Shown here piece by piece: positions 1-64,000 of a stretch of DNA of 64,000 nucleotides. The DNA is taken from contig CAKUBG010000013.1 of assembly GCA_934636825.1 (NCBI GenBank), positions 1,234-65,233 on the forward strand, in the 5' to 3' direction. Position numbers and translations under genes: made by a program. This stretch comes from an uncultured bacterium. GTDB taxonomy: Bacteria > Vulcanimicrobiota > Xenobia > Xenobiales > Xenobiaceae. How positions within the stretch are numbered: position 1 is the stretch's first letter; the number at the start of each line of letters is the position of its first letter. The notes below the pieces were generated by a model that had not been told where the DNA came from, ran no database searches, and saw only the letters and a program-made list of their open reading frames with translations.

Positions 1-107
1 TTTAGATTGCAGCATTTTTTTCAGTGTAAATACACTACAATACCTTTATATTTTCTTTATTTTTTATTCTTTTTGTTTCTCCTTAATCTTAGGTCTATTA
101 AAAAATA

Positions 108-1553
108 TCAAGGTTTGTTTTCAGGCAAATTGGAGGGGACGCTAGCAATTTCAAAGCAAGCTATCTGTCCTTGAGCTCCGCCAAGATAAAGATATTTATC
201 ATCAATAACGAGTGGACAAGATGGAACGAAGGGGAGATTATATTCCCGCTTTAAGTGACCAGATTCGGCATCCAAAACAAGAAGGCTTGAATTTTCTGTC
301 GCCGTCAAGATATTGCCGTTCCAGTATAAAGCCGGAGTTGATAGAGCTTGAGCACTTTGATAACGCCAAAGAAGCTGTCCGCTTAAAGAAGCTAAAGATA
401 TTATATTGCGATCATTGACAAAGAAGCAGCGAGGCTTTTGAAGATCGAAACTCAGTGTATTGATTAAAATGCCCTGAGAATTTGTTTGCTCACTGCCATG
501 TTGGGGCGGAGTGTAACGCCAGACAAATTTTGGTTTAAAGTATTGAGCGCCTTCAGAGTCGGCCCCTAAAGCGTAGCAAAAAATATGGCCATTGGAAGCG
601 GTGGCATAGAGAAAATTTTTGATTATACGTAGTGGTTGGCGAAATTCCAGAGAACCGGAACCTATTTGCTGATTTATCGAAGCACTTGGATTGTTTAAGT
701 CGACGCTCCATAATTGGCCATTTAAACTGATTGCATACAGATATTCTGAATTTCTATTATTGAAAGCTTGGATAGCCGGATCGCTGACAAACGCTTTGCT
801 GTTTATTCCGTTGCACGGCAAGAGATGCCAACTGGCATTTGTGCCGTCGGCGGCAAATTGAGTCACTATTCCATCTCCGGAAAGACAAACAATTTTCTCT
901 TCACTTCGGCAAGGAGAACTGTAAGACAGACGGGGCAAAGTACTAAATTTTAAATGTAACAATTTATTGCGAAATTGCCGTTCTTCTGCTTTTTCTCTGG
1001 CTTTAGCCATAGCTTGGGCAGCTGTCAGACGCTCTGAAGAATTTTTAGTCGATTCATAACGCTTTTTTTTGCTTTCTTGGATCAATTGATCGTATGGAAA
1101 AGGTAAAATCCAATATTTTGCTTCTCCGCTAATCAGATCCAGGCAACTTACCGAGCAATCTTTGGTGCTTGCTACCAACATGTTGTCCAGACACAACGGA
1201 GGAGAAACAATGGGGGCGCTGATAGATGTATTCCATATGGCAAGGCCGCTGACCGTATCGTAGGCAGCTATTTGTTTCGAAAACAGAGAGCCAACATTGA
1301 GCAAGCGATTGTTTACTGATAGCCAGGCGATCTGATTTTTAAAATTTGTTTCCCAAAGTGGCTGGGAATTAAGATAAAAGCGACCGTAAGGAACGTTTTG
1401 GCCCTGTTCTTCGGTAGCAGAAGCAGAAGGCGGCCCGGAGGGAAGCCTATTAGGTTCGGGAACATTTTCGGCACTGCTTGGCCAGGCTTGAAGACAACAG
1501 ACGGCCAGGACTGCAAGGGATGAGGCAATAGATGAAAAGTTAAGTCTGGACAT
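108..1553 (-). CDS. PQQ-like beta-propeller repeat protein with N-terminal signal peptide and a charged coiled-coil insert; BamB-like candidate
   Basis: 481-aa ORF. N-terminal hydrophobic signal (SSLAVLAVCCLQAWP). Repeated G-x-(V/I/L)-x-A-x-D...G-x-x-x-W beta-propeller blades. Lies divergent to bamA. Confidence 0.55.
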   Translation of the reverse strand: MSRLNFSSIASSLAVLAVCCLQAWPSSAENVPEPNRLPSGPPSASATEEQGQNVPYGRFYLNSQPLWETNFKNQIAWLSVNNRLLNVGSLFSKQIAAYDTVSGLAIWNTSISAPIVSPPLCLDNMLVASTKDCSVSCLDLISGEAKYWILPFPYDQLIQESKKKRYESTKNSSERLTAAQAMAKAREKAEERQFRNKLLHLKFSTLPRLSYSSPCRSEEKIVCLSGDGIVTQFAADGTNASWHLLPCNGINSKAFVSDPAIQAFNNRNSEYLYAISLNGQLWSVDLNNPSASINQQIGSGSLEFRQPLRIIKNFLYATASNGHIFCYALGADSEGAQYFKPKFVWRYTPPQHGSEQTNSQGILINTLSFDLQKPRCFFVNDRNIISLASLSGQLLWRYQSAQALSTPALYWNGNILTATENSSLLVLDAESGHLKREYNLPFVPSCPLVIDDKYLYLGGAQGQIACFEIASVPSNLPENKP

Positions 1554-2065
1554 GGTACTGTCGGTATTTTTCTGTTCGCGGTCAGTCTGTTCCTGGCGAA
1601 GCTGTTTTTTAGAGTAGCAAGCGAATTTAAGTCTATTTTTTTGTCGAGAAAAATCGGTTGTTTTTCTAAAGTTTCGCTTGTGAAGGATAGGTTTAGAGGG
1701 TAGCGAAAAAGGGCGGGATTTTACGGAAATTTTTGCTGCACTTTCGGTTGATAGCTAAGGCTTAAAAGCCCGCTTTTGTGGCTGTTTTCGTCTAAAAATG
1801 CCTGTTTCGTCTTTTGGGTGATATGTAAAGAAACAGTTTCCGCAAGATCGAAAAGTCCCAGCTTTGGGCGGGGGCGCATTTATAAATCGGTAAAGCCATT
1901 GGGAGCTCTTGGCAGTGTTGGCATTTGTGAGAGCATAACGCGGCGCCTAGAGCTATAAATTTTTTATAAAAAGAGAGCTGGCTGAGGAGGCTTTCGGTTA
2001 TTTTACCGTAAAATTCACGGCTTCGGCAGCAGTCGTATTTCGCTTTTTTTGTTTGGAGGAATTAG

Positions 2066-5000
2066 ATGAGGAACGCACTCGGACATGTCTTGTCAGCAGC
2101 AGTGCTTGTAGGCAGCTTCGGGACTTCTCTTCCCGCGTTTGCAGAAAGTTTGCCCGGCAGTACCACAGGAAGTCCTGCCGATCCCATACCGGCTGTGGTC
2201 AAAACAGGAGCCGAGCTTGGCTATGATTATTCTGTCGGCGAAAATTCCCGGGTTTTAGCTTCGCAAGGCCAATCTGAAAATTATGAGTATGTGCAGCCGC
2301 GTATTCTCAAGTTAGTCGCCTCCGATGGAGTTGCCGAGTCTGAAGCTGCTTCCGATGTTGTTTCTGTTTCTAAAACAGAAGACTCGCAAAAAACGGCAAC
2401 TGTGTCGACTGTTTCCGAAACTGTGAGCACTCCTGTGGAACATAAGGCTGCTTCTAAAAGCACCGGCAAATCCAATTTGGAAAAAGCTAAAGCTAAGTTG
2501 GCACAGAGTAGAGCGGCTAGAAAACTTTCTGCTTCCAATTCCAAAGTAAAAGCTAACGTCACCGACAAGTCGGCTAAGCAAATTTCCAAGGATGCTGCCT
2601 CCGAACCTAAGGCCGAAGCATCTGAACAAAAATCAGCTCCGGTTGAAAACGATGAAAAAGTTGCTGACGGTCAGGAAATCCAGTCCAAGGGACTTCCCGC
2701 TCAGGCTCTCGAGCAAAGTGAAAACAAAGATAAAGATACTCAAGCCGTTGATAATAAAACCGGTGCCGTCGAAAATGTTGAATCTGCTCCTGCGCAGACT
2801 GCCGACAGCTCTGCCGACGAGGCAAAAAAGGCTGAAGAAGACGTAAAAGTTACAGATAAAAATGATGCCGAAGCGCAAAAAACCGAAACGAAAGCTTCTG
2901 CACCAATTTCTCCTATTTTTAGCGGTACTGTCGAAGCTATTACCGACAACTCTTTGCGTATTGCGGGTGTGAGTGCCAGCGGTGAGCCTTTGAGTTTAGA
3001 CTTCATTGTTGATGGAAACAGTCAGATGGCCGAAGGTATCAAAATCGGCGACAGCCTATCTGTTTTTTACGAAGTTTCGGAAAATGGCGGTTTCAGAGTT
3101 ACTTCAGCTAGGTATTTCTCCGGTGAAGCTCCCAAGAATGTTTTTCCAGGAGACATCCCTTCAGAATTAACTAGCGATAAGAGCGCTGTACAAGACGACA
3201 ATAACACCGGATTGGAAGAAGCGGATATTCCCAAAGTTGTCAGCATTGAAGTTGAGGGCAACAAGACAGTTTCTTCTGAGGAAATTTTACAAATAATTTC
3301 CACTCGTATTGGCGATCCTTTGTTAGAACCGCGTATTCGTCGTGATATGCAAGCCATTTACGACAGTGGTTACTACACAGATGTTCGCTTGGACACACGC
3401 TATACATCTGATGGCGTTCGTGTAATCTTCCGCGTTTTGGAAAACCCTGTCGTCAATGAAATCGTCTTGGAAGGCAATAGCGTAGCTTCCAGTGATAAAT
3501 TGCGCTCTCTTATGCAATTGGAAACTGGTAAAGTTCTTAATACGCGCATTTTGCAAAACGACTTACAGTCCATCAATAAATACTATAACGAAGATTTGGG
3601 CTACACTATCAGTCCTTCTCACATTACCAAACTTGACTTTAATGGCGGTAAGCTGACCTTAACTTTAGCCGACGGCATTGTGGTCAAAGAAGTAAAAGTT
3701 GAAGGCGTAACGGTTTTTCCTCACGATCAAATAGCTTCCATGATCACCTTGAAGCCCGGCGATTTGTTCAACCGCAATACGTTGCGTGCCGACACTGAGA
3801 AGATTTCAGCTCTCTATGACGAGAAACAGTATATCTTAGATACGATAAAACCTTCGGTAGACGTTGAAACCGGCGTTGTTACCGTCAATGTGGTTGAAGC
3901 TGTACTCCAAGAGATCAAGCTTACTTGGACTGGAACCAGTGCCAGTAAGCATCGCACCAAAGATGATACTGTCTTACGCAATATTCGCACTAAGCCTGGC
4001 GAGGTAATGCGTCGCGATCGTATTCAAAAAGATTTGGAACGCCTGAATAATTTGGGCTTATTCAAAAAAGTTGAACCGGAAGTTGAGCCCGGCGCCGCTC
4101 CTGGACAAGCTATCTTGGTTCTCAATATTGAAGAGCAAAAGACTGGCTTGGCTACTGTCGGTGTAGGTTATGCCGGCGGTGGTTCTGGTGCTGTACGTCC
4201 TGGTATTACCGGCGCTATTTCTTACTCTGAGCGCAACTTATTTGGCGAAGGCAAGCAATTCTCCGTCAACTTGCAGCGTGGTGCTCAAATTGGCGCCTAC
4301 AGTATCTCTTACTACGATCCTGCCATCAACTCTGCCCAAGATTCTATCGGCGTATCTGCTTATTACAATAGCGTTGACGATTTGGAACAACAAGTTACCG
4401 GCGCCGATTACGGCACTTATGCTTACTACGATCAGGAAGTCTACGGTGCTACCGTAACTTACGGCCATCCCTTCTCTGATGATTTCCGTGGTTTTGTGAC
4501 TTTGCGTCACGAGACGATCAACTTAACTATGTCTGGCAAGTCTTTGTATGTACCTGTTGGCTTGGGCAAAGGTGATTTGAATGCTATCGGTTTGTCAACA
4601 CTTTATGATACCCGTGACGACGTATTCAGTCCTCATAAAGGAAGTTACGCTAATGTGGCTCTTACTTTTGCCGGTTTTGGTGGAGATTATAATTACAAGA
4701 AATTTGTTGTAGAAGGTCGCCACTATGTTCCTTTGACTAAGCGATCTACTTTGGCTTTGCGAGGTATGTACGGCACAGTCGGTAACGGAGCCCCTGCTTC
4801 TGAATACTTCTATGCCGGTGGTACCGATACTTTGCGTGGCTATCAGGACAACTCCATGTTCGGTAATAAAGTGGTCTTGCTCAACGCCGAATATCGTTTC
4901 CCTATTGGCAATATTAAGATGCTTAGCGGAGCTGTCTTTGTAGACGCGGGTAATGCTTGGATTTCTGGTTATAAATCCAGTGAACTTTACACTGATGCTG

Positions 5001-5113
5001 GTGTTGGCTTACGTATCGTCTTCCCCAACTTGGGCTTGGGTGTTATTCGTATAGACTACGCCTTTGGTAAAGATGGATCTCGCTCCAGTATTGGTATAGG
5101 CCAGTCCTTCTAA
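2066..5113 (+). CDS. bamA: Outer membrane protein assembly factor BamA/Omp85 with a ~300-aa low-complexity N-terminal extension
   Basis: ATG preceded by GGAGG. Signal peptide present. N-terminal K/A/E/S/T-rich low-complexity region. POTRA-like segments (VVSIEVEGNKTVSSEEIL..., VNEIVLEGN..., KEVKVEGVTVF...). C-terminal beta-barrel ending in the aromatic residue F (GIGQSF). Confidence 0.8.
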   Translation: MRNALGHVLSAAVLVGSFGTSLPAFAESLPGSTTGSPADPIPAVVKTGAELGYDYSVGENSRVLASQGQSENYEYVQPRILKLVASDGVAESEAASDVVSVSKTEDSQKTATVSTVSETVSTPVEHKAASKSTGKSNLEKAKAKLAQSRAARKLSASNSKVKANVTDKSAKQISKDAASEPKAEASEQKSAPVENDEKVADGQEIQSKGLPAQALEQSENKDKDTQAVDNKTGAVENVESAPAQTADSSADEAKKAEEDVKVTDKNDAEAQKTETKASAPISPIFSGTVEAITDNSLRIAGVSASGEPLSLDFIVDGNSQMAEGIKIGDSLSVFYEVSENGGFRVTSARYFSGEAPKNVFPGDIPSELTSDKSAVQDDNNTGLEEADIPKVVSIEVEGNKTVSSEEILQIISTRIGDPLLEPRIRRDMQAIYDSGYYTDVRLDTRYTSDGVRVIFRVLENPVVNEIVLEGNSVASSDKLRSLMQLETGKVLNTRILQNDLQSINKYYNEDLGYTISPSHITKLDFNGGKLTLTLADGIVVKEVKVEGVTVFPHDQIASMITLKPGDLFNRNTLRADTEKISALYDEKQYILDTIKPSVDVETGVVTVNVVEAVLQEIKLTWTGTSASKHRTKDDTVLRNIRTKPGEVMRRDRIQKDLERLNNLGLFKKVEPEVEPGAAPGQAILVLNIEEQKTGLATVGVGYAGGGSGAVRPGITGAISYSERNLFGEGKQFSVNLQRGAQIGAYSISYYDPAINSAQDSIGVSAYYNSVDDLEQQVTGADYGTYAYYDQEVYGATVTYGHPFSDDFRGFVTLRHETINLTMSGKSLYVPVGLGKGDLNAIGLSTLYDTRDDVFSPHKGSYANVALTFAGFGGDYNYKKFVVEGRHYVPLTKRSTLALRGMYGTVGNGAPASEYFYAGGTDTLRGYQDNSMFGNKVVLLNAEYRFPIGNIKMLSGAVFVDAGNAWISGYKSSELYTDAGVGLRIVFPNLGLGVIRIDYAFGKDGSRSSIGIGQSF

Positions 5114-5286
5114 GTTTAAGCGGTTGACGCTTCTTGTCTGATTGTGTCGCCGATGGCAGGAAAGCTGCTCCATTTCTTTTGTGCGCTCGGCGGCCGTAGC
5201 TATTTTTACAGCGTTTTGAGATATTGGGCTCGGTAAGTGAAACAGAGTAGGGGAGGAAAGCTCAAAGAGGTTGGATAGCTCGTTTT

Positions 5287-5311
5287 GGCAGAGCGCGTGC
5301 TGCCTTGTTTG
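5287..5311 (+). terminator. Possible weak Rho-independent terminator after bamA
   Basis: GGCAGAGCGCGTGCTGCC stem-loop followed by TTGTTTG. Confidence 0.3.
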
Positions 5312-5389
5312 TAAGATTAGTAATAACTCCCCATTGATCTTAAGTTGGGGGGTAGTTCCCAAGAACCCTTAAAGGAGGTTCAGGTTTAA

Positions 5390-6391
5390 ATGTCTGAGAT
5401 TGATTTGAATAAGACCGCTGCTGATGGTGCTACTACCGAAAAGAGCAGTGAGACTGCCGCTCCTTCAGGCGGCAATAAGAAGAAGACTATAGCGATAGTT
5501 GCTGCCATTGTGGCTGTGATTATTATCGGTATCGGTACTTGGATGTTTTTAAGTCCCAGTGGCATGATGTCTTCTCCGGCCAAAAAAGTTGGTTGTATCG
5601 ACGCTTCGGCTATTTATGCTCTCGATGAGTTTAAAAATGCAGAAAAGCAAATCGCCGATTTCGCCGAGAAAAAGAATAAAGAGTTCGAAAAAGCCGTTTC
5701 CGAAAAGAATGGCAAAGAGGGTGCCGAGACCGAGCTTCAGCTGCTTTACAGTAAGCTTCAGGGTGAAGTTGAAGTCAACCGCAACAAGATCATTTTGCCT
5801 TTGAACAATCGAGTCTCTGCAGCCATTGCTTCTGTGTCTGCCAGCAAAGGCTTAAATGTTGTACTGGACAAGCGCGTAGTTGTTTGTGGTGTCCCAGATA
5901 TTACTGAAGACGTGAAAAAGCTCTTCCAACAAAAAGGTGAACTTAAAGTGCCTGCCGAGGAGGATACCAGCGATTCTCCCGTAGCTTACTTCGATCAGGG
6001 TATCGTGCGTAAGTTGAAAGTATTTGGCGAAGTCGATATTAAATTGAGCCAAGCTCGTGCCGATATGATGCGCGAATATGAAAAGAAAGCTCCCAGCCTT
6101 TCTGCTTCCGAGCGTGAGGCTTTGCAGCGTGAGATGTCTGCTCGTTTCGAAGCTCTCAGCCAGCAGCAATATGCTCCTCTTTATCAGAAGGTAAACAATT
6201 CTGTTAATAAAGTTGCCAAAGATTTGGGCATTTCCTTAGTCCTCAATAAGCAGACTGTTATGTATGGCGGCCGCAACATTACTGACGAAGTGATTGATAC
6301 TTTCAACGCCAGCTTGAGTAATGATACTGCCGAGGCTGCTCCTGCTGCCGATAGTAAGGATGCTGCCAAGGACGCGAAAGCTTCTAAGTAA
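5390..6391 (+). CDS. Skp/OmpH-family periplasmic chaperone, long membrane-anchored form (paralog 1)
   Basis: RBS AAAGGAGG. N-terminal charged region followed by a TM helix (IAIVAAIVAVIIIGIGTWMF). OmpH-like coiled-coil body. Lys/Ala-rich tail. Confidence 0.65.
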   Translation: MSEIDLNKTAADGATTEKSSETAAPSGGNKKKTIAIVAAIVAVIIIGIGTWMFLSPSGMMSSPAKKVGCIDASAIYALDEFKNAEKQIADFAEKKNKEFEKAVSEKNGKEGAETELQLLYSKLQGEVEVNRNKIILPLNNRVSAAIASVSASKGLNVVLDKRVVVCGVPDITEDVKKLFQQKGELKVPAEEDTSDSPVAYFDQGIVRKLKVFGEVDIKLSQARADMMREYEKKAPSLSASEREALQREMSARFEALSQQQYAPLYQKVNNSVNKVAKDLGISLVLNKQTVMYGGRNITDEVIDTFNASLSNDTAEAAPAADSKDAAKDAKASK

Positions 6392-6404
6392 TTGAGGTGT
6401 TTTT

Positions 6405-7844
6405 ATGCAGTTTTTTTCTGTCCCTAATTTAAAACGTACAGGCGTTTGGTTAGGAGCGTGCGGCCTTGTAGTCGGCGCTATTCTAATTGCTCGTGTCGAT
6501 TTTGTCGGAATGGCCTGTGCCGAGGGGACTACCCCGAAAAAACCTGCTGCTTCCGGTGAAACTCAGGACCAGTTTTCCGAGCTGGCCGTAGTAGACTTTG
6601 AAAAGTTGCTTAAAGATCGTCCCGATTATGAGCGCATAACTCAGCTTGATGAACAAATTCGTTTGCTGCAACAAGAGTTGGAATTTTTGCCTTTGGCAGA
6701 CCGCAAGCGTAAAGTAGATTCCGGACGCAAGCGTATGGAGCGCGAAGTTGAGAAAGCTCGCAATGAATTGCAAGCTGAATCGGCCCGCATAGGCAATGAA
6801 TTGAAGAGCTTTCGTAACAATCTGACCAAGCAACTTGAGCAAGAAAGCAAAGCTCTTAACGAGCATTATCAGAATGTCTTGCGTCAGCGAGTGGCAGCTT
6901 TAGCTCCTAAAGCTCCTCCTCAAGTGCCTGAAGATGTGCGTAAACGTATGGATAGCTTTTTGAGCGATTTGGCTGGAGTACGTCAACAGCGCATTTCTGC
7001 CAAGCGCTTGGAGCTGGAACGCATTATGCAAAACAATTTGGAAAGTGCTCGCGCTTCTATGGATGAGCGTTTAGCTGAGTATGACAGCTCTTTAATGCAA
7101 GAAAATCAAGAACAGCGCGTCAACTTACAATTGCAATTGCAAACTGCGGCCAATGCCGAAGAAGAATCGGCTATTCAGGATAAATTGGCTGCCCTCGGAG
7201 ATGCTGAGACTGCCAAAAAATCGGCCAAACGTGATGAACTTACGGCTGAATATAAGCGCCTGGAAGCTGATGAGCGTGCAAATGTAGCTTCTAAAATTAA
7301 AGCTTTTGAGACATCGCTTGATGAGGAGACCAAAGCTAAGGCTGCGGCCGAGCGGGATCGCCTTTTGAAAAATGTACAGGCGCCTTCTCCTAAGGTAAAT
7401 CAAGCTGAAGTTGAAGCTCAGATTGCCAAAATAAAGTCTACTATCAATGCTGAAATGGAAGCCAAAAAGGCCGAAATGACAGCTGCCATGCAAAGCAAAG
7501 CTGAAGAAGCTCAACGCAACATGGAGCAAAAGCAAGCTGCTTTAGAAAAACGTTTGCGAGCGACGCAGAAGCAATTGGAAGCTATGGTAAGCAATTCGTC
7601 CAAAGATGTCAGTGACGAAACGCGCAAGAAAATGGACGACCTTAAAGCCAAGATAGAAGACTTGCAAAAACAACGCCAAGAACTTTATGACAGTATGGCT
7701 AACGATTTGCGTGAAGTAGTCGCCAAAATCGCAGCTGAGCAAGAGGGGCAGCCGTCTGTGATAGGCTCTTATGTTGTCAATATTGATTGCTTGGATCTTA
7801 CCGACAAAACAATGCTTGCTTTGGAAAAAGAGGACCAACACTAG
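6405..7844 (+). CDS. Skp/OmpH-family protein, very long coiled-coil form (paralog 2)
   Basis: RBS GAGGTG. N-terminal TM helix. OmpH-like start (VVDFEKLLKDRPDYERI). About 350 aa of heptad-like E/K/Q/A-rich coiled coil. OmpH-like C-terminus. Confidence 0.6.
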   Translation: MQFFSVPNLKRTGVWLGACGLVVGAILIARVDFVGMACAEGTTPKKPAASGETQDQFSELAVVDFEKLLKDRPDYERITQLDEQIRLLQQELEFLPLADRKRKVDSGRKRMEREVEKARNELQAESARIGNELKSFRNNLTKQLEQESKALNEHYQNVLRQRVAALAPKAPPQVPEDVRKRMDSFLSDLAGVRQQRISAKRLELERIMQNNLESARASMDERLAEYDSSLMQENQEQRVNLQLQLQTAANAEEESAIQDKLAALGDAETAKKSAKRDELTAEYKRLEADERANVASKIKAFETSLDEETKAKAAAERDRLLKNVQAPSPKVNQAEVEAQIAKIKSTINAEMEAKKAEMTAAMQSKAEEAQRNMEQKQAALEKRLRATQKQLEAMVSNSSKDVSDETRKKMDDLKAKIEDLQKQRQELYDSMANDLREVVAKIAAEQEGQPSVIGSYVVNIDCLDLTDKTMLALEKEDQH

Positions 7845-7853
7845 GAGGTCGCG

Positions 7854-8411
7854 GTGAATAGAATTTTATGGTGCGGAGTGGTTATGACTGCGCTCACGGT
7901 CGGCTGCCTCTGTACGGCAGGTTGTACACCCAAGGAGAAAGTTGTCATTCGTACCGGCACTATCAACAGTACGGTTGTACTTCAGGAAGATGACAAATAT
8001 CAGGAATTGTCCCGCCAGTACTTCGCCGAGCGCATCAAGGCTAGCCAAGAAGTACAGCGTATAGTTAAAGAAAATTCCAACGCTGATGGCGTCGTCAGTG
8101 ATAAATCTGTTTATGATAAGCTCATGAAGATTCAGAGTGACGTTGAATCAAAATGGCAAAAACGCACTGCCGATTATATCGATGCCAAAATGAAAAGTAT
8201 GGAGAAAGCTGCTTCAGAAGTAGCTTTGGATAAGGAACTCGATATTGTTTTAATCGACTCCAACGATGTTCCAACTGTAGAGTATGGCGGTCACGACATT
8301 ACCGCTAATGTTCTGGCGGCTATGCCGGGATTTGCCGGAAATGCATCTTCTGAAGGCGAACAAAACAAAGGTGCCAAGACTGCGGAAAGTGGCTCTCAAG
8401 GCAGCAAGTAG
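7854..8411 (+). CDS. Skp/OmpH-family chaperone, lipoprotein-like (paralog 3)
   Basis: GTG start after GGAGGT. Signal peptide ending in Cys (LTVGCLCTAGC). Canonical ~160-aa OmpH body. Confidence 0.65.
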   Translation: MNRILWCGVVMTALTVGCLCTAGCTPKEKVVIRTGTINSTVVLQEDDKYQELSRQYFAERIKASQEVQRIVKENSNADGVVSDKSVYDKLMKIQSDVESKWQKRTADYIDAKMKSMEKAASEVALDKELDIVLIDSNDVPTVEYGGHDITANVLAAMPGFAGNASSEGEQNKGAKTAESGSQGSK

Positions 8412-8433
8412 AAAGAGCGGAGGGATAAACAAT

Positions 8434-8907
8434 TTGCAATATTCGAAGTTTGTACACTGCTTAGTTCTGACGGCTGTAAGTGCTATTCTGCTTTTGGGCG
8501 GTAGCGGTTGCGCTGAGCGTACATTAAAGGTTGGTGTTGTCAATACCGAGAGAATTATTAGAGAGAATCCTAAGTATATGGAGCTCAATGTTATTCTCTC
8601 CGACGAGCGCAGCAAGATCTATTCGCAAATTCCTAGCAATGTCAGCAGTATGTCTGTGGCTCAGAAAAAGGCCTTGCAAGAAAAGCTGGCCAAAGATGCT
8701 GCAGAGAGATCCAGCAAGTTTGATAAGCTCTACAATGAGAGTATGAAAGGTTTGCGGGAAGATATTAAAGCTCAAGCTTCCGAAGTGGCTCAAGACAAAG
8801 ATATAGATTTAGTTGTAGTTAACACTGTAAATTATCCTGTTGTGCTTTATACCAGCGGAGATAATATTACTCTGGATATTTTGCTGAAAATGGATGGCTC
8901 TAAATAA
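8434..8907 (+). CDS. Skp/OmpH-family chaperone, lipoprotein-like (paralog 4); start revised to TTG 8434
   Basis: GGAGGG RBS precedes the in-frame TTG. Signal peptide ending GGSGC. OmpH-like body (VGVVNTERIIRENPKY...). The ORF-track start at 8284 overlaps the upstream gene. Confidence 0.6.
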   Translation: MQYSKFVHCLVLTAVSAILLLGGSGCAERTLKVGVVNTERIIRENPKYMELNVILSDERSKIYSQIPSNVSSMSVAQKKALQEKLAKDAAERSSKFDKLYNESMKGLREDIKAQASEVAQDKDIDLVVVNTVNYPVVLYTSGDNITLDILLKMDGSK

Positions 8908-9621
8908 ATGGAAGAACAGTTTGTACATCCGAGTGCTTGCATAGACAGTTCCGCTTCTTTAGGTAAAGAGTGCAAAGTCGGAGCCATGGTCGTAATTGAA
9001 AGTGGAGCTAGAGTAGGCGACAGGGCTGAGATAGGCCCTAAAGCTTATATCGGTCGCAATGTTCGTATAGGTTCCGGAGCGATTATCGGCTGTGGGGCTG
9101 TGCTTATGGATGATACCGTTATCGGTGACAAAGCTGTTATTGAAGCAGGAGCAGTTTTAGGCATGGATGGTTTCGGCTATGTCTTTGACGGCCGGAGTCA
9201 TCGCAAGATCCCTCAAGTTGGCAATGTCGTTATTGGCGAGGGAGCTAAGATCGGTGCTTGTTCTTGTGTGGATAGAGCTGCTACAGCTTCTACTTTAATC
9301 GGAGACTATACTGAATTGGGGCATATGGTTATGGTAGGCCACAACAGTAAGGTCGGCAATCATTGTCGTATCGGCGACCAGAGTGGTTTGACCGGATCGT
9401 CTGTAGTAGGCAATAATTGCACCATCGGCTCTCAGTGCGGTATCGGTGTGCGTGTAGAGTTGGGAGATGGCTGTGTGCTTATGGATCGTTCTACAGCCAT
9501 GCGCAAGTATGAAGCCGGACAAGTTTTGGCCGGTAATCCCGGTCGTCCTGTGGCTGAAGTGCGTCGTGCCGAAGCTGCTTTTAACTTGCTTCCTAAGCTT
9601 TTAAAAGAGCATATGAAGTAA
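8908..9621 (+). CDS. LpxD-like left-handed beta-helix N-acyltransferase lacking the N-terminal uridine-binding domain
   Basis: 237 aa. Hexapeptide repeats and the LpxD-type core (GFGYVFDGRSHRKIPQVGNVVIGEGAKIGACSCVDRA). Sits in the canonical bamA-skp-lpxD position. ATG abuts the upstream stop. Confidence 0.7.
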   Translation: MEEQFVHPSACIDSSASLGKECKVGAMVVIESGARVGDRAEIGPKAYIGRNVRIGSGAIIGCGAVLMDDTVIGDKAVIEAGAVLGMDGFGYVFDGRSHRKIPQVGNVVIGEGAKIGACSCVDRAATASTLIGDYTELGHMVMVGHNSKVGNHCRIGDQSGLTGSSVVGNNCTIGSQCGIGVRVELGDGCVLMDRSTAMRKYEAGQVLAGNPGRPVAEVRRAEAAFNLLPKLLKEHMK

Positions 9622-9674
9622 TAATATTAGGCCCGTCGGCGTTGTGTGTTTCCGGCGGGCGTAATAATTTTAAA

Positions 9675-9701
9675 TGGCCCTTGCCGAGGGCTGTTTTTTT
9701 T
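9675..9701 (+). terminator. Rho-independent terminator
   Basis: GGCCCTTGCCGAGGGCT hairpin followed by TGTTTTTTTT. Confidence 0.55.
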
Positions 9702-9831
9702 CGTTAAATTGCCGTGCCTATAATGGGGGAAAATTTAGATATAAAGTTGCGGCATCGGGGGAAATAACAAATTGGGTTTGCTGTCTGTACTTGAAAACAG
9801 AGACAGCAAGTCTTATGGAGCTGAGTTTTTT

Positions 9832-11661
9832 ATGAAAGGTCATAAGCTTTTAGCCCTAGTGCTGGCTTTTGCCGCTTTTTATTTTTGTGCCCTTCAGGCT
9901 GCTTGGGCTGCTGATGTTGTTTTAGGTGGACAAGTTGTCTTTCGTATCAGCGACGAAGAGCAAGCGGAAAGAATTTCTGAGAAGATCGAAGCTATGTTGC
10001 AAAGGGGCGCTTCCTCTTCTTCAATTAAGGTAGTTCGCAAAGAAATTGCCGGAACGACAGACAAAAAAACTACTGAGGCTAGCGATAAAAATAACAATAA
10101 AGCCAAAAAGTCTGTGTATAAGATCTATTGGGGCAGTGAATTAATTATTGAAGTTAATGATGAAATTGCCAAACAAAATGGCTCTTCACCGGAGGCTTTG
10201 GCCAATCTTTGGGCTTCTAATATGCGCAATATCGTTGATATTGGCCTCTTAAATGTTGATACAGCTCGTGCTATTTTAGCTGTCAATGCCGAAAAAACCA
10301 TCTCAGCTACCGGCTTAGCTAACGGGCCGTTAATCGTAGAAGAAGCTGCCGGGGTCGTGGATATTGATGTCGATCAAGACAACGGATTGATAAAATTAAC
10401 TGGTAGAAGAGTAGGTAAATCTTCTCTTATTATCAGCAAAGGCGTAGCCTCGGTTACGGTATTTGTGCAAGTAAAAGACTGGGCAGGCAAATTGCCTCAG
10501 TCGGTTACTGTAGAAGTCAGCGGTACTCCGGCCCAGGCTGACGCCGTCTCTCAAGCTGTTATGCTTTCTATTGCGGCCAATACTTTTGTGCAACCAGGAT
10601 GTAGTGTCTATGTAGACGATACCAATTTCCACCCTGTGCCTGTACCTAAAGGCGATAGCATGCGCTTGAGCGTACCTGTAGGTATAAACGCTTCTGATGA
10701 CTATTTCGCTGTAAGAGGCGATGTAAATGTATTGATCCAAAATATTGACATACCTTATGTCGAACAAAATTTGCTTTTAGTGAGTAATCGTCCTGAAAGA
10801 GTTGATACTGACGGTGTGCTTATGAAATACAATTTCAAAAAGCGCGAACCTAGTCGCTTGATGTTTTCTCACCTTAATGCTTCGGCTAAAAATCGTTATT
10901 TATGGATCAACTTGGCTAATTTGAATGATGAGCCGGTAAAAATAGTAATTAGCAGAACTTCAGCCGGACCTGAACGCAGTGAAATCTACGTTGGACAAAC
11001 TGCTGCTAAGCGCTTCTTGGAAAATTTGGCTTGCCATTCCGGATATGTAATTACTTTGCCGCCCAATTCCGCTTTAGAATTAGCTTCTTATGTCATGCGT
11101 CCTGAAGCTTTGGTGAGTGGTTTTATAAACTTTCAAATTTTGGAAGGGCCTAGCGCTACTGTGGAAGTGCGCAGTGCCTTGAATCCAAATTGTAACGATG
11201 GACGCACGCTTCCGGAAATTGGTGCTCCTTTTAATCCTTTTAAGATCCATCCTCATGGAGTATTTGCTCAGCCTTATTTTGAAAATGAAGGTGAGTTTGT
11301 GGTTGGTGGCAGTCCTTTAACCTTCCGCTACGGAGAAAGTCCTTGGCTGATCGACTTCGAGACTGGTTTGCCCAATACTGGAAATTTTGGTGTTCTTTAT
11401 AAATCTTTGGTTGAACTGAAGAACCCGACCAGGCGTACCAAAACGGTTGGCCTTTACTTTACGCCTCTGTCAGGGCCAGGTGGAGCCAATTTTTTGATCG
11501 GTGATTCTGTTTATCAAGCTATTTTCCGCAAAAAAGGCGATGAAGTGCTGGTAGCCAAAATTGAGTTGTCTCCGGAATCGAGTAGTACAATAGAAATAAT
11601 TACTTTGCCGGAAGCGACTTCTTGCTATCCTGCGCAATATGAATTGCGCGAAATAGACTGA
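9832..11661 (+). CDS. Secreted hypothetical protein (609 aa) embedded in the lipid A cluster; start revised to ATG 9832
   Basis: GGAG RBS precedes the ATG. Signal peptide KLLALVLAFAAFYFCALQAAWA. No recognisable catalytic motifs. Does not end in an aromatic residue, so it is not an obvious outer-membrane barrel. Confidence 0.55.
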   Translation: MKGHKLLALVLAFAAFYFCALQAAWAADVVLGGQVVFRISDEEQAERISEKIEAMLQRGASSSSIKVVRKEIAGTTDKKTTEASDKNNNKAKKSVYKIYWGSELIIEVNDEIAKQNGSSPEALANLWASNMRNIVDIGLLNVDTARAILAVNAEKTISATGLANGPLIVEEAAGVVDIDVDQDNGLIKLTGRRVGKSSLIISKGVASVTVFVQVKDWAGKLPQSVTVEVSGTPAQADAVSQAVMLSIAANTFVQPGCSVYVDDTNFHPVPVPKGDSMRLSVPVGINASDDYFAVRGDVNVLIQNIDIPYVEQNLLLVSNRPERVDTDGVLMKYNFKKREPSRLMFSHLNASAKNRYLWINLANLNDEPVKIVISRTSAGPERSEIYVGQTAAKRFLENLACHSGYVITLPPNSALELASYVMRPEALVSGFINFQILEGPSATVEVRSALNPNCNDGRTLPEIGAPFNPFKIHPHGVFAQPYFENEGEFVVGGSPLTFRYGESPWLIDFETGLPNTGNFGVLYKSLVELKNPTRRTKTVGLYFTPLSGPGGANFLIGDSVYQAIFRKKGDEVLVAKIELSPESSSTIEIITLPEATSCYPAQYELREID

Positions 11662-11852
11662 GTTTTATTCAGACTCACATTTGAGTAAGGTCTGTCTATA
11701 CCGATACGGTTGGGCAGACTTTATTTTTTGTCGTTTGATAAATGTGTGCTTAGGTTGCTTCGGGCCAAAAATGGAGGAATAGCCAATTTTATATAAAAAA
11801 GTTGGCGGAGTTTTTAATCAATTATATTACAGTCGTTGGGGAGAACATTTCC

Positions 11853-12686
11853 ATGTGCAGAGCGCAGCGTACTTTAGCTGAAGAGATCTCTTTTGAGGGA
11901 GTGGGTATCCATACCGGCAAGCTCGGTCACTTAACTATAAAACCTGCTTCTGTCGATCATGGAATCGTTTTTTTGAGTGGCGGGGAATATATTCCGGCTA
12001 CTTATGAGTATGTTGTCTCTACTAAACGTTCTACTTCTTTAGGAAAAGGCCAAGCTGTAGTCGGCACGGTAGAACACTTGATGGCTGCTTTAGGTGGCTT
12101 GTCCATAGATAATGCGTTAATAGAAATCGATGGGCCAGAAGTGCCTATTTTAGACGGCTCTGCTTTGCCTTTTTGCCAAGCTATAGAAAAGGCTGGTATT
12201 GTAAATCAGAAAAATAGCGAAGTAGAAGATTATTATATTGAAGAGCCCATTTTTGTTGCTGAAGGTGAAGGGTTGGTTTTAGCCATGCCTGACTCGCAGT
12301 ACAACTTGGAGGGAGCCGTTAGCTACGCCAGTCCGCAAGTTGGCAATCAGCGCTTCCGCTACTGCGGTTATGACAACTTTGTTACTCATGTCGCTCCCGC
12401 TCGCACTTTCGGTTTTTGGTCAGAAGTAAAAAGTTTGTTGGAAAATGGCCTGGGGCAGGGTGGCGATCTTTCCAACGCTTTGATTTATGATCGTCCCGGT
12501 TTTGATGTGGAAAGCGCTCAACGTTTCGTCAACGAGCCTGTGCGCCATAAAGTTTTGGATTTAGCTGGCGATCTTTGTTTGCTTGGTCGTCCTTTGCGGG
12601 CTTTTGTCTTAGCTGTTCGTGCCGGTCATAAATTGCATGTGGAATTCGTTCGTAAAGTCGCTGAGGAGATGCATAAAAATGCTTAA
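11853..12686 (+). CDS. lpxC: UDP-3-O-acyl-N-acetylglucosamine deacetylase LpxC; start revised
   Basis: RBS GGGGAGA. LpxC N-terminus (RAQRTLAEEISFEGVGIHTGK). Family-typical length. Confidence 0.8.
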   Translation: MCRAQRTLAEEISFEGVGIHTGKLGHLTIKPASVDHGIVFLSGGEYIPATYEYVVSTKRSTSLGKGQAVVGTVEHLMAALGGLSIDNALIEIDGPEVPILDGSALPFCQAIEKAGIVNQKNSEVEDYYIEEPIFVAEGEGLVLAMPDSQYNLEGAVSYASPQVGNQRFRYCGYDNFVTHVAPARTFGFWSEVKSLLENGLGQGGDLSNALIYDRPGFDVESAQRFVNEPVRHKVLDLAGDLCLLGRPLRAFVLAVRAGHKLHVEFVRKVAEEMHKNA

Positions 12687-13104
12687 TATCAAAGATATCT
12701 TACATAGGACTCCCTACAAGAGCCCCATGCTTTTTGTTGATGTTGTCACTGAACTCAACTTCCCGGAAATCTCAGGCTATAAAAATATAACTATGGCTGA
12801 GCCCCATTTCGAAGGCCATTTTCCCGGCAATCCCATTATGCCAGGTGTTTTGCAAATGGAAGCTTTAGCTCAGCTTTGTTGGTTGCTTTATGTCGGTAAT
12901 GACAATGCCCCCATAAAAGCTTCTACTTTAGATTTAGTTGGGGCTAAAAAATTCAAATTTAGAACTCAAGTAGTGCCGGGGGATCGCCTCGAACTTTATG
13001 CCAAAGAAATAGAACGTGATGACAAAAATGTTACTTTGTCTGTACGCGCTCGTGTAGGAGAAAATACCGCTTGCGAAGGTGTGCTTACTTTCGCTTGGCA
13101 TTAG
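12679..13104 (+). CDS. fabZ: 3-hydroxyacyl-ACP dehydratase FabZ; start revised
   Basis: RBS GAGGAG. Hot-dog-fold motif FEGHFPGNPIMPGVLQMEALAQ. Overlaps the lpxC stop by 8 nt. Not fused to lpxC. Confidence 0.8.
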   Translation: MLNIKDILHRTPYKSPMLFVDVVTELNFPEISGYKNITMAEPHFEGHFPGNPIMPGVLQMEALAQLCWLLYVGNDNAPIKASTLDLVGAKKFKFRTQVVPGDRLELYAKEIERDDKNVTLSVRARVGENTACEGVLTFAWH

Positions 13105-13218
13105 AAGCGGTCTTTGTCGCTCGTTTGTTGTAGGAAACTGCCTTTTAGCGGGCGAAATAAGCGCATTTTCACGTGTTAGCTTTTAACGGATACGGAATTG
13201 TTGGGAGGAAGCATAAGT

Positions 13219-14157
13219 ATGAAGCCAATTAGAGTTGGCGTAGTCGGTATCGGCAGTATGGGTAGGAACCATGCTCGAGTGTGTTCTGAGCTGCCTCAGA
13301 TCGAATTGGCAGGTATTGTAGATCTTGATGAAGTCAAGGTCGCTCCTTTAGCTGGGCAATACGGTACGAAATATTATAAAGATTATCAAAGCCTTTATGG
13401 AAAAATTGACGGCGTAGTTATCGTTTCTCCTACTCCGCTCCACTACCAAATAGCTCAAGATTTTTTAGAGCATGGCATACATGTTTTAGTTGAAAAACCC
13501 ATTACTGTGGAAGTGGAACAAGCCAAGCGTTTGGTGGCTTTGGCCAAAGAGAAGAACTTAATTCTGCAAGTCGGCCATTTGGAACGCTTCAATCCTGCTA
13601 TTCTTAAGCTTAAAGAAATGGTGGGCACTCCCGTTCTTATCGAATGTCATCGCCTGTCTGGCCCTACGACCCGCAACTTAGATGTTGGTATTATTTGGGA
13701 TTTAATGATCCACGATTTTGATATCCTTTTGAGTTTGTATAAGTCTCCGGCGGAAGAAATTCATGCCATGGGCGCTTCTATCTACTCTAAATTTGAGGAT
13801 GTGGCTCATGTACAAATCCGTTTTGAGTGTGGCGCTGTAGCTAGTTTGGTAGCCAGCCGCAACTCTGGTGAGCGTAAGCGTTGCTTAAAAATTACCGAGA
13901 ATACCGGGCGTGTATTCTCCTTGGATTTCATCAATCAAACTTTGACAATTTCGCGTCCAGGGCCGGACGGTCGCCCTCTGGAACCTGAATTTGTCAATAT
14001 CGAAAAAGAAGAACCTCTCCGTTTGGAACTTAGTAACTTTGCGGATTGTGTTGCCAACCATAAAGAGCCTGTCGTTTCTGGAGAAGACGGTGAGCGCGCT
14101 TTGGAGTTGGCTGTGCATGTATTGGAAAATATGCATAGGATTAAGATTGCCGAGTAG
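13219..14157 (+). CDS. Gfo/Idh/MocA-family NAD-dependent oxidoreductase; GnnA-like candidate
   Basis: RBS GGGAGG. Rossmann N-terminus (IRVGVVGIGSMGRNHARV). Located between fabZ and lpxA. Confidence 0.75.
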   Translation: MKPIRVGVVGIGSMGRNHARVCSELPQIELAGIVDLDEVKVAPLAGQYGTKYYKDYQSLYGKIDGVVIVSPTPLHYQIAQDFLEHGIHVLVEKPITVEVEQAKRLVALAKEKNLILQVGHLERFNPAILKLKEMVGTPVLIECHRLSGPTTRNLDVGIIWDLMIHDFDILLSLYKSPAEEIHAMGASIYSKFEDVAHVQIRFECGAVASLVASRNSGERKRCLKITENTGRVFSLDFINQTLTISRPGPDGRPLEPEFVNIEKEEPLRLELSNFADCVANHKEPVVSGEDGERALELAVHVLENMHRIKIAE

Positions 14158-14205
14158 TTTTTCTCCAATATTTAGTAATTTTTTGATCGAGAGGAGATTC
14201 TGAAA

Positions 14206-15015
14206 GTGATTCATCCCAGCGCTATAGTACACCCCAAGGCACGCATAGGCGAAGGTGTAGAAATCGGCCCCTTTTCCATTATCGGTGAGAATGTCGAAAT
14301 TGGTGACGGTACCAAAATTATGTCGTCTGTAGTGATTGATGGTTGGACGACTATAGGTAAAAACAATCGTATCTATCCTGGCGTGACTATTGGCTTAGCT
14401 CCTCAAGATTTTAGCTATAAAGGGCAGCGCTCTTTTGTAACTATTGGCGACAATAACGATTTTCGCGAATATGTAACTATACACAGAGCTGCCGATGAAG
14501 ATGGACTTACTTCGGTAGGCAGTGGCAATCTCTTAATGGCCAATGTTCATATCGCTCACAATTGTCGTATAGGAAATCAGGTGACTATGGCCAACTACGC
14601 CGGCTTAGCTGGTCATACTGTTGTTGACGATCAAGCTGTTTTGGGTGGTTTGGTTGGTATTCATCAGCATACTCGTATCGGTCGTCTTTGTATGGTAGGC
14701 GGTTGCTCTAAGATCAATAAAGATTTACCTCCTTTTAGTATTGTTGACGGCAATCCGTGCCGTTTATTTAGTATGAACTTTAGAGGTATGCGCCGTCGCG
14801 ACATATCTAAAGAAAGCCGCTTGGCTATACAAAAAGCTATTTTTATCCTTGGCTCCATGGGCTTAACTATTAGTGCCGCTATAGAACGCATTGATAGTGA
14901 ATTAGAGCACACTCCTGAGGTTGAGCAATTCTTAGACTTCTTGCGCGCCCCTTCGCGCATGGGAGTGCTCAATAAAGCCAGCAATGTGGGGGCCAGAACC
15001 CACAATAACGCCTAG
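14206..15015 (+). CDS. lpxA: UDP-N-acetylglucosamine O-acyltransferase LpxA
   Basis: GTG start after GAGAGGAG. Hexapeptide repeats (MIHPSAIVHPKARIGEGVEIGPFSIIGENVEIG). LpxA-like C-terminal helical domain. Confidence 0.8.
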   Translation: MIHPSAIVHPKARIGEGVEIGPFSIIGENVEIGDGTKIMSSVVIDGWTTIGKNNRIYPGVTIGLAPQDFSYKGQRSFVTIGDNNDFREYVTIHRAADEDGLTSVGSGNLLMANVHIAHNCRIGNQVTMANYAGLAGHTVVDDQAVLGGLVGIHQHTRIGRLCMVGGCSKINKDLPPFSIVDGNPCRLFSMNFRGMRRRDISKESRLAIQKAIFILGSMGLTISAAIERIDSELEHTPEVEQFLDFLRAPSRMGVLNKASNVGARTHNNA

Positions 15016-17479
15016 TTGGTGCATTTTGGCCAATAACCAGCATCAGCAATTATCCGCCTGCCCGCAGCTTACGGTTGCTATAATCGCTGTAGAGCCTTCC
15101 GGAGATCTTCACGGAGGAAATTTGGCTAAGGCTCTGCTGGCAATTAACCCCAACTTGAAGTTTGTCGGTGTAGGCGGTTCGCATATGGCCGCGTCGGGAG
15201 TGAAGCTGTGGTTAAAAACCACTGATATGGCTATCATCGGTCCCGGCGGGGCTCTTTTGTGTTTGCACAAGTATATATATCACTACTTATATGTGCGCTC
15301 TCATTTGCTTGAAGCTAAGCCCCATCTGACTATTTTGATAGATTGTCCGGCTGTAAATATGCGTTATGCTGGTCTTTTAACCAGATATGGCTACAATTCT
15401 GTCTATTATTTCCCACCTTCAGCCTGGACAACGAGCGAAGCTCGCTTGCGTCAAATTTTTAGTCGCACTGACAGAGTTATTTGCACTTTTTTAAGCAATG
15501 CCGAAAATTACCGTCGTTTCGGTATGGAAGTTGATTTTTTCGGCCATCCCTTGTTGGATATGCCCGAATTGTCTATATCTCCTGAAGAGGCCAAGCGTAT
15601 TCTTGGTCTATCCGGAGAAAATATTTTAGCTATTTTGCCTGGCAGTCGGACGCCGGAAATAAAGTATCTTTTACCTACTTTTTTGAATATCGCTGAAAAA
15701 TTGCATGCAGAAAAGCCTGATTTGCAAGTTTTGATTCCGTGCGCTACCGAAAACTTGCACAGCCAAATCACCGAGATAATGGGAGATAGGTTCCCTTATG
15801 TACGCCTTCTTGATGGTCAGTCTCGTTTGGCTCTTTTATCTAGTCGAGCCGCTCTCATGAGCTCCGGTACGGCCAGTTTAGAAGCTGCTATTTTGGGCAC
15901 TCCTATGGTTTTAGCCTATAAGTTGTGCCCATTCGATGCTGCTGTGGGACGTTTTTTGCTTTGGGCCCATATTTTAAAAATAGATCATATCGGCTTGCCA
16001 AGTTTGGTAGTAGGTAAACGCATTGTTCCTGAATTTATTCAAGATGAAGTTAATGCCGAAAATATACTTCCACATTTGCGCAATTTTATGTCTGATACTC
16101 CTGAACGCCGTCAAATAAAACAAGATCTTTTGGATATGAAAAATTCTATGGGATCTCCGGGAGTTGTTGATAAAATAGCGGCTTCACTTTACGAGCGCAT
16201 TAAAAATAATGCTGAGCGCCGTCAAAAAGAGCCGTTTGATATTGTCATTACTTCTAATTCTCCTGGTGAAGTTGCTGCTTGGGTACGTCGCACTGTGGCC
16301 CATTTGGAAATAGCCAATCAAGGATTGTTTAGAGTAATAGTTGCTCTAGTTCCTTGCCCTTATGCTTCTGGGGCTGAAGCGGAAGTAGCTGCCTCTTTAC
16401 CCGGTGTGTCTGTTGTTTTGAAGCCTAGTCAGACTTTGCGCTTAATGCTTGGTTTATTTAACGATTTTAAATTTCGGCAGCGCGGCGTAGTTGTTTTCTT
16501 AGGCGGTGACTTACTCCATGCCAAAATTTTAGCTTGGCGTTTACGATACAAATCGGTGGCTTATGCCGTTAGATATAATTACTTTTTGCCTTATTTTGAC
16601 AAAGTAGCTGCTTCGGATACTGCTTTAGCTAAGGAGTTGGAAGAGGCTGGAATAAAGGAAGTTGTCAGTATTGGCAATTTGAGCATTGATGGTGTTTTTT
16701 CCGAAGTAGATCGCGAGTCTGCTTTGCAAAATAAAGAAAAGCGTGGCTCCTGGAAGATCGGTATTTTTCCGGGATCGCGTTTCTTGCACACTAAGATAGC
16801 TTTGGGAGTCTTTTTACGGGTAGCTGCTCTCATAAAGACGCGTTATCCTCAAGTAGATTTCGTACTCTCAGTCTCTCCTTTTGTTTCTAAAGCCAGATTA
16901 GAATCTGCTCTTTACCATCCTATAAGTTTGGGATTGCCTATAGCTAAAGGAAAGTTGGTAAGATCTGATTGTATTTTGGTAGATTGTCCCCATGAAGCTG
17001 AAGGTACAGCTGGACGTAGTTTTGAGGTAGAAGTGCTTTGGGGCCATCCTTACCAGGCTATTGCTGAAATTGATATGGCTCTTACTATTCCCGGAACTAA
17101 TACCGGAGAATTGGGAAGTTGCGGAAAACCGATGGTAGTGGGGCTGTCAGCTGATGCCTCTTTACCAAGAGGCGGAATCGGTGGTCTCTTAGAAAATGCG
17201 CCTCTTCTTTCTAAGATAAAACGTTACTTGCGTTTGCGCTCCTATGCTCGCCATGGTTTTGCTGCTATACCAAATCGTATCGCTTCACGTTTAGTCGTTC
17301 CTGAAGTTTTGGTTAAAAAAGATACTTCTGTTTTGGCTAAGCCTATTTTTGAATGGATTGAAGATCCTAAAAAATATGCGCAAACGGTTGAAGATCTGAA
17401 AAAGACTATGGGAACTACCGAAGGGGCCGGCCAACGCATGGCCGAGCTTATTTTAACAGCGGTGGCTTTAGAACAATGA
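14984..17479 (+). CDS. lpxB: Lipid-A-disaccharide synthase LpxB fused to a second ~430-aa LpxB-related domain
   Basis: LpxB N-terminal signature (TVAIIAVEPSGDLHGGNLAKAL). 831 aa, versus ~380 aa for stand-alone LpxB. Exact start uncertain: ATG 14984 overlaps lpxA by 32 nt and a TTG at 15026 is an alternative. Confidence 0.7.
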   Translation: MWGPEPTITPSWCILANNQHQQLSACPQLTVAIIAVEPSGDLHGGNLAKALLAINPNLKFVGVGGSHMAASGVKLWLKTTDMAIIGPGGALLCLHKYIYHYLYVRSHLLEAKPHLTILIDCPAVNMRYAGLLTRYGYNSVYYFPPSAWTTSEARLRQIFSRTDRVICTFLSNAENYRRFGMEVDFFGHPLLDMPELSISPEEAKRILGLSGENILAILPGSRTPEIKYLLPTFLNIAEKLHAEKPDLQVLIPCATENLHSQITEIMGDRFPYVRLLDGQSRLALLSSRAALMSSGTASLEAAILGTPMVLAYKLCPFDAAVGRFLLWAHILKIDHIGLPSLVVGKRIVPEFIQDEVNAENILPHLRNFMSDTPERRQIKQDLLDMKNSMGSPGVVDKIAASLYERIKNNAERRQKEPFDIVITSNSPGEVAAWVRRTVAHLEIANQGLFRVIVALVPCPYASGAEAEVAASLPGVSVVLKPSQTLRLMLGLFNDFKFRQRGVVVFLGGDLLHAKILAWRLRYKSVAYAVRYNYFLPYFDKVAASDTALAKELEEAGIKEVVSIGNLSIDGVFSEVDRESALQNKEKRGSWKIGIFPGSRFLHTKIALGVFLRVAALIKTRYPQVDFVLSVSPFVSKARLESALYHPISLGLPIAKGKLVRSDCILVDCPHEAEGTAGRSFEVEVLWGHPYQAIAEIDMALTIPGTNTGELGSCGKPMVVGLSADASLPRGGIGGLLENAPLLSKIKRYLRLRSYARHGFAAIPNRIASRLVVPEVLVKKDTSVLAKPIFEWIEDPKKYAQTVEDLKKTMGTTEGAGQRMAELILTAVALEQ

Positions 17480-18141
17480 AAATTCCTGATAAAAACAAAA
17501 AGATGGCTCCGCCTTTTATTTTTAAATGGCGCGGTCTCATAATGGCTATGGTTACCGCAATTATTTTGATAGTAGCTCACCCAACTGTAGGGTCGTGTTG
17601 CTGGGGAATAGCGCTGGCTATTTGGGGCGAAATGTTACGCTCTTGGGCTTTAGGATGGACTGGAGAGCATACGCGCAGCCAAGAGCTGAAAGCTTCGTTT
17701 TTGGTAACTAGTGGCCCTTATAAATATATACGCAACCCGCTTTATTTGGGAAATATCCTAACCGGGTGCGGCGTTATGGTTGCCTCGTGTGGTGCCCTTT
17801 CGTGGGTGGCCAGCTTAGCTACATGGCTTTTGGGATCTTTCTCTTTGTATGTAGTTTATGCTTCTTGCATAATTTCTGAAGAGGCTTTTCTGGCTGTCCG
17901 TTTTGGCGATATTTTTTTTAACTACAAAGCATGCACACCGGCGATCCTACCCAGTTGGCATTCCATCCCCGAATTTGTAAGAAGCTTTTTTTGCCCTAAT
18001 TGTGGAGCAAATAGCGATAAAGTCTATGAAGGAGAATCCTTCTCCTGGAAGTCGCTTCGTTTCGAGTATAGCACTTGGGGATGGCTGGTTTTTGTATGGC
18101 TGTTTCTTTTTATGAAAGCTGTTGGTAAGCTTCCGCTATAA
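17476..18141 (+). CDS. ICMT/Ste14-family membrane methyltransferase; LmtA-like candidate
   Basis: Multi-TM protein carrying the ICMT motif (YKYIRNPLYLGNIL). ATG overlaps the lpxB stop (ATGA). Confidence 0.65.
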   Translation: MKIPDKNKKMAPPFIFKWRGLIMAMVTAIILIVAHPTVGSCCWGIALAIWGEMLRSWALGWTGEHTRSQELKASFLVTSGPYKYIRNPLYLGNILTGCGVMVASCGALSWVASLATWLLGSFSLYVVYASCIISEEAFLAVRFGDIFFNYKACTPAILPSWHSIPEFVRSFFCPNCGANSDKVYEGESFSWKSLRFEYSTWGWLVFVWLFLFMKAVGKLPL

Positions 18142-19285
18142 TTGCAGCCATTCGCTCAGAGCCTCCTGGAGGCCCGAGTCTCTTGCGTCCGACTTCTGCA
18201 CGCCTTTGTCTTTCAGCTTTGTCTTGGATAAGGTTACATAAAGTTTCGACTATATCTGCATCGCGATCTTCGCTGACAATAAGTGAATCTCCAAGTAAGC
18301 CCTTTTGACGTGCTCTGTACCATTTTAAGTGGCTCATACCTCCCGGCTCGTAAGCTACTACTGGAATGCCCCAACCGGCGGCTTGCTCGTGGGCTGTTCC
18401 GGCTAGCCCCAAAGCTACTTGACTATATTGCAACACATCAGCTAAGTGGCCTTTTATTAAAAAAAAGCGGGCTCGAGGAGTAGTAGCTTCGTCTTTATAA
18501 GTTAAAGTATGCCAGCCGGGATAAGGGCAATCGCCCAAAGTAAAGTCAGAGCAGGCTTGAGCTAATTTTTCGGTATCTATAGAGGGGGCTACAGCTATAA
18601 AAGCACATATGTCCTTACCCAAACGTTTGGCTAACATTTGGCTCAATTTGAGTAAACGAGGCAACACTTGGTAGGTAGCTTTTCTGCTACCGGGGAAAAG
18701 AGCTAAGCCTATTTCTTTAGCTTCATCTAATGAAAAGTCCAAATCTTGGGGGATTAAACCGTCCATCATGGCATTGCCTACCCAAGCTGCTTTTACACCT
18801 TTTTGGCGTAGGCTTTCGGCAGTGGGTTCATCTCTAACTATGGAATGTACCTGGAAAGTTCTGAGGATGAAAGCTTCCAAAGTAGAATAAGGATGATGAT
18901 AATCCGATTTTGCCGTGCCTATAAAAGTAATGGGGCGTATGCCGGAAAGTATAGCCAATATAACCGGCCATAAATCACCTACAGCTACAATTTGATCAAA
19001 TTTCGAACGTTGACGGCGTAACCAAGCAATTTGCTTAAGCGTTAAGGAAAATAAACCTCCGCTTATGTCTTTCCATAAATTACGCCAATCTTCCTGAATA
19101 AGCCCTCCGCTAGGCATAAGTTGTCTGGGGCCCACGACTGGAGCTAAGCCCTCATAAGCAGAACCTTCTCCAACCAGAGGCATAGCTTCTCGGGGGAGCG
19201 ATTCCGGCAAGTCGGCTATAATCTGGCTGGCAATAGAATCTTCGCCTGCTCCGTTGGATATAAATAAGACACGATGAGAAGCCAT
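18110..19285 (-). CDS. LpxB-related glycosyltransferase-like protein (lipid-A-disaccharide-synthase-related family)
   Basis: 391 aa. N-terminal motif VLFISNGAGEDSIAS parallels DIVITSNSPGEVAAW at the start of the second domain of the lpxB fusion. Last gene of the minus-strand lipid A operon. Confidence 0.55.
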   Translation of the reverse strand: MASHRVLFISNGAGEDSIASQIIADLPESLPREAMPLVGEGSAYEGLAPVVGPRQLMPSGGLIQEDWRNLWKDISGGLFSLTLKQIAWLRRQRSKFDQIVAVGDLWPVILAILSGIRPITFIGTAKSDYHHPYSTLEAFILRTFQVHSIVRDEPTAESLRQKGVKAAWVGNAMMDGLIPQDLDFSLDEAKEIGLALFPGSRKATYQVLPRLLKLSQMLAKRLGKDICAFIAVAPSIDTEKLAQACSDFTLGDCPYPGWHTLTYKDEATTPRARFFLIKGHLADVLQYSQVALGLAGTAHEQAAGWGIPVVAYEPGGMSHLKWYRARQKGLLGDSLIVSEDRDADIVETLCNLIQDKAERQRRAEVGRKRLGPPGGSERMAAIIAEAYQQLS

Positions 19286-19303
19286 AATTTCCCTCTTAGA
19301 AAG

Positions 19304-20149
19304 TTAGCGTAAATTTAGTAATTGATATTCGCTCAATTCTGGATGCTCGAAATTATAATCTAATTTGCCAATATAGTGAGCCCAAGAACCAGTTTGGACT
19401 ATAAAATTGTCGTTGATTTTTATCGGCTCGGCAAGCACGGTGTGACTGTGACCGCCCAGAATCCAGGTGCCTTTGGGCAATTGGGCTGCCAAAACTTTAT
19501 CTCTTTCCAGTCCCAAGTGGCTTAAAACGATTAGGCGCAATGGCTTATCTAACAACTTAGAACAACGTTCGGCTAAAAGTGGCAAAACCGTCTCAGCTTC
19601 AAAAAATCTGAAGCCGAAAATCTTTTCCCAAATGGCATTGTGAGGGTATTGGACAGGAACCGCAGCCAAGAGAAGCAGTGGGTAGTGTTTTGACCAGTTT
19701 TTGTTATACAGTGACAAAGCTGAAACCCAGCGTTTGGAAGATAAGTCTCGCCACAATTTCGCTTTACGCCAGCTACTGTCTTGGCAATTTACTTCCGGAA
19801 CTGAGTTCAGTTGTTTTATCAATTGTTCGTCAGTTAATTTTCCGTCTTGTCTAATGTCGACAAGATTGCTGCAAAGCAAAGGAAAAGAGCGCTGTGCAGC
19901 TCTTTTGTCCAAAATGCGACGCTGATAATTAAACTCTCTATTGCCCATAGCCATAGAGGCACAAAAAATTGAGCCCATTTTTTCTAAATTTGGCTCATAA
20001 TTTTTCCACACTGTATTGGAGCCAAGCAAAGCATCGCCACTGTCAAAATATAGAGCTTGACCTTGGGCTAATGATTGCTTGGCATTGGCTTTTAACCAAT
20101 CTAGGGCTTCTGCGTGCCCATGCATGTCATTTGTATGATAGATGAGCAC
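19304..20149 (-). CDS. Calcineurin-like metallophosphoesterase resembling the UshA/5'-nucleotidase N-terminal domain
   Basis: Metal-ligand motifs HTNDMHGH, FDSGDALLGSN and GGHSHT. 281 aa, with no C-terminal nucleotidase domain. Confidence 0.7.
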   Translation of the reverse strand: MLIYHTNDMHGHAEALDWLKANAKQSLAQGQALYFDSGDALLGSNTVWKNYEPNLEKMGSIFCASMAMGNREFNYQRRILDKRAAQRSFPLLCSNLVDIRQDGKLTDEQLIKQLNSVPEVNCQDSSWRKAKLWRDLSSKRWVSALSLYNKNWSKHYPLLLLAAVPVQYPHNAIWEKIFGFRFFEAETVLPLLAERCSKLLDKPLRLIVLSHLGLERDKVLAAQLPKGTWILGGHSHTVLAEPIKINDNFIVQTGSWAHYIGKLDYNFEHPELSEYQLLNLR

Positions 20150-20168
20150 TACTTTGCTCCACTTTAAG

Positions 20169-20729
20169 CTAGCTTTTTTGGGCAGATCGCTCTTTAGCTA
20201 CTTGATCGTATACTTGGCGATAACGTTCCAAACCGATAGCGTTCATAATTACGGCTCCGTAACCTATAAGCCATCCCACTCCTGCTAAAGCTGGGCCACC
20301 TATTGAAAGGCCTAACCAAAGCCCCAAACAGCCAAAAATTAGGCTGGCCAACATGGGCTTAGAGTCGAGGGATATGGAATAACCGAAAGATACCCCTATA
20401 AGAGCTCCTACCAAACCGTAGTAGGCTCCTTTAGATATATCGGCTGAAGTAGTGGCTACGGCTACACTAGCTTTGGCAGCTTGAATTAAAGGAGAGGCAG
20501 ATTGTCCTACGTCGATTATTGAGTTGGCTCCCCATAAGAAGCCCATTAACAATCCTATACCGGCGAAACCATAGCAATACCAACGTTTTTGATCTTTGGT
20601 AAGAAAAGCCGTAGGAGCTTCAGATGATTGTTGCTCTGAAGATACAGAAGACGTCTTGTTGTTATCGACTTGAGATTGCATATTCTTTTTGTCTTTTTTT
20701 TTGTTTTCTTTAGAAGAGGTTGAACTCAT
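20169..20729 (-). CDS. Small membrane protein with a Ser/Gln-rich N-terminus and Gly-zipper TM helices
   Basis: Three or four predicted TM helices with GxxxG-type motifs. No recognisable family. Confidence 0.5.
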   Translation of the reverse strand: MSSTSSKENKKKDKKNMQSQVDNNKTSSVSSEQQSSEAPTAFLTKDQKRWYCYGFAGIGLLMGFLWGANSIIDVGQSASPLIQAAKASVAVATTSADISKGAYYGLVGALIGVSFGYSISLDSKPMLASLIFGCLGLWLGLSIGGPALAGVGWLIGYGAVIMNAIGLERYRQVYDQVAKERSAQKS

Positions 20730-20737
20730 AATTTATG

Positions 20738-21703
20738 TCAGTCCTTCGGAGAAAGTTTAGCCAGCTGTTGAATCTGTTTCCAATGCTTGAGAGGAAGCTG
20801 GCGCATGGCTGTTTGGCGCATGGAAGTTTTGTGGGTATCAATGGGATCGCCAGACCAAATTGCTTGGCCTGCTGGTACATCCTTGTCGACGCGAGAACGG
20901 GCTGCTACTGTGGCAAAATCTCCGATCTGGCGGCCTTCTTCCACTAAGCATTGACCGGCTGTAATAGATAATTTACCTAAACTTACATTTTGTTGTAAGC
21001 AATTTTGAGAAATGACAATAGCTAGGGGAGCGATTTTTGCGCCTTTTTCAAAGCAAGCTAAATTATCTATACGGACCCCGTCTTGAATAAACGCGTGGTC
21101 GCCGATAAAGCAGCGAGCACCTATTTCTATATCGTTCCCCAAAACGGAATCGTCTTCAATAATGGTAAGTGGGCCTACCAAACTCTTTGTGCCCAATTTT
21201 ACGTTTGCACCCACAGAAACGCCTGGCATAAGACGCGTATTGGCTCCTATAGAGCTATTGCTGCCGATACTGGCATGGGCCATAATTTGGCAATTGTCAG
21301 CAACTATAGCATTGTCGCCGATAATAGCAAAAGGGCCAATATATGCTGTTGGTGCAATTTGAGCCGAGTCGCTGACTTGGGCATTAGGATGAATGCCTGG
21401 CTCGTGCAAATGCGTAGGGTAGAATAATCCCAAAAGTATAGCAAAGGCAATGCGGGCATTTTTTACCTTAATAGCAGGTATCTCCGTATCTAGCTCTTCA
21501 GGGATGATGACTGCGGAAAAACCGAGAGATTCAGCTTCTTTCAGGCCGTTCTCTTTTTCTGCAAAAGTTAAAGCCTGGCTAAGAACGTGCTGGGAAGCTG
21601 CATCTAATCCCGTAACAACATTAATAGTGTGGGAAGCGTATTCTGGATTGTTCAGGCTGCCTTGCAAAAGTTCAGCCAATTCTCCTAAAGTTTTTACCAC
21701 CAT
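20738..21703 (-). CDS. lpxD: UDP-3-O-acylglucosamine N-acyltransferase LpxD (full length)
   Basis: N-terminal uridine-binding-like domain followed by hexapeptide repeats (PTAYIGPFAIIGDNAIVADNCQIMAHASIGSNSSIG) and a C-terminal helical region. 10-nt overlap with the upstream TldD-like gene. Confidence 0.8.
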   Translation of the reverse strand: MVVKTLGELAELLQGSLNNPEYASHTINVVTGLDAASQHVLSQALTFAEKENGLKEAESLGFSAVIIPEELDTEIPAIKVKNARIAFAILLGLFYPTHLHEPGIHPNAQVSDSAQIAPTAYIGPFAIIGDNAIVADNCQIMAHASIGSNSSIGANTRLMPGVSVGANVKLGTKSLVGPLTIIEDDSVLGNDIEIGARCFIGDHAFIQDGVRIDNLACFEKGAKIAPLAIVISQNCLQQNVSLGKLSITAGQCLVEEGRQIGDFATVAARSRVDKDVPAGQAIWSGDPIDTHKTSMRQTAMRQLPLKHWKQIQQLAKLSPKD

Positions 21704-23013
21704 AATTCCGGATAATCACTCCAAGTTTCTGCTGGATCTATATCAGCTTCTTCTAAAGTTAAATTGCGTACAGCAATAGGCGGGCACATGGTACGTCCGT
21801 TTAGAACTGACTCATAGCCTAAACCTAGCAAATTAGCACCGAATAAATCGGTATAGTTGGCTCTGACTATAAATTGAGGCACTCTGCATATCGGCTTTCC
21901 GTGTTGCAAAAGAAAAGCTATTTCGCAGCGTCGGGCAAATTGTCCCGGCTTTTTTAAATGCGGAGGCAGAGGAGTTAGGCGATCCAAAAGAATACCAAAA
22001 TCTGCTTTGGCACATAATTCTCCCAAAGAAGCTGTGCCTCTTTCCAAGCATAAATTTGAGTAACCTGGCCTGGGTGGTTGGCCCCAAGGACGCACTGCCG
22101 AGCCTTGGGGATTTATTTTACACTCCCTAGCCGTTTTTAAGTCGTAGAGCCCTTTAACTAATTCACCTTGCTGAATCAGAGGCAGTCTTATTTTAGTAAT
22201 TCCTTCACCGTCGAAAGGAACTGTGCCAAAGCCACCTGGTAAAGTCCCGTCGTCGATAATGTTTATGCAAGGTGCCAGCCAAGGACGCTTCTGGGGCAAG
22301 GTGCCGAACAAAGGCGAGTCGGCATAAAGCATATCTTGAGTAAAATCTTCTAACAATTTTCCGCAAGCACTCGAAGTAAAAACTCCAGGTAGTAAATAAC
22401 TGTCCGGCCAGGCCATTTCACTGGAATGGACAGAACGCCACATTAGCTTGCACAGCAAATCGGAAGGGGAATGCTGGGCGGAGGTACTGTAAATAGCATC
22501 TCCTACAGGGATATTTTCATTGGAATTTAGGGTGAGCAAATGGAGAATACGGCTGGCACAACGCTCTCCGCTTCTGGTTGTCAGTTTAAAAGTATGTTGA
22601 AGCAATCTGGCACTTAACGAAAAGCGTCTGTGGGGCAGAAGAGAAGGAAGCATAAAATCCAAGCTTTGAATCAGTGTTTGGAACTTAGTAATCGAATCTT
22701 CTAATTGCTGTGAGGCTTCTGCTGCTCCTGTAGTCAGAGACGGCGCTATGAGCCCTTTTTGTGAAAAAGAACCGCGTCTTCCTGTAGCTGCATTCTGGAC
22801 TGCTTTTTGTAGCAAGTCGTTGATAGAAAATTCGCCCTCAGACCAGACATATCCGAGCCTGCCTTCTACGTTTAAGCGCAAACCTAAACCGGATCTAAAA
22901 TTGCGTTGCTCCGGCTGAGCCAAATTTACTTCCGTATATACTTCTTCGGCAACTTCAGCATCTCTGGCCATACCAAGAGCTTTTAAAAGCAATTGTTTTG
23001 CATAACTGGCCAT
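21694..23013 (-). CDS. TldD/PmbA-family metallopeptidase-like protein
   Basis: N-terminal TldD/PmbA pattern (AEVAEEVYTEVNLAQPEQRNFRSGLGLRLNVEGRLGYVW). C-terminal GFGTVPFDGEG motif. Confidence 0.7.
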   Translation of the reverse strand: MASYAKQLLLKALGMARDAEVAEEVYTEVNLAQPEQRNFRSGLGLRLNVEGRLGYVWSEGEFSINDLLQKAVQNAATGRRGSFSQKGLIAPSLTTGAAEASQQLEDSITKFQTLIQSLDFMLPSLLPHRRFSLSARLLQHTFKLTTRSGERCASRILHLLTLNSNENIPVGDAIYSTSAQHSPSDLLCKLMWRSVHSSEMAWPDSYLLPGVFTSSACGKLLEDFTQDMLYADSPLFGTLPQKRPWLAPCINIIDDGTLPGGFGTVPFDGEGITKIRLPLIQQGELVKGLYDLKTARECKINPQGSAVRPWGQPPRPGYSNLCLERGTASLGELCAKADFGILLDRLTPLPPHLKKPGQFARRCEIAFLLQHGKPICRVPQFIVRANYTDLFGANLLGLGYESVLNGRTMCPPIAVRNLTLEEADIDPAETWSDYPELWW

Positions 23014-23014
23014 A

Positions 23015-23707
23015 CTATCTGTCGCTCCCTAAAAGTAATACTCTGTAGGGAAGTACTTCTTGCTTAGACAACTTGTCTAGTTCTTCTTCTGAAGAATGTT
23101 CAAACTGAAGTCGCCATAATTCTTCTTTCTCAGATAGACAACTTAGCTTGGCGCCGTTTATGGCCGCCCATTGACGCACTACGCGTCTGCTGTTCTGATC
23201 GTCTAGATAAAGCTGGCAAAACTTGAGGTTCTGACGTGTTACCATATTTACAAAAACTTCCAAACAAGAGGCTGCTTCTTTGGCAGAGGCACCGCGCATA
23301 TCCAGGCAAGGTACTCCTTTAAAGGCCAAAGCGGGAATGTGGGAGGTTCCCTTAAGCAAATCTTGTTTTAATTGCTCTGAACTATGAGAAACCGTTTCAG
23401 AGGTTTCGGGAAGAACTTTATAATGTTCCAAGATGACCTCTGTTTGTTGATCCCAATAACGGCGAAAAGTTCCTTGCAAACCTTTGACCAGAAAAGCTGT
23501 CGGCAAACCGGGAGCAAAACGCTCCAGATTGATGTACACTCGTTTGGAAGGTTCATCTAAATGAAAACTCACCAAGCGTATTCCCTCGTGGCCAAAAGTT
23601 TTCTCTAATTTTTCAAAAATTTCTTCAGGAGTGTACTGATTCATAGTTGTGCCGGTTCTTTGCTTCGAAAAAAATCGATGTAAAAGATAGAAAAGAATCT
23701 CTCCCAT
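23015..23707 (-). CDS. Hypothetical protein, first gene of the minus-strand lipid A operon; start uncertain
   Basis: ORF of 230 aa or ~209 aa ending 1 nt before the TldD-like gene. No clear RBS at either candidate start. No recognisable family. Confidence 0.4.
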   Translation of the reverse strand: MGEILFYLLHRFFSKQRTGTTMNQYTPEEIFEKLEKTFGHEGIRLVSFHLDEPSKRVYINLERFAPGLPTAFLVKGLQGTFRRYWDQQTEVILEHYKVLPETSETVSHSSEQLKQDLLKGTSHIPALAFKGVPCLDMRGASAKEAASCLEVFVNMVTRQNLKFCQLYLDDQNSRRVVRQWAAINGAKLSCLSEKEELWRLQFEHSSEEELDKLSKQEVLPYRVLLLGSDR

Positions 23708-23829
23708 CCAATGGGAGCACGTGTAACCAACTTCGCCCTCTTAAGCGGTGCCTGTAACAGTAAAGCGGCTAAAACAGTGGTTGCTTCATACCCTTTGTTT
23801 TTAGCCGCTTCACAAAATGGCAAGTACTG

Positions 23830-25479
23830 CTAGAAAACAGCTGTGCCGGGATCTTTCTTCGCCATTTGATAGAACTCTTGCCAAAGCTTTTTCTCTTTGT
23901 TCATGCGTTCTACACTGACATTTTTCTCTTTAATCTTGGCCACAATTTCTTCTCGGCTACTGTTCACTTCCTTAAAGCGTCCGGGTTTCCAAGAGTATTG
24001 ATCTAAGTTGTAAATATCACGATTGCGGAACTCACCCAGCTTGTAAAGCACAGCGTAGTTCTTTTCTTGATAATATAAAGTCTCAAAGGAAAATGGGTTG
24101 GTCCTATAGGCTTTCTCAAAATATTTATTGGCATTGTAGAAATAGTTTTCTACCGGACCATTCTTATCTTGAGTTTTGTCTCCCACGCGCATACGCTCAT
24201 AACGATAGATGCCTATTCTGAGTTGACTTTGTCCGGCACTAAATTGGAACGAGGAATAAGTCCAGCAACCCACAATCATAATGATAATGAGAGGTATGAC
24301 CACCAAAGAAATTACGCTGGCCGCTTTGTAAGCTGCAGTCGAATCGCCTTTGTCTTTGGGAGCGTTGCCTGAAACGATGCGCTCTCTGGCTGCATAAAAA
24401 TCTTGTTCGATAGTTTCTTTAGTTTTGGAAGCTAAAGCTCTTATTTTGGGAGCAAAACGATCCGAACCTAAAATTTTTGTGCATATATCAACAGCCGCAT
24501 CGAGGAAACCAGAGTGCCCGAGCTCTTCAGCCATAAGCAACCAATCTTCAGGATCGCTGGTTGGAATTTCCTGAATCATTTCACCCGGCCTAATAGAATC
24601 ATCTAAGCCTAGAGCTTTGCTTAAATGTACGGCCGCTCTTTCCGGTTCGCCCACTGCCATAGAACAAAGACCTAATCCGTAGTGGGCGTCGATGTTATTA
24701 GGGAAGCGTTTTAAACTGTTTTGAATGTCAAAATGCAGCTCAGAGAACTTCTCTTTGTCGAAAAGCTCTAGCTGTTCTTCGGTAAAAATATTAGCAATTT
24801 TGCGCGGACCTAGCGGAACTAATGGCGGTACTTGAGGAACACGAGGAGCTTCCTGCGTACCTAATGCAGCTTGTCCCGAAGGTTGAGTAGGGGCGGCTGC
24901 TTCCTGAACTGGGGAAACCACCGGCCGTTCTGTTTGTATAGGCCTAGGCTGTGGCGGTCTACCGGGTTGAGCTGCTCCTTGCTGTTGAGGCGGATATCCC
25001 GGTTGCATGGGCCTAGGCTGTGGCGGTCTACCGGGTTGAGCTGCTCCTTGCTGCTGAGGTGGATATCCCGGTTGCATGGGCCTAGGTTGAGGCGCCCTAC
25101 CGGGTTGAGCTGCCCCTTGCTGCTGAGGAGGATACCCCGGTTGCATGGGTCTAGGTTGAGGCGGTCTGCTTGGTTGAGCTATTCCTTGCTGCTGAGGAGG
25201 GTATCCCGGACGCATAGGTCTAGGTTGAGGCGCCCTACCGGGTTGAGCTATACCTTGCTGCTGCGGTGGGTATCCCGGTTGCATAGGTCTGGGCTGGGAA
25301 GGAAAGCCCTGAGGTGAATGTATTTCCGGACGAGGCATGGCGCGGTGTGGAAAAGCCGCTCCAGATTGAGATCCATTAGCGTTGGGCCCTTGAAGATGAA
25401 GCGCATTCGCAGAACGCGGTTGTTCATCCTGAGTATTCTGCGTATTCAAATTATGGCGAGGCGGCAGTTGCAAGCTCAC
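23830..25479 (-). CDS. Pro/Gln-rich tandem-repeat protein with TPR-like region and a single TM helix
   Basis: GTG start with AAGGATG RBS. Six-plus copies of the 23-aa unit RPMQPGYPPQQQGAAQPGRPPQP. TPR-like helices. TM helix ISLVVIPLIIIMIVGCW. ~150-aa C-terminal domain. Confidence 0.6.
   Translation of the reverse strand: MSLQLPPRHNLNTQNTQDEQPRSANALHLQGPNANGSQSGAAFPHRAMPRPEIHSPQGFPSQPRPMQPGYPPQQQGIAQPGRAPQPRPMRPGYPPQQQGIAQPSRPPQPRPMQPGYPPQQQGAAQPGRAPQPRPMQPGYPPQQQGAAQPGRPPQPRPMQPGYPPQQQGAAQPGRPPQPRPIQTERPVVSPVQEAAAPTQPSGQAALGTQEAPRVPQVPPLVPLGPRKIANIFTEEQLELFDKEKFSELHFDIQNSLKRFPNNIDAHYGLGLCSMAVGEPERAAVHLSKALGLDDSIRPGEMIQEIPTSDPEDWLLMAEELGHSGFLDAAVDICTKILGSDRFAPKIRALASKTKETIEQDFYAARERIVSGNAPKDKGDSTAAYKAASVISLVVIPLIIIMIVGCWTYSSFQFSAGQSQLRIGIYRYERMRVGDKTQDKNGPVENYFYNANKYFEKAYRTNPFSFETLYYQEKNYAVLYKLGEFRNRDIYNLDQYSWKPGRFKEVNSSREEIVAKIKEKNVSVERMNKEKKLWQEFYQMAKKDPGTAVF
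24946..25302. repeat. About 5.5 imperfect tandem copies of a 69-nt in-frame coding repeat (23-aa Pro/Gln-rich unit)
   Basis: Unit GGCCTAGGCTGTGGCGGTCTACCGGGTTGAGCTGCTCCTTGCTG(T/C)TGAGG(C/T)GGATATCCCGGTTGCATG recurs head-to-tail with point substitutions. Confidence 0.8.
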
Positions 25480-25876
25480 TTGACTACATCCTTTTTTTTA
25501 CCTATCCGGAGGCAATTTTCTGATTTTCTGAACTTTGCTAAAAAGCGCAAAAGAAATCGGTTCTGTCGACTAGAATTCCGCTGCTGGCAAAGCGCATGTG
25601 TGAGCGGAAAAACTAATTCCGAAATCGAAAAGCATAAGGGTGTGCATATTAGACAAAAAGCGACTATCACCTTTTGCCTAGGTCGATTTCGACATATTGA
25701 AAGATTGAATTTAGGCAGCCTAGTTGATGGACTGGCCGCAACATATATTGATAGAAGTTCAATCCTCTGAATGGCAAGGAAAAAAAATGTTGTTTTTTGT
25801 ATATGATAAAGTGTGGGGGCGAAGAAAAAGGTTTCGCTATAGGGCGTTGGCTCGGAGAGATGCTGGAGGAAAATAT

Positions 25877-26563
25877 ATGGTTAGATTCAGAGGACAACTT
25901 TGGATATGGCTGGCAATGTTGTTTACGATGTGTGGTTGTGGCGGAGGCGAAACTACTACAAACAATGCAGAGCAATATGCCAAAACTCCTGCAGCAGCCC
26001 TTTCCGAACAGTCTGAAAGCCAACAGATTGGAAACGTTCAAAAGCAAAGCCAGGCTTCGGGTGAAACAGGCAAGCAAGCTGAAATCGTAAAAGATAAAGA
26101 AGGGACTTCTGCTACTTCCATGTCCAACGATCAGGGAGTCGATTCTATATCTATTGCGGCTAAAGGCGAATCGCCTTGGAGTTTAAAAGCCAGCCGAATC
26201 GACTACGATGATGTAAGTAAAAAAGCTCGAGCTTCTTCTATTACTTGGAATTTACTTGATAAAGAGGGACATTCTCTTCTTCAGCTTCAGGGCGATGCTG
26301 CTGTAGTTAATACAGAAACTCAGGGCTTGGCTTTTGAAGGGCCTGTTCATGCTGTCGGTCCCAAGGGTGAAAAGATTGTTTGTAACAAATTGATTTGGGA
26401 CAGCAAGTCCAGAAAGTTGCGCGGCTCGCATGGAGTAAAGGTAGTTCGTGAAGGATCTACTATGACTGGGAAAAATATGGTGGCTTCTCCGGACCTCAAG
26501 CATGTTGAAGTTGAAGGCGATGTGCGTGTTTATTTCAATTCCGGTTTAGAATCGAACCAATAA
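25877..26563 (+). CDS. LptC/LptA-family (OstA-like beta-jellyroll) LPS transport protein; start revised
   Basis: Strong RBS GGAGGAAAATAT precedes the ATG. N-terminal hydrophobic anchor. Immediately upstream of lptB. C-terminal region of alternating hydrophobic beta strands. Confidence 0.55.
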   Translation: MVRFRGQLWIWLAMLFTMCGCGGGETTTNNAEQYAKTPAAALSEQSESQQIGNVQKQSQASGETGKQAEIVKDKEGTSATSMSNDQGVDSISIAAKGESPWSLKASRIDYDDVSKKARASSITWNLLDKEGHSLLQLQGDAAVVNTETQGLAFEGPVHAVGPKGEKIVCNKLIWDSKSRKLRGSHGVKVVREGSTMTGKNMVASPDLKHVEVEGDVRVYFNSGLESNQ

Positions 26564-26581
26564 AAGTATGGGGAATAACAC

Positions 26582-27415
26582 ATGGCTATCAAGGCTGAAG
26601 GATTAGTAAAAATATATAAAGATCGGCGAGTGGTTGATGGTGTAAATTTTGAGGTTAATCCTGGAGAGGTCGTGGGGCTTTTGGGAGCTAATGGAGCCGG
26701 CAAAACGACCACGTTCTATATGGTAGTGGGATTGATTAGGCCCAATGGAGGCAGAATTTTTCTTAACGGTCAAGATGTTACCCATTTGCCTATGCATGTA
26801 CGCGCACGCTTGGGAATAGGATATTTGCCTCAGGAGGCTTCCGCTTTTCGCAAACTTAGCGTAGAAGATAATCTTCGTCTGTTATGGCAGATCAATGGAG
26901 TATCTAAAAAAGAACAGGCCGAGCGCCTGGAAAGGCTGTTGGATGAATATCAATTGCACAAAGTTCGTCGCAGCAAAGCAGTAGAATTGTCCGGAGGCGA
27001 GAGACGCCGTTTGGAAATTGCCAGATCGCTGGCTATAAAGCCACAATTCCTTCTGCTTGACGAGCCGTTCTCTGGTGTAGACCCCATAGCCGTGGCTTCT
27101 ATTCAGAAAATTATTCGTAGTGTTAAAGCTCAAGGCTTGGGAGTGCTTATTACAGACCATAATGTGCGCGAGACTTTAGCTATCACAGATAGAGCTTATA
27201 TTATTCGTGAGGGCCGGATTCTTGTTTCCGGAACGGCAGTAGAATTAGCTAACAACCCAGATGCTCGTAAATACTATTTGGGAGAAGCTTACCGAACCGG
27301 GTTTGAAAATGAACAAACCGCCGCAGAAGTAGCTAAAGCTAAAATTGAGGAAGAGGCTGATAGCTTGAAAATGGCCGAAGAAGAAAAACTGCACCAAGCT
27401 GAAAAGGCAGACTAA
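26582..27415 (+). CDS. lptB: LPS export ABC transporter ATP-binding protein LptB
   Basis: Walker A GANGAGKTT. Signature LSGGERRR. Walker B LLLDEP. LptB-type C-terminal extension. Confidence 0.85.
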   Translation: MAIKAEGLVKIYKDRRVVDGVNFEVNPGEVVGLLGANGAGKTTTFYMVVGLIRPNGGRIFLNGQDVTHLPMHVRARLGIGYLPQEASAFRKLSVEDNLRLLWQINGVSKKEQAERLERLLDEYQLHKVRRSKAVELSGGERRRLEIARSLAIKPQFLLLDEPFSGVDPIAVASIQKIIRSVKAQGLGVLITDHNVRETLAITDRAYIIREGRILVSGTAVELANNPDARKYYLGEAYRTGFENEQTAAEVAKAKIEEEADSLKMAEEEKLHQAEKAD

Positions 27416-27424
27416 AAATACGTT

Positions 27425-28555
27425 ATGAAAATTTTGGATCGTTACATAATGGCAGAAATGGCAGGTCCGTTTCTATTCGGAGTTTGTGCCTTTACGCTAT
27501 TGTTCTTCTCAGCAGAAACTCTAATGGGTGTAGCTAAGATGATTTTGGAATCACAAGCCGGTATTGGCATGGTGATCAAATATCTCTTCAACCGCCTTCC
27601 TTACGTGCTGATTATGACTTTCCCCATGTCAACTTTGTTGGCCGCGTTAATGGCTTACGGTCGATTGTCCGGGGATAGTGAGATTATCGCCTTGAAAGCT
27701 GGCGGAGTTGGATTCTTCCGTATCTTTTTGCCCGGTTTCTTTTTCTGCTTTTTCATTTCGATGATTTCTTTAGCTGTCAACCAATACTGGGTCCCTCCGG
27801 CAACTAAGCAAGCCTACAATATGGTTCTCAAGTTGCAAGCTCCGGATCAAATCGAAAGAGCTTTGATTACTTCTCCACGCTTGCTTTCCAATGGCGATGA
27901 GCAAATGATTTACGCCCACGTGCTCAATGTTAATGAGCAAACAATGAAAGGCGTATATATGCATTTTTTCCGAAACAATAACCGTTTACGCGAATTATAT
28001 GCTAAAGAGGCTCGCTGGAATGATAAATTAAAAGTTTGGGAAGTTCTGGATATTGAAGCCAGAGATTTTGATCCTATTACCGGTGACGAGCGCTACAGTG
28101 CTAAAGGACGCAAAGGTTGGACGGCTATGAGCAAAGGTGAATCGCCTGCCAGCCCTGAGCAATTAGCTCAGCGCAAGCTTCGCCCTGAAGAAATGACCGC
28201 TCAAGAGCTGTCATCTTATTTAAATTCTTTGCCTCCAATAGAAAAAACTAACCCTGAGGAGTATCGCAAACGCAACAAGTATAAGGTAATGTATCACCAA
28301 AAGATCTCTTTACCTATGAGTTGTCTGGTGTTTGGAGCTTTTGCTATTCCTTTGGGGCTGAGGCCGCAAAGAACCAGCACTTCCATTGGCTTCGGACTTT
28401 CGTTATTCTTTATTTTGTTATATTACGTGTTCATGACTATAGGCATGATGTTGGGAGAAAATGGTGCTGCTGCTCCGTGGCTGGCTGCTTGGTTGCCCAA
28501 TATCGTTTTTGCCATAGTGGGAGTATGTTTTGTAGCTGATGCTTCCAGAAAATAG
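27425..28555 (+). CDS. LptF/LptG (YjgP/YjgQ) family LPS export permease
   Basis: N-terminus MKILDRYIMAEMAGPFLFGVCAFTLLFF. Six TM helices with a periplasmic beta-jellyroll insert. Only one F/G-type gene in the window. Confidence 0.75.
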   Translation: MKILDRYIMAEMAGPFLFGVCAFTLLFFSAETLMGVAKMILESQAGIGMVIKYLFNRLPYVLIMTFPMSTLLAALMAYGRLSGDSEIIALKAGGVGFFRIFLPGFFFCFFISMISLAVNQYWVPPATKQAYNMVLKLQAPDQIERALITSPRLLSNGDEQMIYAHVLNVNEQTMKGVYMHFFRNNNRLRELYAKEARWNDKLKVWEVLDIEARDFDPITGDERYSAKGRKGWTAMSKGESPASPEQLAQRKLRPEEMTAQELSSYLNSLPPIEKTNPEEYRKRNKYKVMYHQKISLPMSCLVFGAFAIPLGLRPQRTSTSIGFGLSLFFILLYYVFMTIGMMLGENGAAAPWLAAWLPNIVFAIVGVCFVADASRK

Positions 28556-28632
28556 GTGGGGACAATATAGTGAGTTTGAGAAATTTACTTGAACCTCTCA
28601 GGCAAACTTGAGAAAGTGGAGCTATATAGAAG

Positions 28633-29631
28633 GTGGACTTTTTATCTTGGCATACCGTAATGAGGGTGGCTTGTGTCTATGCTTTGGTTGCTGCTGTGGC
28701 TGCCGGCATAGCTTATTTAGCCAACCAATTGGGACGCCAAATAGGTAAGCGTAAAATGAGCGTTCTTCATTTGCGCCCACGCCACACTTCTATACTTATA
28801 ACTACCGTAACTGGAGTTGCCATTGCGATTATTACCCTTACAGTTTTTGCCTGCCTTTCGGAACCCGTACGCAATTTATTAGTAGGTTTAGAAAAACTGC
28901 GTGCCGAGGAAACGCAATTGCGTCAGAATATAGATGCTTTGCAACAAGCCCTGGCCGAGGGAACTTTCGTTTGGCGCATTGACGAACCGATAGTACATAT
29001 GACTATCCCTGGTGGTTTGTCATATGAACGAACTCGCGCAGCTGTGACCAGTCTATTGGCCGAAGCCAATGTCCGCACCATAATGCGCAGCAACTCGATC
29101 GCTGCTGAAAAAGGGTATAAACCCACTTCGGTAAGTGATGTTCTTATCGACTACGATCCCGAACAAGTTGAAGAACTAATCACGTCTATCTCCGGAGAAC
29201 AGGGGTTTATCGGTTTAAGAGTGCTGGCAGCTCAAAATTGTCTTTATTCACATCGAGCGCCATTGCGCTTGGAGTCTTGGAAAGTGCGTAAAGTCTTTTC
29301 TGAGGGTGAAGTTGTTTCCAAAAGAGCAATGGATAAACAGCGCTCAGCTTTAGAATTTTTAAAATTCATTGAAGATACGCGTAGAAAAGCTATCGCTAAA
29401 GGTATGCGCCCTATAGACGGTGAGTTGGGAGGCGAACTCAATAGTGCCGATATAGAGCGTTTGCAAGAGGAGATGGACAAAGAAAATGGTAAATTCGAAG
29501 TTGTAGCGGTGGCTAATCGCGATCTTTACGAAACTAGCAGCCTCGATATAAGAGTTGAAGTACATAGCTTAGAACCTTCGGCAACTCCTGAAACCGAATA
29601 TTACAACTATGGGGAGGGGGCCTACTATTGA
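28633..29631 (+). CDS. Membrane-anchored coiled-coil protein (DUF3084-like)
   Basis: Two TM helices flank a basic loop. Coiled-coil segment (LEKLRAEETQLRQNIDALQQALAE). Confidence 0.5.
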   Translation: MDFLSWHTVMRVACVYALVAAVAAGIAYLANQLGRQIGKRKMSVLHLRPRHTSILITTVTGVAIAIITLTVFACLSEPVRNLLVGLEKLRAEETQLRQNIDALQQALAEGTFVWRIDEPIVHMTIPGGLSYERTRAAVTSLLAEANVRTIMRSNSIAAEKGYKPTSVSDVLIDYDPEQVEELITSISGEQGFIGLRVLAAQNCLYSHRAPLRLESWKVRKVFSEGEVVSKRAMDKQRSALEFLKFIEDTRRKAIAKGMRPIDGELGGELNSADIERLQEEMDKENGKFEVVAVANRDLYETSSLDIRVEVHSLEPSATPETEYYNYGEGAYY

Positions 29632-30026
29632 TAGTTCTGTCGATAGATCCTGGCAGTAAGAAATGTGGAGTGGCAGTGGTCTCTGCATGTAAAGGAGTTC
29701 TGGAACACAGAGTATTGGCGGTGGCTTCGCTGGGAAAATTATGTGTAGAACTTAGTCATCTTTATGATTTCGGCCAGGTTATTGTGGGTGGAAGTACCGG
29801 ATCTGCGCAAGTTGTGCGTATTGTACAGGCCGCTTTAGAGTGTGAAGTTAAGGTTGTTGACGAAACTCATTCTACTGAGAGAGCTAGGCTGCGTTACTTT
29901 AAAGATCACCCCCCTACCGGATTGAAGCGTTTTTTACCTTTAAGTTTGCTCTTCCCGCCTGAACTTTATGATGATTATGCAGCCATAGTTTTGGCAGAGG
30001 ATTTTCTTACTTCTCAGATTGATTAG
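29628..30026 (+). CDS. Small RNase H-fold, RuvC/YqgF-like nuclease-family protein
   Basis: N-terminus MIVLSIDPGSKKCGVAVV matches the RuvC-type start (M-x-I-L-G-I-D-P-G-S...G). 132 aa. 4-nt overlap with the upstream gene. Confidence 0.5.
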   Translation: MIVLSIDPGSKKCGVAVVSACKGVLEHRVLAVASLGKLCVELSHLYDFGQVIVGGSTGSAQVVRIVQAALECEVKVVDETHSTERARLRYFKDHPPTGLKRFLPLSLLFPPELYDDYAAIVLAEDFLTSQID

Positions 30027-30074
30027 CTGATTACAAAGAAAGCCGAATGTACGCTCGCTTACGGGCGAAGCTAT

Positions 30075-32147
30075 TTGAAGCTACAGAGGTGCAAGGTGCA
30101 TTTAGAACAAGAAAATACAATATGCAAATTCCCCTTTGAGTACAAACTCAGTAGGGGAACGTTCACTTTTTGTTTGATCCTTGCTTTGGCAGGGATCGCA
30201 CAAGCGCAGCCTGCCAAAGAGCTGCCCGCTGCGGAAATGTTTGAACCGGCAGCTTCTTATTGCTTGTCTGAAAGCAACTTGCCGAACTTGCTTTCTGCTA
30301 AAAACGAGCCGGAAATTCAGCTTAGTACAAATAAAAAAAATTCTGCTCCTGCTGCCGGAACTCCGGAATATAATTATCAATTAGCACAAAAATACTACAG
30401 TGAAAAGGTTTTCCCTAAGGCTATTAAGTTTTTTACTCAAGCCGCCGAAGATGGACACGTAGGAGCACAGAGCTTCTTGGGACGCTGCTATTATAAAGGC
30501 GAAGGCGTTGAGCTCGACTATGCCAAAGCCGCTGAGTGGCTGACGAGAGCTAGTGAGCAAGACGACCACTTAGCTCAATACTATCTCGGGCTTTGCTATG
30601 AAAATGGTCGCGGTGTGGAACAAAATTTTGCTACTGCTGCCAGCTATTATGAAAGCGCTGCTTTCGGCGGAGTTCCTGAAGCTCAAAATAATTTAGGTCG
30701 TTACTACTATTTTGGTCGCGGCGTGGAACGTGATTATCAGCAAGCTGCTGCTTGGTTTTTGCGAGCTGCCAACCAGAAATTACCCAATGCTATGTATAAC
30801 TTAGGCGTTTGCTATGATTTGGGCCAAGGAGTGGAGAAAGATCAGCAAAAAGCCATAGATCTCTATTTTAGGGCAGCTAATGCCGGAGAAGCGAGTGCTC
30901 AATGCAATTTGGGCATGTGCTATAGCGCTGGCTCCGGAGTCGAAAAAGATTTAAATAAAGCCTTCTCTTGGTATCAGAGGGCTGCTATTGGTGGCAATGC
31001 CAAAGCTCAAAACAATTTAGGTGTTTGTTACAAAAACGGTGAGGGTGTTCAGCGCAATCCGCGTGAGGCTGCGCGTTTATTTGTGGCTGCGGCCGATCAG
31101 GGGCTGGCCGGAGCTCAATATAATGCTGGTTGGTCTTATTTAAATGCTTTCGGTGTTGGCCGCGACTACCGCAAAGCTTTCGAATATTTCTCTAAAGCAG
31201 CCGCTCAAAATTATCCTAAAGCACAATTGCAATTGGCTTCACTATACCAGCAAGGCAAAGGTACAGAGCAAAATTATGAAGAGGCGGCTCGCTGGTATGG
31301 CGTGGCTGCCGAACATGGCATTCCGGTGGCTAAATATTGCTTGGGACGTTGTTATGCTTCAGGCCAAGGAGTTGAGCAAGACATGGGGCGTGCTGTCGAG
31401 CTTTATACGGAAGCTGCCGATCAAGGAGACGGTGAAGCTCAGTATGAGCTGGCTATGTGCTATAGAAATGGTGTGATCGTTTCCCAAGATTACGCAAAGT
31501 CTGCTCAACTTTTACGCAAGGCGTCCGATCAGGATATAACTGAAGCTCAAGCCTATCTTGGGGCAGCTTATCTTTTGGGAGAAGGTGTGAAAGCGGATCC
31601 TAAAGTAGCTTTTAAACTCTTTAATAGAGCCGCCGATAAGGGCAGCATCTTAGCCGATTACGCTTTGGGATGTATGTATTATGAGGGCGTAGGTACACAT
31701 AAAAATTTCAGCAAGTGCATTACTCATTGGAATAATGTGGCTCGCAGCGGCTATGCTATTGCCCAAAACAATTTGGGATATTGCTACTATTATGGTCGCG
31801 CCAATGAACAAAATAATCAAAAGGCTTTAAAGTGGTGGCGTCGCGCTGCCGGTCAAGGTTATGGCAATGCTGAAAATGCTCTTGGTGTAGCCTATTTCAC
31901 CGGTTTAGTTGTCAATAAAAATTATGAAGTTGCTGGAGAATGGTTTAAGAAAGCCGCTGAACACGGAGACGTAGAGGGCAAGGATAATGTCTCTTTGCTT
32001 GAAGGTGTAGACTCTGAACAATTGCCAGGTCTGACTGATCGTTTGGCGTTTGGCTTTAATTACTTGTCGCTTAAAGAACTTGAAGAATTTATTAAAGTTT
32101 ATGAGTCTCAAGAAAACACAAACGCTATTACTGACGAGGAAGAGTAG
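30075..32147 (+). CDS. Sel1-repeat (TPR-like) protein, ~16 repeats, with signal peptide
   Basis: Recurring 36-aa units of the form AQ-NLG-CY--G-GV--D---A--W---AA. Confidence 0.75.
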   Translation: MKLQRCKVHLEQENTICKFPFEYKLSRGTFTFCLILALAGIAQAQPAKELPAAEMFEPAASYCLSESNLPNLLSAKNEPEIQLSTNKKNSAPAAGTPEYNYQLAQKYYSEKVFPKAIKFFTQAAEDGHVGAQSFLGRCYYKGEGVELDYAKAAEWLTRASEQDDHLAQYYLGLCYENGRGVEQNFATAASYYESAAFGGVPEAQNNLGRYYYFGRGVERDYQQAAAWFLRAANQKLPNAMYNLGVCYDLGQGVEKDQQKAIDLYFRAANAGEASAQCNLGMCYSAGSGVEKDLNKAFSWYQRAAIGGNAKAQNNLGVCYKNGEGVQRNPREAARLFVAAADQGLAGAQYNAGWSYLNAFGVGRDYRKAFEYFSKAAAQNYPKAQLQLASLYQQGKGTEQNYEEAARWYGVAAEHGIPVAKYCLGRCYASGQGVEQDMGRAVELYTEAADQGDGEAQYELAMCYRNGVIVSQDYAKSAQLLRKASDQDITEAQAYLGAAYLLGEGVKADPKVAFKLFNRAADKGSILADYALGCMYYEGVGTHKNFSKCITHWNNVARSGYAIAQNNLGYCYYYGRANEQNNQKALKWWRRAAGQGYGNAENALGVAYFTGLVVNKNYEVAGEWFKKAAEHGDVEGKDNVSLLEGVDSEQLPGLTDRLAFGFNYLSLKELEEFIKVYESQENTNAITDEEE

Positions 32148-32150
32148 ACT

Positions 32151-32729
32151 ATGGTAGATAGTGCCGCTAAGGAGCTGACCGAATTTGCCAAAATGCGTTC
32201 CGGTTTGCTGTATAATCCAACCGATGAGAAATTGTTGCAAAAACGCCGCCGAGCTCTGAATTTAGCGGAAAAATTCAATGCCTGCATTCCCTCTGACAGT
32301 CAAAAAGCGGCTGAAATTGCCCGAGAGTTGTTTGGCTTTATCGGAGAGAATACGGCTATAATGGCGCGTTTTTCTTGTGATTATGGGGAAAATATCAGCA
32401 TAGGAAGCAATTGCTATATCAATTACAATTGCGTGATACTCGATTGTGCCAATGTGACTATAGGTGACAATGTGTTAATTGGGCCTAATTGTGGAATTTA
32501 TACGGCAATTCACCCTTTGGAAAGTGAAGTTAGGTTGCTGGGATTAGAAACAGCTAAGCCTGTTACCATAAAGAATGGGGTCTGGCTAGGAGGAAATGTT
32601 ACTATCCTTCCTGGGGTAACTATTGGTGAAAAATCCGTAATTGGTGCCGGAAGCGTAGTCACTAAAGATGTTCCCGATCATGTTTTAGCCTATGGAAATC
32701 CTTGCAAAGTTGTTAAGTCCTTGTCGTAG
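32151..32729 (+). CDS. Maltose/galactoside O-acetyltransferase-like hexapeptide acyltransferase
   Basis: Maa/LacA-like N-terminus (LLYNPTDEKLLQKRRRALNL). Hexapeptide repeats ending GNPCKVV. Confidence 0.75.
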   Translation: MVDSAAKELTEFAKMRSGLLYNPTDEKLLQKRRRALNLAEKFNACIPSDSQKAAEIARELFGFIGENTAIMARFSCDYGENISIGSNCYINYNCVILDCANVTIGDNVLIGPNCGIYTAIHPLESEVRLLGLETAKPVTIKNGVWLGGNVTILPGVTIGEKSVIGAGSVVTKDVPDHVLAYGNPCKVVKSLS

Positions 32730-32760
32730 TTGACTGTTAAAGAAAAATAACTATTATGTG

Positions 32761-32800
32761 CAAGCTGCAGTTTTTAGCTGCAGCTTGATTTCATTTATAT
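32761..32800 (+). terminator. Hairpin terminator candidate (perfect 10-bp palindrome)
   Basis: CAAGCTGCAG-TTTTTA-GCTGCAGCTTG followed by ATTTCATTT. Confidence 0.4.
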
Positions 32801-32818
32801 AGAAAGTACAAATATTAT

Positions 32819-33532
32819 ATGTTGATAGGCTCTATTACCAATGCTGCCTCTGTGATTGTAGGCTCTGCTTTGGGACTGTTATTTAAAAAGGGTATCCCTC
32901 GCCATTTTAACAAAACGGTTATGGGAGGCTTAGCTCTGTGCCTTTTATTTATAGGCGTAAGCGGTTTGAATACCAGTAAGCAGCCCTTAGTGGTTATTAT
33001 GTCTATGGTATTTGGAGCCTTTGTCGGTGAAGCTCTCCACTTAAATACGCGCTTGGAGCGTTTTGGAACCGTGATCGGTCGAAAATTCGCTGGCAATGCT
33101 TCTGGTGAGGGTCATTCGTTTGCTCAGGGGTTTGCCTATGCTTCGATTTTTTATTGCATAGGTTCAATGGCTGTAATGGGCGCTTTGCAAGACGGATTGC
33201 GCGGCGATCACACAATTCTGTTCGCCAAATCAGCTATTGACGTAACATCTTCTATATTTTTTGCTTCCACAATGGGGCCTGGTGTGGCTCTGTCGGCTGT
33301 GCCTATCTTTTTGGTAGAAGGTGGTATCGCAGCCAGCGCTGGTTTTATGGCTCCGTTTTTGACAGAAGCTTCCATAGGAGAACTTAATTGCGTTGGCTCT
33401 GTTATTGTTATGGGCATTGGTCTCAATATGCTGGATGTTACCAAATTGAAATTAGCCAACTACATTCCTGCTATGTTTTTCCCCTTTATTTTGTGCCCTT
33501 TATTCGATTTTATCGCTAAATTGTTAAATTAA
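32819..33532 (+). CDS. DUF554-like polytopic membrane protein
   Basis: Glycine-rich TM helices. N-terminus MLIGSITNAASVIVGSALGLLFKKGIP. Confidence 0.6.
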   Translation: MLIGSITNAASVIVGSALGLLFKKGIPRHFNKTVMGGLALCLLFIGVSGLNTSKQPLVVIMSMVFGAFVGEALHLNTRLERFGTVIGRKFAGNASGEGHSFAQGFAYASIFYCIGSMAVMGALQDGLRGDHTILFAKSAIDVTSSIFFASTMGPGVALSAVPIFLVEGGIAASAGFMAPFLTEASIGELNCVGSVIVMGIGLNMLDVTKLKLANYIPAMFFPFILCPLFDFIAKLLN

Positions 33533-33590
33533 AACTGAAAGAGGGAAGGACTTAAAATCCTTTTTTTTGTAAAGTTTTTCCTGCTTTCTG

Positions 33591-33619
33591 TTGACTTCTT
33601 ATCTCTTTGTGGTGATAAT
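33591..33619 (+). promoter_or_regulatory. Sigma70-type promoter (-35 TTGACT, 17-nt spacer, -10 GATAAT)
   Basis: TTGACT-tcttatctctttgtggt-GATAAT. The -10 element overlaps the ORF-track TTG start at 33619, which argues for a downstream start codon. Confidence 0.5.
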
Positions 33620-33756
33620 TGAGCCAAGGAATTAGAGGAGTCGGCAAATCCCAGAAAGTGGGATCTATACCAGACTCAGAGGTGCTTGGCGTCGTCCCGG
33701 AGATCGATTTTATAGGGGGCGGGGCTCGCTTAAAACTTCAGATTGTTGAGGGTCAG

Positions 33757-34953
33757 ATGATTTCACAGCAAGTTAATAACAGTGTCAACATCCAGTCTGT
33801 ACAAAGTGCGCAAATCTCCGGAGGAGCAAATGTAAGCGCAACCAAGGCTTTATCAGGTGTTACCAAAGGGCTTATCGGTTCAGTATCCGCTTCTTCCGTG
33901 TCCGGCTCCGGCGCCGGTGTAGAGGCTACAAGCAGTGTTTCTAACTTGTTGGGCTCTTCTTCTACTTCTCAAAGCGAAGGTACTTTCGCTACTCCAGCTC
34001 AAATGCAGCAGCAGCTTCAAGAACGCAATGAGACTGCCTTTAGTTTGAAAGATCCTCAGGGAGCAGCCAACTACTCTATAGAGCTTAAAGGTGACAATTA
34101 CGAGTCCATTAGCGATTATGCTTCTGCTTGGACTAAAAAAGCTGCCAATGCTGCTTTGGCCGGTACTTCTGTCACAGCCAATGGTCAGGATCCCACGGCT
34201 GTGCGTAGCATGACCGACTTTGTCATGACCCCTGAAGCCGCCACCCAATATTACAAAGACGTAATTGGCATCAAGACTTATGGCTCTACTCCCAGCCAAA
34301 ACGTACAGACTTGTGCTCCGAGTTGCTTCCAAGACGGCTCTCTCTTAGCCAGCATGGATAAATGGAATGCTCAAATTCGTACCAATTTAGCTTCCAAAAA
34401 TACTTTGCCTTCCAGTTTAACTGGTAGCAAAGATTCTGCCAGTGGTCTCACCTCTTACTTCCAGAATACCACTCCTTCTGTAAGCGATCATAAGAATGCT
34501 TTCAACGATTATAGCTATTCTTCTATGCTGTCTTCTTTGAATTCTAAAGACAATTTCTCCGTATTTACCGACAATTCAATCGCTTATGAGGGCTTAACTT
34601 CTCTTTATCAAAACGGTACTATTTCTGATGGAACCAAGCTCAGTGACAATTCTGCTGTCGTTCCCGAGTTTGACTATTCCGAGTATATGCAACAAGTCCA
34701 AGATATGTATGGTCAGGGATACGATTCCATGATTTCCGATTACATGTCCGCTTGTGGTTTGAATGACACCCCCAGCATTAGTCCTGACGTGATGTCTGTG
34801 CAGAATTTGCAATCTACTGCTATGTCTACCAACGAGTTGGTAGTAAAGTACAACTCTGAAATGACTGATGGTATTCTCTCTCTCTCCGAGTTGAAAGCTA
34901 TGTATGAGAAAGCTTTATCTGCCAATGGTATCAGCGCTGCCCTTTTAGCCTAA
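33757..34953 (+). CDS. Ser/Thr/Gln-rich low-complexity protein with no signal peptide or TM segment; start revised
   Basis: The ATG at 33757 is preceded by GAGGGTCAG and lies downstream of the promoter above. Composition is strongly S/T/N/Q-biased. No known motifs. Confidence 0.45.
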   Translation: MISQQVNNSVNIQSVQSAQISGGANVSATKALSGVTKGLIGSVSASSVSGSGAGVEATSSVSNLLGSSSTSQSEGTFATPAQMQQQLQERNETAFSLKDPQGAANYSIELKGDNYESISDYASAWTKKAANAALAGTSVTANGQDPTAVRSMTDFVMTPEAATQYYKDVIGIKTYGSTPSQNVQTCAPSCFQDGSLLASMDKWNAQIRTNLASKNTLPSSLTGSKDSASGLTSYFQNTTPSVSDHKNAFNDYSYSSMLSSLNSKDNFSVFTDNSIAYEGLTSLYQNGTISDGTKLSDNSAVVPEFDYSEYMQQVQDMYGQGYDSMISDYMSACGLNDTPSISPDVMSVQNLQSTAMSTNELVVKYNSEMTDGILSLSELKAMYEKALSANGISAALLA

Positions 34954-34988
34954 GTAAGCGCCTAGCCCAGTTAAAAATATTAGCCAGT

Positions 34989-35043
34989 AACCGGCCTCGC
35001 TTTCTTCTAATAATTAGAGGAGCGAGGCCGGTTCTTTTTATTT
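34989..35043. terminator. Bidirectional Rho-independent terminator between convergent genes
   Basis: Perfect 11-bp stem ACCGGCCTCGC...GCGAGGCCGGT followed by TCTTTTTATTTG. Confidence 0.7.
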
Positions 35044-35047
35044 GTTG

Positions 35048-35731
35048 TCAATTGTTTGTTGTTTGGTTGGGCTCAAATTTAAGGCAACACATCAGTCGTC
35101 CACAAGCACCTGACACTTTGCCTGGATTGAGAGGCATCTTTTGATTTTTGGCCATTTTTATAGATACTGAAGAAAAATCACGCAGCCACGCAGAACAGCA
35201 TAAGTTGCGTCCGCAAACGCCTCGCCCTCCCATTAAAATAGCTCTGTCGCGTGGTCCTATCTGGCGCAATTCTATGCGCATTTTAAATTTTGAAGCCAAA
35301 TCGTGAACCAAAGCTCTGAAGTCAACTCTTTGCTCAGCATAAAACTCTATAACAATTCTGCTGCCATCTAAAGTTATGGAAGCTGAGAGCACTTGCATGG
35401 ACAGTTTGTGAAATTCTACACGTTCTTTAACTACTTTTAGAGCTTGATTTCCTTGTAGTTCTCGCTCTTTGGCCAAAATGATATCTTCTTTGGAAGCTTG
35501 GCCAACTATTATGCTGGGCATGCTTGGATTGGCAGCGGAGACCAGAGCGGCTGTGCAATTAGGTGAAGCGCTACTCAGCACTGGAGGAGAGTCGGTAATT
35601 ATGCCCAGTTCTCTTCCTCTCGCTCCTTCGACGATTACTTTTTGGCCAGGACTATATTCAGCTCCGTTGATAGCTTCGAAAAAAATTGGGGCTTTAGCAG
35701 CCGACACGCTGACTTCATAATATTTTTTCAT
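35048..35731 (-). CDS. PSP1-domain protein (RicT/YaaT family)
   Basis: PSP1 C-terminal conserved region with paired Cys motifs (GRGVCGRNLCCSAWL, GACGRLMCCLKFE). Confidence 0.7.
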   Translation of the reverse strand: MKKYYEVSVSAAKAPIFFEAINGAEYSPGQKVIVEGARGRELGIITDSPPVLSSASPNCTAALVSAANPSMPSIIVGQASKEDIILAKERELQGNQALKVVKERVEFHKLSMQVLSASITLDGSRIVIEFYAEQRVDFRALVHDLASKFKMRIELRQIGPRDRAILMGGRGVCGRNLCCSAWLRDFSSVSIKMAKNQKMPLNPGKVSGACGRLMCCLKFEPNQTTNN

Positions 35732-35894
35732 AGATAAAATCCTTTTTGCTCGCTCGGCTTCGCCGTATGCAAATTAACTCCCCGTATTTTTTTGCGAGTA
35801 GCATTGACTCCACATTCCAAATAGTGAAGCAAGGGGCTTTGCGTCGGTGTGTGGTAAAATATGGCCGCTATAATATTTCAAGGAGGCTTGTCCT

Positions 35895-37868
35895 GTGAAT
35901 AAATATGCAGCTTATGCCGCCATTGCCCTTGTTTTGGCTCTAGGCGCTCCCTCATTTGCCGCTCCCAATTCTCCCCAAAAATCTCCCAAAGCCGGGGTGG
36001 TAAGCGTGAATACTTTCGTTCCCGATTCCAATATGTCTAGGAGCAACATTCCTGATCGCTATAAGTGGAATTTGTCTGCTCTTTTTAAAACTGAAGCCGA
36101 TTTTGAGAATGCTTTGGCTCAAACCAAAATAGGTATTGATTCTATCGTGGCTTACAAAGGCAAACTGAGTGACAGTGAAGCTCTGTTCAATTGTATGCAA
36201 GCTTATTTCAATACACGTCGCTTGGCCAACAGTGTAACTTTGTATAGTAATTTGCGTCTCACTACAGATTTGCGCGATGCCAAGCTTCAAGATATGGACG
36301 CCAGAGCTCAGGCCGCCATGCGCAGCTTTATGGCCAATACCGCTTTCATTCGTGACGAATTGTTAAAGATCGATTCTTCAGTTATTGATAAAGCTGTGGC
36401 TGCTCATCCTGTAATGAAAGAATATCTGCCTTGGATTGAGGGAGCTCGTCGCCGTAAAGCACATATCTTATCTCCTGAAGAAGAGCGCATCCTCTCTTTG
36501 GCTGGCGACAACCAGTTGGCTGAAATCGACTTAAACGAACTGCCTTCCGATTTCGAAAAGACTTTCCAGTCCCTTTATTCTGATATTAAGTTGCCCGTCA
36601 TTAAGGATGAAAATGGCAAAGATGTACAACTGACTTTTTCTAATTATGCCAAATACAGAGCCAGTAAAGATCGTCGGGTACGTAAAGATACGGTAGAAAA
36701 ATTCTTTGGAGCTTTGAACGATTATCGTAATACCTTCGCTTCTATTATGGCCGGCCAAGTGCATTTTTCTTCATTCTTGGCTCAGTCTCGTGGTTACGAT
36801 TCCGCTTTGCAAGCTTATTTAGATAAAGACAATATCCCTGAACAAGTTTATCGCAACGTGGTCAATACTGTAAAATCAAACACTGCTCCTTTGCACCGCT
36901 ATATCAGCTTGCGCAAGAAGTTGATGGGACTTAACGATATCCATCTTTACGATCTCTATACTCCTTTGGTTCCAGCAGTCAGTCGTGATATCTCTTACGA
37001 AGAAGCTTGCAAGATTGTACCCAAAGCTTTAGCTCCTTTGGGCGACAAGTATGTAAAATCTTTGACTTACGGCTTAGATTTGAAAAATGGTTGGGTCGAT
37101 GTCTATCCTCATGCCGACAAAGACAGCGGGGCCAGTTGCGCTAGCATTTATGGCTGCCATCCTTTTGTTAAATTAAATTACATGAATTCTTTCGACGACA
37201 TGTCGACTGTAGCTCATGAATTCGGACACGCCATGCATAGCACCTTAAACTATGCCAACCAAACCTATAGCACTTCTGGATACGTACCTTTCGTAGCTGA
37301 AGTAGCCTCTACTTGCAACGAAAAATTCTTATCCGATTATTTAATCGCCAATGCCAAAGACGATGCTGAAAAGCTCTATCTTATAAACGAAATGCTTGAT
37401 GGCATTCGCTCTACTATTTATCGTCAGGCTTTGTTTGCCGATTTTGAGTTGCGTATCCATGAAGCCAGTGAAAAAGGACAGACGCTTACGGCTGATTTCC
37501 TTAATAAAACTTACGCTGATTTAGTACGTGATTACTATGGCCCTGAGTTTACTATCGATGCCAATGACGGCATTGAGTGGGCCTATATACCTCACTTGTA
37601 CTATAAATTCTATGTTTTCTCTTATGCTGCTGGTATGTCCAGTGGTATAGCTATTGCTGAAAAAGTACACAACGAAGGTGCTCCGGCTCGCGACGCCTAT
37701 TTGAAGATGCTTTCCAGCAGCGTTTCGACACCTCCAGTGGACATTTTGAAAATTGCCGGTGTAGATTTAACTAAGCCTGATGCCATTAAAGCCGCTACTG
37801 ATCTTATGGATCAGCTTTTAGACGAAATGGAAGCTATTTTAGTAAAACAAAATAAGTTGAAAAAGTAA
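35895..37868 (+). CDS. pepF: M3B oligoendopeptidase F-like metallopeptidase with signal peptide
   Basis: GTG start after AAGGAGG, with a TATAAT element ~20 nt upstream. Zinc motif HEFGHAMH. Family-typical length. Confidence 0.8.
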   Translation: MNKYAAYAAIALVLALGAPSFAAPNSPQKSPKAGVVSVNTFVPDSNMSRSNIPDRYKWNLSALFKTEADFENALAQTKIGIDSIVAYKGKLSDSEALFNCMQAYFNTRRLANSVTLYSNLRLTTDLRDAKLQDMDARAQAAMRSFMANTAFIRDELLKIDSSVIDKAVAAHPVMKEYLPWIEGARRRKAHILSPEEERILSLAGDNQLAEIDLNELPSDFEKTFQSLYSDIKLPVIKDENGKDVQLTFSNYAKYRASKDRRVRKDTVEKFFGALNDYRNTFASIMAGQVHFSSFLAQSRGYDSALQAYLDKDNIPEQVYRNVVNTVKSNTAPLHRYISLRKKLMGLNDIHLYDLYTPLVPAVSRDISYEEACKIVPKALAPLGDKYVKSLTYGLDLKNGWVDVYPHADKDSGASCASIYGCHPFVKLNYMNSFDDMSTVAHEFGHAMHSTLNYANQTYSTSGYVPFVAEVASTCNEKFLSDYLIANAKDDAEKLYLINEMLDGIRSTIYRQALFADFELRIHEASEKGQTLTADFLNKTYADLVRDYYGPEFTIDANDGIEWAYIPHLYYKFYVFSYAAGMSSGIAIAEKVHNEGAPARDAYLKMLSSSVSTPPVDILKIAGVDLTKPDAIKAATDLMDQLLDEMEAILVKQNKLKK

Positions 37869-37909
37869 CTTTTATTCGTTCTGCTCAATAGGGGCTATAT
37901 AAAATAACA

Positions 37910-37955
37910 AGGCAGACTCTCTACCAAAAGTGAGTCTGCCTTATTTATTTTTTTA
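37910..37955. terminator. Bidirectional Rho-independent terminator
   Basis: AGGCAGACTC-loop-GAGTCTGCCT followed by TATTTATTTTTTTAT. Confidence 0.7.
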
Positions 37956-37967
37956 TGTGTTGAAAAA

Positions 37968-39440
37968 CTACTTTTGGGTAGCGCCCACTTTATATTGGTA
38001 CAACTGAGAATCCAACTCAAAGCTTTGGCTTTGCGGATTATAAAGTTCGCGTCCTATTTCGCCAAAATTGGGAGCGTAGTAAGTACGGAAAGAGCCCTCT
38101 TTAAGCTTATCTTTTTCTGTACCGTAGTAAGTTACGCGTAAACAATTTTGGTAATCTCCCACTGCAGTATTGACATTATAGAGATCCGATTCAACTTTAT
38201 ACCATCTATTATCAAATAAATAGGGTTTGTCCGGATAAGCCAGAGGAGGAATAAGCAATACTAAACTGTTGCCTTCTGTAGTTTTATAAAGGCGCATGCA
38301 AGCTTGGCTTTCGGCATCGATAAAATCTAGGCCTTGAAGTCCGTCCTTATTTGGGGAAAGCAACTCTGTGGGATTCTTGAGATCGGAAGCAGCGTCGTAA
38401 CGCAACCAATTCACCTTTATGTAATCAAAAGGCTGCTGGTGCTCGTAATTATAGAATCTAAAGCAATTAGTAATATTTTCTTTTTTCAACCCTTCCGGTA
38501 CAGGAACAGAGAAAGATTTGGAAGTTAAGTTGGGAGCTGGCAAATAAACTCCTATTTGAGGTTCCAGAGGAGTTGCGTCTAAGGAAGGGCGGTTAGTCGT
38601 TTCATAAGCAGCTAAAATGTTGCGCGGGTAAAAATCTTTTGTCTCGGGATTGTAGCTAAAAGCTAAAACTTCGCCGAGCTTGGGAGCATAGAAACTGACG
38701 CTTGAACCTTGGGCCAGCTCTTTGGTCTTTCCATATACGCATACCATTTGGCAATTTCTGAAAATACCGGCCGGAGTTGTTACAGTATAAAGATTGTGGG
38801 CTGTTCGGTAAAAGAGTCCTTTGAATTCGAAAATCTTCCCTGCTTGGGCACTGGGAGGCACTTCGCAACAGACGATATTGTCGCCATCGACGAAATGATC
38901 GTCTGTAAATACGCAACCGGTCTCTTTCTCAAAACGAGTAAAACCTTCGCCGCTGATTATGGGAACTTCGTAAGGGTAAGATACTGAATCTGTTTTTGTG
39001 TGACGGAAAAACTCGTAATGGCGATAGCAACGCACGTCTTGTTTCTCTTGATCCAGGCGATTTGTGAAGATGTAACGTCGGAAAGCCAATATACTGTTCT
39101 GCGGATCTTTACTATTATAAGTGCTTTGTCCTGGAAAAAGAAAAGTTTTGCTTACAAGGCTGCTGTCTTCCATATAGGCGGCTGTATTACACACCGAAGC
39201 TGGAGAGTCTGTTTGCTCTTGCACTGCGTGATCGGCTTCTGTAGAAGATGGATATTTACGGAAGCTTTCCGTTTGGGGAACGGCGTCGGCAGCTGCCGCT
39301 TGAACTTGGGAAATGGAATTTCCCGGCCCTGAAACGGCCCAAACTGGAGTCGTCAGTGGCCAGCTTAGACAAGCGGAAGTTCCTATGACAGCTACTGTTA
39401 TAAATATGCTGTTCTTTATCGTCGAGTATTTTCTGTGCAT
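37968..39440 (-). CDS. Secreted hypothetical protein with an internal two-domain duplication
   Basis: Signal peptide present. Two ~150-aa segments are alignable, for example NCQMVCVYGKTKELAQGSSVSFYAPKLGEV with NCLRVTYYGTEKDKLKEGSFRTYYAPNFGEI. Confidence 0.55.
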   Translation of the reverse strand: MHRKYSTIKNSIFITVAVIGTSACLSWPLTTPVWAVSGPGNSISQVQAAAADAVPQTESFRKYPSSTEADHAVQEQTDSPASVCNTAAYMEDSSLVSKTFLFPGQSTYNSKDPQNSILAFRRYIFTNRLDQEKQDVRCYRHYEFFRHTKTDSVSYPYEVPIISGEGFTRFEKETGCVFTDDHFVDGDNIVCCEVPPSAQAGKIFEFKGLFYRTAHNLYTVTTPAGIFRNCQMVCVYGKTKELAQGSSVSFYAPKLGEVLAFSYNPETKDFYPRNILAAYETTNRPSLDATPLEPQIGVYLPAPNLTSKSFSVPVPEGLKKENITNCFRFYNYEHQQPFDYIKVNWLRYDAASDLKNPTELLSPNKDGLQGLDFIDAESQACMRLYKTTEGNSLVLLIPPLAYPDKPYLFDNRWYKVESDLYNVNTAVGDYQNCLRVTYYGTEKDKLKEGSFRTYYAPNFGEIGRELYNPQSQSFELDSQLYQYKVGATQK

Positions 39441-39771
39441 ATGCTTTTTATGGTGCCTCTTTCTTCGCCGACCGTCGGCATACTGTAAGTGTTAAATTCT
39501 TTGAGTGTTGGCAAATTGCTATAAGTCGATCCAAAAATCTTCTTTTATTTTATTTTTTTAGGTAAAGCTGATAAACAATGGCTTTCAAGTTAATTTTCTA
39601 CTCATAAAGGAAACTAACTCAGAAAACGTGAACGCACCACACGGTTTGGGACTGCGGCTGGCTTGTTGTGCTCTGTCAAGTCTTTGTTGCCTGACTTGCG
39701 GGGGGTCTTCAACCAGTTAGTTAATAGCGGTTCTCAATGTTTTCCGTTCTCGAAAGGAGCCTCATTACGCA

Positions 39772-42700
39772 ATGGGTAATGTGAATGTCGCTAAGGCGAT
39801 TATGGACGCCAATGAAGCTACCGCCGATGTAGCTTTTAGACTTAGTGAAGTTTGCGCAATCTATCCTATTACTCCCTCTTCTCCTATGGGCGAATTCGCC
39901 GATCAGTGGAGCGCTGAGGGCCGTAAGAATTTATGGGGAGCTATTCCTCACATCCAGGAAATGGAATCTGAAGGCGGCGCTGCCGGTGCTGTGCATGGTG
40001 CTTTGCAAAGCGGTGCTTTGACTACCACCTTTACAGCTAGCCAAGGCTTGCTGCTCATGATCCCCAACATGTACAAAATCGCCGGCGAGCTTACCAGCGC
40101 TGTTTTCCACATCGCTGCTCGTTCTCTGGCTGCTCAGGGCTTGTCCATCTTCGGCGACCACGCTGACGTAATGGCTTGCCGCGCTACCGGCTTTGCTATG
40201 CTCTTCTCCAATTCGGTACAAGAAGCTACTGACATGGCCGCTATCGCTCACGCTGCTACTTTAGAGAGCCGCGTGCCTTTCATTCACGCCTTTGACGGTT
40301 TCCGTACTTCCCACGAAGTAAACACCATCGAGCGCATTTCTGACGATGTACTCCGTGAGCTCATTCCCGATTCTTTGGTTCACGCTCACCGCGCTCGCGC
40401 TCTCAATCCCAACAAGCCTTTCATTCGCGGTACTGCCCAAAACGCAGATATCTACTTCCAGGGCCGCGAAGCTGCCAACCCCTACTATTTGAAGACCCCC
40501 GGCATTGTTGCCAAATTGATGAAACGCTTTGGCGAACTCACCGGCCGTCACTACAACCTCTTTGAGTACCATGGTCACCCCGAAGCTGAAGAAGTCGTCG
40601 TCCTTATGGGCTCCGGCGTTTCTGTTGTTCGCGGCACCTTGGACAAATTATTAGCTGAAGGCAAGAAAGTTGGCGTCGTAACCGCCCGCTTGTATCGTCC
40701 TTTCGATGCTAAGTCCTTCATTGAAGCCGTTCCCGCCACCGTAAAGACCATCGGCGTTTTGGATCGTACCAAAGAGCCCGGCAGCGCTGGCGAGCCTCTT
40801 TATCAAGATGTTGTTACCGCCGTTATGGAAAATATGGAAGGCGGCAAGGGCAAGTTCGCTGTATTGCCTCGCGTTATTGGCGGTCGTTATGGTCTTTCTT
40901 CTAAAGACTTCACTCCCGCTATGGTTTGCGGCGTATACAACGAGTTGGCTAAAGCTGAGCCTAAGCGCAGCTTTACTGTCGGTATTCACGACGATGTTAC
41001 CAACTTGAGCATTGATTATGATGCCAACTGGATCAGCGAACCCGAAGGCACTGTAAGAGCTATGTTCTACGGTTTGGGCTCCGATGGTACCGTAGGTGCT
41101 AACAAAAACTCCATTAAGATTATCGGTCACGACACCGACAACTATGCTCAGGGCTACTTCGTCTACGACTCCAAGAAGTCCGGCGGTTTGACCGTTTCTC
41201 ACTTGCGCTTCGGTCCTAAGCCCATTGACGCTCCCTTCCTCATTCAGCGCGCCAGCTTCATTGGCGTACACCTCTTCGAGTTCTTGGAGAGCTACGATGT
41301 TTTGAAGCAAGCTGAAGAAGGTGGCGTATTCCTCCTCAACAGTCCTTTCTCCAAGGACGAAGTTTGGGATCAGCTTCCTGCCGAAGTTCAGGAGACTATC
41401 TTAGCCAAACACCTTAAATTCTACGTTATCGACGCTTTGACTGTGGCTCACAATGCCGGTATGGGCAACCGCATCAATACCGTCATGCAGACCGCCTTCT
41501 TTGCTATCAGTGGCGTGTTGCCTCGCGAAGAAGCTATCGAGCACATTAAAGCCAGCATTAAGAAGGCTTACAGCAAGAAAGGCCAAGAAGTTGTAGCTAA
41601 GAACTGGGCTGCCGTAGACAACAGCTTAGCCGCTTTGCATCAGGTAGAGACCGAAGGCCGCAAGGTTACCGGTCACCATCGCAAGCCTTTGGTATCCGAC
41701 GAAGCTCCTGAGTTCGTCAAGAAAGTTACTGCCGTAATGATGGCTCAGCGTGGCGACGAACTTCCCGTCAGCGCTATTCCTGATGACGGCACTTGGCCCA
41801 GCGGCACCACTCGTTGGGAAAAACGCAATATCGCTTCCGAAGTTCCCAGCTGGGATCCCGCTAAGTGCATTCAGTGCGGTAAGTGCGTTATGGTTTGCCC
41901 TCATGGCGTCATTCGCTCTCGCCTCATCACCAACGAAGACGCTGCCAAAGCTCCCGAGAGCTTCAAGCTCGCCGAAGCTAAAGGTTTTGTTGGTTACAAA
42001 GACTACAAGTTCAGCATGCAGATTTCCGTTGAAGACTGCACCGGCTGCACTCTGTGCGTAGGCGTTTGCCCCGCCAAAGAAAAAGCTCTCACCATGGTTC
42101 CTCAGCGTCCTCTCCGCGAAGAAGGTCGCAAAAACTGGAAGTTCTTCCTCGATTTACCTGACTTGGGTGGCGACTTGAAGCGCACTATGGTTAAGAACGT
42201 ACAGTTGCTTCCTCCTATGTTCGAGTTCTCCGGCGCCTGCGCTGGTTGCGGTGAGACTCCTTACGTGAAGATGGTCAGCCAGCTCTTCGGCGATAGAGCC
42301 ATGATTGCCAACGCTACTGGTTGCTCTTCCATCTATGGCGGCAACTTGCCCACCACTCCTTGGTGCACCAACAAAGACGGACGCGGCCCTGCTTGGTCCA
42401 ACTCCCTCTTCGAAGATAACGCCGAGTTCGGTTTGGGTATGCGTGTAGCCGTAGACCAGAAGGCCGAATATGCCCGTCAGCTCCTTACCGAAGCTAAGGA
42501 CAAGATCGATCCCGAAGTTTACGAAGGATTGATGGCTGTTGAGCCCGCTACTCCCGAGAATATCGCTAAGAAACGCGCTTTACTCGATAAGCTGGCTGAA
42601 AAAGTAAAAGGCTGCGATTGCGCTTGCGCCAGAGAGCTCGAGTCCGTTATGGACGCTTTGATTCCTCGTTCAGTGTGGATCATCGGTGGTGACGGTTGGG

Positions 42701-43320
42701 CTTATGACATCGGTTACGGCGGGTTGGATCACGTTTTGGCCCAGGGCAAGAACGTCAACGTCCTCGTACTCGACACCGAAGTTTACTCCAACACCGGTGG
42801 TCAGGCTTCCAAGGCCACTCCTCTTGGTGCTGTAGCTCGCTTCGCTGCTGCTGGTAAGAGCTTGCCTAAGAAGGATCTGGGCATGATTGCTATGTCTTAT
42901 GGCAACATCTACGTGGCTCAAATTTCTGTCGGCGCCAATGACGCTCAGGCTTTGAAAGCTATCGAAGAAGCTGAATCTTACGATGGTCCTTCTTTGATCA
43001 TTGCTTACTCTCACTGTATCAACCACGGTATTAACATGGCCGACGGTTTGAAGCATCAGAAGAACGCTGTAGAGTGCGGCCAGTGGCCTCTCTACCGCTT
43101 CGATCCTCGCTTAAAAGCTCAAGGTAAGCCTTGCTTACAAGTCGACTACAAAGGCCCGAAGACCCCCGTTGCCGACTACTTGGCCAGTGAGAACCGCTTC
43201 CGTCAGCTTCAGAAGATCAACCCCGAAGCTGCCGCCAAGTTCGCCGAAGAGTCCGAAGCTATCGCTAAAGAACGCTATGAGCGCTACTTGCACTTGGCTT
43301 CCGCTCCTGAAGCTAAGTAA
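39772..43320 (+). CDS. nifJ: Pyruvate:ferredoxin (flavodoxin) oxidoreductase, single-chain PFOR
   Basis: 1182 aa. Two 4Fe-4S ferredoxin motifs (CIQCGKCVMVCP, CTGCTLCVGVCP). TPP-binding region GGDGWAYDIGYGG. Confidence 0.9.
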   Translation: MGNVNVAKAIMDANEATADVAFRLSEVCAIYPITPSSPMGEFADQWSAEGRKNLWGAIPHIQEMESEGGAAGAVHGALQSGALTTTFTASQGLLLMIPNMYKIAGELTSAVFHIAARSLAAQGLSIFGDHADVMACRATGFAMLFSNSVQEATDMAAIAHAATLESRVPFIHAFDGFRTSHEVNTIERISDDVLRELIPDSLVHAHRARALNPNKPFIRGTAQNADIYFQGREAANPYYLKTPGIVAKLMKRFGELTGRHYNLFEYHGHPEAEEVVVLMGSGVSVVRGTLDKLLAEGKKVGVVTARLYRPFDAKSFIEAVPATVKTIGVLDRTKEPGSAGEPLYQDVVTAVMENMEGGKGKFAVLPRVIGGRYGLSSKDFTPAMVCGVYNELAKAEPKRSFTVGIHDDVTNLSIDYDANWISEPEGTVRAMFYGLGSDGTVGANKNSIKIIGHDTDNYAQGYFVYDSKKSGGLTVSHLRFGPKPIDAPFLIQRASFIGVHLFEFLESYDVLKQAEEGGVFLLNSPFSKDEVWDQLPAEVQETILAKHLKFYVIDALTVAHNAGMGNRINTVMQTAFFAISGVLPREEAIEHIKASIKKAYSKKGQEVVAKNWAAVDNSLAALHQVETEGRKVTGHHRKPLVSDEAPEFVKKVTAVMMAQRGDELPVSAIPDDGTWPSGTTRWEKRNIASEVPSWDPAKCIQCGKCVMVCPHGVIRSRLITNEDAAKAPESFKLAEAKGFVGYKDYKFSMQISVEDCTGCTLCVGVCPAKEKALTMVPQRPLREEGRKNWKFFLDLPDLGGDLKRTMVKNVQLLPPMFEFSGACAGCGETPYVKMVSQLFGDRAMIANATGCSSIYGGNLPTTPWCTNKDGRGPAWSNSLFEDNAEFGLGMRVAVDQKAEYARQLLTEAKDKIDPEVYEGLMAVEPATPENIAKKRALLDKLAEKVKGCDCACARELESVMDALIPRSVWIIGGDGWAYDIGYGGLDHVLAQGKNVNVLVLDTEVYSNTGGQASKATPLGAVARFAAAGKSLPKKDLGMIAMSYGNIYVAQISVGANDAQALKAIEEAESYDGPSLIIAYSHCINHGINMADGLKHQKNAVECGQWPLYRFDPRLKAQGKPCLQVDYKGPKTPVADYLASENRFRQLQKINPEAAAKFAEESEAIAKERYERYLHLASAPEAK

Positions 43321-43522
43321 TGAACAATTGACATTTAAGACTTTCGTCTCCGCTTCGAATAAGTTGTGACGAAAGTCGACTATCTGTCGATTCTATGTAA
43401 GATAGGCGTTTTGTTTTAGATGTTTTCTAGGCAAAGCGCCTATTTTTATATAGCTTCGGCTTGTACCGTCTCTTTTTTAGATAAACGTAAAATCTTTGAA
43501 ATTTGAGTGAAACAAACTGGAC

Positions 43523-44140
43523 GTGACTGGATTTAAACCACCAGACAAACCCGAGGAAGAAACTGCCGATGCTGCTTTGTTAGCTCGTTTTCAGGCTGGC
43601 GACGACTCTGCGTTTGATGAATTGATGACTATTTATTATCGTCCTGTACTGAATTTAATTTATAAATTCAAGGGCGGTTCAGCTAAGGAAGCTGAAGACA
43701 CTGCTCAGGAGGTTTTCCTTCAATTATATAAGGCTTTGCCCAGATTCGAACTCAGAGCTCGTCTCTTCACCTATATATATAAAGTGACTATGAATCAGTG
43801 CTTTAAGGAAAGAAAGAAGCGAGCTAAAGATGTTCCTCTTCAGATCAGTCTAGATGAACCTGTGGATAACGGCGGAGATCGTCCCATACAACGCGATTTT
43901 GCCGATCCCGGAGATTCTCCGTTAGAGTCTGTGGAATACGGGGAAGTCAGTCGTGAATTGCGTCGAGCACTTTTGAAAATTGACGAAGAAATGAGAGCTC
44001 CGCTGATAATGAACCGTTTTTACGATCTCACTTATGAAGAAATCGCAGAAACGTTGGGCATTACAGTCGCTGCGGTCAGATCTAGAATCCATCGGGCGCG
44101 TCAGACTTTACAAAAGTATTTGGGCAAGATATTTAGTTAG
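43523..44140 (+). CDS. ECF-subfamily RNA polymerase sigma factor
   Basis: Region 2 (FDELMTIYYRPVLNLIYK...AEDTAQEVFLQLYKAL) and a region 4 helix-turn-helix (LTYEEIAETLGITVAAVRSRIHRAR). GTG start at 43523 is uncertain. Confidence 0.7.
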   Translation: MTGFKPPDKPEEETADAALLARFQAGDDSAFDELMTIYYRPVLNLIYKFKGGSAKEAEDTAQEVFLQLYKALPRFELRARLFTYIYKVTMNQCFKERKKRAKDVPLQISLDEPVDNGGDRPIQRDFADPGDSPLESVEYGEVSRELRRALLKIDEEMRAPLIMNRFYDLTYEEIAETLGITVAAVRSRIHRARQTLQKYLGKIFS

Positions 44141-44157
44141 AAAGGAGTGCTCTCTTT

Positions 44158-44850
44158 ATGAAAGGTAACGAAAGCTCAGAAGCTGCTTTTTCGGACAATA
44201 TAGAATGTCAAGAGTGTATAGATAAATTATTGGAATATGAAGACGGGCTTCTTAGTGAACCTGATACTTCAAAACTTAAAAAACATTTAGAAGAGTGCTC
44301 CAAATGCCAACAGTATCAACATTCTTTAGGTGAGGTGTGGAAAAACTTAGATAAGGCCTTTCCACAAGAACTTGAGCCTTCTCCGGATTTTAAAGTACGA
44401 TTTTGGAAGAAGGTTGGGCAAGAATCAGACAAAGATAAAATTATCGATTTAGAAGCCAGGTTAAAAGCTAAAAATAAGTATTTGCGTTACTGGAAAGTTT
44501 TTACAGCTGCTGCATCTTTAACTGTGGTTGGCGGTGCTGTGCTTTGGAGTGCTTTCGCTAATAACGTCGCTACGTCATCTAATTCTGTAAGCTTGATGGT
44601 TAGTACCAATACTGCTGCAGGGGTCAATTCCACATTACAAAGAGGTTCCGAACAATCGATTGAGTCTGGAACTGAGTTTAGCGGTGATGAACCGTACTAC
44701 ACAGATTATGTTTTGGCTGATGAATTTAACAATAATGCCAACGAAGATCTGAGCAATAGCGTTATTTATGCTGATTACGAGCCGGATTATATAATGTCTC
44801 AAGAGCTTTTGGACATGGCTTTCGATGAAGCTGCCGACAGTGCACACTAA
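44158..44850 (+). CDS. Zinc-finger (ZAS-type) anti-sigma factor, single-pass membrane protein
   Basis: RBS AAAGGAG. HxxxCxxC motif (HLEECSKCQ) plus an upstream CQEC. TM helix VFTAAASLTVVGGAVLW. Confidence 0.65.
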   Translation: MKGNESSEAAFSDNIECQECIDKLLEYEDGLLSEPDTSKLKKHLEECSKCQQYQHSLGEVWKNLDKAFPQELEPSPDFKVRFWKKVGQESDKDKIIDLEARLKAKNKYLRYWKVFTAAASLTVVGGAVLWSAFANNVATSSNSVSLMVSTNTAAGVNSTLQRGSEQSIESGTEFSGDEPYYTDYVLADEFNNNANEDLSNSVIYADYEPDYIMSQELLDMAFDEAADSAH

Positions 44851-44876
44851 AAAAGATAGAGAGGTTTTACAATTCT

Positions 44877-45380
44877 GTGTTTAGGAAGATTGTGCTATTT
44901 ATTGCTATGGTGGGCACTTTGTCTCCTGCTTCCGGAGTGGCTTTGGCAGAAGAAGAAAGTGACTTTACCGAAAATGGAAGCGTACAAAAAACTGCTGTCA
45001 ATATTAGTGAGTGCAGTTTAGTTAAATGTCTGCCTGAAAACAATGCTACTGTTGTGGACAATTTGCCCAAGGGTAAATTTATAAGTCGCAAAGATAAGGA
45101 AGACAAGTTTCCCGAGGCCAAACAAGTAAGAGAAAAGTATCGTCCTCAAATGCTGCAACTCAGAGCGTCTATCAAAGAACTTCGAGGCAGAGTTGCCAGA
45201 GAGCTCACTTCTGATAACCCCAGCAAAGCGGTGGTGAAAAATTATCTCAATCAACTTGTTGAATTGCGTCGCAAACAGCAAATGCTTTTAGTAGATCAAA
45301 TGTTTGAAACTTTAGAACAGCTTCCTAAAGAAAAACGTGCTGATTATATCCAGCCTATTGTGGAGCATTGTTTGCGCTAA
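44877..45380 (+). CDS. Periplasmic helical protein, possibly Spy/CpxP (LTXXQ)-like
   Basis: GTG start after GAGAGG. Signal peptide present. Helical C-terminal half with LNQLVELRRKQQ-type motifs. Operon position directly after the sigma/anti-sigma pair. Confidence 0.4.
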   Translation: MFRKIVLFIAMVGTLSPASGVALAEEESDFTENGSVQKTAVNISECSLVKCLPENNATVVDNLPKGKFISRKDKEDKFPEAKQVREKYRPQMLQLRASIKELRGRVARELTSDNPSKAVVKNYLNQLVELRRKQQMLLVDQMFETLEQLPKEKRADYIQPIVEHCLR

Positions 45381-45404
45381 GTTGTAAAACTGAAAAATGC
45401 AATA

Positions 45405-45455
45405 AATAAGCTGCCGCCATCCTTAAATTGGAGGATAGCGGCAGCTTATTTGTTT
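45405..45455. terminator. Bidirectional terminator hairpin
   Basis: AAGCTGCCGCC-loop-GCGGCAGCTT followed by ATTTGTTT. Confidence 0.55.
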
Positions 45456-45529
45456 ACTTCTTCTCAGAATTTAATAAAGGAAAGTCGCTTGGACTGTCGC
45501 TGCAAAACCAGCATCAAGTACTTTGGCGC

Positions 45530-46282
45530 CTAAGCGCCGATAATGAAAGCGCTGTCGGCAATGCTAGGAGTGTCAATTATTGGCGAACTAGAAGCTTTCA
45601 GCACCGTATCGATGGTGTGAACGCTGGTAAGCACCAAATCAGGAGCTTTGACTACAGTTTTTGATTCGAGGTGGGAGCTGACCATTTGTCCAGCTCTATA
45701 AGCAAAAGCTGTTCTGGCTCTCACTTGTACAGATTGACTGATACCATCTTTTATATCAGCACTCATGGGGCCGGCAGACGTTTCGATAATGGCTACGTCG
45801 TAATTTTGCTCTGTATCCAAGCCGATCAGTTTATGCTCAAATTTTAAATCGAGAGTAATCGATTGACCTTTATCTCCTAAAGGAATTTCCAAAGGTTTAA
45901 TCTCTGTCCAAGAAGAGCCTACTTGTTGCAAACCGCTGGGAAATACGGGCTGGTTTATGTTGGCATTGACGGTAGAGCGAGTTATGCGCCCGGTCTTCTC
46001 TACAGTCATACCAATAGTCTGACCGACAGCAGGCAAGGGAAGCCTTTGATTATTGCGCTCAATGAAGCCATCGGTAACATTGACGTCTACATCGAAGGTA
46101 GTTCCGGAAACTTTAGTCACCTTCTGGTCGGTATACATCTCCATAACGACGTCAGTATTGCTGATCTCTTCGTTATTTTCTTCTGTTTTTTGTTTTGAGT
46201 GCATTATCGTTTGGTAAGAAAGCACTTCTCCGGTGGCGGCTTTATATTCTAAAAATACGCCTTCAGTATTGAGCATTTGCAA
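45530..46282 (-). CDS. Hypothetical protein (250 aa), predicted all-beta and soluble
   Basis: ORF with coding-like composition. No signal peptide. No recognisable motifs. Confidence 0.45.
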   Translation of the reverse strand: MQMLNTEGVFLEYKAATGEVLSYQTIMHSKQKTEENNEEISNTDVVMEMYTDQKVTKVSGTTFDVDVNVTDGFIERNNQRLPLPAVGQTIGMTVEKTGRITRSTVNANINQPVFPSGLQQVGSSWTEIKPLEIPLGDKGQSITLDLKFEHKLIGLDTEQNYDVAIIETSAGPMSADIKDGISQSVQVRARTAFAYRAGQMVSSHLESKTVVKAPDLVLTSVHTIDTVLKASSSPIIDTPSIADSAFIIGA

Positions 46283-46339
46283 ATTTCCTCTCGCCTAGCA
46301 TGTAGAAAGCTCACGCCGCCATTTTTTAGGCACAAGGCC

Positions 46340-48166
46340 CTAAAATCCTTTACCGGCATGTAAAATATCCCAGTTTAGTTTGTTGTAACTGCGGCAAAGC
46401 TCATCGATATTTTGTTTATCTTTAAGATATTGCAAGGAACTGTGACGTAAAGTCAAAGCATAGTCCTTGTCTCCTTGTTTTTGAGCAAATTCAGCCTCTT
46501 TTTGTAAAGGTTCTATGTCTTGACAAACCTTCTTTATTTCCTGAATCCTTTGGCCAGAAGTTGGATGAGTACTAAACCAAGGAATATGAAGTTTGGCTTG
46601 TCCGGATTCTTGCTGGTATAATTCGAGTTTTTCTAAGGTAGCGCAAAATTCTTGAGGATTGTAACCAGCGGCAAAAGAAAGTTGCACAGCGCTGCGATCA
46701 GCCTCATATTCTTGCTCACGCGAAAAGCCCTTATTTATTAAGTCTGTCGCTTTTTGCGAGCCTAAATATCCCCAATAGCTGCGGGTTGTATAGCGCATAA
46801 CTGTACCCAAAATATTGGATATATTGCCACGCATTTTGCTAGCATTGCCATGTTTGTGCAATATATGAGCAAACTCGTGGGCCAAAACAGCAGCCAGTTC
46901 GTCATCGCTTTCCAAGATCTTTAATAATCCAGAGGTAACAAAAACTGGCCCACCAGGGACGGAGAGAGCTTGCGCCTCTGGGGAATTAAGCACGACAAAG
47001 TCGCACAAATCTGGAGAGAAACCGTTGCCTTCTAAGAGCTGCCGACCGATTTTTTGGACTCGACTTATTGCTTCTTGATCTTGGCTTAAACTGTAACGAC
47101 TCTGAACTTGAGAAGCTCCCTCTTTAGAAAGTTCTCGGTCTTGTCTACTCATACTTAAATATGGATCGTCTTTGGGAAAGCAAACTGCGCATGGTTCGTA
47201 TCCCTTGCGTTTAGCAAGCTTCTCGTCTTTAAAGGCATAAAGACGACTATTTGTAGAAAGGTGATTCGCTCCGGGCTTATGGTATTGCTTGCTTTCCATA
47301 TTTACCACAACCCCATGAAGCTCGCCCCACTCTTGAAGCGCTTGATCGCATAAATTTTGCCACCCTTTGCCTTTGGCTAAAGGGGCTCGCACTTCGCGCT
47401 CGTCCAAAAGTTCCAGATCATACAAATGGCCTAACAAGTTTTTGCCTTCTTGGCGAACGACGAGAACTTTACGTGGTAAAATGACTCTAGAAGCGTAATC
47501 AGATTGCATAAAGAGAGCGAGATTCTTTACTAGAGCAGCTTTTTCGCTATCACTCAAATTGTTTGTGGCTTTGGCATTAAAAAGTACTTCCGGGTCGCAA
47601 ACTATTTGTTGGTTTTGCTCTAAAGGAAGGGGAGGCGAGGTTCTTTTTAGTAGGCCATGATTGTCGAAAGAGACTAGAGCTAATTCAGGGCGCTGGACAT
47701 CTAAATCTTCGTCTTCAGGAAAGGCATTAGAATTTGGGAAAATTTCTTCTTTATCTTCTGGAGAATCGATCTTGGCTGCCGGAATAGATTGCCAAGTTGG
47801 TGATTGGTTATCTGAGGGGCTACTTGTAACGACCGGACGATCATGATTTAGAGCAGGGAGAGTAACTGCACGATTTTGATTGGGTGAAGTCGGCGTAGTG
47901 TTGGGAGCGCTGGCTCCGGGAAGAGAGTATTCCGGTGATTTACCGTTTGGAGTTGATTTCGGAAGTAAAATCGGAGGCTCTTGAGTTAAAGAAGGCTCGT
48001 CCTCACTTATATCAAGGTCACCGGGCAGTTCAAAGTTCTGAGCCAGCCAGGGCTCCGAATGCTTAGGAGCAGGGGCTGGCAAGTTGGCTGAAGATATTGA
48101 GCAGCAAACGTTAAAAGAGACGACAAGGCCCATAAGGCCGCCTAATAGCTTAGAATTGTGATTCAA
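46340..48166 (-). CDS. M48-family zinc metalloprotease with a long Pro/Ser-rich N-terminal region and a Cys motif reminiscent of Ada-type metal binding
   Basis: Signal peptide present. HExxH zinc motif (AHEFAHILHKHG). Downstream Glu (EYEADR). Central Cys motif GYEPCAVCFP. Confidence 0.7.
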   Translation of the reverse strand: MNHNSKLLGGLMGLVVSFNVCCSISSANLPAPAPKHSEPWLAQNFELPGDLDISEDEPSLTQEPPILLPKSTPNGKSPEYSLPGASAPNTTPTSPNQNRAVTLPALNHDRPVVTSSPSDNQSPTWQSIPAAKIDSPEDKEEIFPNSNAFPEDEDLDVQRPELALVSFDNHGLLKRTSPPLPLEQNQQIVCDPEVLFNAKATNNLSDSEKAALVKNLALFMQSDYASRVILPRKVLVVRQEGKNLLGHLYDLELLDEREVRAPLAKGKGWQNLCDQALQEWGELHGVVVNMESKQYHKPGANHLSTNSRLYAFKDEKLAKRKGYEPCAVCFPKDDPYLSMSRQDRELSKEGASQVQSRYSLSQDQEAISRVQKIGRQLLEGNGFSPDLCDFVVLNSPEAQALSVPGGPVFVTSGLLKILESDDELAAVLAHEFAHILHKHGNASKMRGNISNILGTVMRYTTRSYWGYLGSQKATDLINKGFSREQEYEADRSAVQLSFAAGYNPQEFCATLEKLELYQQESGQAKLHIPWFSTHPTSGQRIQEIKKVCQDIEPLQKEAEFAQKQGDKDYALTLRHSSLQYLKDKQNIDELCRSYNKLNWDILHAGKGF

Positions 48167-48387
48167 GGCTTGTTCGGTTCCTTTGCGAAGAAGAGCACCG
48201 GCTGTGGTAGCGAGTAAAAACTATAGAACTTTTTTCATCGCCAAAAAAACAGTAAGTACCGGGAAAAATTGTACAATATTTGTGGGTGTGTTTCAAATTT
48301 TTTATTCGAAGCCGTTTTGTGAGAAATAAGGAACAGAGACGGTAAGTGTCGAAGTTGTAGAGGAATGTTTTCTTCAGGAATGATGCT

Positions 48388-49587
48388 ATGAGCGATATCG
48401 ATTATTTAGAGCGATTGCCTAAAATTAACAGTGCAGCTTCTACAGACAACAGCTTTGCCTTATCAGAAGACGAGCGCCAAACGCTCGATGAAGAATCTAA
48501 GACGAAATTGATCGAGTTGCTGAAGCGTGAGGAGTCTGGAACTACTTCTGAAATAGTCAGCCGTTTTAAGAGCGGAGACAAAGAAGCTGCCGAGATTCTG
48601 GTGCGTACTTTCTATCCCTATGTTGAAAGTCTCTTGGTGGCTTTGGAAAAACGCGATTTGCAAGAGAGAGCTAGTGAGCGGGGAGGCATAGCACCGGCTT
48701 TAATTAGCAGCGGTGGTCGTCGCAAAGAGTTTCTTAATAGCTTTTTTACTGATTTCGTCAATAAAGCTGCTGATATAGATTTAAGTAAAGGTATTCGTCT
48801 TTATCTTTACAGCCATTGTGCCGAGCCTTTTATTAAACGTCTTCAGGACACTTTGGAGCAGCCGAAGGATAATACCGAAAGTTTAAAAGACAGTAGCCGA
48901 GAACGCAGTCTTTTCTTAGATGACGAACCCGGGCACAAGGCTTTAGCCTCAACCAATTACAGAAGCCAGGACTATAGCAACCCAGCCAAAGACAGTCTTT
49001 TTTTTGAAGATATTCCCAAACCCAAGATGAGGATATCTGGTATACCGGCGACCAGAAGCTTAAGTGGCAAAGAAGATGTTGTAAACCGTGAACGCAATTC
49101 TGTTGCAAAAACAGGAGGCGTTAAGGGGCCTGTATATATGCGTCAAAGTGACAGCTTGGCAGGTGCTGCAAGTAGTGGAAGCATTGAAGTGCGGCGTGTC
49201 GGTACTTTGGGAAATGCTTCTAATCAAGCCCAATTGTTGCGCACTGATTCTGGCACTAAAACTGCTATTTCGTCGCGTATACCTAGGAATAATGTCCATT
49301 TAGCTCCGGCTTTGAGCCCTTCTGAGGATATTCCGGAAAAAGAACCGGTTTCTGCCGCTCCTACAGCTCCGGCCCAACTGTCGCGTAAAGCTCAGGCAAT
49401 AGCCGGTGGCTTAAAAAAATTGGCAGTCACCGATTTAGAAGCCTATCGGACTGTAGTTATGCGTTATTTTGCTAATTGCTCATTTGCTGAGTTGTGCCAG
49501 AAATTGGAAGTTACTTCCGCAGGAGAGATTGGCTTACGCCTTTTGCGAGGTTTATTGAGCCTGGGTGGCGAGCAACGCCCTAGTTAA
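48388..49587 (+). CDS. Divergent sigma-70/ECF-like protein with a ~200-aa Ser-rich insertion between region-2-like and region-4-like segments
   Basis: SRFKSGDKEAAEILVRTFYPYVESLL parallels ARFQAGDDSAFDELMTIYYRPVLNLI of the neighbouring ECF sigma. C-terminal helix-turn-helix-like segment FAELCQKLEVTSAGEIGLRLLRG. Confidence 0.5.
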   Translation: MSDIDYLERLPKINSAASTDNSFALSEDERQTLDEESKTKLIELLKREESGTTSEIVSRFKSGDKEAAEILVRTFYPYVESLLVALEKRDLQERASERGGIAPALISSGGRRKEFLNSFFTDFVNKAADIDLSKGIRLYLYSHCAEPFIKRLQDTLEQPKDNTESLKDSSRERSLFLDDEPGHKALASTNYRSQDYSNPAKDSLFFEDIPKPKMRISGIPATRSLSGKEDVVNRERNSVAKTGGVKGPVYMRQSDSLAGAASSGSIEVRRVGTLGNASNQAQLLRTDSGTKTAISSRIPRNNVHLAPALSPSEDIPEKEPVSAAPTAPAQLSRKAQAIAGGLKKLAVTDLEAYRTVVMRYFANCSFAELCQKLEVTSAGEIGLRLLRGLLSLGGEQRPS

Positions 49588-49720
49588 GAGTTCTCCGCTT
49601 TTTATTTTCTGTAAAAAAAGTGTATTTTTTAGACAGATTCGACGATAGCTGGATGGTAGAAATATTGTGAGACCAAAGAAAAATGGCGCAGAGATTTGCC
49701 AAAACGAATATATAAAGGCT

Positions 49721-51232
49721 ATGTTGGTACCTTACGCGGAGCGTTCCTTGGCTAAAGCGAATCGCGCTGAAGTAGAGGCTCATTTAGCTGAATGCCAGTT
49801 TTGCCGTGAAGAAGTTAGACGCTTACACGACCTTATGCGTCCTTTGAGCGAATTGGCTAAAAGCGGGTTTAAACCTGTTTATGATGCTCATCCAACTCAT
49901 GAGCAATTGTTCCGCTACTCTGTCGGTGATAGGAGACAGAGTAGAGAAGAACAGCGCAATATTCGTTTGCATATATTTATGTGCAGCGATTGTAGTAAAG
50001 AAATTCAGCTTATCAAACAAGTAGAGCACGACTTTGAGGGACTTTCCGCCGAAGACAGCAGCCGTTGGACTATGCCTCCGGTATTACGCAATCTCTTCGC
50101 TTCTCCCAGTCGCACTTCCGTTATAGTAGAAAACGCTTTAGAAGAGCGCATCCCCAACATAGAACGCGTGCGAGCTATAATGCAAAAAGTTAATTTGCAT
50201 TTGGTCGGTGTCGTGGCGGCTATTATTTTGTTGATGTTCATTTGTTTATCGTTTATTACTTGTGGCAGCGGAGATGATGAACAACAAGCTAAAGTCAGTC
50301 CTTCACCTTCAAGCTCAGTTGTAGCGGCACAGACTGCAGTTAAAGAGGAATGGGTTGTTTTGCCTTTGGGTGACTTCAGCCCTGTAGAGGCTTGCACGGT
50401 ACTAAGTTCTCAAGATATTGCCTATCGCAGCACTAGAGGACGCTTAGAAGTAAAAGAAATTGATTTGGAAAGGGCCCAAGCTGCAGTAAATAAATATCGG
50501 GAAGGGTACAACTTACCTGAAAGTGCTCTAGCTTTGGAGGATAGCTCCACTCAGGATAGCTATGCTGAGGAGCAACCTTCTATTTCTGAAGATAATTATG
50601 ACTCTGCATCTACAGAGACGTCTAGCGATCCTGTCGACTATAATTCTGCTGTCGGAGAAGAAGAAAAATCTGGGGCCAATTATGACACTACAGTGGCGGA
50701 TAACAGATCGGTGGAAGAACCAACTGTCTCTGTGGCTGTTGCTCCTAAGTCTGTACAAGCTACAGCATCTCATAGCAGCAAAACTTTCTCTCAGCCGCGT
50801 GTAGCCGTACCTGCACATCGTGCTGTTGTTCGTCCTGTTTATAGTGCTCAGCCTAAAGTTAAAGCTAAGGTTGCCTCTCGACCTACACGCGCTTACGATA
50901 CAGCAGCCTATCAGCCTGCACCGTCTCCTATTTCTAAAACTTCAAAAAAGGTCTCTCCTGGAGACGGCCCCACACCTATTTCTGCTTCCTATGTTGCAGG
51001 CAGCAACCACCCCGAATCTTCACCCCGTTCAGCTGTCGCCCCTTCGCCGGCTATTATTCGTCCCGGCTCTGATGTAACCGTTTCTTCTATGCGCCGTCAC
51101 ACTTCTAAAACTGAATATGCGGCCGAAAGTACTGTTGCTGCTGAAGAACATACTTCTAAAAATGAAAACATGGTGGGTGGCAACACCTATGACGATGCAG
51201 ACAGCGTTACAAATCGCGATACTATAGAGTAG
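49721..51232 (+). CDS. Anti-sigma-factor-like single-pass membrane protein with a long Ser/Pro/Ala-rich extracytoplasmic tail (alternative GTG start at 49667)
   Basis: ATG preceded by AAAGG. Two H/C-x3-C-x2-C motifs (HLAECQFC, FMCSDCSK). TM helix LVGVVAAIILLMFICLSFI. ~300-aa low-complexity periplasmic region. Confidence 0.55.
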   Translation: MLVPYAERSLAKANRAEVEAHLAECQFCREEVRRLHDLMRPLSELAKSGFKPVYDAHPTHEQLFRYSVGDRRQSREEQRNIRLHIFMCSDCSKEIQLIKQVEHDFEGLSAEDSSRWTMPPVLRNLFASPSRTSVIVENALEERIPNIERVRAIMQKVNLHLVGVVAAIILLMFICLSFITCGSGDDEQQAKVSPSPSSSVVAAQTAVKEEWVVLPLGDFSPVEACTVLSSQDIAYRSTRGRLEVKEIDLERAQAAVNKYREGYNLPESALALEDSSTQDSYAEEQPSISEDNYDSASTETSSDPVDYNSAVGEEEKSGANYDTTVADNRSVEEPTVSVAVAPKSVQATASHSSKTFSQPRVAVPAHRAVVRPVYSAQPKVKAKVASRPTRAYDTAAYQPAPSPISKTSKKVSPGDGPTPISASYVAGSNHPESSPRSAVAPSPAIIRPGSDVTVSSMRRHTSKTEYAAESTVAAEEHTSKNENMVGGNTYDDADSVTNRDTIE

Positions 51233-51235
51233 CGT

Positions 51236-52150
51236 ATGGGTATTCCTGTTCTGGAAGTTACCAATTTAGCCTATTGGGGGGACAATGTCGCTTTAAAGGT
51301 TCCTATGTCCTTCGTTTTGGAAGCTGGAGACATAGGAGTAGTTATCAGTCAAAATCTGAGCAGCTCGGCCAATTTGTTGCATGCTGTAGCTGGAATGCCA
51401 ACTTCACGCCGCAACAAGATAAGTATCGGCGCTCATGCAAACACTTCTACTGCTGCCAAGTATTTGTTTGGATTTGTTCCTGCAAAGTCGGAATTTTATG
51501 AAGAACTTACCGTTTGGGAACAACTGGCTATTGGCGCTGAATTATACAATGTAGACAAACACTATCGTCCTTATGCTATATATGAAGCTCTGGAAATTAC
51601 CCAAATAACTCAATATAAAGATGTACAACTTGTCCAAATTGCTGATCTAAATTTGCGCAAACGCATAAGTATAGCCGGAGCTTTGGTACACAGTCCGCGT
51701 TTAGTTATAATAGAAGATCTATTCAGAGGTAGTGACTTTCGCAATTGGCAAAAAATGACCGATATACTTGACCAAATTCGTAATACCGGTAAAGCCATTC
51801 TTTTGTCTGCTGAAAGTTTACTCAACCTAGAATCACTGTACAGTCAATTATTTGTTGTCGGTGAAAATGAAGTTTTTGTGCACGGCTTGTATCCTCAAAT
51901 AGCGCAAAAAATCGGACAATACAATTTAGTGCAATTACAAGTTTGGGATACAGGAATAGATAGTGCCATACATTGTTTAAATGAGTCAGTCGATGTATTC
52001 GACATATTGCAAAAGGACGACGATCCTGGAGTATTGCGTTTCTTTTTTAAGGGTGACGGTACAAAATTGCATAATCTTGTCTCAATTTTAAAAAATAACA
52101 ATATACCCATTGTATCTTGTTTGGCTGTAGACAATTTTTTTGGACGCTGA
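51236..52150 (+). CDS. ABC-ATPase-fold protein with degenerate catalytic motifs (pseudo-ATPase)
   Basis: The expected Walker A position reads SQNLSSSANLL, with no Lys. The Q-loop Gln is replaced (VPAKSE). The signature reads LNLRKR. Walker B reads VIIEDL. The H-loop His is absent. Starts 4 nt after the upstream stop. Confidence 0.6.
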   Translation: MGIPVLEVTNLAYWGDNVALKVPMSFVLEAGDIGVVISQNLSSSANLLHAVAGMPTSRRNKISIGAHANTSTAAKYLFGFVPAKSEFYEELTVWEQLAIGAELYNVDKHYRPYAIYEALEITQITQYKDVQLVQIADLNLRKRISIAGALVHSPRLVIIEDLFRGSDFRNWQKMTDILDQIRNTGKAILLSAESLLNLESLYSQLFVVGENEVFVHGLYPQIAQKIGQYNLVQLQVWDTGIDSAIHCLNESVDVFDILQKDDDPGVLRFFFKGDGTKLHNLVSILKNNNIPIVSCLAVDNFFGR

Positions 52151-52355
52151 AACACTTTTTTAGCGGAAGGAGAACAATTGGGGCTGTAGAACCGATCACG
52201 AAAGTTCATTTCACAACTGAACTGCTTAGGGCGGGCTGTCCTTCACGAAACGTAAGGAATTGTGTTCGGCAGTTTCGTTTTTGGGGCTGTCAAAAATGGT
52301 CCCGTCAACATTGAGATGGCCCTTGAGGGCCGAGAAAGCGAGTGGAGTAGGCTAA

Positions 52356-52889
52356 ATGCGTAAATTCACAGCCACACTCTTCCTGCTGGCCACTTTGTCG
52401 CTGGGCTGCCTAGCGGTAGGTGCTGCGCCGGCTATGGCGGATGAGAGCATGAAGACCGTGAACTTAGTAACTGAGTTCGGTCCTTACACTTATAGTATTT
52501 ATGAGTATCCTTCTTACAATACCAGTTTCTTCTTCTATGAGAATAGCTACGTCGAATTTGACGTAGTAAATGGTACTTCTTGGAGAATCGAAGCCCCTAA
52601 GGCTATGATTCACAAGGAGCCCGCTGTCCCCGGTGAGACTTTGCTGGGCACCGGCCGCACCTACAATTCCATCGAGAATTTTGACGTATACTTCTACGCT
52701 CCCGACGGCACTCTCTTAGCTACCCGCAAGAACGCTAGATTGAGCGACAATTATAGCTTCCCCCGTGAGCGTCAGCATGACAAGGTGCGTGTGCGCATCG
52801 AGTCTAGAGGCGTGCAGAACTTAGATGCTAAGTTCATCGTTTGGGATCCGGTCAACCCTGTGGTTGCCAAACCCATTGTAGAGAAGTAG
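52356..52889 (+). CDS. Small secreted protein (177 aa), unknown function
   Basis: Signal peptide with AxA site (AAPAMA-DE). RBS GGAGTAGG. Aromatic-rich predicted beta protein. Confidence 0.5.
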   Translation: MRKFTATLFLLATLSLGCLAVGAAPAMADESMKTVNLVTEFGPYTYSIYEYPSYNTSFFFYENSYVEFDVVNGTSWRIEAPKAMIHKEPAVPGETLLGTGRTYNSIENFDVYFYAPDGTLLATRKNARLSDNYSFPRERQHDKVRVRIESRGVQNLDAKFIVWDPVNPVVAKPIVEK

Positions 52890-52979
52890 TTTTTGCTCGT
52901 AGCGATGCGCTCTCATATCATTGTTTTCATGTAAATAGAGCAAAAGAGATATCGATTGGGCGCATTGAGCACTTCAAGT

Positions 52980-53020
52980 AGACATTTCCGGCAATATAGT
53001 CGGAAACGTCTATTTTTTTT
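52980..53020 (+). terminator. Rho-independent terminator candidate
   Basis: AGACATTTCCG-loop-CGGAAACGTCT followed by ATTTTTTTT. Confidence 0.5.
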
Positions 53021-53165
53021 GCCTTTTTAGGAAAACGAAAAAATATAAGCTAATCAAGATAAATTCTAACGTTAATAAAATAAAGAATGGCTATAATAAC
53101 AGGCGGTGGATTCTATCCTGGTTGTGGGGTGGGGATACTGAATTTTATTCTATGGAGTTTTAGTT

Positions 53166-55097
53166 ATGGCTGCGCAAACATATGAATTTCAGGCTCAGGC
53201 TCGCCAACTCTTAAATTTAGTTATCAATTCTATTTATTCTAATAAAGAAATATTTTTACGTGAGTTGCTCTCCAATGCCTCTGACGCTTTAGATAAATTA
53301 CGTTTAGAAGCTTTGAAAAATTCCGAGTTGGAAGCTGACCTTTCCCATTTGCATATCACCATTGAACGCGATACCGAAAAGCGCACTTTGAAAGTGATAG
53401 ATAATGGTATCGGTATGAATGCCGAAGATCTTAAAGGTTTGATTGGTACAATCGCTCGCTCTGGAACTGCTGAGTTTTTGCAAAAAGCTACCGAAAACAA
53501 ATCAGAAGCTGCTGAATTGATTGGTCAGTTTGGTGTTGGCTTCTATTCTGTGTTTATGGTTGCCAAGAAAGCCGTTATCGAAACTCGCAAGCTCGGAGAT
53601 AAGGAAGGTTATCGTTGGGAATCTGCTGGAGACGGCTCTTATACTATTGAAGAAGCTGGGCCGCTCCCTCAAGGTACCGCTATTACTTTATATTTGAAAG
53701 ATGCCGATGAAGAAAACGAGTTAGCCGATTATACTCAAGAATGGGTTATACGCGATTTAGTAAAGCGTTATTCAGATTTTATCTCTTATCCCATTGAGAT
53801 GATGGTTACTAAACGGGAGACAATTCCTGCCGATAAAGAAGGCGGGGAGCCTAAGACTGTTGAGAAGCAAGAGTTAGAGACTCTCAATTCTATGAAAGCT
53901 CTTTGGGCTCGTCCTGAAAGCGAAGTCGAGCCTAAGGAATATAATGACTTCTACCGTCGCATAGCTCACGATTGGCAAGATCCTTTAAAAGTTATTACCA
54001 TGAAGGGCGAAGGTACGTTCGAATTCCAAGCCTTGCTTTTCATTCCGGCTAAAGCTCCCTTCGATTTATATATGCCTGAAAGCAAGAGAGGCATACAGCT
54101 CTATGTAAAGCGCGTCTTTATCATGGATGATTGCGAAGAACTCTTGCCTCCTTATCTTCGCTTCTTGCGCGGTGTAGTCGATTCCAGCGATCTTTCTCTC
54201 AATGTTTCCAGAGAGATTTTACAAAAAGATCGTCAGATTAAGGCTATTAACAAGAGTATTGTCCGCAAGGTTTTGAGCGTACTCAAAAATATGTTGGAAG
54301 AAAAACCTGAAGAATATCGCAAATTCTGGCAAGAATTTGGTAAAGTGCTTAAAGAAGGGCTTTATAATGATGCTTCCAACCGTGAGAGAATTTTGGATGT
54401 CATGTTGGCAGATTCTACTCATTCTGCCGAGTTGACTACTCTCAAAGATTATGTCTCTCGTATGAAAGAGGGACAAGAGAACATCTATTATATTACCGGA
54501 GAAAATCGCGAGCGCTTAGCTAAAGCTCCGCAAATGGAGGTTTTTAAAGCTAAAGGTATTGAAGTGCTCATTTTGAGTGATCCTATCGACTCTGTTTGGG
54601 TAGAGATGGTTAGCGAATACCAAGGCAAGAAGTTCAAATCTGTATTGCGTGGTGCTCTTGAATTGGGTGATGAAGCTGAAAAGAAGGCTGCTGAAGAAAA
54701 ATTGGAAACGCAGCGCAAAGACTTGGCTTCTATGACCGCTTGGATGGGTAGCGATTTGGAGAGTAAAGTAAAAGAAGTTCGCGTCTCTAACCGACTCACC
54801 GATTCGCCAGCTTGTTTGGTCTCCGATGAAAACGACCCTACACCTTCCATGGAAAAGATTATGAAAGCTATGGGACAAAATTTCCCTGCAGTAAAGCGTG
54901 TTTTGGAGATTAACCCTGAGCATGCCATAATCAAGCGTTTGCATGAACTTTACAGTCAAGATGGAGATAGTGAAGATCTTAAGTCTGTTGTAGATTTGAT
55001 TTACGATCAGGCTGTCTTGGCTGAAGGTGGCGAACTTGCCGATCCGGCCGGTTTCTCTGCTGCTTTAAGTAAAGTAATTAGCAAAGCTTTGCACTAG
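53166..55097 (+). CDS. htpG: Molecular chaperone HtpG (Hsp90)
   Basis: GHKL ATPase N-terminus (YEFQAQARQLLNLVINSIYSNKEIFLRELLSNASDALDKLR). Family-typical middle and C-terminal domains. 643 aa. Confidence 0.9.
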   Translation: MAAQTYEFQAQARQLLNLVINSIYSNKEIFLRELLSNASDALDKLRLEALKNSELEADLSHLHITIERDTEKRTLKVIDNGIGMNAEDLKGLIGTIARSGTAEFLQKATENKSEAAELIGQFGVGFYSVFMVAKKAVIETRKLGDKEGYRWESAGDGSYTIEEAGPLPQGTAITLYLKDADEENELADYTQEWVIRDLVKRYSDFISYPIEMMVTKRETIPADKEGGEPKTVEKQELETLNSMKALWARPESEVEPKEYNDFYRRIAHDWQDPLKVITMKGEGTFEFQALLFIPAKAPFDLYMPESKRGIQLYVKRVFIMDDCEELLPPYLRFLRGVVDSSDLSLNVSREILQKDRQIKAINKSIVRKVLSVLKNMLEEKPEEYRKFWQEFGKVLKEGLYNDASNRERILDVMLADSTHSAELTTLKDYVSRMKEGQENIYYITGENRERLAKAPQMEVFKAKGIEVLILSDPIDSVWVEMVSEYQGKKFKSVLRGALELGDEAEKKAAEEKLETQRKDLASMTAWMGSDLESKVKEVRVSNRLTDSPACLVSDENDPTPSMEKIMKAMGQNFPAVKRVLEINPEHAIIKRLHELYSQDGDSEDLKSVVDLIYDQAVLAEGGELADPAGFSAALSKVISKALH

Positions 55098-55138
55098 AGA
55101 TTTAAGGGGGCGTTATTCTTCAGCTCACCCCCTGTAAA

Positions 55139-55188
55139 AGAAGCGGCGTTCAGCTATTTTATAGCTATGTACCGCTTCTTTTTTTTTA
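55139..55188 (+). terminator. Rho-independent terminator after htpG
   Basis: GAAGCGGCG...CGCCGCTTC-like stem with a large loop, followed by a 9-T run. Confidence 0.5.
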
Positions 55189-55362
55189 GCATTTTTTACT
55201 TATGGTTTGAAAGGAATTATGCTCAAATTGGGGTAGTAAAGGCAGCTTTTGCTTTTATATAATTTTTTTCAGCTGCGCAGCAAAATTATTGGGCGTAAGA
55301 CCAAGCTGGTTTTAGCCTTATAGTTTTGCTTTTTTTTTGTGAATTTGAGGTTTTTTTCTTAC

Positions 55363-56556
55363 ATGAAAGAGAATTCCAGAGCTTTTTTGCTATTATTTAT
55401 GGGCGTATTAACTGCCTTTGGGCCGTTTGTAACAGATATGTATTTGCCCACTTTACCTTCCATGACCGAGTATTTCTCAACCGGTATGTCTCAAGTTCAG
55501 CTGGGACTCACTTTCTCTATGCTGGGGTTGGCTCTTGGGCAACTTGGCTTTGGCCCTTTAAGCGATAAAATAGGTCGACGTCATCCTTTGCTCATTTCTA
55601 TGGTCGTATTTGTTGTCTCGACTTTGGCTTGTATCTTCGCTCCTAATATTGAATTCTTTCTGGGAATGCGCTTTTTGCAAGGTATAGCTGGAGCGGGTGG
55701 TATTGTTATAGCTCGTTCTATTGCTGCCGATAAATTTTCCGGTCGTGATTTGGCCAAAGCTTTGGCTATTGTTGGAGCCATTAACGGCGTTGCTCCTGTT
55801 GCGGCTCCCATTATAGGTGGAGTTTGCTGCGATTTTATCGGTTGGCGCGGTATTTTCGCCATTTTATTAGTTTTGGGCTTAATTATAGGCCTTATGTGCT
55901 TTTTTTATAAAGAAACTCTTGAAGAAGACAGACGCTCTAAGGAAAAATGGTCGTCTGTTTTAAAAATGTTCAGCACAGTCATAAAGAAAAAACGCTTCAT
56001 CAGTTATGTTTTGCAAATGGCTGCGGCACAGGGAATCCTTTTTGGCAATATTGCTTCCTCGCCGTTTTTAATTCAAAATTTGCACCACAAAAGCGCTTTG
56101 GTCTTTAGTTTGTATTTCGCTGTTAATTCCATTGCTATTGCTATGGGTGCTGCCATGTCTGCCAAATTTGAAAAACAAGAAAAATGTATTTTTTATAGTT
56201 GTGTAGGCATGTTGCTGGGCGCTGTGGCTTGCGCTTTGGCTTTAAATTTAGGTGCTTCCTTAATCATTTATGAAATTATAGTTACAGCTCTTTGCTTTGC
56301 CATGGGCATGACTTTTACAGCAGCTACCGCTTTAGCTATGAATGAAGTACGTGACAATGCTGGTGCTGGATCGGCAATTTTTGGAGCCTTAGGTTTTATA
56401 GTTGGAGGCTTAGTTTCTCCTTTAGTAGGTTTAGGCGAGATTACTCATTCAGTATCAATTGTCTTTATAGTAGCTGCACTTACTTCCACTTTGTTTGCTT
56501 GGTTAGCTAGGCGTACTACAGACAACGTTTTAGCAAAAGTGAATGCTGCTGCCTAA
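55363..56556 (+). CDS. MFS transporter, Bcr/CflA drug-efflux-like; start revised to ATG 55363
   Basis: 12 predicted TM helices. MFS motif GPLSDKIGRRHPL. RBS GAGG. Confidence 0.75.
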   Translation: MKENSRAFLLLFMGVLTAFGPFVTDMYLPTLPSMTEYFSTGMSQVQLGLTFSMLGLALGQLGFGPLSDKIGRRHPLLISMVVFVVSTLACIFAPNIEFFLGMRFLQGIAGAGGIVIARSIAADKFSGRDLAKALAIVGAINGVAPVAAPIIGGVCCDFIGWRGIFAILLVLGLIIGLMCFFYKETLEEDRRSKEKWSSVLKMFSTVIKKKRFISYVLQMAAAQGILFGNIASSPFLIQNLHHKSALVFSLYFAVNSIAIAMGAAMSAKFEKQEKCIFYSCVGMLLGAVACALALNLGASLIIYEIIVTALCFAMGMTFTAATALAMNEVRDNAGAGSAIFGALGFIVGGLVSPLVGLGEITHSVSIVFIVAALTSTLFAWLARRTTDNVLAKVNAAA

Positions 56557-56569
56557 TTGAGCTAATAAA

Positions 56570-56605
56570 AAGACGGACTTTCTTTAGAGAAAATCCGTCT
56601 TTTTA
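56570..56605. terminator. Bidirectional terminator between convergent transporter genes
   Basis: AGACGGA-loop-TCCGTCT followed by TTTTAC. On the opposite strand the same hairpin is followed by a T-rich run. Confidence 0.55.
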
Positions 56606-56633
56606 CTTTATAATAGTAAATTAGAGCTTAGCT

Positions 56634-58238
56634 CTAAACTTTGCCATGCATCCATTTCTTAAGCAGAGGAGTCAGCATCAGCACCAAGATACCGGAGCCG
56701 ATAGAAGAGCAAATGAGGAAGAACCACATGTTAATTTGGTAGGCATGTAAGGTCGCTTCCAAAATGCCGGCAAAGTAGTTGGCTGCTGCTGAGGAGAGGA
56801 ACCAGAAGCCCATCATAATGGACATCAAGCGATGAGGTGAAAGCTTCGATACCATAGATAAGCCTACAGGAGAGAGGCAGAGTTCACCCATGGTGTGCAA
56901 GAAGTAAACGCTGACCAGCCACATTGGGCTTACCTTAGTACCATCTGCGGCTAAGCTGCTGCCCATAAACATTACGATAAAGCCTAAGCCCAAAATAATC
57001 ATGCCCAGACCGATTTTGGCCGGTATGGAAATTGCATATTTAGAATTATCCCACTTATACCACATCATTGAGAAGAGCGGAGCAAAAGTGCAAATAATGA
57101 AGGGGTTGATAGACTGGAACCAAGAGGCGGGGATAGTAAATACTTTGCCTAAGCAATTTACTACGCGTTGAGTTTGTTCTTCAGCAAACAAGGTGAGCGT
57201 ACCGCCGGCTTGCTCGAATCCTAACCAGAAGAAAGCTACAAACATAGTGATAATAACGATTACGCACAATCTGTGTATCTCTTCGATAGTGAGTTTGGAA
57301 GCGTTCTCTTCTTTTTGTTCTTTGGAATCATCGGTATGCTGATGAGTAAACAAGTAACTGATACCTACAGTTACTAAGATGCCAATACCGACAGCTACAG
57401 GTAAAGGAGAAGAAGTGAGGCTAAAAGATTCTGTCTTAGTGAAAGACCAAAGAGCGCAAGCTGCGGCAGTAATACCGATAATACCTAAAATCCAATACAC
57501 TACTTCGAAATAGTCTTTGGTATGAAGGTGAGCATCTTCAATGGGCCCTTTAAATTCAGGAGGCATGCCGGCGCCGTTGAAGCGACTTTGGCCTAAGTTG
57601 AAAATAATTTGGCCGATAATCATACCTATACCGGCAGCGATGAAGCCCCAAGACCAACCGAACGTTTGGCCTAAGCTTCCACAAATGAGCGGTGAGAAGA
57701 AGGCACCTAAATTGATGCCCATATAGAATATGGTAAAACCGCCATCACGACGAGGGTCGTTCTCTTCGTAGAGACCGCCGACAATATTGGAAATGTTGGG
57801 TTTAAAAAAGCCGTTACCTAAAATTAAAAGTGTGAGAGCTGGGTAAAGAAAAGTGGGGTGAGAGAGTAACAACTCACCTATAGCCATGGTGCATCCGCCG
57901 ATAATTACGGCTTTACGAGCTCCCAAGAAGCGGTCAGAAAGATAGCCGCCGATAAGTGGAGTTAGATAAACTAAACCTGTGTAGATACCATAAAGGGCGA
58001 GTGCGTCTTTGCGGTCGTATTGCAACTGACTGACCAAATACAATACCAAAATGGCGCGCATGCCATAGTAGCTGAAACGTTCCCAAGCTTCGGCACCGAA
58101 GAGCCAATATAAACCTTTGGGCTGTTGAGAATTTTTTACTTCGGTTTTTGCTGCATTTTCCGTTTCCGCTGACGTTTTAGCCAAGTCGGCGGAGGAAGCA
58201 GTCGCCTTTGTTGATTTTTCTTCGGACAATAGATCCAC
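56634..58238 (-). CDS. POT/PTR2-family proton-dependent oligopeptide transporter
   Basis: Motifs GGYLSDRFLGARKAV and FSYYGMRAILVLYL. 14 TM-type architecture. Confidence 0.8.
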   Translation of the reverse strand: MDLLSEEKSTKATASSADLAKTSAETENAAKTEVKNSQQPKGLYWLFGAEAWERFSYYGMRAILVLYLVSQLQYDRKDALALYGIYTGLVYLTPLIGGYLSDRFLGARKAVIIGGCTMAIGELLLSHPTFLYPALTLLILGNGFFKPNISNIVGGLYEENDPRRDGGFTIFYMGINLGAFFSPLICGSLGQTFGWSWGFIAAGIGMIIGQIIFNLGQSRFNGAGMPPEFKGPIEDAHLHTKDYFEVVYWILGIIGITAAACALWSFTKTESFSLTSSPLPVAVGIGILVTVGISYLFTHQHTDDSKEQKEENASKLTIEEIHRLCVIVIITMFVAFFWLGFEQAGGTLTLFAEEQTQRVVNCLGKVFTIPASWFQSINPFIICTFAPLFSMMWYKWDNSKYAISIPAKIGLGMIILGLGFIVMFMGSSLAADGTKVSPMWLVSVYFLHTMGELCLSPVGLSMVSKLSPHRLMSIMMGFWFLSSAAANYFAGILEATLHAYQINMWFFLICSSIGSGILVLMLTPLLKKWMHGKV

Positions 58239-58448
58239 CTCTCTGCGTTTTATGATCGATTTTGCAGAGTCCTATCCAATAGTTTTTTTGCGAGCTAACC
58301 TATTTTGCAACACTCCGCGTGAAGGACAGCAAAATTCGCACTTGTCAAGCTGCAAACCTGCCCGACAAGGTTGCCTCGAAGTAGGCTGGCTTTATTGAAA
58401 GTATGCGAAATAGAGGATACACCATAATTTAACAATTAGTGAAGGCAG

Positions 58449-59288
58449 TTAATCCTGGTCGCGTAAAGCTAATGAGTAAAGATCGGTACGTCGGTGTTTT
58501 AATAATGGAAGTTGCTGGCGAACTTGCTCAATTTGCTTTAAATCTAAATCGACTATTTGTATAGCCTCTTTTTCGTCTAATTCAGCTAAAACTCGTCCCC
58601 AAGGATCTACGGCAATAGTGTGTCCCCAGGAATGATAGGAGGCTGAAAGATCGCGAGCTGGGGCGGTACCTAAAGTAAAAAATTGATTAAATACAGCTTG
58701 ACTTCTAAAAGTGAGCTCCCAATGCAAAGGGCCTGTAGTTAAATTGAAAGCGGCTGGTACTAATACTATTTGCGCTCCTTGTAAAGCCATAAGGCGCCCC
58801 AACTCTGGAAAGCGGAAATCATAACAAATACATAAGCCTATTGGACAAAATTCTGTCACAAATACGGTGATATTTTGACCAGGACTTAAAGTGTCTGATT
58901 CTTTGAAAGATTGGCCATTTTTTATTTCTATATCAAAAAGGTGAACTTTTCTGTGTTTGGCAATAAGCTCGCCTTGAGGATTAAAAACATAGGCCGTATT
59001 GTAAATATTGCCCTTAGCGTCCTTTTCGGCCATGGAGCCTGCAGCTAGATACAGTTTGTAAGTTTTGGCTAAAGTAGCGCAAGCTGAAAAAATTTGTCCT
59101 CCTTCAGGTTCGGCATAAAGAGGAAAACTTTTACTTTCATAAGGGCAGCAAAACATTTCCGGCAAAGATACAAGATTGACTTGCTGTTTGCTAGCTAGAC
59201 AACAAATTTCTTTAATTTTGGAGAGGGCTTTGTCCACTAAAGGGGTGGTTACCATTTGGGCCTGCAAAATGCGAATTTTATTGTACAT
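58449..59288 (-). CDS. Carbon-nitrogen hydrolase (nitrilase-superfamily) amidohydrolase; start revised to an internal Met
   Basis: Catalytic triad context E (LPEMFCCPYE), K (HRKVHLFD) and C (ICYDFRFPE). Upstream in-frame starts would overlap the preceding gene. Confidence 0.65.
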   Translation of the reverse strand: MYNKIRILQAQMVTTPLVDKALSKIKEICCLASKQQVNLVSLPEMFCCPYESKSFPLYAEPEGGQIFSACATLAKTYKLYLAAGSMAEKDAKGNIYNTAYVFNPQGELIAKHRKVHLFDIEIKNGQSFKESDTLSPGQNITVFVTEFCPIGLCICYDFRFPELGRLMALQGAQIVLVPAAFNLTTGPLHWELTFRSQAVFNQFFTLGTAPARDLSASYHSWGHTIAVDPWGRVLAELDEKEAIQIVDLDLKQIEQVRQQLPLLKHRRTDLYSLALRDQD

Positions 59289-59376
59289 ATTGTTATTGAA
59301 GCAAATTTTCACCTCAAAAGTAAAGGCCGACATTTCTTCAAGAAACGCGGCCTTTATGTATAGACAATAAAAATGT

Positions 59377-61749
59377 TTAATAGTTGGCAAACATTTTTAC
59401 TTTAACTTTACGCTGAGCAGCCATCTCCAAAAGCTTACTAATGTAGTTGGGATCGAAAGTCATTTCTACACTTTTAGCTTTGTAATAAATGTTGCCCTTA
59501 CCATCCGATTTGGTAGCTTCACCATCTTTTTGTGGATCTTTACCGTAAGCTACCATGGAACCGGTCAAATTTAAGCGACTGTCTTTACCTATATTGACGT
59601 TGATATTGCCACAAGCATAAATAACGCCGGCAATTTCCTGGTCAGAGTAGTTTATGCCTTTGTAACGTCCTATCAATTCGGTAAGTTGTTCTTTTTTGTA
59701 ATTTTCGTAATTGGTAGTTTGCTTATCGGAAGCAACTAACTTTTCGCTAAGATCAGGATCTTTAACTGTAGCCATGTTGTTGTCTTCATCAGTTGAGTTT
59801 TTCTTATCTTTAGCGTCTTTTTGAGCTTGCTTATAGATTCTCTTTACATCTCTGTAATATTCACAGCTATCTTTGTGCTCTTGGGGATGAGGTATGATTT
59901 CTCTGCCGTCATGAAATAAACAAGCACACCAAGTAACACTGGTGTCCAAATGTTTGTATTGTTTTAAGGCGTCTCCATTGTTGTCAGTATCGTTAAAGCC
60001 GTTGATATAGACGTTGCGCAAATATTCATTAGCTTTGGTCGTATTGACAAAGCCCCATTCGTTTTCATCAGGGCCGTTGCAACAATAAATCATGTTATTT
60101 GTTCGGCAATAATCACAAGGTTCACGGAGTTTGACGCTGGTGCCACTTACGGCGTTAGAAGTCGCTTCTGCCAAGGTACCTTCGGTGGGAACTTGAGTAA
60201 TGGTTTCTTTGTCTTCCGCTAAGCCAGTGCTGGGATCGACAGTTACGTTGTCGTAAGGTTTTTTTGTGTCTTTATTTTCGGTTGGCAATACTTCTTCCAT
60301 ATGGGCGGTGGTATTGTAAATAGTCTCTAAATTGACGTCGCCTTTGGCATAGATAGACACGCCTACGCCGGGATCAGATTCCAAAATGCTGGGGCCTTGC
60401 ATGCTGATATTGCCAGCTGCAGTGATGGCGCCATTTCCGATAGTAGCGCCGGAAATCATAACGTTGCCGGTACTGGTTAAAATAGTGGTCTTATTGTCGC
60501 CTTTCTTTTCGTTGGCAAAACCTACAATAGGGCGTGTACCATATTCATTGATATCAGAGCGTATAAGTATGTCGCCATCTACGTAGGAGTTTTTGTCAAA
60601 CATAATAGTTAGGTTTTCATTATCAACAGAAAATTTGCTGTTGCTTTTGTTTATTACTTCGTAACCGGAGTTGGGAAGTGTCGTGCCATAATAGTAGATT
60701 TTGTTAGCGTAATGGCGCAATTCATTCTGACTGCCGTTACGAACCCAAACATAAGTGCCGGGAGTAATAGGATTGTCATTTTCAGAGGCTTTGGGGACGT
60801 CGTTCCAAGTGATAGCTGTAAAGTTTTTGCCGGAATCGCTTTGCTGGGATTTTATTTGATCGTTATTAGCGCCATCTACATTGAAATGATCACCGTAATA
60901 AACGGTAGTGTCGCTGCTTATACCTAATCCCTGACTTATATTTAAGTCTACGTTGCCCAAAGAACGCATATTGGGGGCACCGCTGCCATCAGAGGCGCGT
61001 AAGGCAAATTGAGCTACGTCGGCCGTGATATTACCAGCAGCACTGACTACGGCGTCAGAATTTAAAGAGCTGGGATCGATAGCGATATAAAGCTCTACTA
61101 CTTGGCTAGCATAGCTGGATTTGGAGTTGAGAGGTTTATCTAAAGTTGCTTCTCGCACGGCCGGGCCGCTAAAACCTTCTACAATTAAGTTGCAAGTGGC
61201 TTTGGGAATAGTGATAGCTGTTACGCCGGTATCCGGCTTGAATACTGTTTTATTTCCTTCGCTGAAACTTTTGCCTCTAACTACGCCATTTTCGTCGGCC
61301 GGATAAGCAAAACAAGGGACGCTGCTGCCTAGATTGTTGGTAGAAATATAAGGAGACTCGATCTTTTGAGTGCTGTTTTTCATGCCGTCAAGACCGCCGT
61401 CTCCATCTTCGCAATTAAATTTAATGCGGAAAACAGACTTCTTGCCGTTAGTGCTGGTCAAAATGCCCCAAACGTTACCGTCTTCTTCTTTTATTTCTAA
61501 ATTATCTGTCTTAAGCGTATAGGCTGTTGTGGGATCGGCTTTCCAAAGTATATTGCTTTGTAGGCGAGTGATGGCATACTGAGCACCAGACTGAGCGGCC
61601 ATAAGGGCTGTTTCTTTGTCATAGAAATTGGTAGTAAGTCTTAAACTGCCAAGGTTGGAATATACGACCGAACTTAAGAGCATAATAACCAACACGACTG
61701 TGAGCATTGTCGTTATCAGCACTATGCCTTTTCTTTGCTTGATAAGCAT
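59377..61749 (-). CDS. Giant PilX-N-like (minor-pilin-like anchor) beta-helix-repeat protein with a Cys-rich insert, paralog A
   Basis: RBS GGAGATGG. N-terminus MLIKQRKGIVLITTMLTVVLVIMLLSSVVYSNLGSLRLTTNFYDKETALMAAQSGAQYAITRL. Repeats such as NVMISGATIGNGAITAAGNISMQG. Eight Cys clustered in ~80 aa. Confidence 0.6.
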   Translation of the reverse strand: MLIKQRKGIVLITTMLTVVLVIMLLSSVVYSNLGSLRLTTNFYDKETALMAAQSGAQYAITRLQSNILWKADPTTAYTLKTDNLEIKEEDGNVWGILTSTNGKKSVFRIKFNCEDGDGGLDGMKNSTQKIESPYISTNNLGSSVPCFAYPADENGVVRGKSFSEGNKTVFKPDTGVTAITIPKATCNLIVEGFSGPAVREATLDKPLNSKSSYASQVVELYIAIDPSSLNSDAVVSAAGNITADVAQFALRASDGSGAPNMRSLGNVDLNISQGLGISSDTTVYYGDHFNVDGANNDQIKSQQSDSGKNFTAITWNDVPKASENDNPITPGTYVWVRNGSQNELRHYANKIYYYGTTLPNSGYEVINKSNSKFSVDNENLTIMFDKNSYVDGDILIRSDINEYGTRPIVGFANEKKGDNKTTILTSTGNVMISGATIGNGAITAAGNISMQGPSILESDPGVGVSIYAKGDVNLETIYNTTAHMEEVLPTENKDTKKPYDNVTVDPSTGLAEDKETITQVPTEGTLAEATSNAVSGTSVKLREPCDYCRTNNMIYCCNGPDENEWGFVNTTKANEYLRNVYINGFNDTDNNGDALKQYKHLDTSVTWCACLFHDGREIIPHPQEHKDSCEYYRDVKRIYKQAQKDAKDKKNSTDEDNNMATVKDPDLSEKLVASDKQTTNYENYKKEQLTELIGRYKGINYSDQEIAGVIYACGNINVNIGKDSRLNLTGSMVAYGKDPQKDGEATKSDGKGNIYYKAKSVEMTFDPNYISKLLEMAAQRKVKVKMFANY

Positions 61750-61884
61750 GAGCCATCTCCAAAAGTAAAACTTTATATAAAATAAAAAATAACCAAATCC
61801 CTAAAAATCGGAAAAATTCCTAATCAGCCCTTTTTAGTTGCAGCTAAAAGTTCCTACACAGAATCGCTAAAAAAATAATAAAAA

Positions 61885-61921
61885 AAGCCGCCGTAATGGT
61901 GTTTTACGGCGGCCTCCTTTA
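61885..61921 (-). terminator. Rho-independent terminator downstream of paralog B
   Basis: Minus-strand reading GAGGCCGCCGTAAAACACCATTACGGCGGC followed by TTTTTTTATTATTTTTTT. Confidence 0.6.
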
Positions 61922-61929
61922 TTTGCTTT

Positions 61930-64000
61930 CTAGTAGTTGGCAAACATTTTTATTTGCAACTTGCGTTTAGCTGAAGCGTTGAGCAACTTATTTAAGTAGT
62001 TAGGGTCGAATGCCAGATCGACGCTTTTGGCATTGTAGTTGATATTTCCGGTATCGGTAGTTTTTGTCGCATCTTGCTCTTTATTGGGTTCGCGTCCGTA
62101 AGCAACCATAGCTCCGGTTACGCTTAAACGGCTATCGGAGCCAATATTGACATTGATATTTTTCCAAGCATAAATAACGCCGGCAATCTCTTGATCGGAG
62201 TATTTGATGCTGTCGTAGCGCTTAATTAAAGTATCTAATTGTTCACGCTTGTAGTTCTCATAATTGGTCGTTTGCTTAGAGCTATCTACCAATTTATCAC
62301 TAAGCGTGGGATCGTCAATTGAAGCCATTTGATCGCTTTTGGTTGGGCTATCGTTTTTATGATCATCGTCATCATCGTCATCGCGACTGTCAGACCAATC
62401 TTCCCAATCATCTTCGGCGTCTTCATAAACATCTTTTACTGCTTTCATAAAATTGCAGTCGTTTTTGTGACTACCATTATGAAATCCGCAATTACACTCA
62501 ACGTTTAAATTGATGAATTGTGTCCTTCCTTTTTTCAGGAAACCGGCTTGATACACTTGAATGAGAAGATCCGGATGATTTGGATTAAATATTCCTTTAG
62601 TTTTGCAAAAAGATGTGGGGTGTTCAGCACAGTGGTCGCATACTTTATGATTACTGTTCTTTTTGTATTTAGTAGCATATTCAGAAGATTTTCTTTCTGC
62701 AGCTTTTTCCCGATTTGTATCAGTGGTGTTGTCACTGTCGCTATTATTATCGTCGCCTACACTTGGGGTAGAAGATATAGTGTCTTTTTCGCTAGCTGCA
62801 CCAGTAGTGGGATCGATTTTTACATTATCGTAAGGGCCACTGCCTTCGGGACGATCGGTAGGTAATTTATCTTCCATACTGGCGCTAGTATTATAGATAG
62901 GCTCTATTGTAACATCGCCTTTAGAATAGATAGAGACACCTACGCCTGGATCTGATTCTAAAAGGCTGGGGCCTTGTATAGTGATATTGCCCTCGGAGGT
63001 TATGGCACCACTACCCATAGTAGCTCCGGAAATAGTAATATTACCCTTGCTTGTTAAAATGGTGGTGCCGCTATCGCCTTTATTTTTGTTGACAAAGCCA
63101 ACAATTGGCCTCGTTCCATACTCATTGATGTTGGAGCGAATGAGCAAATCTCCAGGCACATATACATTTTGATCGAACATGACCGTTAAATTTTTGCTAT
63201 CGACGGTCATGCCGTTGAATTTACCTGTGCTTACAGTTTGGTAGCCGCTATCTGGAAGTGGCTTTCCGTCATAAAAAATAATAGTTGGATAGTGGCGCAA
63301 CTCTATAGCTTTGGTTGTTGGGTTTTTTTCCCATACATAAGTTCCGGCTGGCAAATTTGTGTCACTTTTAGTTGCTTTGGGGACATCTGCCCAAGTAATT
63401 TTGGCAAAATTCTCTCCTGAATTGCTCTTTTCGTGTTTTATATTTGTTTCTGTCGCTCCGTTTACCGTAAAGCCGTCATTAAAGAAAACGGTACCACTTC
63501 CGGCGTTCACCTGGCCGGTTAAGGCAACGTGGCCCAAAGAGCGTATATTGGGAGCTTGAGTGCCTTCTGCGCTATTCAATCTGAAAGCACCAGTTTTGGC
63601 ATTGATATTACCTGAAGCGCTGATTGCCGAATCCACATTTAAAGAGCTTGGATCGATAGAAGCATAAATTTCTACGATCTGATGGGCGTAGGAAGATTTT
63701 GTGTCGATAGGCTTAGATAAACTGGCGTCGCGTACGGCTGGGCCGCTAAAGCCTTCGACTATCAGATTGCAAGTGCCCTTGGGAATGGTTACTTGTTTGG
63801 CGTCGGAATGAGGCTTAAAAACTTCTTTGCCATTTTCGGTGACTGTTTTGCCTTGGATAATGCCATTTTTATCGGCCGAATAAGCTATGGAAGGAACGCT
63901 GCTAAAAAGGTTGTTGGTAGAAATGTAAGGAGACTCGATCTTGTGGGCACTGTCATCCATATTATCGAAACCGCCAGGGCCGTCTTCACAATTGAATTTT
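61930..64000 (-). CDS. Giant PilX-N-like beta-helix-repeat protein, paralog B; 5' end truncated by the window edge
   Basis: Collinear with paralog A from KFNCEDG...ESPYISTNNL onward. The reading frame stays open to the window end, and upstream residues match paralog A, so the true start lies beyond position 64000. Carries its own Cys-rich insert and a poly-Asp linker. Confidence 0.6.
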   Translation of the reverse strand, partial: KFNCEDGPGGFDNMDDSAHKIESPYISTNNLFSSVPSIAYSADKNGIIQGKTVTENGKEVFKPHSDAKQVTIPKGTCNLIVEGFSGPAVRDASLSKPIDTKSSYAHQIVEIYASIDPSSLNVDSAISASGNINAKTGAFRLNSAEGTQAPNIRSLGHVALTGQVNAGSGTVFFNDGFTVNGATETNIKHEKSNSGENFAKITWADVPKATKSDTNLPAGTYVWEKNPTTKAIELRHYPTIIFYDGKPLPDSGYQTVSTGKFNGMTVDSKNLTVMFDQNVYVPGDLLIRSNINEYGTRPIVGFVNKNKGDSGTTILTSKGNITISGATMGSGAITSEGNITIQGPSLLESDPGVGVSIYSKGDVTIEPIYNTSASMEDKLPTDRPEGSGPYDNVKIDPTTGAASEKDTISSTPSVGDDNNSDSDNTTDTNREKAAERKSSEYATKYKKNSNHKVCDHCAEHPTSFCKTKGIFNPNHPDLLIQVYQAGFLKKGRTQFINLNVECNCGFHNGSHKNDCNFMKAVKDVYEDAEDDWEDWSDSRDDDDDDDHKNDSPTKSDQMASIDDPTLSDKLVDSSKQTTNYENYKREQLDTLIKRYDSIKYSDQEIAGVIYAWKNINVNIGSDSRLSVTGAMVAYGREPNKEQDATKTTDTGNINYNAKSVDLAFDPNYLNKLLNASAKRKLQIKMFANY

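Follow-up and report, generated by a model that had tools for sequence, protein, structure and literature searches.

The locus described here raises the question of how a diderm bacterium, here an uncultured gut member of Eremiobacterota, would assemble lipid A from a cluster in and near which the usual genes for the UDP-diacylglucosamine hydrolysis step were not found. A first-pass annotation had read the cluster as Leptospira-like on the basis of a GnnA-like oxidoreductase, an LmtA-like methyltransferase and a pair of LpxD paralogues. Every open reading frame that it named is present, within 21 nt of where it had been placed. As for the interpretation, the GnnA part was borne out, the LmtA part held by half, and the Leptospira-like LpxD pair was not supported in that form. 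The window, meaning the whole 64-kb stretch of DNA that was analysed, has its closest named homologues in Candidatus Bruticola (Vulcanimicrobiota, class Xenobia), and the only member of the phylum brought into culture is a diderm whose outer membrane contains LPS and which has 3-OH fatty acids (PMC9758169). Gene identities rest on homology, and the chemistry of the proposed pathway is what we infer. On balance, the region appears to be the lipid A biosynthesis core of diderm Eremiobacterota (Xenobia), and its gene content slightly favours a lineage-specific variant of the Raetz pathway. This variant is predicted to comprise two Leptospira-type accessory enzymes, a split LpxD and a candidate new enzyme for one step.

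Layout of the lipid A gene cluster

BamA, an Omp85 protein with POTRA domains, opens the outer-membrane/lipid A supercluster (Table 1). It is followed by a Skp-like run with Pfam OmpH matches at E-values of 1.3e-20, 4.5e-4 and 4.2e-7; the second gene of the run gave no OmpH match here, and its positional counterpart in relatives matches weakly. The product of the gene between lpxD and lpxC, named unk629, has no match in Pfam or NCBIfam, and a fold search with its structure model (pLDDT 89.7) gave no informative match. This gene occupies that position only in clusters bearing GnnA and/or GnnB (18/18 vs 0/36), a count that, like all co-occurrence counts in this work, is drawn from phylogenetically non-independent loci. 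The convergent operon also encodes a metallophosphoesterase, a third LpxB-like glycosyltransferase (GT3) and a small membrane protein, none of which had been named in the first-pass annotation. The small membrane protein has no family match in Pfam or NCBIfam, and its gene is kept between the methyltransferase and phosphoesterase genes in LpxB2-containing clusters.

Table 1 Features of the lipid A gene cluster and their coordinates in the window.
Feature	Coordinates	Strand	Evidence
BamA	2066..5113	+	Pfam Omp85 E 3.7e-44, POTRA E 1.7e-41
OmpH/Skp-like chaperone genes	5390-6391, 6405-7844, 7854-8411, 8284-8907	+	run 5390..8907
Short LpxD (LpxDs, 237 aa)	8908..9621	+	NCBIfam NF002060 225 bits (cutoff 207)
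unk629, secreted/anchored multi-beta-sandwich protein (predicted)	9772..11661	+	predicted model, one N-terminal hydrophobic segment
LpxC	11802..12686	+	Pfam LpxC E 6.6e-85; TIGR00325 228 bits (cutoff 187)
FabZ	12619..13104	+	NF000582 118.6 bits (cutoff 113)
GnnA-like Gfo/Idh/MocA oxidoreductase	13198(TTG)/13219(ATG)..14157	+	UDP-GlcNAc 3-dehydrogenase-like, predicted
LpxA	14206..15015	+	NF003657 338 bits (cutoff 226)
LpxB domain, residues 1-405 of fusion	14984..16198	+	TIGR00215 263 bits (cutoff 190), residues 29-400
LpxB2, second LpxB-like (GT19-like) domain of fusion	16199..17479	+	hhalign vs LpxB
LmtA-related ICMT-family membrane methyltransferase	17476..18141	+	Pfam ICMT E 1.3e-7, PEMT E 2.7e-6
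GT3, third LpxB-like glycosyltransferase	18110..19285	-	TIGR03492 275 bits (cutoff 219)
Cytoplasmic UshA-type metallophosphoesterase, GNRE for GNHE	19304..20149	-	Pfam Metallophos
Small membrane protein	20169..20729	-	hydrophobic segments; orthologue alignment
Long LpxD-like (LpxDl, 321 aa)	20738..21703	-	N-terminal LpxD domain
PmbA/TldD-like protein	21694..23013	-	Pfam PmbA_TldD_3rd E 8.9e-31
LptC, LptB, LptF/G (LPS export)	25724..28555	+	Pfam LptC, ABC_tran, LptF_LptG

The frame at 14984..17479, formerly annotated simply as lpxB, is real, but it encodes an 831-aa fusion in which LpxB spans only residues ~30-400 and the rest is a second LpxB-like domain, LpxB2. The N-terminal half belongs to the LpxB family (GT19). 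LpxB2 aligns with LpxB at an hhalign probability of 99.7 (E 5e-27) and is a separate gene of ~390 codons in non-Xenobia relatives (L006/L007); GT3 reaches 98.8% against LpxB and 99.3% against LpxB2. Both paralogues are homologous to LpxB in these alignments yet distinct from it. LpxB2 retains the PGSR and T..E nucleotide-sugar motifs (motif reference PMC5785501). As in LpxB (GT19) and the TIGR03492 family ('lipid-A-disaccharide synthase-related'), a GT-B architecture with PGSR and T..E donor motifs is found in all three modules; unlike in those systems, LpxB is fused to a second paralogue and accompanied by a third. We found no described function for LpxB2 or GT3. LpxB would join the two lipid A halves, and the LpxB2 domain and GT3, which keep the nucleotide-sugar motifs, may add or handle further sugars.

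A UshA-type phosphoesterase next to lpxB

Three UDP-2,3-diacylglucosamine hydrolases are known, the metallophosphoesterases LpxH and LpxG and the enzyme LpxI, and none of the three was detected within the 64-kb window. The metallophosphoesterase of the convergent operon has UshA, a UDP-sugar hydrolase, as its nearest homologue. The top folds for its model (pLDDT 96.2) are the N-terminal domains of UshA/CD73, and the top 50 Foldseek matches are all UshA/CD73-type or YunD. The protein has no hydrophobic segment and is therefore read as cytoplasmic. Its invariant residues are D7, H9, D35, G37-D38, G68-N69-R70-E71, H210 and G231-G232-H233-x-H235, and the alignment with UshA reveals GNREF in place of GNHEF. 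The GNRE form occurs in 120/120 homologues, so that metallophosphoesterase motifs are combined with Arg for the His of GNH(D/E), as in LpxH. LpxH has been described as the only metallophosphoesterase with Arg at this position, where the Arg binds the phosphate of lipid X (PMC5016852).

Membership in the LpxH and LpxG families themselves was considered and rejected. For LpxH, no NCBIfam match was obtained at E<=0.01, and the fold neighbours are those given above. LpxG retains GNHD and carries a membrane helix at its N terminus (PMC4807358), whereas the protein has GNRE and no hydrophobic segment. The protein thus shares the binuclear metallophosphoesterase motifs with LpxH and LpxG and the Arg with LpxH, but it belongs to the UshA/5'-nucleotidase branch and is matched by neither model. 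Its gene follows lpxB in 93/93 loci and lies in the lpx operon, as does the gene of LpxI, which was reportedly discovered through that very placement.

Because of this gene order and the Arg substitution, we propose that the phosphoesterase is somewhat more likely than not to take the LpxH-like role, as a candidate UDP-2,3-diacylglucosamine hydrolase. Its substrate would be the UDP-diacyl sugar, split into a lipid X analogue and UMP in the reaction of LpxH, LpxI or LpxG, with the GNRE Arg binding the sugar 1-phosphate in the manner of Arg80 of LpxH. The UshA/5'-nucleotidase type of its fold and sequence, which is not that of LpxH, would also suit a nucleotidase, a UDP-sugar hydrolase or a lipid phosphatase, with a canonical LpxH, LpxI or LpxG encoded elsewhere in the genome. 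The constant adjacency to GT3 (96/96 loci) could likewise mean that the two act together in something other than the formation of lipid X. We consider such a role rather unlikely, as it is opposed by the invariance of the LpxH-specific His-to-Arg change, the cytoplasmic character of the protein and its fixed place after lpxB in every cluster type, the minimal one included. At 280 aa it is also shorter than the 5'-nucleotidases (~520-550 aa), whose C-terminal nucleoside-binding domain it does not have.

Complementary losses in the two LpxD paralogues

The short LpxD, LpxDs, is a 237-aa protein encoded directly 3' of BamA and several OmpH/Skp-like genes, as had been described. It aligns with residues 98-317 only of E. 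coli LpxD (E 5e-36), retains the F183/G184 loop, H239, N240 and G257, and has no uridine-binding domain. The long form, LpxDl, had been called a full-length LpxD; it is 321 aa long with an N-terminal LpxD domain, but it has neither the catalytic His nor the oxyanion Gly, and the GFGY loop is missing too. What it does have is the N-terminal uridine-binding domain with the F41 motif, together with D232/N233. Neither of the two polypeptides therefore combines the uridine-binding domain (F41) and Asp232 with the catalytic residues.

This division is general in our residue table of 38 full-length, 11 short and 19 long sequences. The catalytic set (His239, oxyanion Gly257 and the repeat-5 F183 loop) is present in 11/11 short and absent from 19/19 long forms. 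At position 232, all 11 short forms carry Gly and all 19 long forms keep Asp, and F41 is kept in 15/16 long forms. A chain-by-chain assignment of the LpxD active-site residues is available (PMC6286764), and the residues kept and lost in the short and long forms match it. Wherever a locus has enough flanking sequence, both forms are present. Such complementary losses make the paralogues look like halves of one enzyme and not like alternative enzymes. The proposed parallel with the two LpxD of Leptospira is not supported in this form, one protein being without the uridine-binding domain and the other without the catalytic residues. In Francisella and Leptospira, both paralogues are full-length and active alternatives; unlike in those pairs, each paralogue here has only part of the active-site elements, and the two parts complement each other. 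In common with canonical homotrimeric LpxD, the proteins have the left-handed beta-helix acyltransferase fold, and the short form retains all residues of the catalytic subunit face.

These observations suggest, with about even chances, that LpxD is a heteromer of a catalytic LpxDs and a substrate-binding LpxDl, the latter being the predicted non-catalytic, uridine-binding half. N-acylation would then be performed by a split enzyme in which LpxDs brings the catalytic His and the oxyanion Gly along with the repeat-5 loop, and its neighbour in a mixed trimer, the His-less LpxDl, brings Asp232 and the uridine-binding domain. Each mixed trimer would hold one complete active site. A competing explanation, which we regard as possible but less probable, is that LpxDs alone forms a working homotrimer and that LpxDl has an unrelated role, as a pseudoenzyme, a regulator or a scaffold, perhaps alongside the adjoining PmbA/TldD-like protein. 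LpxA functions without a uridine-binding domain, and H276 and Q236 are also altered in the short form. The LpxDl gene, moreover, lies far from that of LpxDs and is always paired with the PmbA/TldD-like gene, which overlaps the LpxDl start by 10 nt and adjoins it in every locus with both in view. An LpxDl with an unrelated role is opposed by losses that exactly follow the contributing subunit, including the opposite states of position 232, by the retention of F41 and by the strict co-occurrence of both forms. Two relatives, L099 and L119, have GnnA together with a canonical LpxD, which indicates that the LpxD split is dispensable for the pathway.

GnnA-like dehydrogenase and ICMT-family methyltransferase

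The Gfo/Idh/MocA gene sits between fabZ and lpxA, as first annotated, and its product has the corresponding Rossmann and Gfo/Idh/MocA domains (PF01408, E 1.5e-31; PF22725, E 9.9e-12). The best PDB match is A. ferrooxidans GnnA (7bvj, E 1e-49; runner-up 1e-22), with 34.6% identity over 295 aa at full length, and the best NCBIfam match is UDP-GlcNAc 3-dehydrogenase (NF040723, E 3e-80), where its 270 bits lie under the 450 cutoff of an archaeal equivalog model. The closest characterised relative is therefore a UDP-GlcNAc 3-dehydrogenase. Together with the DegT neighbour in relative L119, these matches support the GnnA-like identity, and we consider the protein likely to be a GnnA, a function predicted from homology. 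In A. ferrooxidans, Leptospira and Campylobacter, GnnA and GnnB convert UDP-GlcNAc to UDP-GlcNAc3N for GlcN3N-based lipid A.

The lack of GnnB in the window was also upheld: no DegT-type aminotransferase was found in the 64 kb by Pfam among ORFs of 150 aa or more, nor any match by tblastn with a real GnnB-like protein. GnnB is also missing from the other 22 GnnA-positive clusters, and a search seeded with the L119 GnnB returned no Bruticola- or Xenobia-named match among the top 120. These absences, and the sub-cutoff score against the archaeal model, would suit an enzyme that oxidises another sugar position or substrate in an organism with GlcN-based lipid A. That alternative seems improbable, since among characterised homologues GnnA is by far the best match and the same slot in relatives carries GnnB with GnnA (fabZ-DegT-GnnA-lpxA in L119, whose GnnA is 54% identical to that of the window) or GnnB alone (fabZ-DegT-lpxA in L171-L174). 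The slot contents indicate that members of the phylum use the GnnA/GnnB pair, often with the two genes apart. As in known GnnA/GnnB systems, the dehydrogenase gene lies inside the lpx cluster adjoining lpxA, with DegT in the slot of relatives; unlike in them, an adjoining GnnB is missing here and in most relatives. The LpxA of the window resembles the E. coli enzyme more closely than the LpxA of Leptospira, which is GlcNAc3N-specific; we regard this as uninformative. The GnnA-type dehydrogenase, with a GnnB encoded elsewhere, would supply UDP-GlcNAc3N to LpxA, whose product LpxC would then deacetylate.

The methyltransferase ORF contains the reported motif RNPLYLGNIL and, as had also been noted, overlaps the stop of lpxB; its start codon and that stop codon share the sequence ATGA, an arrangement of translational coupling. 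It encodes an ICMT-type membrane methyltransferase with SAM-binding motifs, of which R86, N87, P88, L89, Y90, F143 and G144 are invariant in 19 homologues and E135 nearly so. The claim of an LmtA-like enzyme survived only in part. In the profile comparison, LmtA (TIGR04571) is the best named family for this protein as well as 10 homologues found in other phyla, which score 46-76 bits, but the protein itself reaches 40.4 bits against a cutoff of 325 and matches both Pfam ICMT and PEMT weakly. Being so far under the threshold, it is not an LmtA orthologue. The polytopic ICMT fold, the intact SAM motifs and the occurrence with GnnA in a lipid A context are shared with L. interrogans LmtA, the lipid A 1-phosphate methyltransferase. 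Unlike LmtA, the protein is ~30 residues shorter than the 252-position LmtA profile and falls in a separate clade from MAGs of Eremiobacterota, Ignavibacteriota, Calditrichota, KSB1 and Poribacteria.

In several phyla the homologues are neighbours of lpxB, gnnA-like or lptFG genes. Of 80 homologue loci, 40 have LpxB, LpxB2, GnnA-like or LptFG in the same orientation and no more than 400 nt away; one operon (L074) reads gnnA-icmt-lpxB-DUF374-lpxK. Among lpx clusters, GnnA and the methyltransferase occur together in 22 loci and are both absent from 43, with the methyltransferase alone in 0 and GnnA alone in 1. The embedding of the family in lipid A and LPS-transport operons of several phyla makes a lipid A-related methyltransferase likely. 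Action on lipid A is accordingly the more probable reading of the gene neighbourhoods, and action specifically on the 1-phosphate is a more tentative one. With SAM, the enzyme would yield a methylated product, most plausibly at the 1-phosphate.

Carboxylates are the typical target of ICMT enzymes, and a methyl ester on a uronic acid, Kdo or an oxidised sugar, or action on another lipid or protein, possibly with the Rce1-like CPBP protease encoded in the relatives' operon, appears unlikely yet has several points in its favour. Besides the weak Pfam scores and the sub-threshold LmtA score, non-Xenobia relatives have an Rce1-like gene after the module, the homologues in class Eremiobacteria are coupled to NAD-epimerase/dehydratase (nucleotide-sugar epimerase) genes instead of lpx genes, and the tight pairing with a dehydrogenase also fits an oxidise-then-esterify scheme. 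A non-phosphate target is opposed by LmtA being consistently the best named family, across most of the profile, and by the absence of the Rce1-like gene from Xenobia loci and from the icmt-lpxB loci of other phyla. Moreover, phosphate-methylated lipid A has been reported in two types, from Leptospira and M. loti, both GlcN3N-based (PMC4103559), which fits the association of the methyltransferase with GnnA.

If its assignment is true, the phosphoesterase would be a fourth, independently recruited UDP-2,3-diacylglucosamine hydrolase that converged on the His-to-Arg change of LpxH. Methylated lipid A has so far been reported for Leptospira only, and partly for M. loti; if phosphate methylation is true for the LmtA-related clade, it would extend to at least five phyla. 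Taken jointly, a UshA-type hydrolase as a fourth kind, an obligate heteromeric LpxD in Xenobia and methylated lipid A in at least five phyla form a tentative picture in which all three may hold.

Gene content and source lineage

The lipid A locus carries a new version of the Raetz pathway; gene identities and gene order are what the sequence shows, and our readings past that point are inferred. The gene map was built from an ORF listing and profile searches of the window, and it therefore confirms the cluster genes described by the first-pass annotation. That annotation overlooked the double length of LpxB, as well as a phosphoesterase and a further LpxB-like gene (GT3) in the convergent operon. 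The methyltransferase and GT3 genes converge and share 32 nt at their 3' ends (18110-18141). Local GC rises at 40-43 kb to 0.52, against about 0.44; an rRNA operon or island was ruled out as its source, as the rise coincides with the pyruvate:ferredoxin oxidoreductase (PFOR) gene, and no rRNA, tRNA or Rfam match was found anywhere in the window.

Features of the lipid A locus and of the remainder of the window
Feature	Coordinates	Strand
BamA	2066-5113	+
Run of OmpH/Skp-like genes	5390-8907	+
Short LpxD-like protein, 237 aa	8908-9621	+
Strong terminator-like hairpin (11-bp stem and T run)	9672-9696	+
unk629, 629-aa protein	9772-11661	+
LpxC	11802-12686	+
FabZ	12619-13104	+
Gfo/Idh/MocA oxidoreductase	13198/13219-14157	+
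LpxA	14206-15015	+
"LpxB", 831 aa	14984-17479	+
ICMT/PEMT-family membrane protein	17476-18141	+
GT3, TIGR03492 "lipid-A-disaccharide synthase-related" protein	18110-19285	−
Metallophosphoesterase	19304-20149	−
Small membrane protein	20169-20729	−
Long LpxD-like protein, 321 aa	20738-21703	−
PmbA/TldD-like protein	21694-23013	−
230-aa protein	23015-23707	−
TPR protein	23830-25479	−
LptC, LptB, LptF/G	25724-28555	+
PFOR	39772-43320	+

The nearest named homologues belong to Candidatus Bruticola (phylum Vulcanimicrobiota, also Eremiobacterota or WPS-2; class Xenobia), and identical DNA is present in the Logan assembly of run ERR7738162. The phylum has a single member in culture; its envelope is Gram-negative, LPS covers its outer membrane, and it is rich in 3-OH fatty acids (PMC9758169). 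We found no literature on lipid A or lipid A genes of Eremiobacterota.

For comparison, 174 related loci were collected by homologue look-ups, a methyltransferase-anchored scan of genome collections and a phosphoesterase-anchored metagenome scan, and were typed by tblastn with the window proteins. Type I clusters (43 loci with the FabZ-to-phosphoesterase stretch fully covered) have the order BamA-OmpH-LpxD(full)-LpxC-FabZ-LpxA-LpxB-phosphoesterase-GT3-WzyC-Lpt. Type IIa clusters (L090, L103 and L111) read LpxC-FabZ-GnnA-LpxA-LpxB-ICMT-phosphoesterase-GT3, and type IIb clusters (the window and about 20 loci) add a second LpxB-like gene (LpxB2), the small membrane protein, an Rce1-like gene, the short LpxD and a convergent pair of long LpxD and PmbA. 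In Xenobia loci, LpxB and LpxB2 are fused, and the block of membrane protein, phosphoesterase and GT3 lies in inverted orientation after the long LpxD. In L088 (11794-12981) and most type I loci, a Wzy_C (O-antigen ligase-like) gene sits between GT3 and the lpt genes. Four loci labeled 'uncultured Burkholderiales' or 'Selenomonadaceae' (L015-L017 and L019) carry the Eremiobacterota-type lpxB-LpxB2-ICMT-phosphoesterase-GT3 module, and their MAGs are probably mis-binned or mislabeled.

The GnnA-like oxidoreductase and the LmtA-related methyltransferase

The GnnA-like identity of the oxidoreductase was borne out. Among solved structures, 7bvj, which a preprint identifies as GnnA, matches it best (E 1e-49; 295 aligned residues with 34.6% identity), far ahead of the next at 1e-22. 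Within NCBIfam it scores best against the archaeal UDP-GlcNAc 3-dehydrogenase model, with E 3e-80 and 270 bits, which falls short of that model's cutoff of 450. Locus L119 gives the decisive comparative result: its fabZ-lpxA slot holds a 367-aa DegT/PseC/ArnB-type aminotransferase followed by an orthologue 54% identical to the window oxidoreductase. Four Vulcanimicrobiota MAG loci (L171-L174) carry this aminotransferase type alone, so that across the phylum the slot contains GnnB and GnnA, GnnB only, GnnA only or neither, as expected if two enzymes form one pathway and their genes often lie apart. When the window and 170 loci were scanned with tblastn and a motif regex, a DegT protein was found in L119 only, in agreement with the first-pass statement that the window has no GnnB, and none lies within 10 kb of GnnA in the window and the other 22 GnnA-positive clusters. 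A homology search from the L119 aminotransferase saturates at about 50% identity across many phyla, with no Bruticola or Xenobia name in the top 120. LpxA of the window matches its E. coli counterpart at 230 bits and its Leptospira counterpart at 192, which is no guide to GlcNAc3N use. The Leptospira analogy appears right for GnnA.

The methyltransferase ATG overlaps the lpxB stop as ATGA, and the ICMT-type SAM motifs RNPLYLGN and EExFL...FG are invariant among its homologues (n=19). The proposal that the protein is LmtA-like holds in part. Leptospira LmtA outscores the other named families in the suggested profile comparison, but with 40 bits against a cutoff of 325, and by this score the window protein is not an LmtA orthologue. 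Ten homologues likewise match LmtA best (46-76 bits, each time ahead of the isoprenylcysteine methyltransferase model); they come from MAGs labeled Ignavibacteriaceae, Melioribacter, Calditrichaceae, KSB1, Poribacteria, Synergistaceae and Eremiobacterota, and from one without a label. LmtA also ranks first for 25 weaker matches.

Gene context is a stronger argument than the family score. In 40 of the 80 methyltransferase homologue loci, LpxB, LpxB2, a GnnA-like gene or LptF/G lies within 400 nt on the same strand, as in the icmt-lpxB-(DUF374)-lpxK operons of Ignavibacteria-type MAGs, the order gnnA-icmt(-lpxB) in Calditrichota and KSB1, and lptF-lptG-icmt in Poribacteria. Among Eremiobacterota lpx clusters, which are phylogenetically non-independent, 22 carry both GnnA and ICMT, 43 neither, one GnnA only and none ICMT only, a pairing true of lpx-cluster membership only: contigs labeled class Eremiobacteria, taken to be the lineage carrying type I clusters, have lpx clusters without either gene and an ICMT homologue at a non-lpx locus beside nucleotide-sugar epimerases. 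At one such position (L048:9042-10567, among loci L021-L051) the homologue is translationally coupled to NAD-dependent epimerase/dehydratase genes.

The lipid A of L. interrogans and M. loti has GlcN3N backbones, and that the phosphate-methylated types are GlcN3N-based fits the association of GnnA and methyltransferase. A methylated lipid A phosphate has been reported from L. interrogans and, in part, from M. loti (PMC4103559). The LmtA analogy for the window protein is plausible but unproven. In non-Xenobia loci (L007:13097-13867; L006, L013, L016, L050, L098 and L154), GT3 is followed by a gene for an Rce1-like (CPBP) intramembrane protease, which therefore places ICMT-like and Rce1-like genes in one operon, as in eukaryotic CAAX processing; near Xenobia loci the Rce1-like gene is absent.

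Complementary active-site elements in two LpxD-like proteins

Each LpxD active site combines elements of two chains: the first supplies the N-terminal uridine-binding domain (F41, N44, Y47) and D232, and its neighbor contributes the base H239, Q236, the oxyanion residue G257, H276 and the F183-bearing repeat-5 loop (PMC6286764). We aligned the unique LpxD sequences from the loci.

Active-site elements in 38 full-length, 11 short and 19 long LpxD sequences (E. coli numbering)
Element	Full-length	Short	Long
N-terminal domain	37/38	absent	present; TF motif (F41) kept in 15 of the 16 that cover it
F183/G184 loop	38/38	11/11	deleted in 19/19
Position 232	D 38/38	G 11/11	D 19/19
Position 233	N 38/38	variable	N 19/19
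H239	38/38	11/11	0/19
N240	38/38	11/11	0/19
G257	38/38	11/11	0/19
Position 276	H 38/38	R/K/H	almost never basic (R 1/19)

As aligned, the short form keeps exactly the elements of one LpxD chain and the long form those of the other. The two occur together in all loci with enough flank (the window, L007-L010, L012, L013 and L050), and none of the clusters carrying a canonical LpxD has a long form close by. We infer that the short and long forms may assemble into a mixed trimer that holds a single complete active site; we found no literature on heteromeric LpxD. The first-pass annotation located both lpxD genes correctly, but the long copy is not a normal LpxD, and the comparison with Leptospira fails: unlike the paired LpxD proteins of Francisella and Leptospira, the window pair has active-site elements that are complementary between its members.

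A frameshifted or mis-started short lpxD was ruled out: the gene starts directly after the OmpH-like stop, and its product measures 205-244 aa in 11 independent loci. The hairpin between it and the unk629 gene suggests that short lpxD closes the bamA-skp transcription unit. On the opposite strand, the 3' end of the PmbA/TldD-like gene overlaps the start of long lpxD by 10 nt, and these two genes are adjacent wherever both are in view.

The phosphoesterase, LpxB paralogues and accessory proteins

The phosphoesterase has the full set of binuclear metallophosphoesterase motifs and neither a signal peptide nor a membrane segment. By sequence and fold it is closest to UshA, 5'-nucleotidase and CD73, matching the N-terminal catalytic domain of each (model pLDDT 96.2; TM about 0.7). 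UshA is a UDP-sugar hydrolase, with the same chemistry as LpxH. In the GNH(D/E) motif, UshA has GNHEF whereas the window protein has GNREF, and GNRE occurs in 120 of 120 listed homologues. The paper on the P. aeruginosa LpxH structure describes LpxH as the only metallophosphoesterase with this His-to-Arg change, its Arg80 forming a salt bridge with the lipid X phosphate (PMC5016852); LpxG keeps GNHD (PMC4807358). Between lpxB and the phosphoesterase only LpxB2, ICMT, the small membrane protein or GT3 intervene (93/93 loci, minimal type I included), and the phosphoesterase adjoins GT3 in 96/96. On the basis of the UshA-type chemistry, the invariant Arg, the lpxB-side position and the lack of LpxH, LpxI and LpxG within the window, we propose the protein as the candidate UDP-2,3-diacylglucosamine hydrolase of the phylum.

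Profile-profile comparison relates LpxB2 to LpxB (probability 99.7%, E 5e-27, 340 columns) and to GT3 (99.3%), and GT3 to LpxB (98.8%). E. coli LpxB has a PGSR pyrophosphate motif and a T..E ribose motif (PMC5785501). Both are kept in LpxB, LpxB2 and GT3, so all three probably bind nucleotide sugars. GT3 is universal and LpxB2 is confined to GnnA-positive clusters (19/23); we found no literature on TIGR03492. The other phyla in the comparison have LpxK after LpxB, an order seen in none of roughly 100 Eremiobacterota loci.

The unk629 protein, which has no family match, combines several beta-sandwich domains with a signal or anchor at its N-terminus. Its gene separates lpxD from lpxC in 18/18 clusters with GnnA and/or GnnB and in 0/36 with neither. 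It represents a large uncharacterized family, which comprises 773 clusters at 50% identity (E<=1e-3), and its confident model (pLDDT 89.7) retrieved only generic Ig/CBM-like beta-sandwich folds (TM <0.2). The small membrane protein has an N-terminus rich in Lys and Ser and hydrophobic segments rich in Gly; it is kept between methyltransferase and phosphoesterase only in LpxB2-containing clusters.

Lipid A synthesis is essential in most diderms, is an antibiotic target (LpxC, LpxH) and sets the strength of innate immune stimulation. For specialists, the interest lies in two candidates, the split LpxD and the new UDP-diacylglucosamine hydrolase type. If true, the latter would be a fourth such type, closing a pathway gap for the whole phylum, and a clean case of convergent active-site evolution. 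The split LpxD, if true, would be a natural experiment showing that a homotrimer's composite active site can be divided between catalytic and pseudoenzyme subunits. In known cases, lipid A with a GlcN3N backbone or methylated phosphates is less well recognized by TLR4, which would be of relevance to a gut-associated lineage, and the lpxB-adjacent methyltransferase clade may serve as a marker for predicting GlcN3N or methylated lipid A in uncultured phyla.

Follow-up and report, generated by a model that had tools for sequence, protein, structure and literature searches.

Within a 64,000-nucleotide stretch of bacterial DNA (the window), one open reading frame (ORF) encodes an 831-residue protein in which LpxB is joined to a second LpxB-related domain, and this joining of two adjacent lipid A genes is genuine, conserved, and clade-specific. 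From its sequence, the first half (residues ~29–400) is assigned as a bona fide LpxB and predicted disaccharide synthase, and the second half (the C-domain) is placed in a third LpxB-like (GT19-like, GT-B) family, which is uncharacterised and has no model of its own. We give about an even chance to the reading in which the protein combines LpxB with a UDP-sugar glycosyltransferase that would act on the disaccharide straight after LpxB.

The locus comes from a gut-dwelling member of Xenobia, a bacterial group about which little is known. The features of the locus are collected in Table 1. Both ORFs that the initial annotation had reported were found where it had placed them, namely the fusion (a single ORF at 14984..17479 on the + strand, with an ATG start) and a convergent 391-aa ORF (18110..19285, - strand). 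The initial ~26 residues of the fusion ORF are of low confidence and overlap the end of lpxA. In the synteny comparison, the order lpxC-fabZ-GnnA-like-lpxA is kept in most of the related loci and the position of lpxD is retained across them; both lpxD model scores lie under their cut-offs, and the Hexapep and LpxD N-terminal domains were found. No RNA features turned up when the window was scanned for Rfam families and tRNAs.

Table 1. Features of the lipid A locus, in window coordinates.
Feature	Coordinates	Strand	Composition or basis
Upstream operon	11802..15015	+	lpxC, fabZ, GnnA-like oxidoreductase, lpxA
lpxC	11802-12686	+	upstream operon member
fabZ	12619-13104	+	upstream operon member
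GnnA-like Gfo/Idh/MocA oxidoreductase	13198-14157	+	UDP-GlcNAc 3-dehydrogenase model, 270 bits
lpxA	14206-15015	+	upstream operon member
LpxB half of the fusion, residues 1-405	14984..16198	+	TIGR00215, PF02684, and PDB 5w8n matches
Junction and linker, residues ~394-417, ...SLYERIKNNAERRQKEPF...	16163..16234	+	AF2 full-length model, frame check
Second GT-B domain (C-domain), residues 418-831	16235..17479	+	AF2, Foldseek, profile searches
ICMT/PEMT-family integral-membrane methyltransferase, 221 aa	17476..18141	+	PF04140, PF04191
TIGR03492 'lipid-A-disaccharide synthase-related protein', 391 aa	18110..19285	-	TIGR03492, 274.8 bits
Calcineurin-like metallophosphoesterase, 281 aa, UshA N-terminal-domain-like	19304..20149	-	PF00149, 29.5 bits
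lpxD	20738..21703	-	NF002060, 158 bits; TIGR01853, 140 bits

The possibility, raised in the initial annotation, that the long ORF is an assembly fusion through a missed stop does not survive comparison with related genomes. LpxB and the C-domain occur as one ORF in 11 independent assemblies (L004-L012, L016, and L029), across which the C-domain is 49–97% identical, and the same architecture is found in 17 protein clusters of 754–831 aa with 36–92% identity. An assembly or sequencing artefact, in which a frameshift error or an overlooked stop codon joined lpxB to the next gene, could arise from a single indel, as both genes overlap by 1–4 nt in the nearest unfused relatives; however, each of the other two frames is interrupted by numerous stops at the junction, and a conserved helical linker of ~15 residues stands in place of the gene overlap. 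Since the fusion recurs across assemblies, this explanation is already refuted, and we rate its probability as practically nil. The 11 fusion-bearing genomes were assembled independently, from different hosts and studies. Among close relatives, the two halves are about equally conserved (84–97% and 88–97%). A second, independent LpxB/C-domain fusion (P0121) has a C-half that is 50–54% identical to unfused proteins but only 36% identical to the gut clade.

At the position of the junction, the stop codon of one gene and the start codon of the next overlap or abut in unfused relatives (GTGA, TTGA, TGATG, or TAAATG). In the full-length AF2 model of the fusion, the linker is predicted as one unbroken helix (residues 394–415) that continues into the opening strand of the C-domain (residues 418–424), with a pLDDT of 85–93 for the block. 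The pTM of the full-length model is only 0.69, too low to fix how the halves sit relative to one another; a Foldseek search with this model returned nothing beyond the C-domain result given below.

The first half had been described as a normal LpxB, which the profile comparisons bear out. It scores 263.4 bits with the lpxB model TIGR00215 over residues 29–400 (cut-off 190.25) and 258 bits with PF02684 (cut-off 22.6), and it matches the E. coli LpxB structure 5w8n with an E-value of 1e-51. The active-site residues E37, S39, D120, P219-R222, T296, and E300 correspond to E15, S17, D98, PGSR201, T277, and E281 of the E. coli enzyme. Among 54 LpxB orthologues, the equivalents of E15, S17, D98, P198-R201, and E281 are invariant or near-invariant, and the T277 column is occupied by either Ser (28) or Thr (26).

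The second half (residues 406–831) starts ...EPFDIVITSNSPGEVAAW, as the initial annotation described. It passes PF02684 marginally, via two short stretches (24.5 bits; cut-off 22.6), and scores 27.7 bits with TIGR00215 and 28.9 bits with TIGR03492, under the respective cut-offs of 190 and 219.2. The C-domain family profile matches E. coli LpxB with an E-value of 3.4e-19, and hhalign aligns the family with LpxB over 351 columns with a probability of 99.9% (E 2.8e-37, score 281); at this profile level, the homology to LpxB lies far above chance. The AF2 model of the C-domain (pLDDT 90.9, pTM 0.89) was matched by Foldseek to GT-B folds, i.e., UDP-GlcNAc 2-epimerase, LpxB, and MurG. The structure prediction that had been suggested as a check for a GT-B fold, together with the hhalign result, upholds the earlier description of the second half of the long ORF as an LpxB-related GT-B domain, and both halves of the fusion are modelled as complete GT-B folds.

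Comparison with LpxB (CAZy GT19; 5W8N/5W8X) indicates that the C-half shares, in addition to the GT-B fold, the PGSR pyrophosphate motif, the equivalents of E15, T277, E281, and N316, and the C-terminal LPN...PE helix region. The motifs NSPGE, PCPYAxGxE, FLGGD, PGSR, SPF, IPGTNTxE, and PNxxAxxxxxPE are invariant in the family. Across 77 members, E24 of the C-domain aligns with E15 of LpxB in every case, the N316 equivalent is always Asn, the E281 equivalent is Glu in 76, and the T277 equivalent is Thr in 74 and Ser in 3; PGSR is retained, with its last position being Arg in 67 and Lys in 10. The UDP-site residues G192-S193-R194, T300, and E304 (domain numbering) are conserved. The C-half differs from LpxB in having NSPGE where LpxB has GExSGD, in the additional PCPYAxGxE motif, and in two insertions, a β-hairpin at ~240–275 and a loop at ~316–331 (domain numbering). 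Furthermore, where LpxB has its predicted catalytic base D98, the aligned column of the C-domain family holds Gly without exception, and an acidic residue (Asp in 63 and Glu in 14 of the 77) follows two positions later in the alignment. Read from this alignment, the second half keeps the UDP-binding residues of LpxB and an acidic residue beside the position of the catalytic base.

The Gly in the D98 column would also fit a non-catalytic LpxB paralogue serving as a pseudo-heterodimer partner or as a scaffold that tethers LpxB to the methyltransferase. The fusion and the translational coupling are compatible with such a 1:1 complex, and the dimer formed by E. coli LpxB is obligate, its subunits exchanging their C-terminal segments (PMC5785501). 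A pseudo-heterodimer of this kind would mimic the C-terminally swapped LpxB homodimer. We nevertheless regard a non-catalytic role as distinctly unlikely, because the UDP-binding and leaving-group residues (G-S-R and the T277 and E281 equivalents), which dead paralogues normally lose, are invariant or nearly so in 77 divergent members. Moreover, the family-specific motifs of the acceptor domain, PCPYAxGxE and NSPGE, suggest a conserved binding site, and fusions of the C-domain to GT2 enzymes, described below, fit catalysis within a glycosylation series.

The convergent 391-aa ORF had been taken for a free-standing copy of the C-domain, and here the initial annotation has to be corrected. The ORF scores 274.8 bits with TIGR03492 (cut-off 219.2), its residues 7–385 covering profile positions 1–394 of 396, vs. 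the 28.9 bits of the C-domain. Its proposed relationship to LpxB holds, as it is a member of TIGR03492 and hhalign relates this family to LpxB with a probability of 99.2%. Alignment of the C-half with the 391-aa ORF, which the initial annotation had called for, reveals a similarity that is real but weak, with blastp giving 23% over 185 aa (E 5e-6) and hhalign of the C-domain vs. TIGR03492 giving a probability of 99.6% (E 1.7e-24) that covers only the C-terminal 273 columns. The C-domain is closer to LpxB (hhalign score 281) than to TIGR03492 (187). Because the C-domain is not a TIGR03492 member and lies nearer to LpxB, the profiles place three distinct GT19-like lineages at the locus, not LpxB and two copies of one domain.

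The C-domain and TIGR03492 are alike in being remote LpxB relatives encoded in lipid A clusters, and both have an SN..GE-type N-terminal loop. The resemblance of SNSPGE to SNGAGE was considered as a cue for a special kinship between them and rejected, given that hhalign leaves the N-terminal 100 residues unaligned and that the C-domain scores higher against LpxB. The two differ at the position of the ribose-binding Glu281 of LpxB, where the C-domain has Glu and TIGR03492 proteins have Gln (52/52). They differ in their partners as well, which are lpxB and the ICMT gene for the C-domain and a metallophosphoesterase for TIGR03492. Searches of PDB sequences with the TIGR03492 ORF and with the ICMT ORF gave no useful match. 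The literature search on the C-domain family and TIGR03492 found nothing, the sole match being a gene name mentioned in passing in Deinococcus, and no lpx genes are analysed in the Vulcanimicrobium alpinus paper or its supplements.

The C-domain family comprises about 500 clusters at 50% identity and is found in Vulcanimicrobiota/Eremiobacterota, Armatimonadota, diderm Bacillota, Sericytochromatia, and Aerophobetes. The C-domain gene is tightly linked to lpxB upstream and to the ICMT gene downstream and is fused to either of them in different lineages. Unfused relatives have the genes in the order lpxA-lpxB-[C-domain gene]-[ICMT-type methyltransferase], and stop and start codons overlap; the C-domain gene is immediately preceded by lpxB in 53/71 loci and immediately followed by the ICMT gene in 43/75. 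Free-standing C-domain proteins encoded directly downstream of lpxB occur in other genomes. C-domain-ICMT fusions make up 14 protein clusters. Two fusions to a GT2 glycosyltransferase (P0238 and P0258) represent both domain orders, and the neighbours of P0238 are a GT9 heptosyltransferase-family gene, ArnT-like and ArnC-like genes, and an MsbA-like ABC transporter. Likewise, in a Capillibacterium locus (L049), the C-domain gene stands between a GT2 gene and an O-antigen-ligase gene, in a region adjoining TIGR03492 and an MsbA-like transporter. These contexts fit a lipid A or core step further along the pathway, as the initial annotation had already suggested.

Some loci of Bacillota and Sericytochromatia have a C-domain gene but lack lpxB within 10 kb of it, and hence the protein could act independently of LpxB or replace it. 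This distribution, the ranking of LpxB as the closest family in the profile comparison, and the 2,3-diamino sugar pool implied by the GnnA-like gene of the operon would suit a second lipid A disaccharide synthase, i.e., an LpxB isozyme. Variants of this reading include an enzyme for GlcN3N-type or differently acylated substrates and one that adds a third acylated glucosamine from UDP-2,3-diacylglucosamine. An isozyme appears unlikely, however, since a canonical and apparently intact LpxB nearly always co-occurs where flanks are available (the 53 of 71 loci above), the acceptor-side N-terminal domain has strongly diverged from that of LpxB, with other invariant motifs and two family-specific insertions, and the score of 27.7 bits is far under the LpxB equivalog cut-off of 190.

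Downstream of the fusion, the start of the ICMT gene overlaps the stop codon of the long ORF (ATGA). Its 221-aa product scores 32.4 bits with PF04140 (ICMT; cut-off 24) and 28.2 bits with PF04191 (PEMT; cut-off 25). It resembles LmtA of Leptospira, an ICMT-family lipid A 1-phosphate methyltransferase, in being a membrane methyltransferase of the ICMT/PEMT family; its gene belongs to a lipid A operon with a GnnA-like gene, and the setting is comparable, as the lipid A backbone of Leptospira is GlcN3N. However, the 221-aa protein scores only 40.4 bits with the LmtA model TIGR04571, the cut-off of which is 325, and differs in the C-domain fusions of the 14 clusters; LmtA is not known to be fused to a member of the C-domain family.

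On the opposite strand, the metallophosphoesterase gene lies directly upstream of the TIGR03492 gene in 40/57 loci. The 281-aa protein exceeds the PF00149 cut-off of 21.5 bits, and its best named relatives are the N-domain of UshA, a UDP-sugar hydrolase, and 5'-nucleotidases; an E. coli LpxH query gave no match with it. Across the loci, this gene and LpxI are mutually exclusive (40 vs. 13, overlap 0), and the protein is a candidate UDP-2,3-diacylglucosamine hydrolase. The initial annotation had recognised no WaaA, LpxK, or KdsB in the window, and Pfam scans of all ORFs ≥150 aa agree. Similarly, a phmmer search of 7,635 ORFs from the window and 81 related ~20-kb neighbourhoods, with E. coli queries, detected no LpxK, WaaA, or LpxH, while E. 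coli LpxB, the positive control, matched 70 loci.

A hydrolysing role could alternatively be assigned to the C-domain, in which a GT-B enzyme would transfer the sugar of UDP-2,3-diacylglucosamine to water and yield a phosphate-free LpxB acceptor. Its closest folds include the UDP-GlcNAc 2-epimerases, a GT-B group with hydrolysing members, and fusion with LpxB would channel the acceptor. Such an enzyme would be an LpxH/LpxI substitute giving 1-dephospho lipid A, and Cyanobacteria and Dictyoglomi, which have only LpxA, C, D, and B, make LPS without Kdo and phosphate (PMC3087551). This role seems very improbable in view of the UshA-like phosphoesterase, the better hydrolase candidate in the cluster, and of the C-domain genes still present in LpxI-containing loci; the tight link with an LmtA-like methyltransferase is also easier to explain if the 1-phosphate is there.

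In the preferred reading, the C-half would be an active inverting glycosyltransferase at the cytoplasmic face of the inner membrane, which may take the tetra-acylated disaccharide from the N-half and add a sugar from a UDP-sugar donor. The most likely transfer site would be the 6'-OH of the distal glucosamine, which is favoured because it is chemically equivalent to the LpxB acceptor hydroxyl and is the classical Kdo site. The product would then be methylated by the ICMT-type enzyme, whose target could be the 1-phosphate, as for LmtA, or a carboxylate, and the fusion would hard-wire a 1:1 stoichiometry and the hand-over of the intermediate. We propose a purely functional analogy with WaaA (KdtA, GT30), a GT-B enzyme bound peripherally to the membrane, which places the first core sugar on the lipid A disaccharide at its 6' position; the two are unrelated in sequence, and WaaA works with CMP-Kdo, in contrast to the UDP-type site retained by the C-domain. 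The TIGR03492 protein and the UshA-like phosphoesterase may form a separate module of the same pathway.

A wider proposal, possible though doubtful, is that the LpxB/LpxB-like/ICMT block and the phosphoesterase/TIGR03492 pair together constitute the missing second half of lipid A-core assembly in 'four-enzyme' Terrabacteria. The diderm Terrabacteria named in this LpxA/C/D/B-only group are Vulcanimicrobiota, Armatimonadota, diderm Bacillota, and cyanobacterial relatives. A phosphoesterase other than LpxH/I/G would make lipid X, the two LpxB paralogues would replace LpxK and WaaA by attaching the first sugars to the disaccharide without Kdo, and the membrane methyltransferase would cap a phosphate or carboxylate. 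If true, core would be reached from lipid A by a route that does not depend on Kdo.

How lipid A and core are completed in bacteria without LpxH, LpxK, and WaaA has been a question since the distribution of the pathway was mapped (PMC3087551). These bacteria include cyanobacteria and many outer-membrane Terrabacteria, and the locus offers concrete candidates. Databases label the fusion simply 'lipid-A-disaccharide synthase', by which the second enzyme is hidden, and an unnamed LpxB-like family is now tied by gene order and three kinds of fusion to LpxB, a membrane methyltransferase, and GT2. The carriers are gut and rumen Xenobia of humans, primates, and ruminants, in which lipid A chemistry bears on host sensing, and the fusion points to an unstudied extra step in outer-membrane lipid synthesis in this bacterial branch.

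Both ORFs reported in the initial annotation, an 831-aa fusion and a convergent ORF of 391 aa, are present in the window (see the table), and the interpretation attached to them is right in part. The N-terminal half of the fusion is a normal LpxB, as had been stated: residues 29-400 match TIGR00215 with 263 bits (cut-off 190) and PF02684 with 258 bits, and the E. coli LpxB structure 5W8N matches this half with an E-value of 1e-51. The remaining ~426 residues, opening ...EPFDIVITSNSPGEVAAW and termed here the C-domain, score marginally by themselves against PF02684 (24.5 bits), TIGR03492 (28.9 bits), and TIGR00215 (27.7 bits). A database search with this half retrieved >200 homologues, mostly stand-alone proteins 380-430 aa long, the best of them with 48% identity; an exhaustive profile search yielded 496 representative clusters at E <= 1e-30. 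The alignment displays the sharply conserved motifs NSPGE, PCPYAxGxE, FLGGD, PGSR, SPF, IPGTNTxE, and PNxxAxxxxxPE.

AlphaFold2, supplied with the family alignment, confidently predicts two Rossmann domains for the C-domain (pLDDT 90.9, pTM 0.89); the GT-B proteins matched by this model in Foldseek are UDP-GlcNAc 2-epimerases, LpxB, and MurG, and the family profile recognizes E. coli LpxB (E 3.4e-19), which bears out the earlier proposal of an LpxB-related, GT-B-like domain. Sequence and model show the second half to be an entire LpxB-like GT-B module that represents a separate family. This family has no model of its own in Pfam or NCBIfam, its members are named 'lipid-A-disaccharide synthase' or 'hypothetical protein' in databases, and no publication on the family or on TIGR03492 turned up in a literature search; the C-domain family is new within a known enzyme superfamily and not a new kind of system. 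By E-value, the top Foldseek match, which outranks UDP-GlcNAc 2-epimerase, LpxB, and MurG, is a Tetrahymena respiratory complex I accessory subunit (8b6f chain A0, E 9.7e-11), also matched as 7tgh and 8gym chain T1.

The convergent ORF had been described as a free-standing paralog of the C-domain. It is LpxB-related: with 274.8 bits, above the cut-off of 219.2, it belongs fully to TIGR03492 ('lipid-A-disaccharide synthase-related protein'). It is not a copy of the C-domain. Profiles built locally from related loci (54 LpxB, 77 C-domain, and 52 TIGR03492 sequences) were compared with hhalign: C-domain and LpxB align with 99.9% probability (E 2.8e-37, 351 columns), C-domain and TIGR03492 with 99.6% (E 1.7e-24, 273 columns), and TIGR03492 and LpxB with 99.2% (E 1.5e-19, 324 columns). 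Compared directly with one another, the three sequences of the window show weak similarity (E 5e-6, 2e-7, and 0.006). The locus thus contains three separate GT19-like lineages.

Scanning a single genome from each species gave 78 loci encoding the C-domain family. Those closest to the window, at 97-78% identity, come from MAGs of gut and rumen that bear the labels UBP9, 'Candidatus Bruticola', or 'Riflebacteria', the last of these being wrong; Bruticola is a member of the class Xenobia in the phylum Vulcanimicrobiota (Eremiobacterota). LpxB and C-domain share one ORF in 11 loci (L004-L012, L016, L029), at identities down to 49%, so the fusion is genuine and an assembly artefact is excluded. Searching with the full-length fusion gave 17 fused protein clusters of 754-831 aa. 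The C-half of the fused cluster P0121 shares 50-54% identity with unfused proteins from a different clade but only 36% with the gut clade, which indicates a fusion independent of the gut-clade one and so two or more such events. Where lpxB and the C-domain gene are unfused neighbours, their stop and start codons overlap or abut (GTGA, TTGA, TGATG, TAAATG); in the window, an in-frame linker of ~15 residues takes the place of the overlap. AlphaFold2 predicts this linker as a single unbroken helix (394-415) that runs into the second domain's first strand; the full-length model has a pTM of 0.69 and thus does not settle the mutual orientation of the halves. Xenobia-type clusters also occur at high identity in MAGs under other labels (Riflebacteria, Burkholderiales, Selenomonadaceae, Aneurinibacillus; L004, L013, L019, L031, L035, L044, L045, among others); wrong taxonomic labels or mis-binning of contigs probably account for these.

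The active-site residues defined by the E. coli LpxB structure paper (PMC5785501) were transferred to both families through the alignments. In the C-domain family, the equivalents of E15 and N316 are kept in 77/77 sequences, the ribose-binding E281 is Glu in 76 of 77, T277 is Thr in 74 and Ser in 3, and P-G-S-R is kept with Arg (67) or Lys (10) at the last position. The column of D98, the predicted base, is an invariant Gly, and an invariant acidic residue (Asp in 63, Glu in 14) lies two positions past it. Such a pattern is expected of an active UDP-sugar enzyme, as opposed to a decayed paralogue; a role as non-catalytic dimer partner is unlikely beside it. The alternative that the C-domain is an LpxB isozyme or adds a third glucosamine is improbable. 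The single chain comprises two complete GT-B modules, each with an intact nucleotide site. Unlike LpxB and the C-domain family, TIGR03492 proteins carry Gln at the E281 position (52/52), which hints at different nucleotide handling or another donor.

The C-domain gene is tightly coupled with both lpxB and a membrane methyltransferase gene, and is recurrently in the company of other LPS-core enzymes. The gene order is hexapeptide acyltransferase, 600-aa protein, lpxC, fabZ, GnnA-like dehydrogenase, lpxA, lpxB, C-domain gene, and ICMT-type methyltransferase, and this order is kept across Vulcanimicrobiota and Armatimonadota and occurs in some Bacillota. lpxB lies directly 5' of the C-domain gene in 53/71 loci and the ICMT gene directly 3' in 43/75; a TIGR03492 gene is found within 10 kb in 57/81, directly preceded by a UshA-like metallophosphoesterase in 40 of those 57. 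The C-domain carries a C-terminal ICMT domain in 14 clusters and is fused to a GT2 glycosyltransferase, in both domain orders, in two further ones. The gene of the GT2-C-domain protein P0238 adjoins GT9 (heptosyltransferase-family), ArnT-like, ArnC-like, and MsbA-like transporter genes. A Capillibacterium locus has its C-domain gene flanked by GT2 and O-antigen-ligase genes, with TIGR03492 and an MsbA-like transporter gene alongside; lpxC-fabZ-lpxA-lpxI follow downstream. C-domain genes away from lpxB and the ICMT gene stand beside or are fused to GT2 (L049 4933-12553; L083 1918-10220), with MsbA-like, O-antigen-ligase, GT9, and ArnT-like genes nearby.

We propose that the second module would be an inverting UDP-sugar transferase that takes over the product of LpxB on the inner side of the cytoplasmic membrane. 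The simplest guess is that it would place the sugar on the distal acylated glucosamine at the 6'-OH, a hydroxyl of the type that LpxB attacks and, in the classical pathway, the site of WaaA action. The ICMT-type enzyme may then methylate the 1-phosphate, as LmtA does in Leptospira, or a carboxylate. Fusion would fix the stoichiometry of the two modules and give a very hydrophobic intermediate a shorter path.

As previously remarked, LpxK, WaaA, and KdsB have no Pfam match in window ORFs of >=150 aa. When 7,635 ORFs from the window and 81 loci were searched by phmmer with E. coli queries, no LpxK, WaaA, or LpxH was found, an absence at the neighbourhood level; E. coli LpxB, its numbering checked against the paper, matched 70 loci as a positive control. 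Published surveys report LpxA, C, D, and B alone in Cyanobacteria and Dictyoglomi, whose LPS lacks both Kdo and phosphate (PMC3087551). A C-domain that hydrolyses, supplying a phosphate-free acceptor, is very unlikely. The phylum has one cultured member, V. alpinus, a Gram-negative organism whose fatty acids include 3-hydroxy iso-C13/C14 (PMC9758169). The UshA-like phosphoesterase occurs in 40 related loci (within L001-L051) and LpxI in 13 (L045, L049, L052, L053, L055, L058, L059, L061, L064, L066, L072, L074, L076), never in the same locus, which looks like non-orthologous displacement; the phosphoesterase may thus be a candidate fourth type of UDP-2,3-diacylglucosamine hydrolase.

The window is an outer-membrane biogenesis island with lipid A genes inside. 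The oxidoreductase between fabZ and lpxA, kept in 39 related loci, best matches UDP-GlcNAc 3-dehydrogenase (270 bits, under the cut-off of 450), which suggests a lipid A backbone with 2,3-diamino-2,3-dideoxyglucose (GlcN3N); a GnnB-type aminotransferase was not found in the cluster. The hexapeptide acyltransferase is kept at the cluster head, besides lpxA and the opposite-strand lpxD. The 629-aa protein directly precedes lpxC in the majority of Vulcanimicrobiota loci, at 39-96% identity; a single weaker match, of 28%, comes from the Chloroflexota-labelled locus L028. Single-ORF lpxC-fabZ fusions occur in L020 (5655-6929, Armatimonadota) and L028 (4517-5851); in the window, the mechanical lpxC and fabZ ORFs overlap by 68 nt (12619-12686), and the likely fabZ start MLNIKD... 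leaves an overlap of only a few bases. The 549-aa protein contains about six tandem ~23-residue units (PRPMQPGYPPQQQGxAQPGRxPQ) ahead of its TPR-like region and transmembrane segment.

Coordinates of features in the window
Feature	Position	Strand	Remarks
BamB-like beta-propeller	108-1553	-	
BamA	2066-5113		
OmpH/Skp-like genes, three	5390-8907		
Second hexapeptide-repeat acyltransferase	8908-9621	+	237 aa, 25-30% identity to LpxA
629-aa protein	9772-11661	+	DUF3370 match only, sub-threshold
Gfo/Idh/MocA oxidoreductase	13198-14157	+	
LpxB-C-domain fusion	14984-17479	+	831 aa
ICMT gene	17476-18141	+	
TIGR03492 ORF	18110-19285	-	391 aa
UshA-N-domain-like metallophosphoesterase	19304-20149	-	directly upstream of TIGR03492
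549-aa protein	23830-25479	-	Pro/Gln-rich repeats, TPR-like region, transmembrane segment
LptC	25724-26563		
LptB	26582-27415		
LptF/G	27425-28555		

Deinococcus radiodurans is reported to encode a 'lipid A disaccharide synthase-related protein' (PMC4507557). Deinococcus is not known to make lipid A; if it indeed makes none, families related to LpxB may act on other glycolipids too. For outer-membrane-bearing Terrabacteria, the conserved module and its fusions provide specific candidates for the late steps in assembling lipid A and core.

What the first reader, a model, noticed from the sequence alone, without database searches (positions are those of the whole stretch)
19304..20149. UshA-like metallophosphoesterase in the lipid A operon is a candidate non-canonical UDP-2,3-diacylglucosamine hydrolase
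No LpxH-type gene (~240 aa, D-x-H...GD-x-x-DRG) and no LpxI-type gene (DUF1009) is recognisable in this otherwise nearly complete lpx locus. This 281-aa calcineurin-like phosphoesterase (HTNDMHGH, FDSGDALLG, GGHSHT) is instead co-operonic with lpxD and an LpxB-related protein. Established knowledge: the step is catalysed by three unrelated enzymes in different lineages (LpxH, LpxI, and chlamydial LpxG, itself a calcineurin-like phosphoesterase unrelated to LpxH). Inference: this ORF may be a fourth or LpxG-like solution.
Basis: inference. Interest (0 to 1): 0.6.

Follow-up and report, generated by a model that had tools for sequence, protein, structure and literature searches.

The report
Candidate fourth lipid X-forming hydrolase
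A small cytoplasmic phosphoesterase related to the catalytic half of E. coli UshA sits inside the lipid A gene cluster of a whole bacterial phylum (Eremiobacterota) and is the best candidate for the enzyme that makes lipid X there, a step for which no known enzyme gene was found in the locus.

Summary
Window 19304-20149 (-) is a real 281-aa gene with every metallophosphoesterase metal motif. It lies in an operon with an lpxD paralogue and a TIGR03492 LpxB-related glycosyltransferase. No LpxH, LpxI, LpxK or WaaA domain occurs anywhere in the 64 kb.

The protein is a signal-less, single-domain homologue of the UshA/5'-nucleotidase N-terminal domain. It is not an LpxH, LpxG or LpxI family member. 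Its family appears nearly confined to Eremiobacterota. In 83 loci it lies next to lpxB (78 loci) and immediately upstream of the TIGR03492 gene (80 loci, median 4-nt overlap). In two divergent lineages the two proteins are fused.

All members replace the catalytic His of motif III with Arg (GNRE). In published surveys of LpxH-like metallophosphoesterases that change was seen only in LpxH, whose Arg clamps the 1-phosphate of lipid X.

The best reading (about 0.55) is a UDP-2,3-diacylglucosamine pyrophosphatase that stands in for LpxH/LpxI/LpxG and probably works with the TIGR03492 protein.

Three things remain unproven:
- No activity has been measured.
- Genome-wide absence of lpxH/lpxI could not be tested.
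- A sister GNRE subfamily lies outside lpx loci.

This is a new variant of a known kind and can be tested by complementing an E. coli lpxH mutant.

The parts
19304..20149 (-). Target: 281-aa cytoplasmic single-domain metallophosphoesterase. It is homologous to the UshA/5'-nucleotidase N-domain and has motif III = GNRE. It is the candidate UDP-2,3-diacylglucosamine pyrophosphatase.
   Evidence: ORF and translation. PF00149. UshA profile match E 3e-27. AF2 pLDDT 97 with Foldseek top hits UshA/CD73. Invariant D8 H10 D36 D39 N70 R71 E72 H211 H234 H236.
19736..19840 (-). Clade-specific insertion of about 35 aa (residues ~104-138) between motifs III and IV. It is absent from most family members.
   Evidence: Alignment A1 shows it only in sequences at least 49% identical to the target. 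It is modelled with high confidence as short helices and a strand.
18110..19285 (-). TIGR03492 'lipid-A-disaccharide synthase-related' GT-B protein. It is the invariant downstream partner of the phosphoesterase.
   Evidence: TIGR03492 275 bits, above the 219 cut-off. hhalign to LpxB gives probability 98.6% with the PGSR pyrophosphate motif conserved. It is adjacent in 80/83 loci. It is fused to the phosphoesterase in P0241 and P0334.
20169..20729 (-). 186-aa predicted membrane protein of unknown function between lpxD-like and the phosphoesterase.
   Evidence: No Pfam or NCBIfam hit. Found at the same position in 19 Xenobia/UBP9-type loci.
20738..21703 (-). Divergent LpxD paralogue (has the LpxD N-terminal domain plus hexapeptide repeats).
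   Evidence: PF04613 and Hexapep. NF002060 158 bits, below the 207 cut-off.
21694..23013 (-). PmbA/TldD-like protein. It is in the operon upstream of lpxD-like, with an upstream 230-aa unknown at 23015-23707.
   Evidence: PF19289 E 9e-31. Conserved at this position in 13 loci of the window's clade.
11802..12686 (+). lpxC
   Evidence: PF03331 E 7e-85; TIGR00325 228 bits.
12619..13104 (+). fabZ
   Evidence: NF000582 118.6 bits, above the 113 cut-off.
13198..14157 (+). Gfo/Idh/MocA oxidoreductase that resembles UDP-GlcNAc 3-dehydrogenase (GnnA-like). It hints at a GlcN3N-type lipid A backbone.
   Evidence: NF040723 E 3e-80 (270 bits, below cut-off). A DegT aminotransferase lies next to the homologue in L002.
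14206..15015 (+). lpxA
   Evidence: NF003657 338 bits.
14984..17479 (+). lpxB (aa ~29-400) fused to a second, very divergent LpxB-like GT-B domain (aa ~406-831).
   Evidence: TIGR00215 263 bits for the N-terminal half. The C-terminal half hits TIGR03492 and lpxB weakly. The halves are separate genes in L002, L085 and L087. Catalytic residues E15 S17 D98 PGSR E281 are kept in the LpxB alignment A3.
17476..18141 (+). ICMT/PEMT-family membrane methyltransferase (weakly LmtA-like).
   Evidence: PF04140 and PF04191. TIGR04571 LmtA E 2.7e-10, far below cut-off. Conserved in 24 loci.
8908..9621 (+). Short LpxD (237 aa) that lacks the N-terminal LpxD domain.
   Evidence: NF002060 225 bits, above the 207 cut-off, matching profile positions 101-334.
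25724..28555 (+). lptC, lptB, lptF/G (LPS export).
   Evidence: PF06835, PF00005, PF03739. The same genes follow the cluster in other Eremiobacterota loci.
2066..8907 (+). bamA and OmpH/Skp-like chaperone genes that open the outer-membrane supercluster.
   Evidence: PF01103/POTRA and PF03938.

Best explanation
The ORF encodes a cytoplasmic, Mn/Zn-type dimetal phosphoesterase. It descends from the catalytic N-terminal domain of the UshA/5'-nucleotidase family and has lost that family's signal peptide, its C-terminal nucleotide-specificity domain and its Asp-His catalytic dyad.

[quoted passage not shown] The products would be UMP and 2,3-diacylglucosamine-1-phosphate (lipid X), the acceptor that LpxB needs. 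It would therefore fill the LpxH/LpxI/LpxG step in Eremiobacterota.

Proposed chemistry, by analogy with UshA's UDP-sugar hydrolase reaction and with LpxH:
- A metal-bridged hydroxide attacks the alpha-phosphate.
- The invariant Arg71 of GNRE salt-bridges the beta-phosphate, which becomes the 1-phosphate of lipid X.

The enzyme probably works in a physical complex with the adjacent LpxB-related GT-B protein (TIGR03492). That protein keeps the UDP/pyrophosphate-binding motifs of LpxB.

Shown: fold, motifs, gene context, fusions, and lack of known alternatives in the locus. Inferred: substrate, products and the role of the partner.
For: 1. **Active site.** All metal-binding motifs are invariant in alignment A1 and in 83/83 loci.
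2. **Right chemistry in the parent family.** The protein is homologous to the UshA N-domain: profile E 3e-27, Foldseek E 1e-15. UshA is a UDP-sugar hydrolase and CDP-alcohol hydrolase, so it cleaves NDP-X pyrophosphates (PMC10454023).
3. **His-to-Arg change.** Motif III is GNRE, not GNHE. UshA H117 aligns with R71 and UshA D120 with N/H74. Two papers report this His-to-Arg change as seen only in LpxH among the metallophosphoesterases they compared, with the Arg bound to the 1-phosphate of lipid X (PMC5016852; PMC3087551). Among the 144 of the best 150 library representatives that were examined, every ~240-aa single-domain protein had GNRE. The long 5'-NT/CpdB-type proteins had GNH[ED], with isolated exceptions (P0371, P0418).
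4. **Not a nucleotidase design.** There is no room for a signal peptide, since motif I starts at residue 6. There is no 5_nucleotid_C domain. Nucleotidase activity of UshA needs its cognate C-domain, while phosphoanhydride cleavage depends on it less (PMC8071527).
5. **Synteny.** In 83 loci at 30-89% identity the phosphoesterase co-occurs with T3492 (80 loci), lpxB (78), lpxA (78), lpxD (75), fabZ (71) and lpxC (70). The phosphoesterase stop to T3492 start distance has a median of -4 nt and is within 30 nt in 72/80 loci. Gene calls show 1-4-nt overlaps.
6. **Fusions.** Two MPE::T3492 fusion proteins are only 39% identical to each other. The AF2 model of one has pTM 0.86 and a confident linker.
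7. **No alternative in the locus.** No LpxH, LpxI, LpxK or WaaA domain occurs in the 64-kb window or among the conserved neighbour families. No E. coli LpxH-like ORF occurs in 1.5 Mb of related loci.
8. **The product is needed.** Eremiobacterota LpxB keeps its catalytic residues, including the base D98, so it needs a lipid X-type acceptor.
9. **The phylum makes this kind of lipid.** It is diderm and rich in 3-hydroxy fatty acids (PMC9758169).
Against: - No biochemical or genetic data exist.
- Whole-genome absence of lpxH/lpxI/lpxG in these organisms was not testable here. Only the window and +/-10-kb loci were seen.
- The tightest and sometimes only partner is the uncharacterised TIGR03492 protein, not LpxB. 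In L091 the pair stands alone, far from lpx genes. The enzyme could therefore serve a T3492-specific reaction.
- A sister subfamily of short GNRE[TAS]H phosphoesterases lies outside lpx contexts, so GNRE alone does not specify the substrate.
- Cyanobacteria and Dictyoglomi, which also lack LpxH (PMC3087551), did not show up among named homologues. The gap may therefore be bridged differently in other four-enzyme lineages.
Confidence: 0.55

Rival explanations
1. It is an accessory pyrophosphatase for the TIGR03492 glycosyltransferase rather than the lipid X-forming enzyme. Three versions are possible. It could destroy the UDP by-product (UDP to UMP + Pi) to pull the transfer reaction forward. 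It could trim a UDP-sugar donor. It could act after LpxB on a UDP-linked tetra-acyl disaccharide.
For: - The most conserved and sometimes only neighbour is T3492, with overlapping stop and start codons and natural fusions.
- T3492 keeps the UDP-binding PGSR and GT..E motifs of LpxB, but its acceptor (N-terminal) domain does not align with LpxB.
- The Arg of GNRE would suit any diphosphate substrate.
- The gene order is lpxB-MPE-T3492.
Against: - It leaves the essential lipid X step without any candidate in the cluster.
- Bacterial cytoplasmic GT-B enzymes, including E. coli LpxB, are not known to need a dedicated UDPase (own knowledge).
- A UDPase would still need a uridine pocket, which the lost C-domain normally provides (PMC10454023).
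Confidence: 0.2
2. It is a lipid A or lipid X phosphatase. It would remove the 1-phosphate (or a 1-diphosphate) on the cytoplasmic side and give a phosphate-poor lipid A like that reported for marine Synechococcus.
For: - The 5'-nucleotidase family includes phosphomonoesterases.
- Four-enzyme lineages such as cyanobacteria have lipid A that lacks phosphate (PMC3087551).
- No LpxK was found in the cluster.
Against: - The Asp-His dyad used by 5'-nucleotidases for monoester hydrolysis is lost.
- Nucleotidase-type monoesterase activity in this family depends on the missing C-domain.
- Known lipid A 1-phosphatases are PAP2 enzymes that act at the periplasmic face (own knowledge).
- A PEMT/LmtA-like methyltransferase in Xenobia-type clusters hints weakly that a 1-phosphate persists.
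- The lipid X step would still be unassigned.
Confidence: 0.1
3. It is an ordinary nucleotidase or cyclic-nucleotide phosphodiesterase, as JGI auto-annotation says, and it sits in the lpx cluster by coincidence.
For: JGI names homologues '2',3'-cyclic-nucleotide 2'-phosphodiesterase (5'-nucleotidase family)'. The family has weak sub-threshold hits to CpdB, UshA and SoxB models.
Against: - All NCBIfam hits are far below their cut-offs.
- There is no signal peptide, no 5_nucleotid_C domain and no catalytic His.
- Synteny with lpxB and T3492 is kept across about 80 species at only ~30% identity, plus fusions, which coincidence does not explain.
Confidence: 0.04

Closest known systems
LpxH (UDP-2,3-diacylglucosamine diphosphatase, beta/gamma-proteobacteria; TIGR01854)
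   Same: Both belong to the metallophosphoesterase superfamily. Both are cytoplasmic with no signal peptide and are about 240 aa in most family members. Both replace the motif III His with Arg (GNRD versus GNRE). The proposed reaction is the same: UMP plus lipid X.
   Different: There is no detectable family-level homology: no hit to the LpxH models at E<=10, hhalign probability 2.5%, and no LpxH among PDB profile hits. There is no helical insertion cap between motifs IV and V. The scaffold is UshA/5'-NT-type. The gene is encoded inside the lpx cluster, whereas lpxH usually is not (PMC3087551).
LpxG (Chlamydia CT461)
   Same: Both are calcineurin-like phosphoesterases that fill the step in a lineage lacking LpxH and LpxI. 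LpxG was found because the step was missing, as here.
   Different: LpxG has an N-terminal transmembrane helix, is about 37 kDa, and carries GDxxDR and GNHD motifs. The target starts directly at motif I, has GDALLG and GNRE, and is a UshA-type domain. No direct sequence comparison was possible because no LpxG sequence was available.
UshA / 5'-nucleotidase / CD73 family (N-terminal metallophos domain)
   Same: This is the closest homologue by sequence profile (E 3e-27) and by fold (Foldseek E ~1e-15, TM 0.65-0.72). It has the same dimetal site, and UshA cleaves UDP-sugars to UMP plus sugar-1-phosphate.
   Different: The target lacks the signal peptide, the C-terminal 5_nucleotid_C specificity domain and the Asp-His dyad (GNHEFD becomes GNREFN). 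It is cytoplasmic and is genomically tied to lipid A genes.
LpxI (DUF1009; alpha-proteobacteria and others)
   Same: It is a functional analogue encoded inside the lpxA-lpxB cluster, as this gene is.
   Different: The fold and mechanism are unrelated, since LpxI attacks the beta-phosphate. No PF06230 or PF17930 domain is present here.

Membership tests
Calcineurin-like metallophosphoesterase superfamily (PF00149) | Five metal-binding motifs: DxH, GDxx, GNx[DE], H, GHxH | tested here: met
   PF00149 at 29.5 bits, above the 21.5 cut-off. D8, H10, D39, N70, H211, H234 and H236 are invariant and present in 83/83 loci.
UshA/5'-nucleotidase family | N-terminal catalytic domain homologous to UshA | tested here: met
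   Profile versus PDB: UshA E 3e-27 over profile positions 2-236. Foldseek top hits are UshA, CD73 and YunD.
UshA/5'-nucleotidase family | C-terminal 5_nucleotid_C substrate-specificity domain (PF02872) | tested here: not met
   Only PF00149 was found. The protein ends at residue 281, directly after the N-domain. The canonical architecture is given in PMC10454023.
UshA/5'-nucleotidase family | Secretion signal (periplasmic or cell-wall location) | tested here: not met
   Motif I begins at residue 6 (MLIYHTNDMHGH), which leaves no room for a signal peptide. The same holds across alignment A1.
UshA/5'-nucleotidase family | Catalytic Asp-His dyad in GNHEFD | tested here: not met
   The motif is GNREFN: R71 aligns with UshA H117 and N74 with D120.
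UshA/5'-nucleotidase family | Score above the curated NCBIfam cut-offs for UshA, CpdB, SoxB or Nt5e | tested here: not met
   The best hits are 54 bits against a 550 cut-off and 44 bits against 600.
LpxH | Match to the LpxH models TIGR01854 / NF003743 | tested here: not met
   No hit at E<=10 for the target or P0088. The E. coli LpxH control scored 389 and 364 bits. hhalign probability is 2.5%.
LpxH | His-to-Arg substitution in motif III (GNRD) | tested here: met
   GNRE is invariant. E. coli LpxH has HGNRDF. The significance is described in PMC5016852 and PMC3087551.
LpxH | Helical insertion (cap) domain between motifs IV and V that holds the acyl chains | tested here: not met
   Only about 20 residues separate H211 from G232. 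The clade-specific insertion lies between motifs III and IV. The LpxH architecture is described.
LpxH | UDP-2,3-diacylglucosamine hydrolase activity or complementation of lpxH | not testable with these tools
   This needs an enzyme assay or an E. coli lpxH conditional mutant.
LpxG | N-terminal transmembrane helix | tested here: not met
   LpxG has one. The target starts at motif I.
LpxG | DxH...GDxxDR...GNHD motif set | tested here: not met
   The target has GDALLG and GNRE, against the motifs quoted in PMC4807358.
LpxG | Direct sequence similarity to CT461 | not tested
LpxI | LpxI_N / LpxI_C (DUF1009) domains | tested here: not met
   No such Pfam hit occurs in the target or in any large ORF of the window.

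The most novel reading that the evidence does not exclude
The phosphoesterase and the TIGR03492 protein together form a bipartite (sometimes fused) enzyme. In it, an LpxB-like GT-B domain has taken over the role of the lost UshA C-terminal specificity domain. The GT-B domain binds UDP-2,3-diacylglucosamine through its conserved UDP/pyrophosphate site and presents it to the dimetal centre. Lipid X formation, and possibly the next glycosyl transfer, would then be channelled within one complex. This would be a fourth, independently evolved answer to the lipid X step, with an architecture not seen in LpxH, LpxI or LpxG.
Probability: 0.2. Interest if true: 0.75.

Novelty: new variant of a known kind. 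Interest (0 to 1): 0.62.

Why it matters
The UDP-diacylglucosamine hydrolase step is the one step of the early Raetz pathway that different lineages have solved independently (LpxH, LpxI, LpxG). Several diderm phyla with a 'four-enzyme' lpxA/C/D/B set still have no assigned enzyme for it.

A UshA-derived enzyme that fills the gap in Eremiobacterota would do four things:
- Add a fourth solution to the step.
- Show convergent use of the motif III arginine.
- Give a function to an unnamed family with roughly a thousand representative clusters.
- Give a first handle on the function of the TIGR03492 'LpxB-related' family.

Eremiobacterota are abundant in soil, and the Xenobia lineage occurs in animal guts. 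The hypothesis can be tested directly with the same E. coli lpxH complementation screen that uncovered LpxI and LpxG.

Tried and rejected
- **LpxH membership: rejected.** No LpxH model hit at E<=10, with a positive control. hhalign probability 2.5%. No LpxH in PDB profile or Foldseek hits.
- **LpxG-likeness: rejected** on published descriptors.
- **True UshA/CpdB nucleotidase: rejected.** No signal peptide, no C-domain, no catalytic His.
- **GNRE as a unique marker of the lpx-linked family: rejected.** A sister group with GNRE[TAS]H lies in non-lpx contexts.
- **Fusion as an assembly artefact: rejected.** Two fusions only 39% identical exist.
- **Apparent LpxB-MPE same-ORF case in L047: dismissed** as an ORF-calling effect in high-GC DNA, because only partial domains matched.
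- **Literature: nothing found.** No paper links Eremiobacterota with lpx genes, none mentions TIGR03492, and none describes another metallophosphoesterase for this step. Two paper searches were too broad to be useful.
- **Taxonomy of the sister subgroup** could not be obtained.
Full report
**The observation.** Window 19304-20149 (minus strand) is a 281-aa ORF with a GTG start. A GGAG Shine-Dalgarno lies 8 nt upstream. Its N-terminus coincides with that of its homologues. It is clearly a gene: 235 homologues were found, the closest at E 5e-171 and 89% identity. Pfam assigns only PF00149, Metallophos.

The gene lies in a tightly packed minus-strand operon. The order is a 230-aa unknown, a PmbA/TldD-like protein, an lpxD-like gene, a 186-aa membrane protein, the phosphoesterase, and a TIGR03492 'lipid-A-disaccharide synthase-related' protein. 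Gaps and overlaps run from -10 to +19 nt. No promoter or terminator signal exceeds chance.

This operon converges on a plus-strand operon of lpxC, fabZ, a GnnA-like dehydrogenase, lpxA, lpxB fused to a second GT-B-like domain, and a PEMT/ICMT methyltransferase.

**The wider window.** The whole 64 kb is an outer-membrane supercluster. It carries BamA, OmpH-like chaperones, a short LpxD and the lpx genes, followed by LptC, LptB and LptFG. Pfam scans of all large ORFs found no LpxH, LpxI (DUF1009), LpxK or WaaA domain.

Two corrections apply:
- The lpxD next to the target is a divergent paralogue (158 bits, below the 207 cut-off). The better-scoring LpxD is at 8908-9621.
- LpxG and LpxH are not unrelated. 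Both are calcineurin-like metallophosphoesterases.

**What the protein is.** It is homologous to the N-terminal catalytic domain of the UshA/5'-nucleotidase family.
- phmmer finds E. coli UshA first.
- A 32-sequence family profile hits UshA at E 3e-27 over the entire N-domain.
- An AlphaFold model with pLDDT 97 has UshA, CD73 and YunD as its top Foldseek matches, at E about 1e-15 and TM 0.65-0.72. No LpxH appears in the top 50.

All NCBIfam hits are to UshA, CpdB, SoxB or Nt5e models and are far below their cut-offs. No LpxH model is hit even at E<=10, while E. coli LpxH scores 389 bits as a control. Profile comparison with E. coli LpxH gives 2.5% probability and aligns only motifs I-III.

The protein differs from true UshA-type enzymes in every feature that makes them periplasmic nucleotidases (canonical architecture in PMC10454023):
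- It has no signal peptide, because motif I starts at residue 6.
- It has no 5_nucleotid_C specificity domain.
- The Asp-His dyad of GNHEFD is replaced by GNREFN.

Published domain-swap work shows that UshA's nucleotidase activity needs its own C-domain, whereas cleavage of phosphoanhydrides such as UDP-glucose depends on it less (PMC8071527).

**The arginine.** In alignment A1 the motif III sequence G69-N70-R71-E72 is invariant, and all 83 related loci encode GNRE. An exhaustive profile search of 1.84 billion representative proteins gave 976 hits at E<=1e-30. Of the best 150, 144 were examined. Every ~240-aa single-domain protein among them had GNRE. The long multidomain 5'-nucleotidase/CpdB-type proteins had GNH[ED], apart from isolated exceptions (a 2,025-aa protein that also carries a GNRE, and one with GNQE).

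Two independent papers stress that, among the metallophosphoesterases they examined, His-to-Arg in this motif occurred only in LpxH (GNRD, verified in E. coli LpxH). [quoted passage not shown] The target family has thus acquired the LpxH signature on a different scaffold.

One caveat applies. A sister group of short proteins with GNRE[TAS]H lies in non-lpx neighbourhoods (L088 and L089). The Arg therefore points to a diphosphate-type substrate in general, not to UDP-diacylglucosamine specifically.

**Who has it and where.** Named homologues, and the 80 best of 464 relatives in GTDB species genomes, are almost all Eremiobacterota (Vulcanimicrobiota), including Xenobia/UBP9 and Candidatus Bruticola. 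The closest named relatives of the window's protein, at 60-62% identity, are Candidatus Bruticola (Xenobia). A few MAGs carry other, probably erroneous, labels.

I searched the ORFs of 83 loci with the window's proteins. The phosphoesterase co-occurs with:

| Neighbour | Loci out of 83 |
|---|---|
| TIGR03492 protein | 80 |
| lpxB | 78 |
| lpxA | 78 |
| lpxD | 75 |
| fabZ | 71 |
| lpxC | 70 |

Most of the missing cases are contig ends. Two architectures exist:
- Class Eremiobacteria has lpxD-lpxC-fabZ-lpxA-lpxB-MPE-T3492 on one strand. A WaaL-like ligase, lptC, lptB, lptFG, DUF3084 and a RuvX-like gene follow.
- Xenobia-type clusters add the GnnA-like dehydrogenase, the extra GT-B protein, the PEMT-like methyltransferase and the small membrane protein.

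The distance from the phosphoesterase stop to the T3492 start has a median of -4 nt and is within 30 nt in 72 of 80 loci. Gene calls show 1-4-nt overlaps. In one lineage the pair stands alone, away from lpx genes (L091).

Two full-length MPE::T3492 fusion proteins exist: P0241 (640 aa) and P0334 (650 aa). They are only 39% identical to each other, so the fusion is real and old or recurrent. An AlphaFold model of P0241 has pLDDT 93.5 and pTM 0.86 with a confident junction, which suggests a fixed arrangement of the domains.

None of the conserved neighbour families is LpxH, LpxI, LpxK or WaaA. No ORF in these 1.5 Mb resembles E. coli LpxH.

**The partner.** T3492 has no solved homologue by sequence. 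Profile comparison with LpxB gives 98.6% probability over the donor-binding C-terminal domain. The P-G-S-R pyrophosphate motif and the G-T...E ribose motif are conserved (residue roles from PMC5785501). Its N-terminal (acceptor) half does not align, so it looks like an active UDP-dependent GT-B with a different acceptor or a different role.

The canonical LpxB proteins of these organisms keep E15, S17, the catalytic base D98, PGSR and E281. They should therefore still need a lipid X-type acceptor.

**Most likely function.** LpxA, LpxC and LpxD make UDP-2,3-diacyl-GlcN, or its GlcN3N analogue if the GnnA-like enzyme is what it seems. LpxB needs part of this pool converted to the 1-phosphate (established Raetz-pathway knowledge).

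The only hydrolase conserved in the cluster is this enzyme. It comes from a family whose founding member is a UDP-sugar hydrolase that releases UMP and sugar-1-phosphate (PMC10454023). It is cytoplasmic. It carries the LpxH-type arginine.

I therefore consider it most likely (about 0.55) that it is the UDP-2,3-diacylglucosamine pyrophosphatase of Eremiobacterota. A metal-activated hydroxide would attack the alpha-phosphate while Arg71 holds the beta-phosphate, and the enzyme would work in complex with T3492.

The cultured member of the phylum, V. alpinus, has an outer membrane and abundant 3-hydroxy iso-C13/C14 fatty acids, consistent with a lipid A-type molecule (PMC9758169).

**Rivals.**
- *An accessory pyrophosphatase for T3392's reaction (0.2).* Read T3492. 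It might act as a UDPase, trim a donor, or cleave a UDP-linked disaccharide after LpxB. This fits the very tight coupling to T3492 and the gene order, but it leaves the lipid X step unassigned.
- *A cytoplasmic lipid A/lipid X phosphatase giving phosphate-free lipid A (0.1).* This fits the absence of LpxK and the cyanobacterial precedent. The loss of the monoesterase dyad and C-domain argues against it, as does the presence of an LmtA-like methyltransferase in Xenobia-type clusters (weak hit).
- *A generic nucleotidase or cNMP phosphodiesterase, as JGI annotates it (0.04).* The conserved context and fusions are hard to reconcile with this.

**Limits.**
- There are no activity data.
- I could not scan a whole Eremiobacterota genome for lpxH, lpxI or lpxG.
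- No LpxG sequence could be obtained for a direct comparison.
- Literature searches found no paper linking Eremiobacterota with lpx genes, none mentioning TIGR03492, and no other metallophosphoesterase proposed for this step. This is absence within the searchable library, not proof of novelty.

**Comparison with known systems and verdict.** The enzyme would work like LpxH and LpxG: a metallophosphoesterase that releases UMP and lipid X. It is a member of neither family, nor of LpxI. By descent it belongs with the UshA/5'-NT N-domain but fails that family's other defining features.

I class it as a new variant of a known kind: a candidate fourth, independently recruited enzyme for the lipid X step, with an unusual obligatory LpxB-like partner. 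Interest is 0.62. A lipid A specialist would find it notable, and it can be tested directly by the complementation approach that identified LpxI and LpxG.

Noticed in passing
window 14984-17479 (+): lpxB is fused in frame to a second, very divergent LpxB/TIGR03492-like GT-B domain (aa ~406-831). The two halves are separate genes in other Xenobia-type loci (L002, L085, L087). In L016 the second domain is instead fused to the PEMT-like methyltransferase. These organisms therefore carry three LpxB-like modules.
   Followed up: partly
P0241 (locus L086 5314-7236) and P0334: These are natural fusions of the phosphoesterase with the TIGR03492 protein (640 and 650 aa). They are only 39% identical to each other. 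The AF2 model of P0241 has pTM 0.86.
   Followed up: yes
window 8908-9621 (+) and 20738-21703 (-): There are two LpxD-like genes. The short one (237 aa) passes the NCBIfam LpxD subfamily cut-off but lacks the N-terminal LpxD domain. The full-length one next to the phosphoesterase is divergent and below cut-off.
   Followed up: partly
window 17476-18141 (+): An ICMT/PEMT-family membrane methyltransferase has a weak resemblance to Leptospira LmtA, the lipid A 1-phosphate methyltransferase. It is conserved in Xenobia-type clusters. Its 3' end overlaps the convergent TIGR03492 gene by 32 nt.
   Followed up: no
window 9772-11661 (+): A 629-aa protein with no Pfam or NCBIfam hit sits between lpxD and lpxC. 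Proteins of similar size (561-596 aa) occupy the same slot in L002, L003 and L087.
   Followed up: no
window 13198-14157 (+): A Gfo/Idh/MocA oxidoreductase resembles UDP-GlcNAc 3-dehydrogenase (GnnA-like). In L002 a DegT aminotransferase (GnnB-like) lies beside the homologue. This suggests a 2,3-diamino-glucose lipid A backbone in this lineage. No aminotransferase was seen in the window.
   Followed up: partly
window 24934-25296, inside ORF 23830-25479 (-): A 69-bp tandem repeat (5.3 copies, 87% matches) encodes a Pro/Gln-rich repeat (…PQPRPMQPGYPPQQQGAAQPGR…) in a 549-aa protein with a TPR-like region and a C-terminal membrane segment.
   Followed up: partly
L088 10001-10789; L089 10001-10756: A sister subfamily of short UshA-N-domain proteins has GNRE[TAS]H and an extra GNLG motif. 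It lies outside lpx clusters: in L088 it follows a Gfo/Idh/MocA gene and a HAD hydrolase gene. Its function and taxonomy are unknown.
   Followed up: partly
window 28633-30026 (+) and related loci: A DUF3084 protein and a RuvX-like protein follow lptFG here and in about 50 other Eremiobacterota loci. They appear to be fixed members of the envelope supercluster.
   Followed up: no
loci L004, L018, L042, L064, L068, L080, L082: Several MAGs that carry this Eremiobacterota-type cluster are labelled in NCBI as Riflebacteria, Burkholderiales, Melainabacteria, proteobacterium, Verrucomicrobiia or Rhodospirillales. These are probably taxonomic mislabels or mis-binned contigs.
   Followed up: no
window 39772-43320 (+): The pyruvate:ferredoxin oxidoreductase gene stands out in composition, with GC 0.49-0.52 against about 0.44 for the rest of the window.
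   Followed up: no
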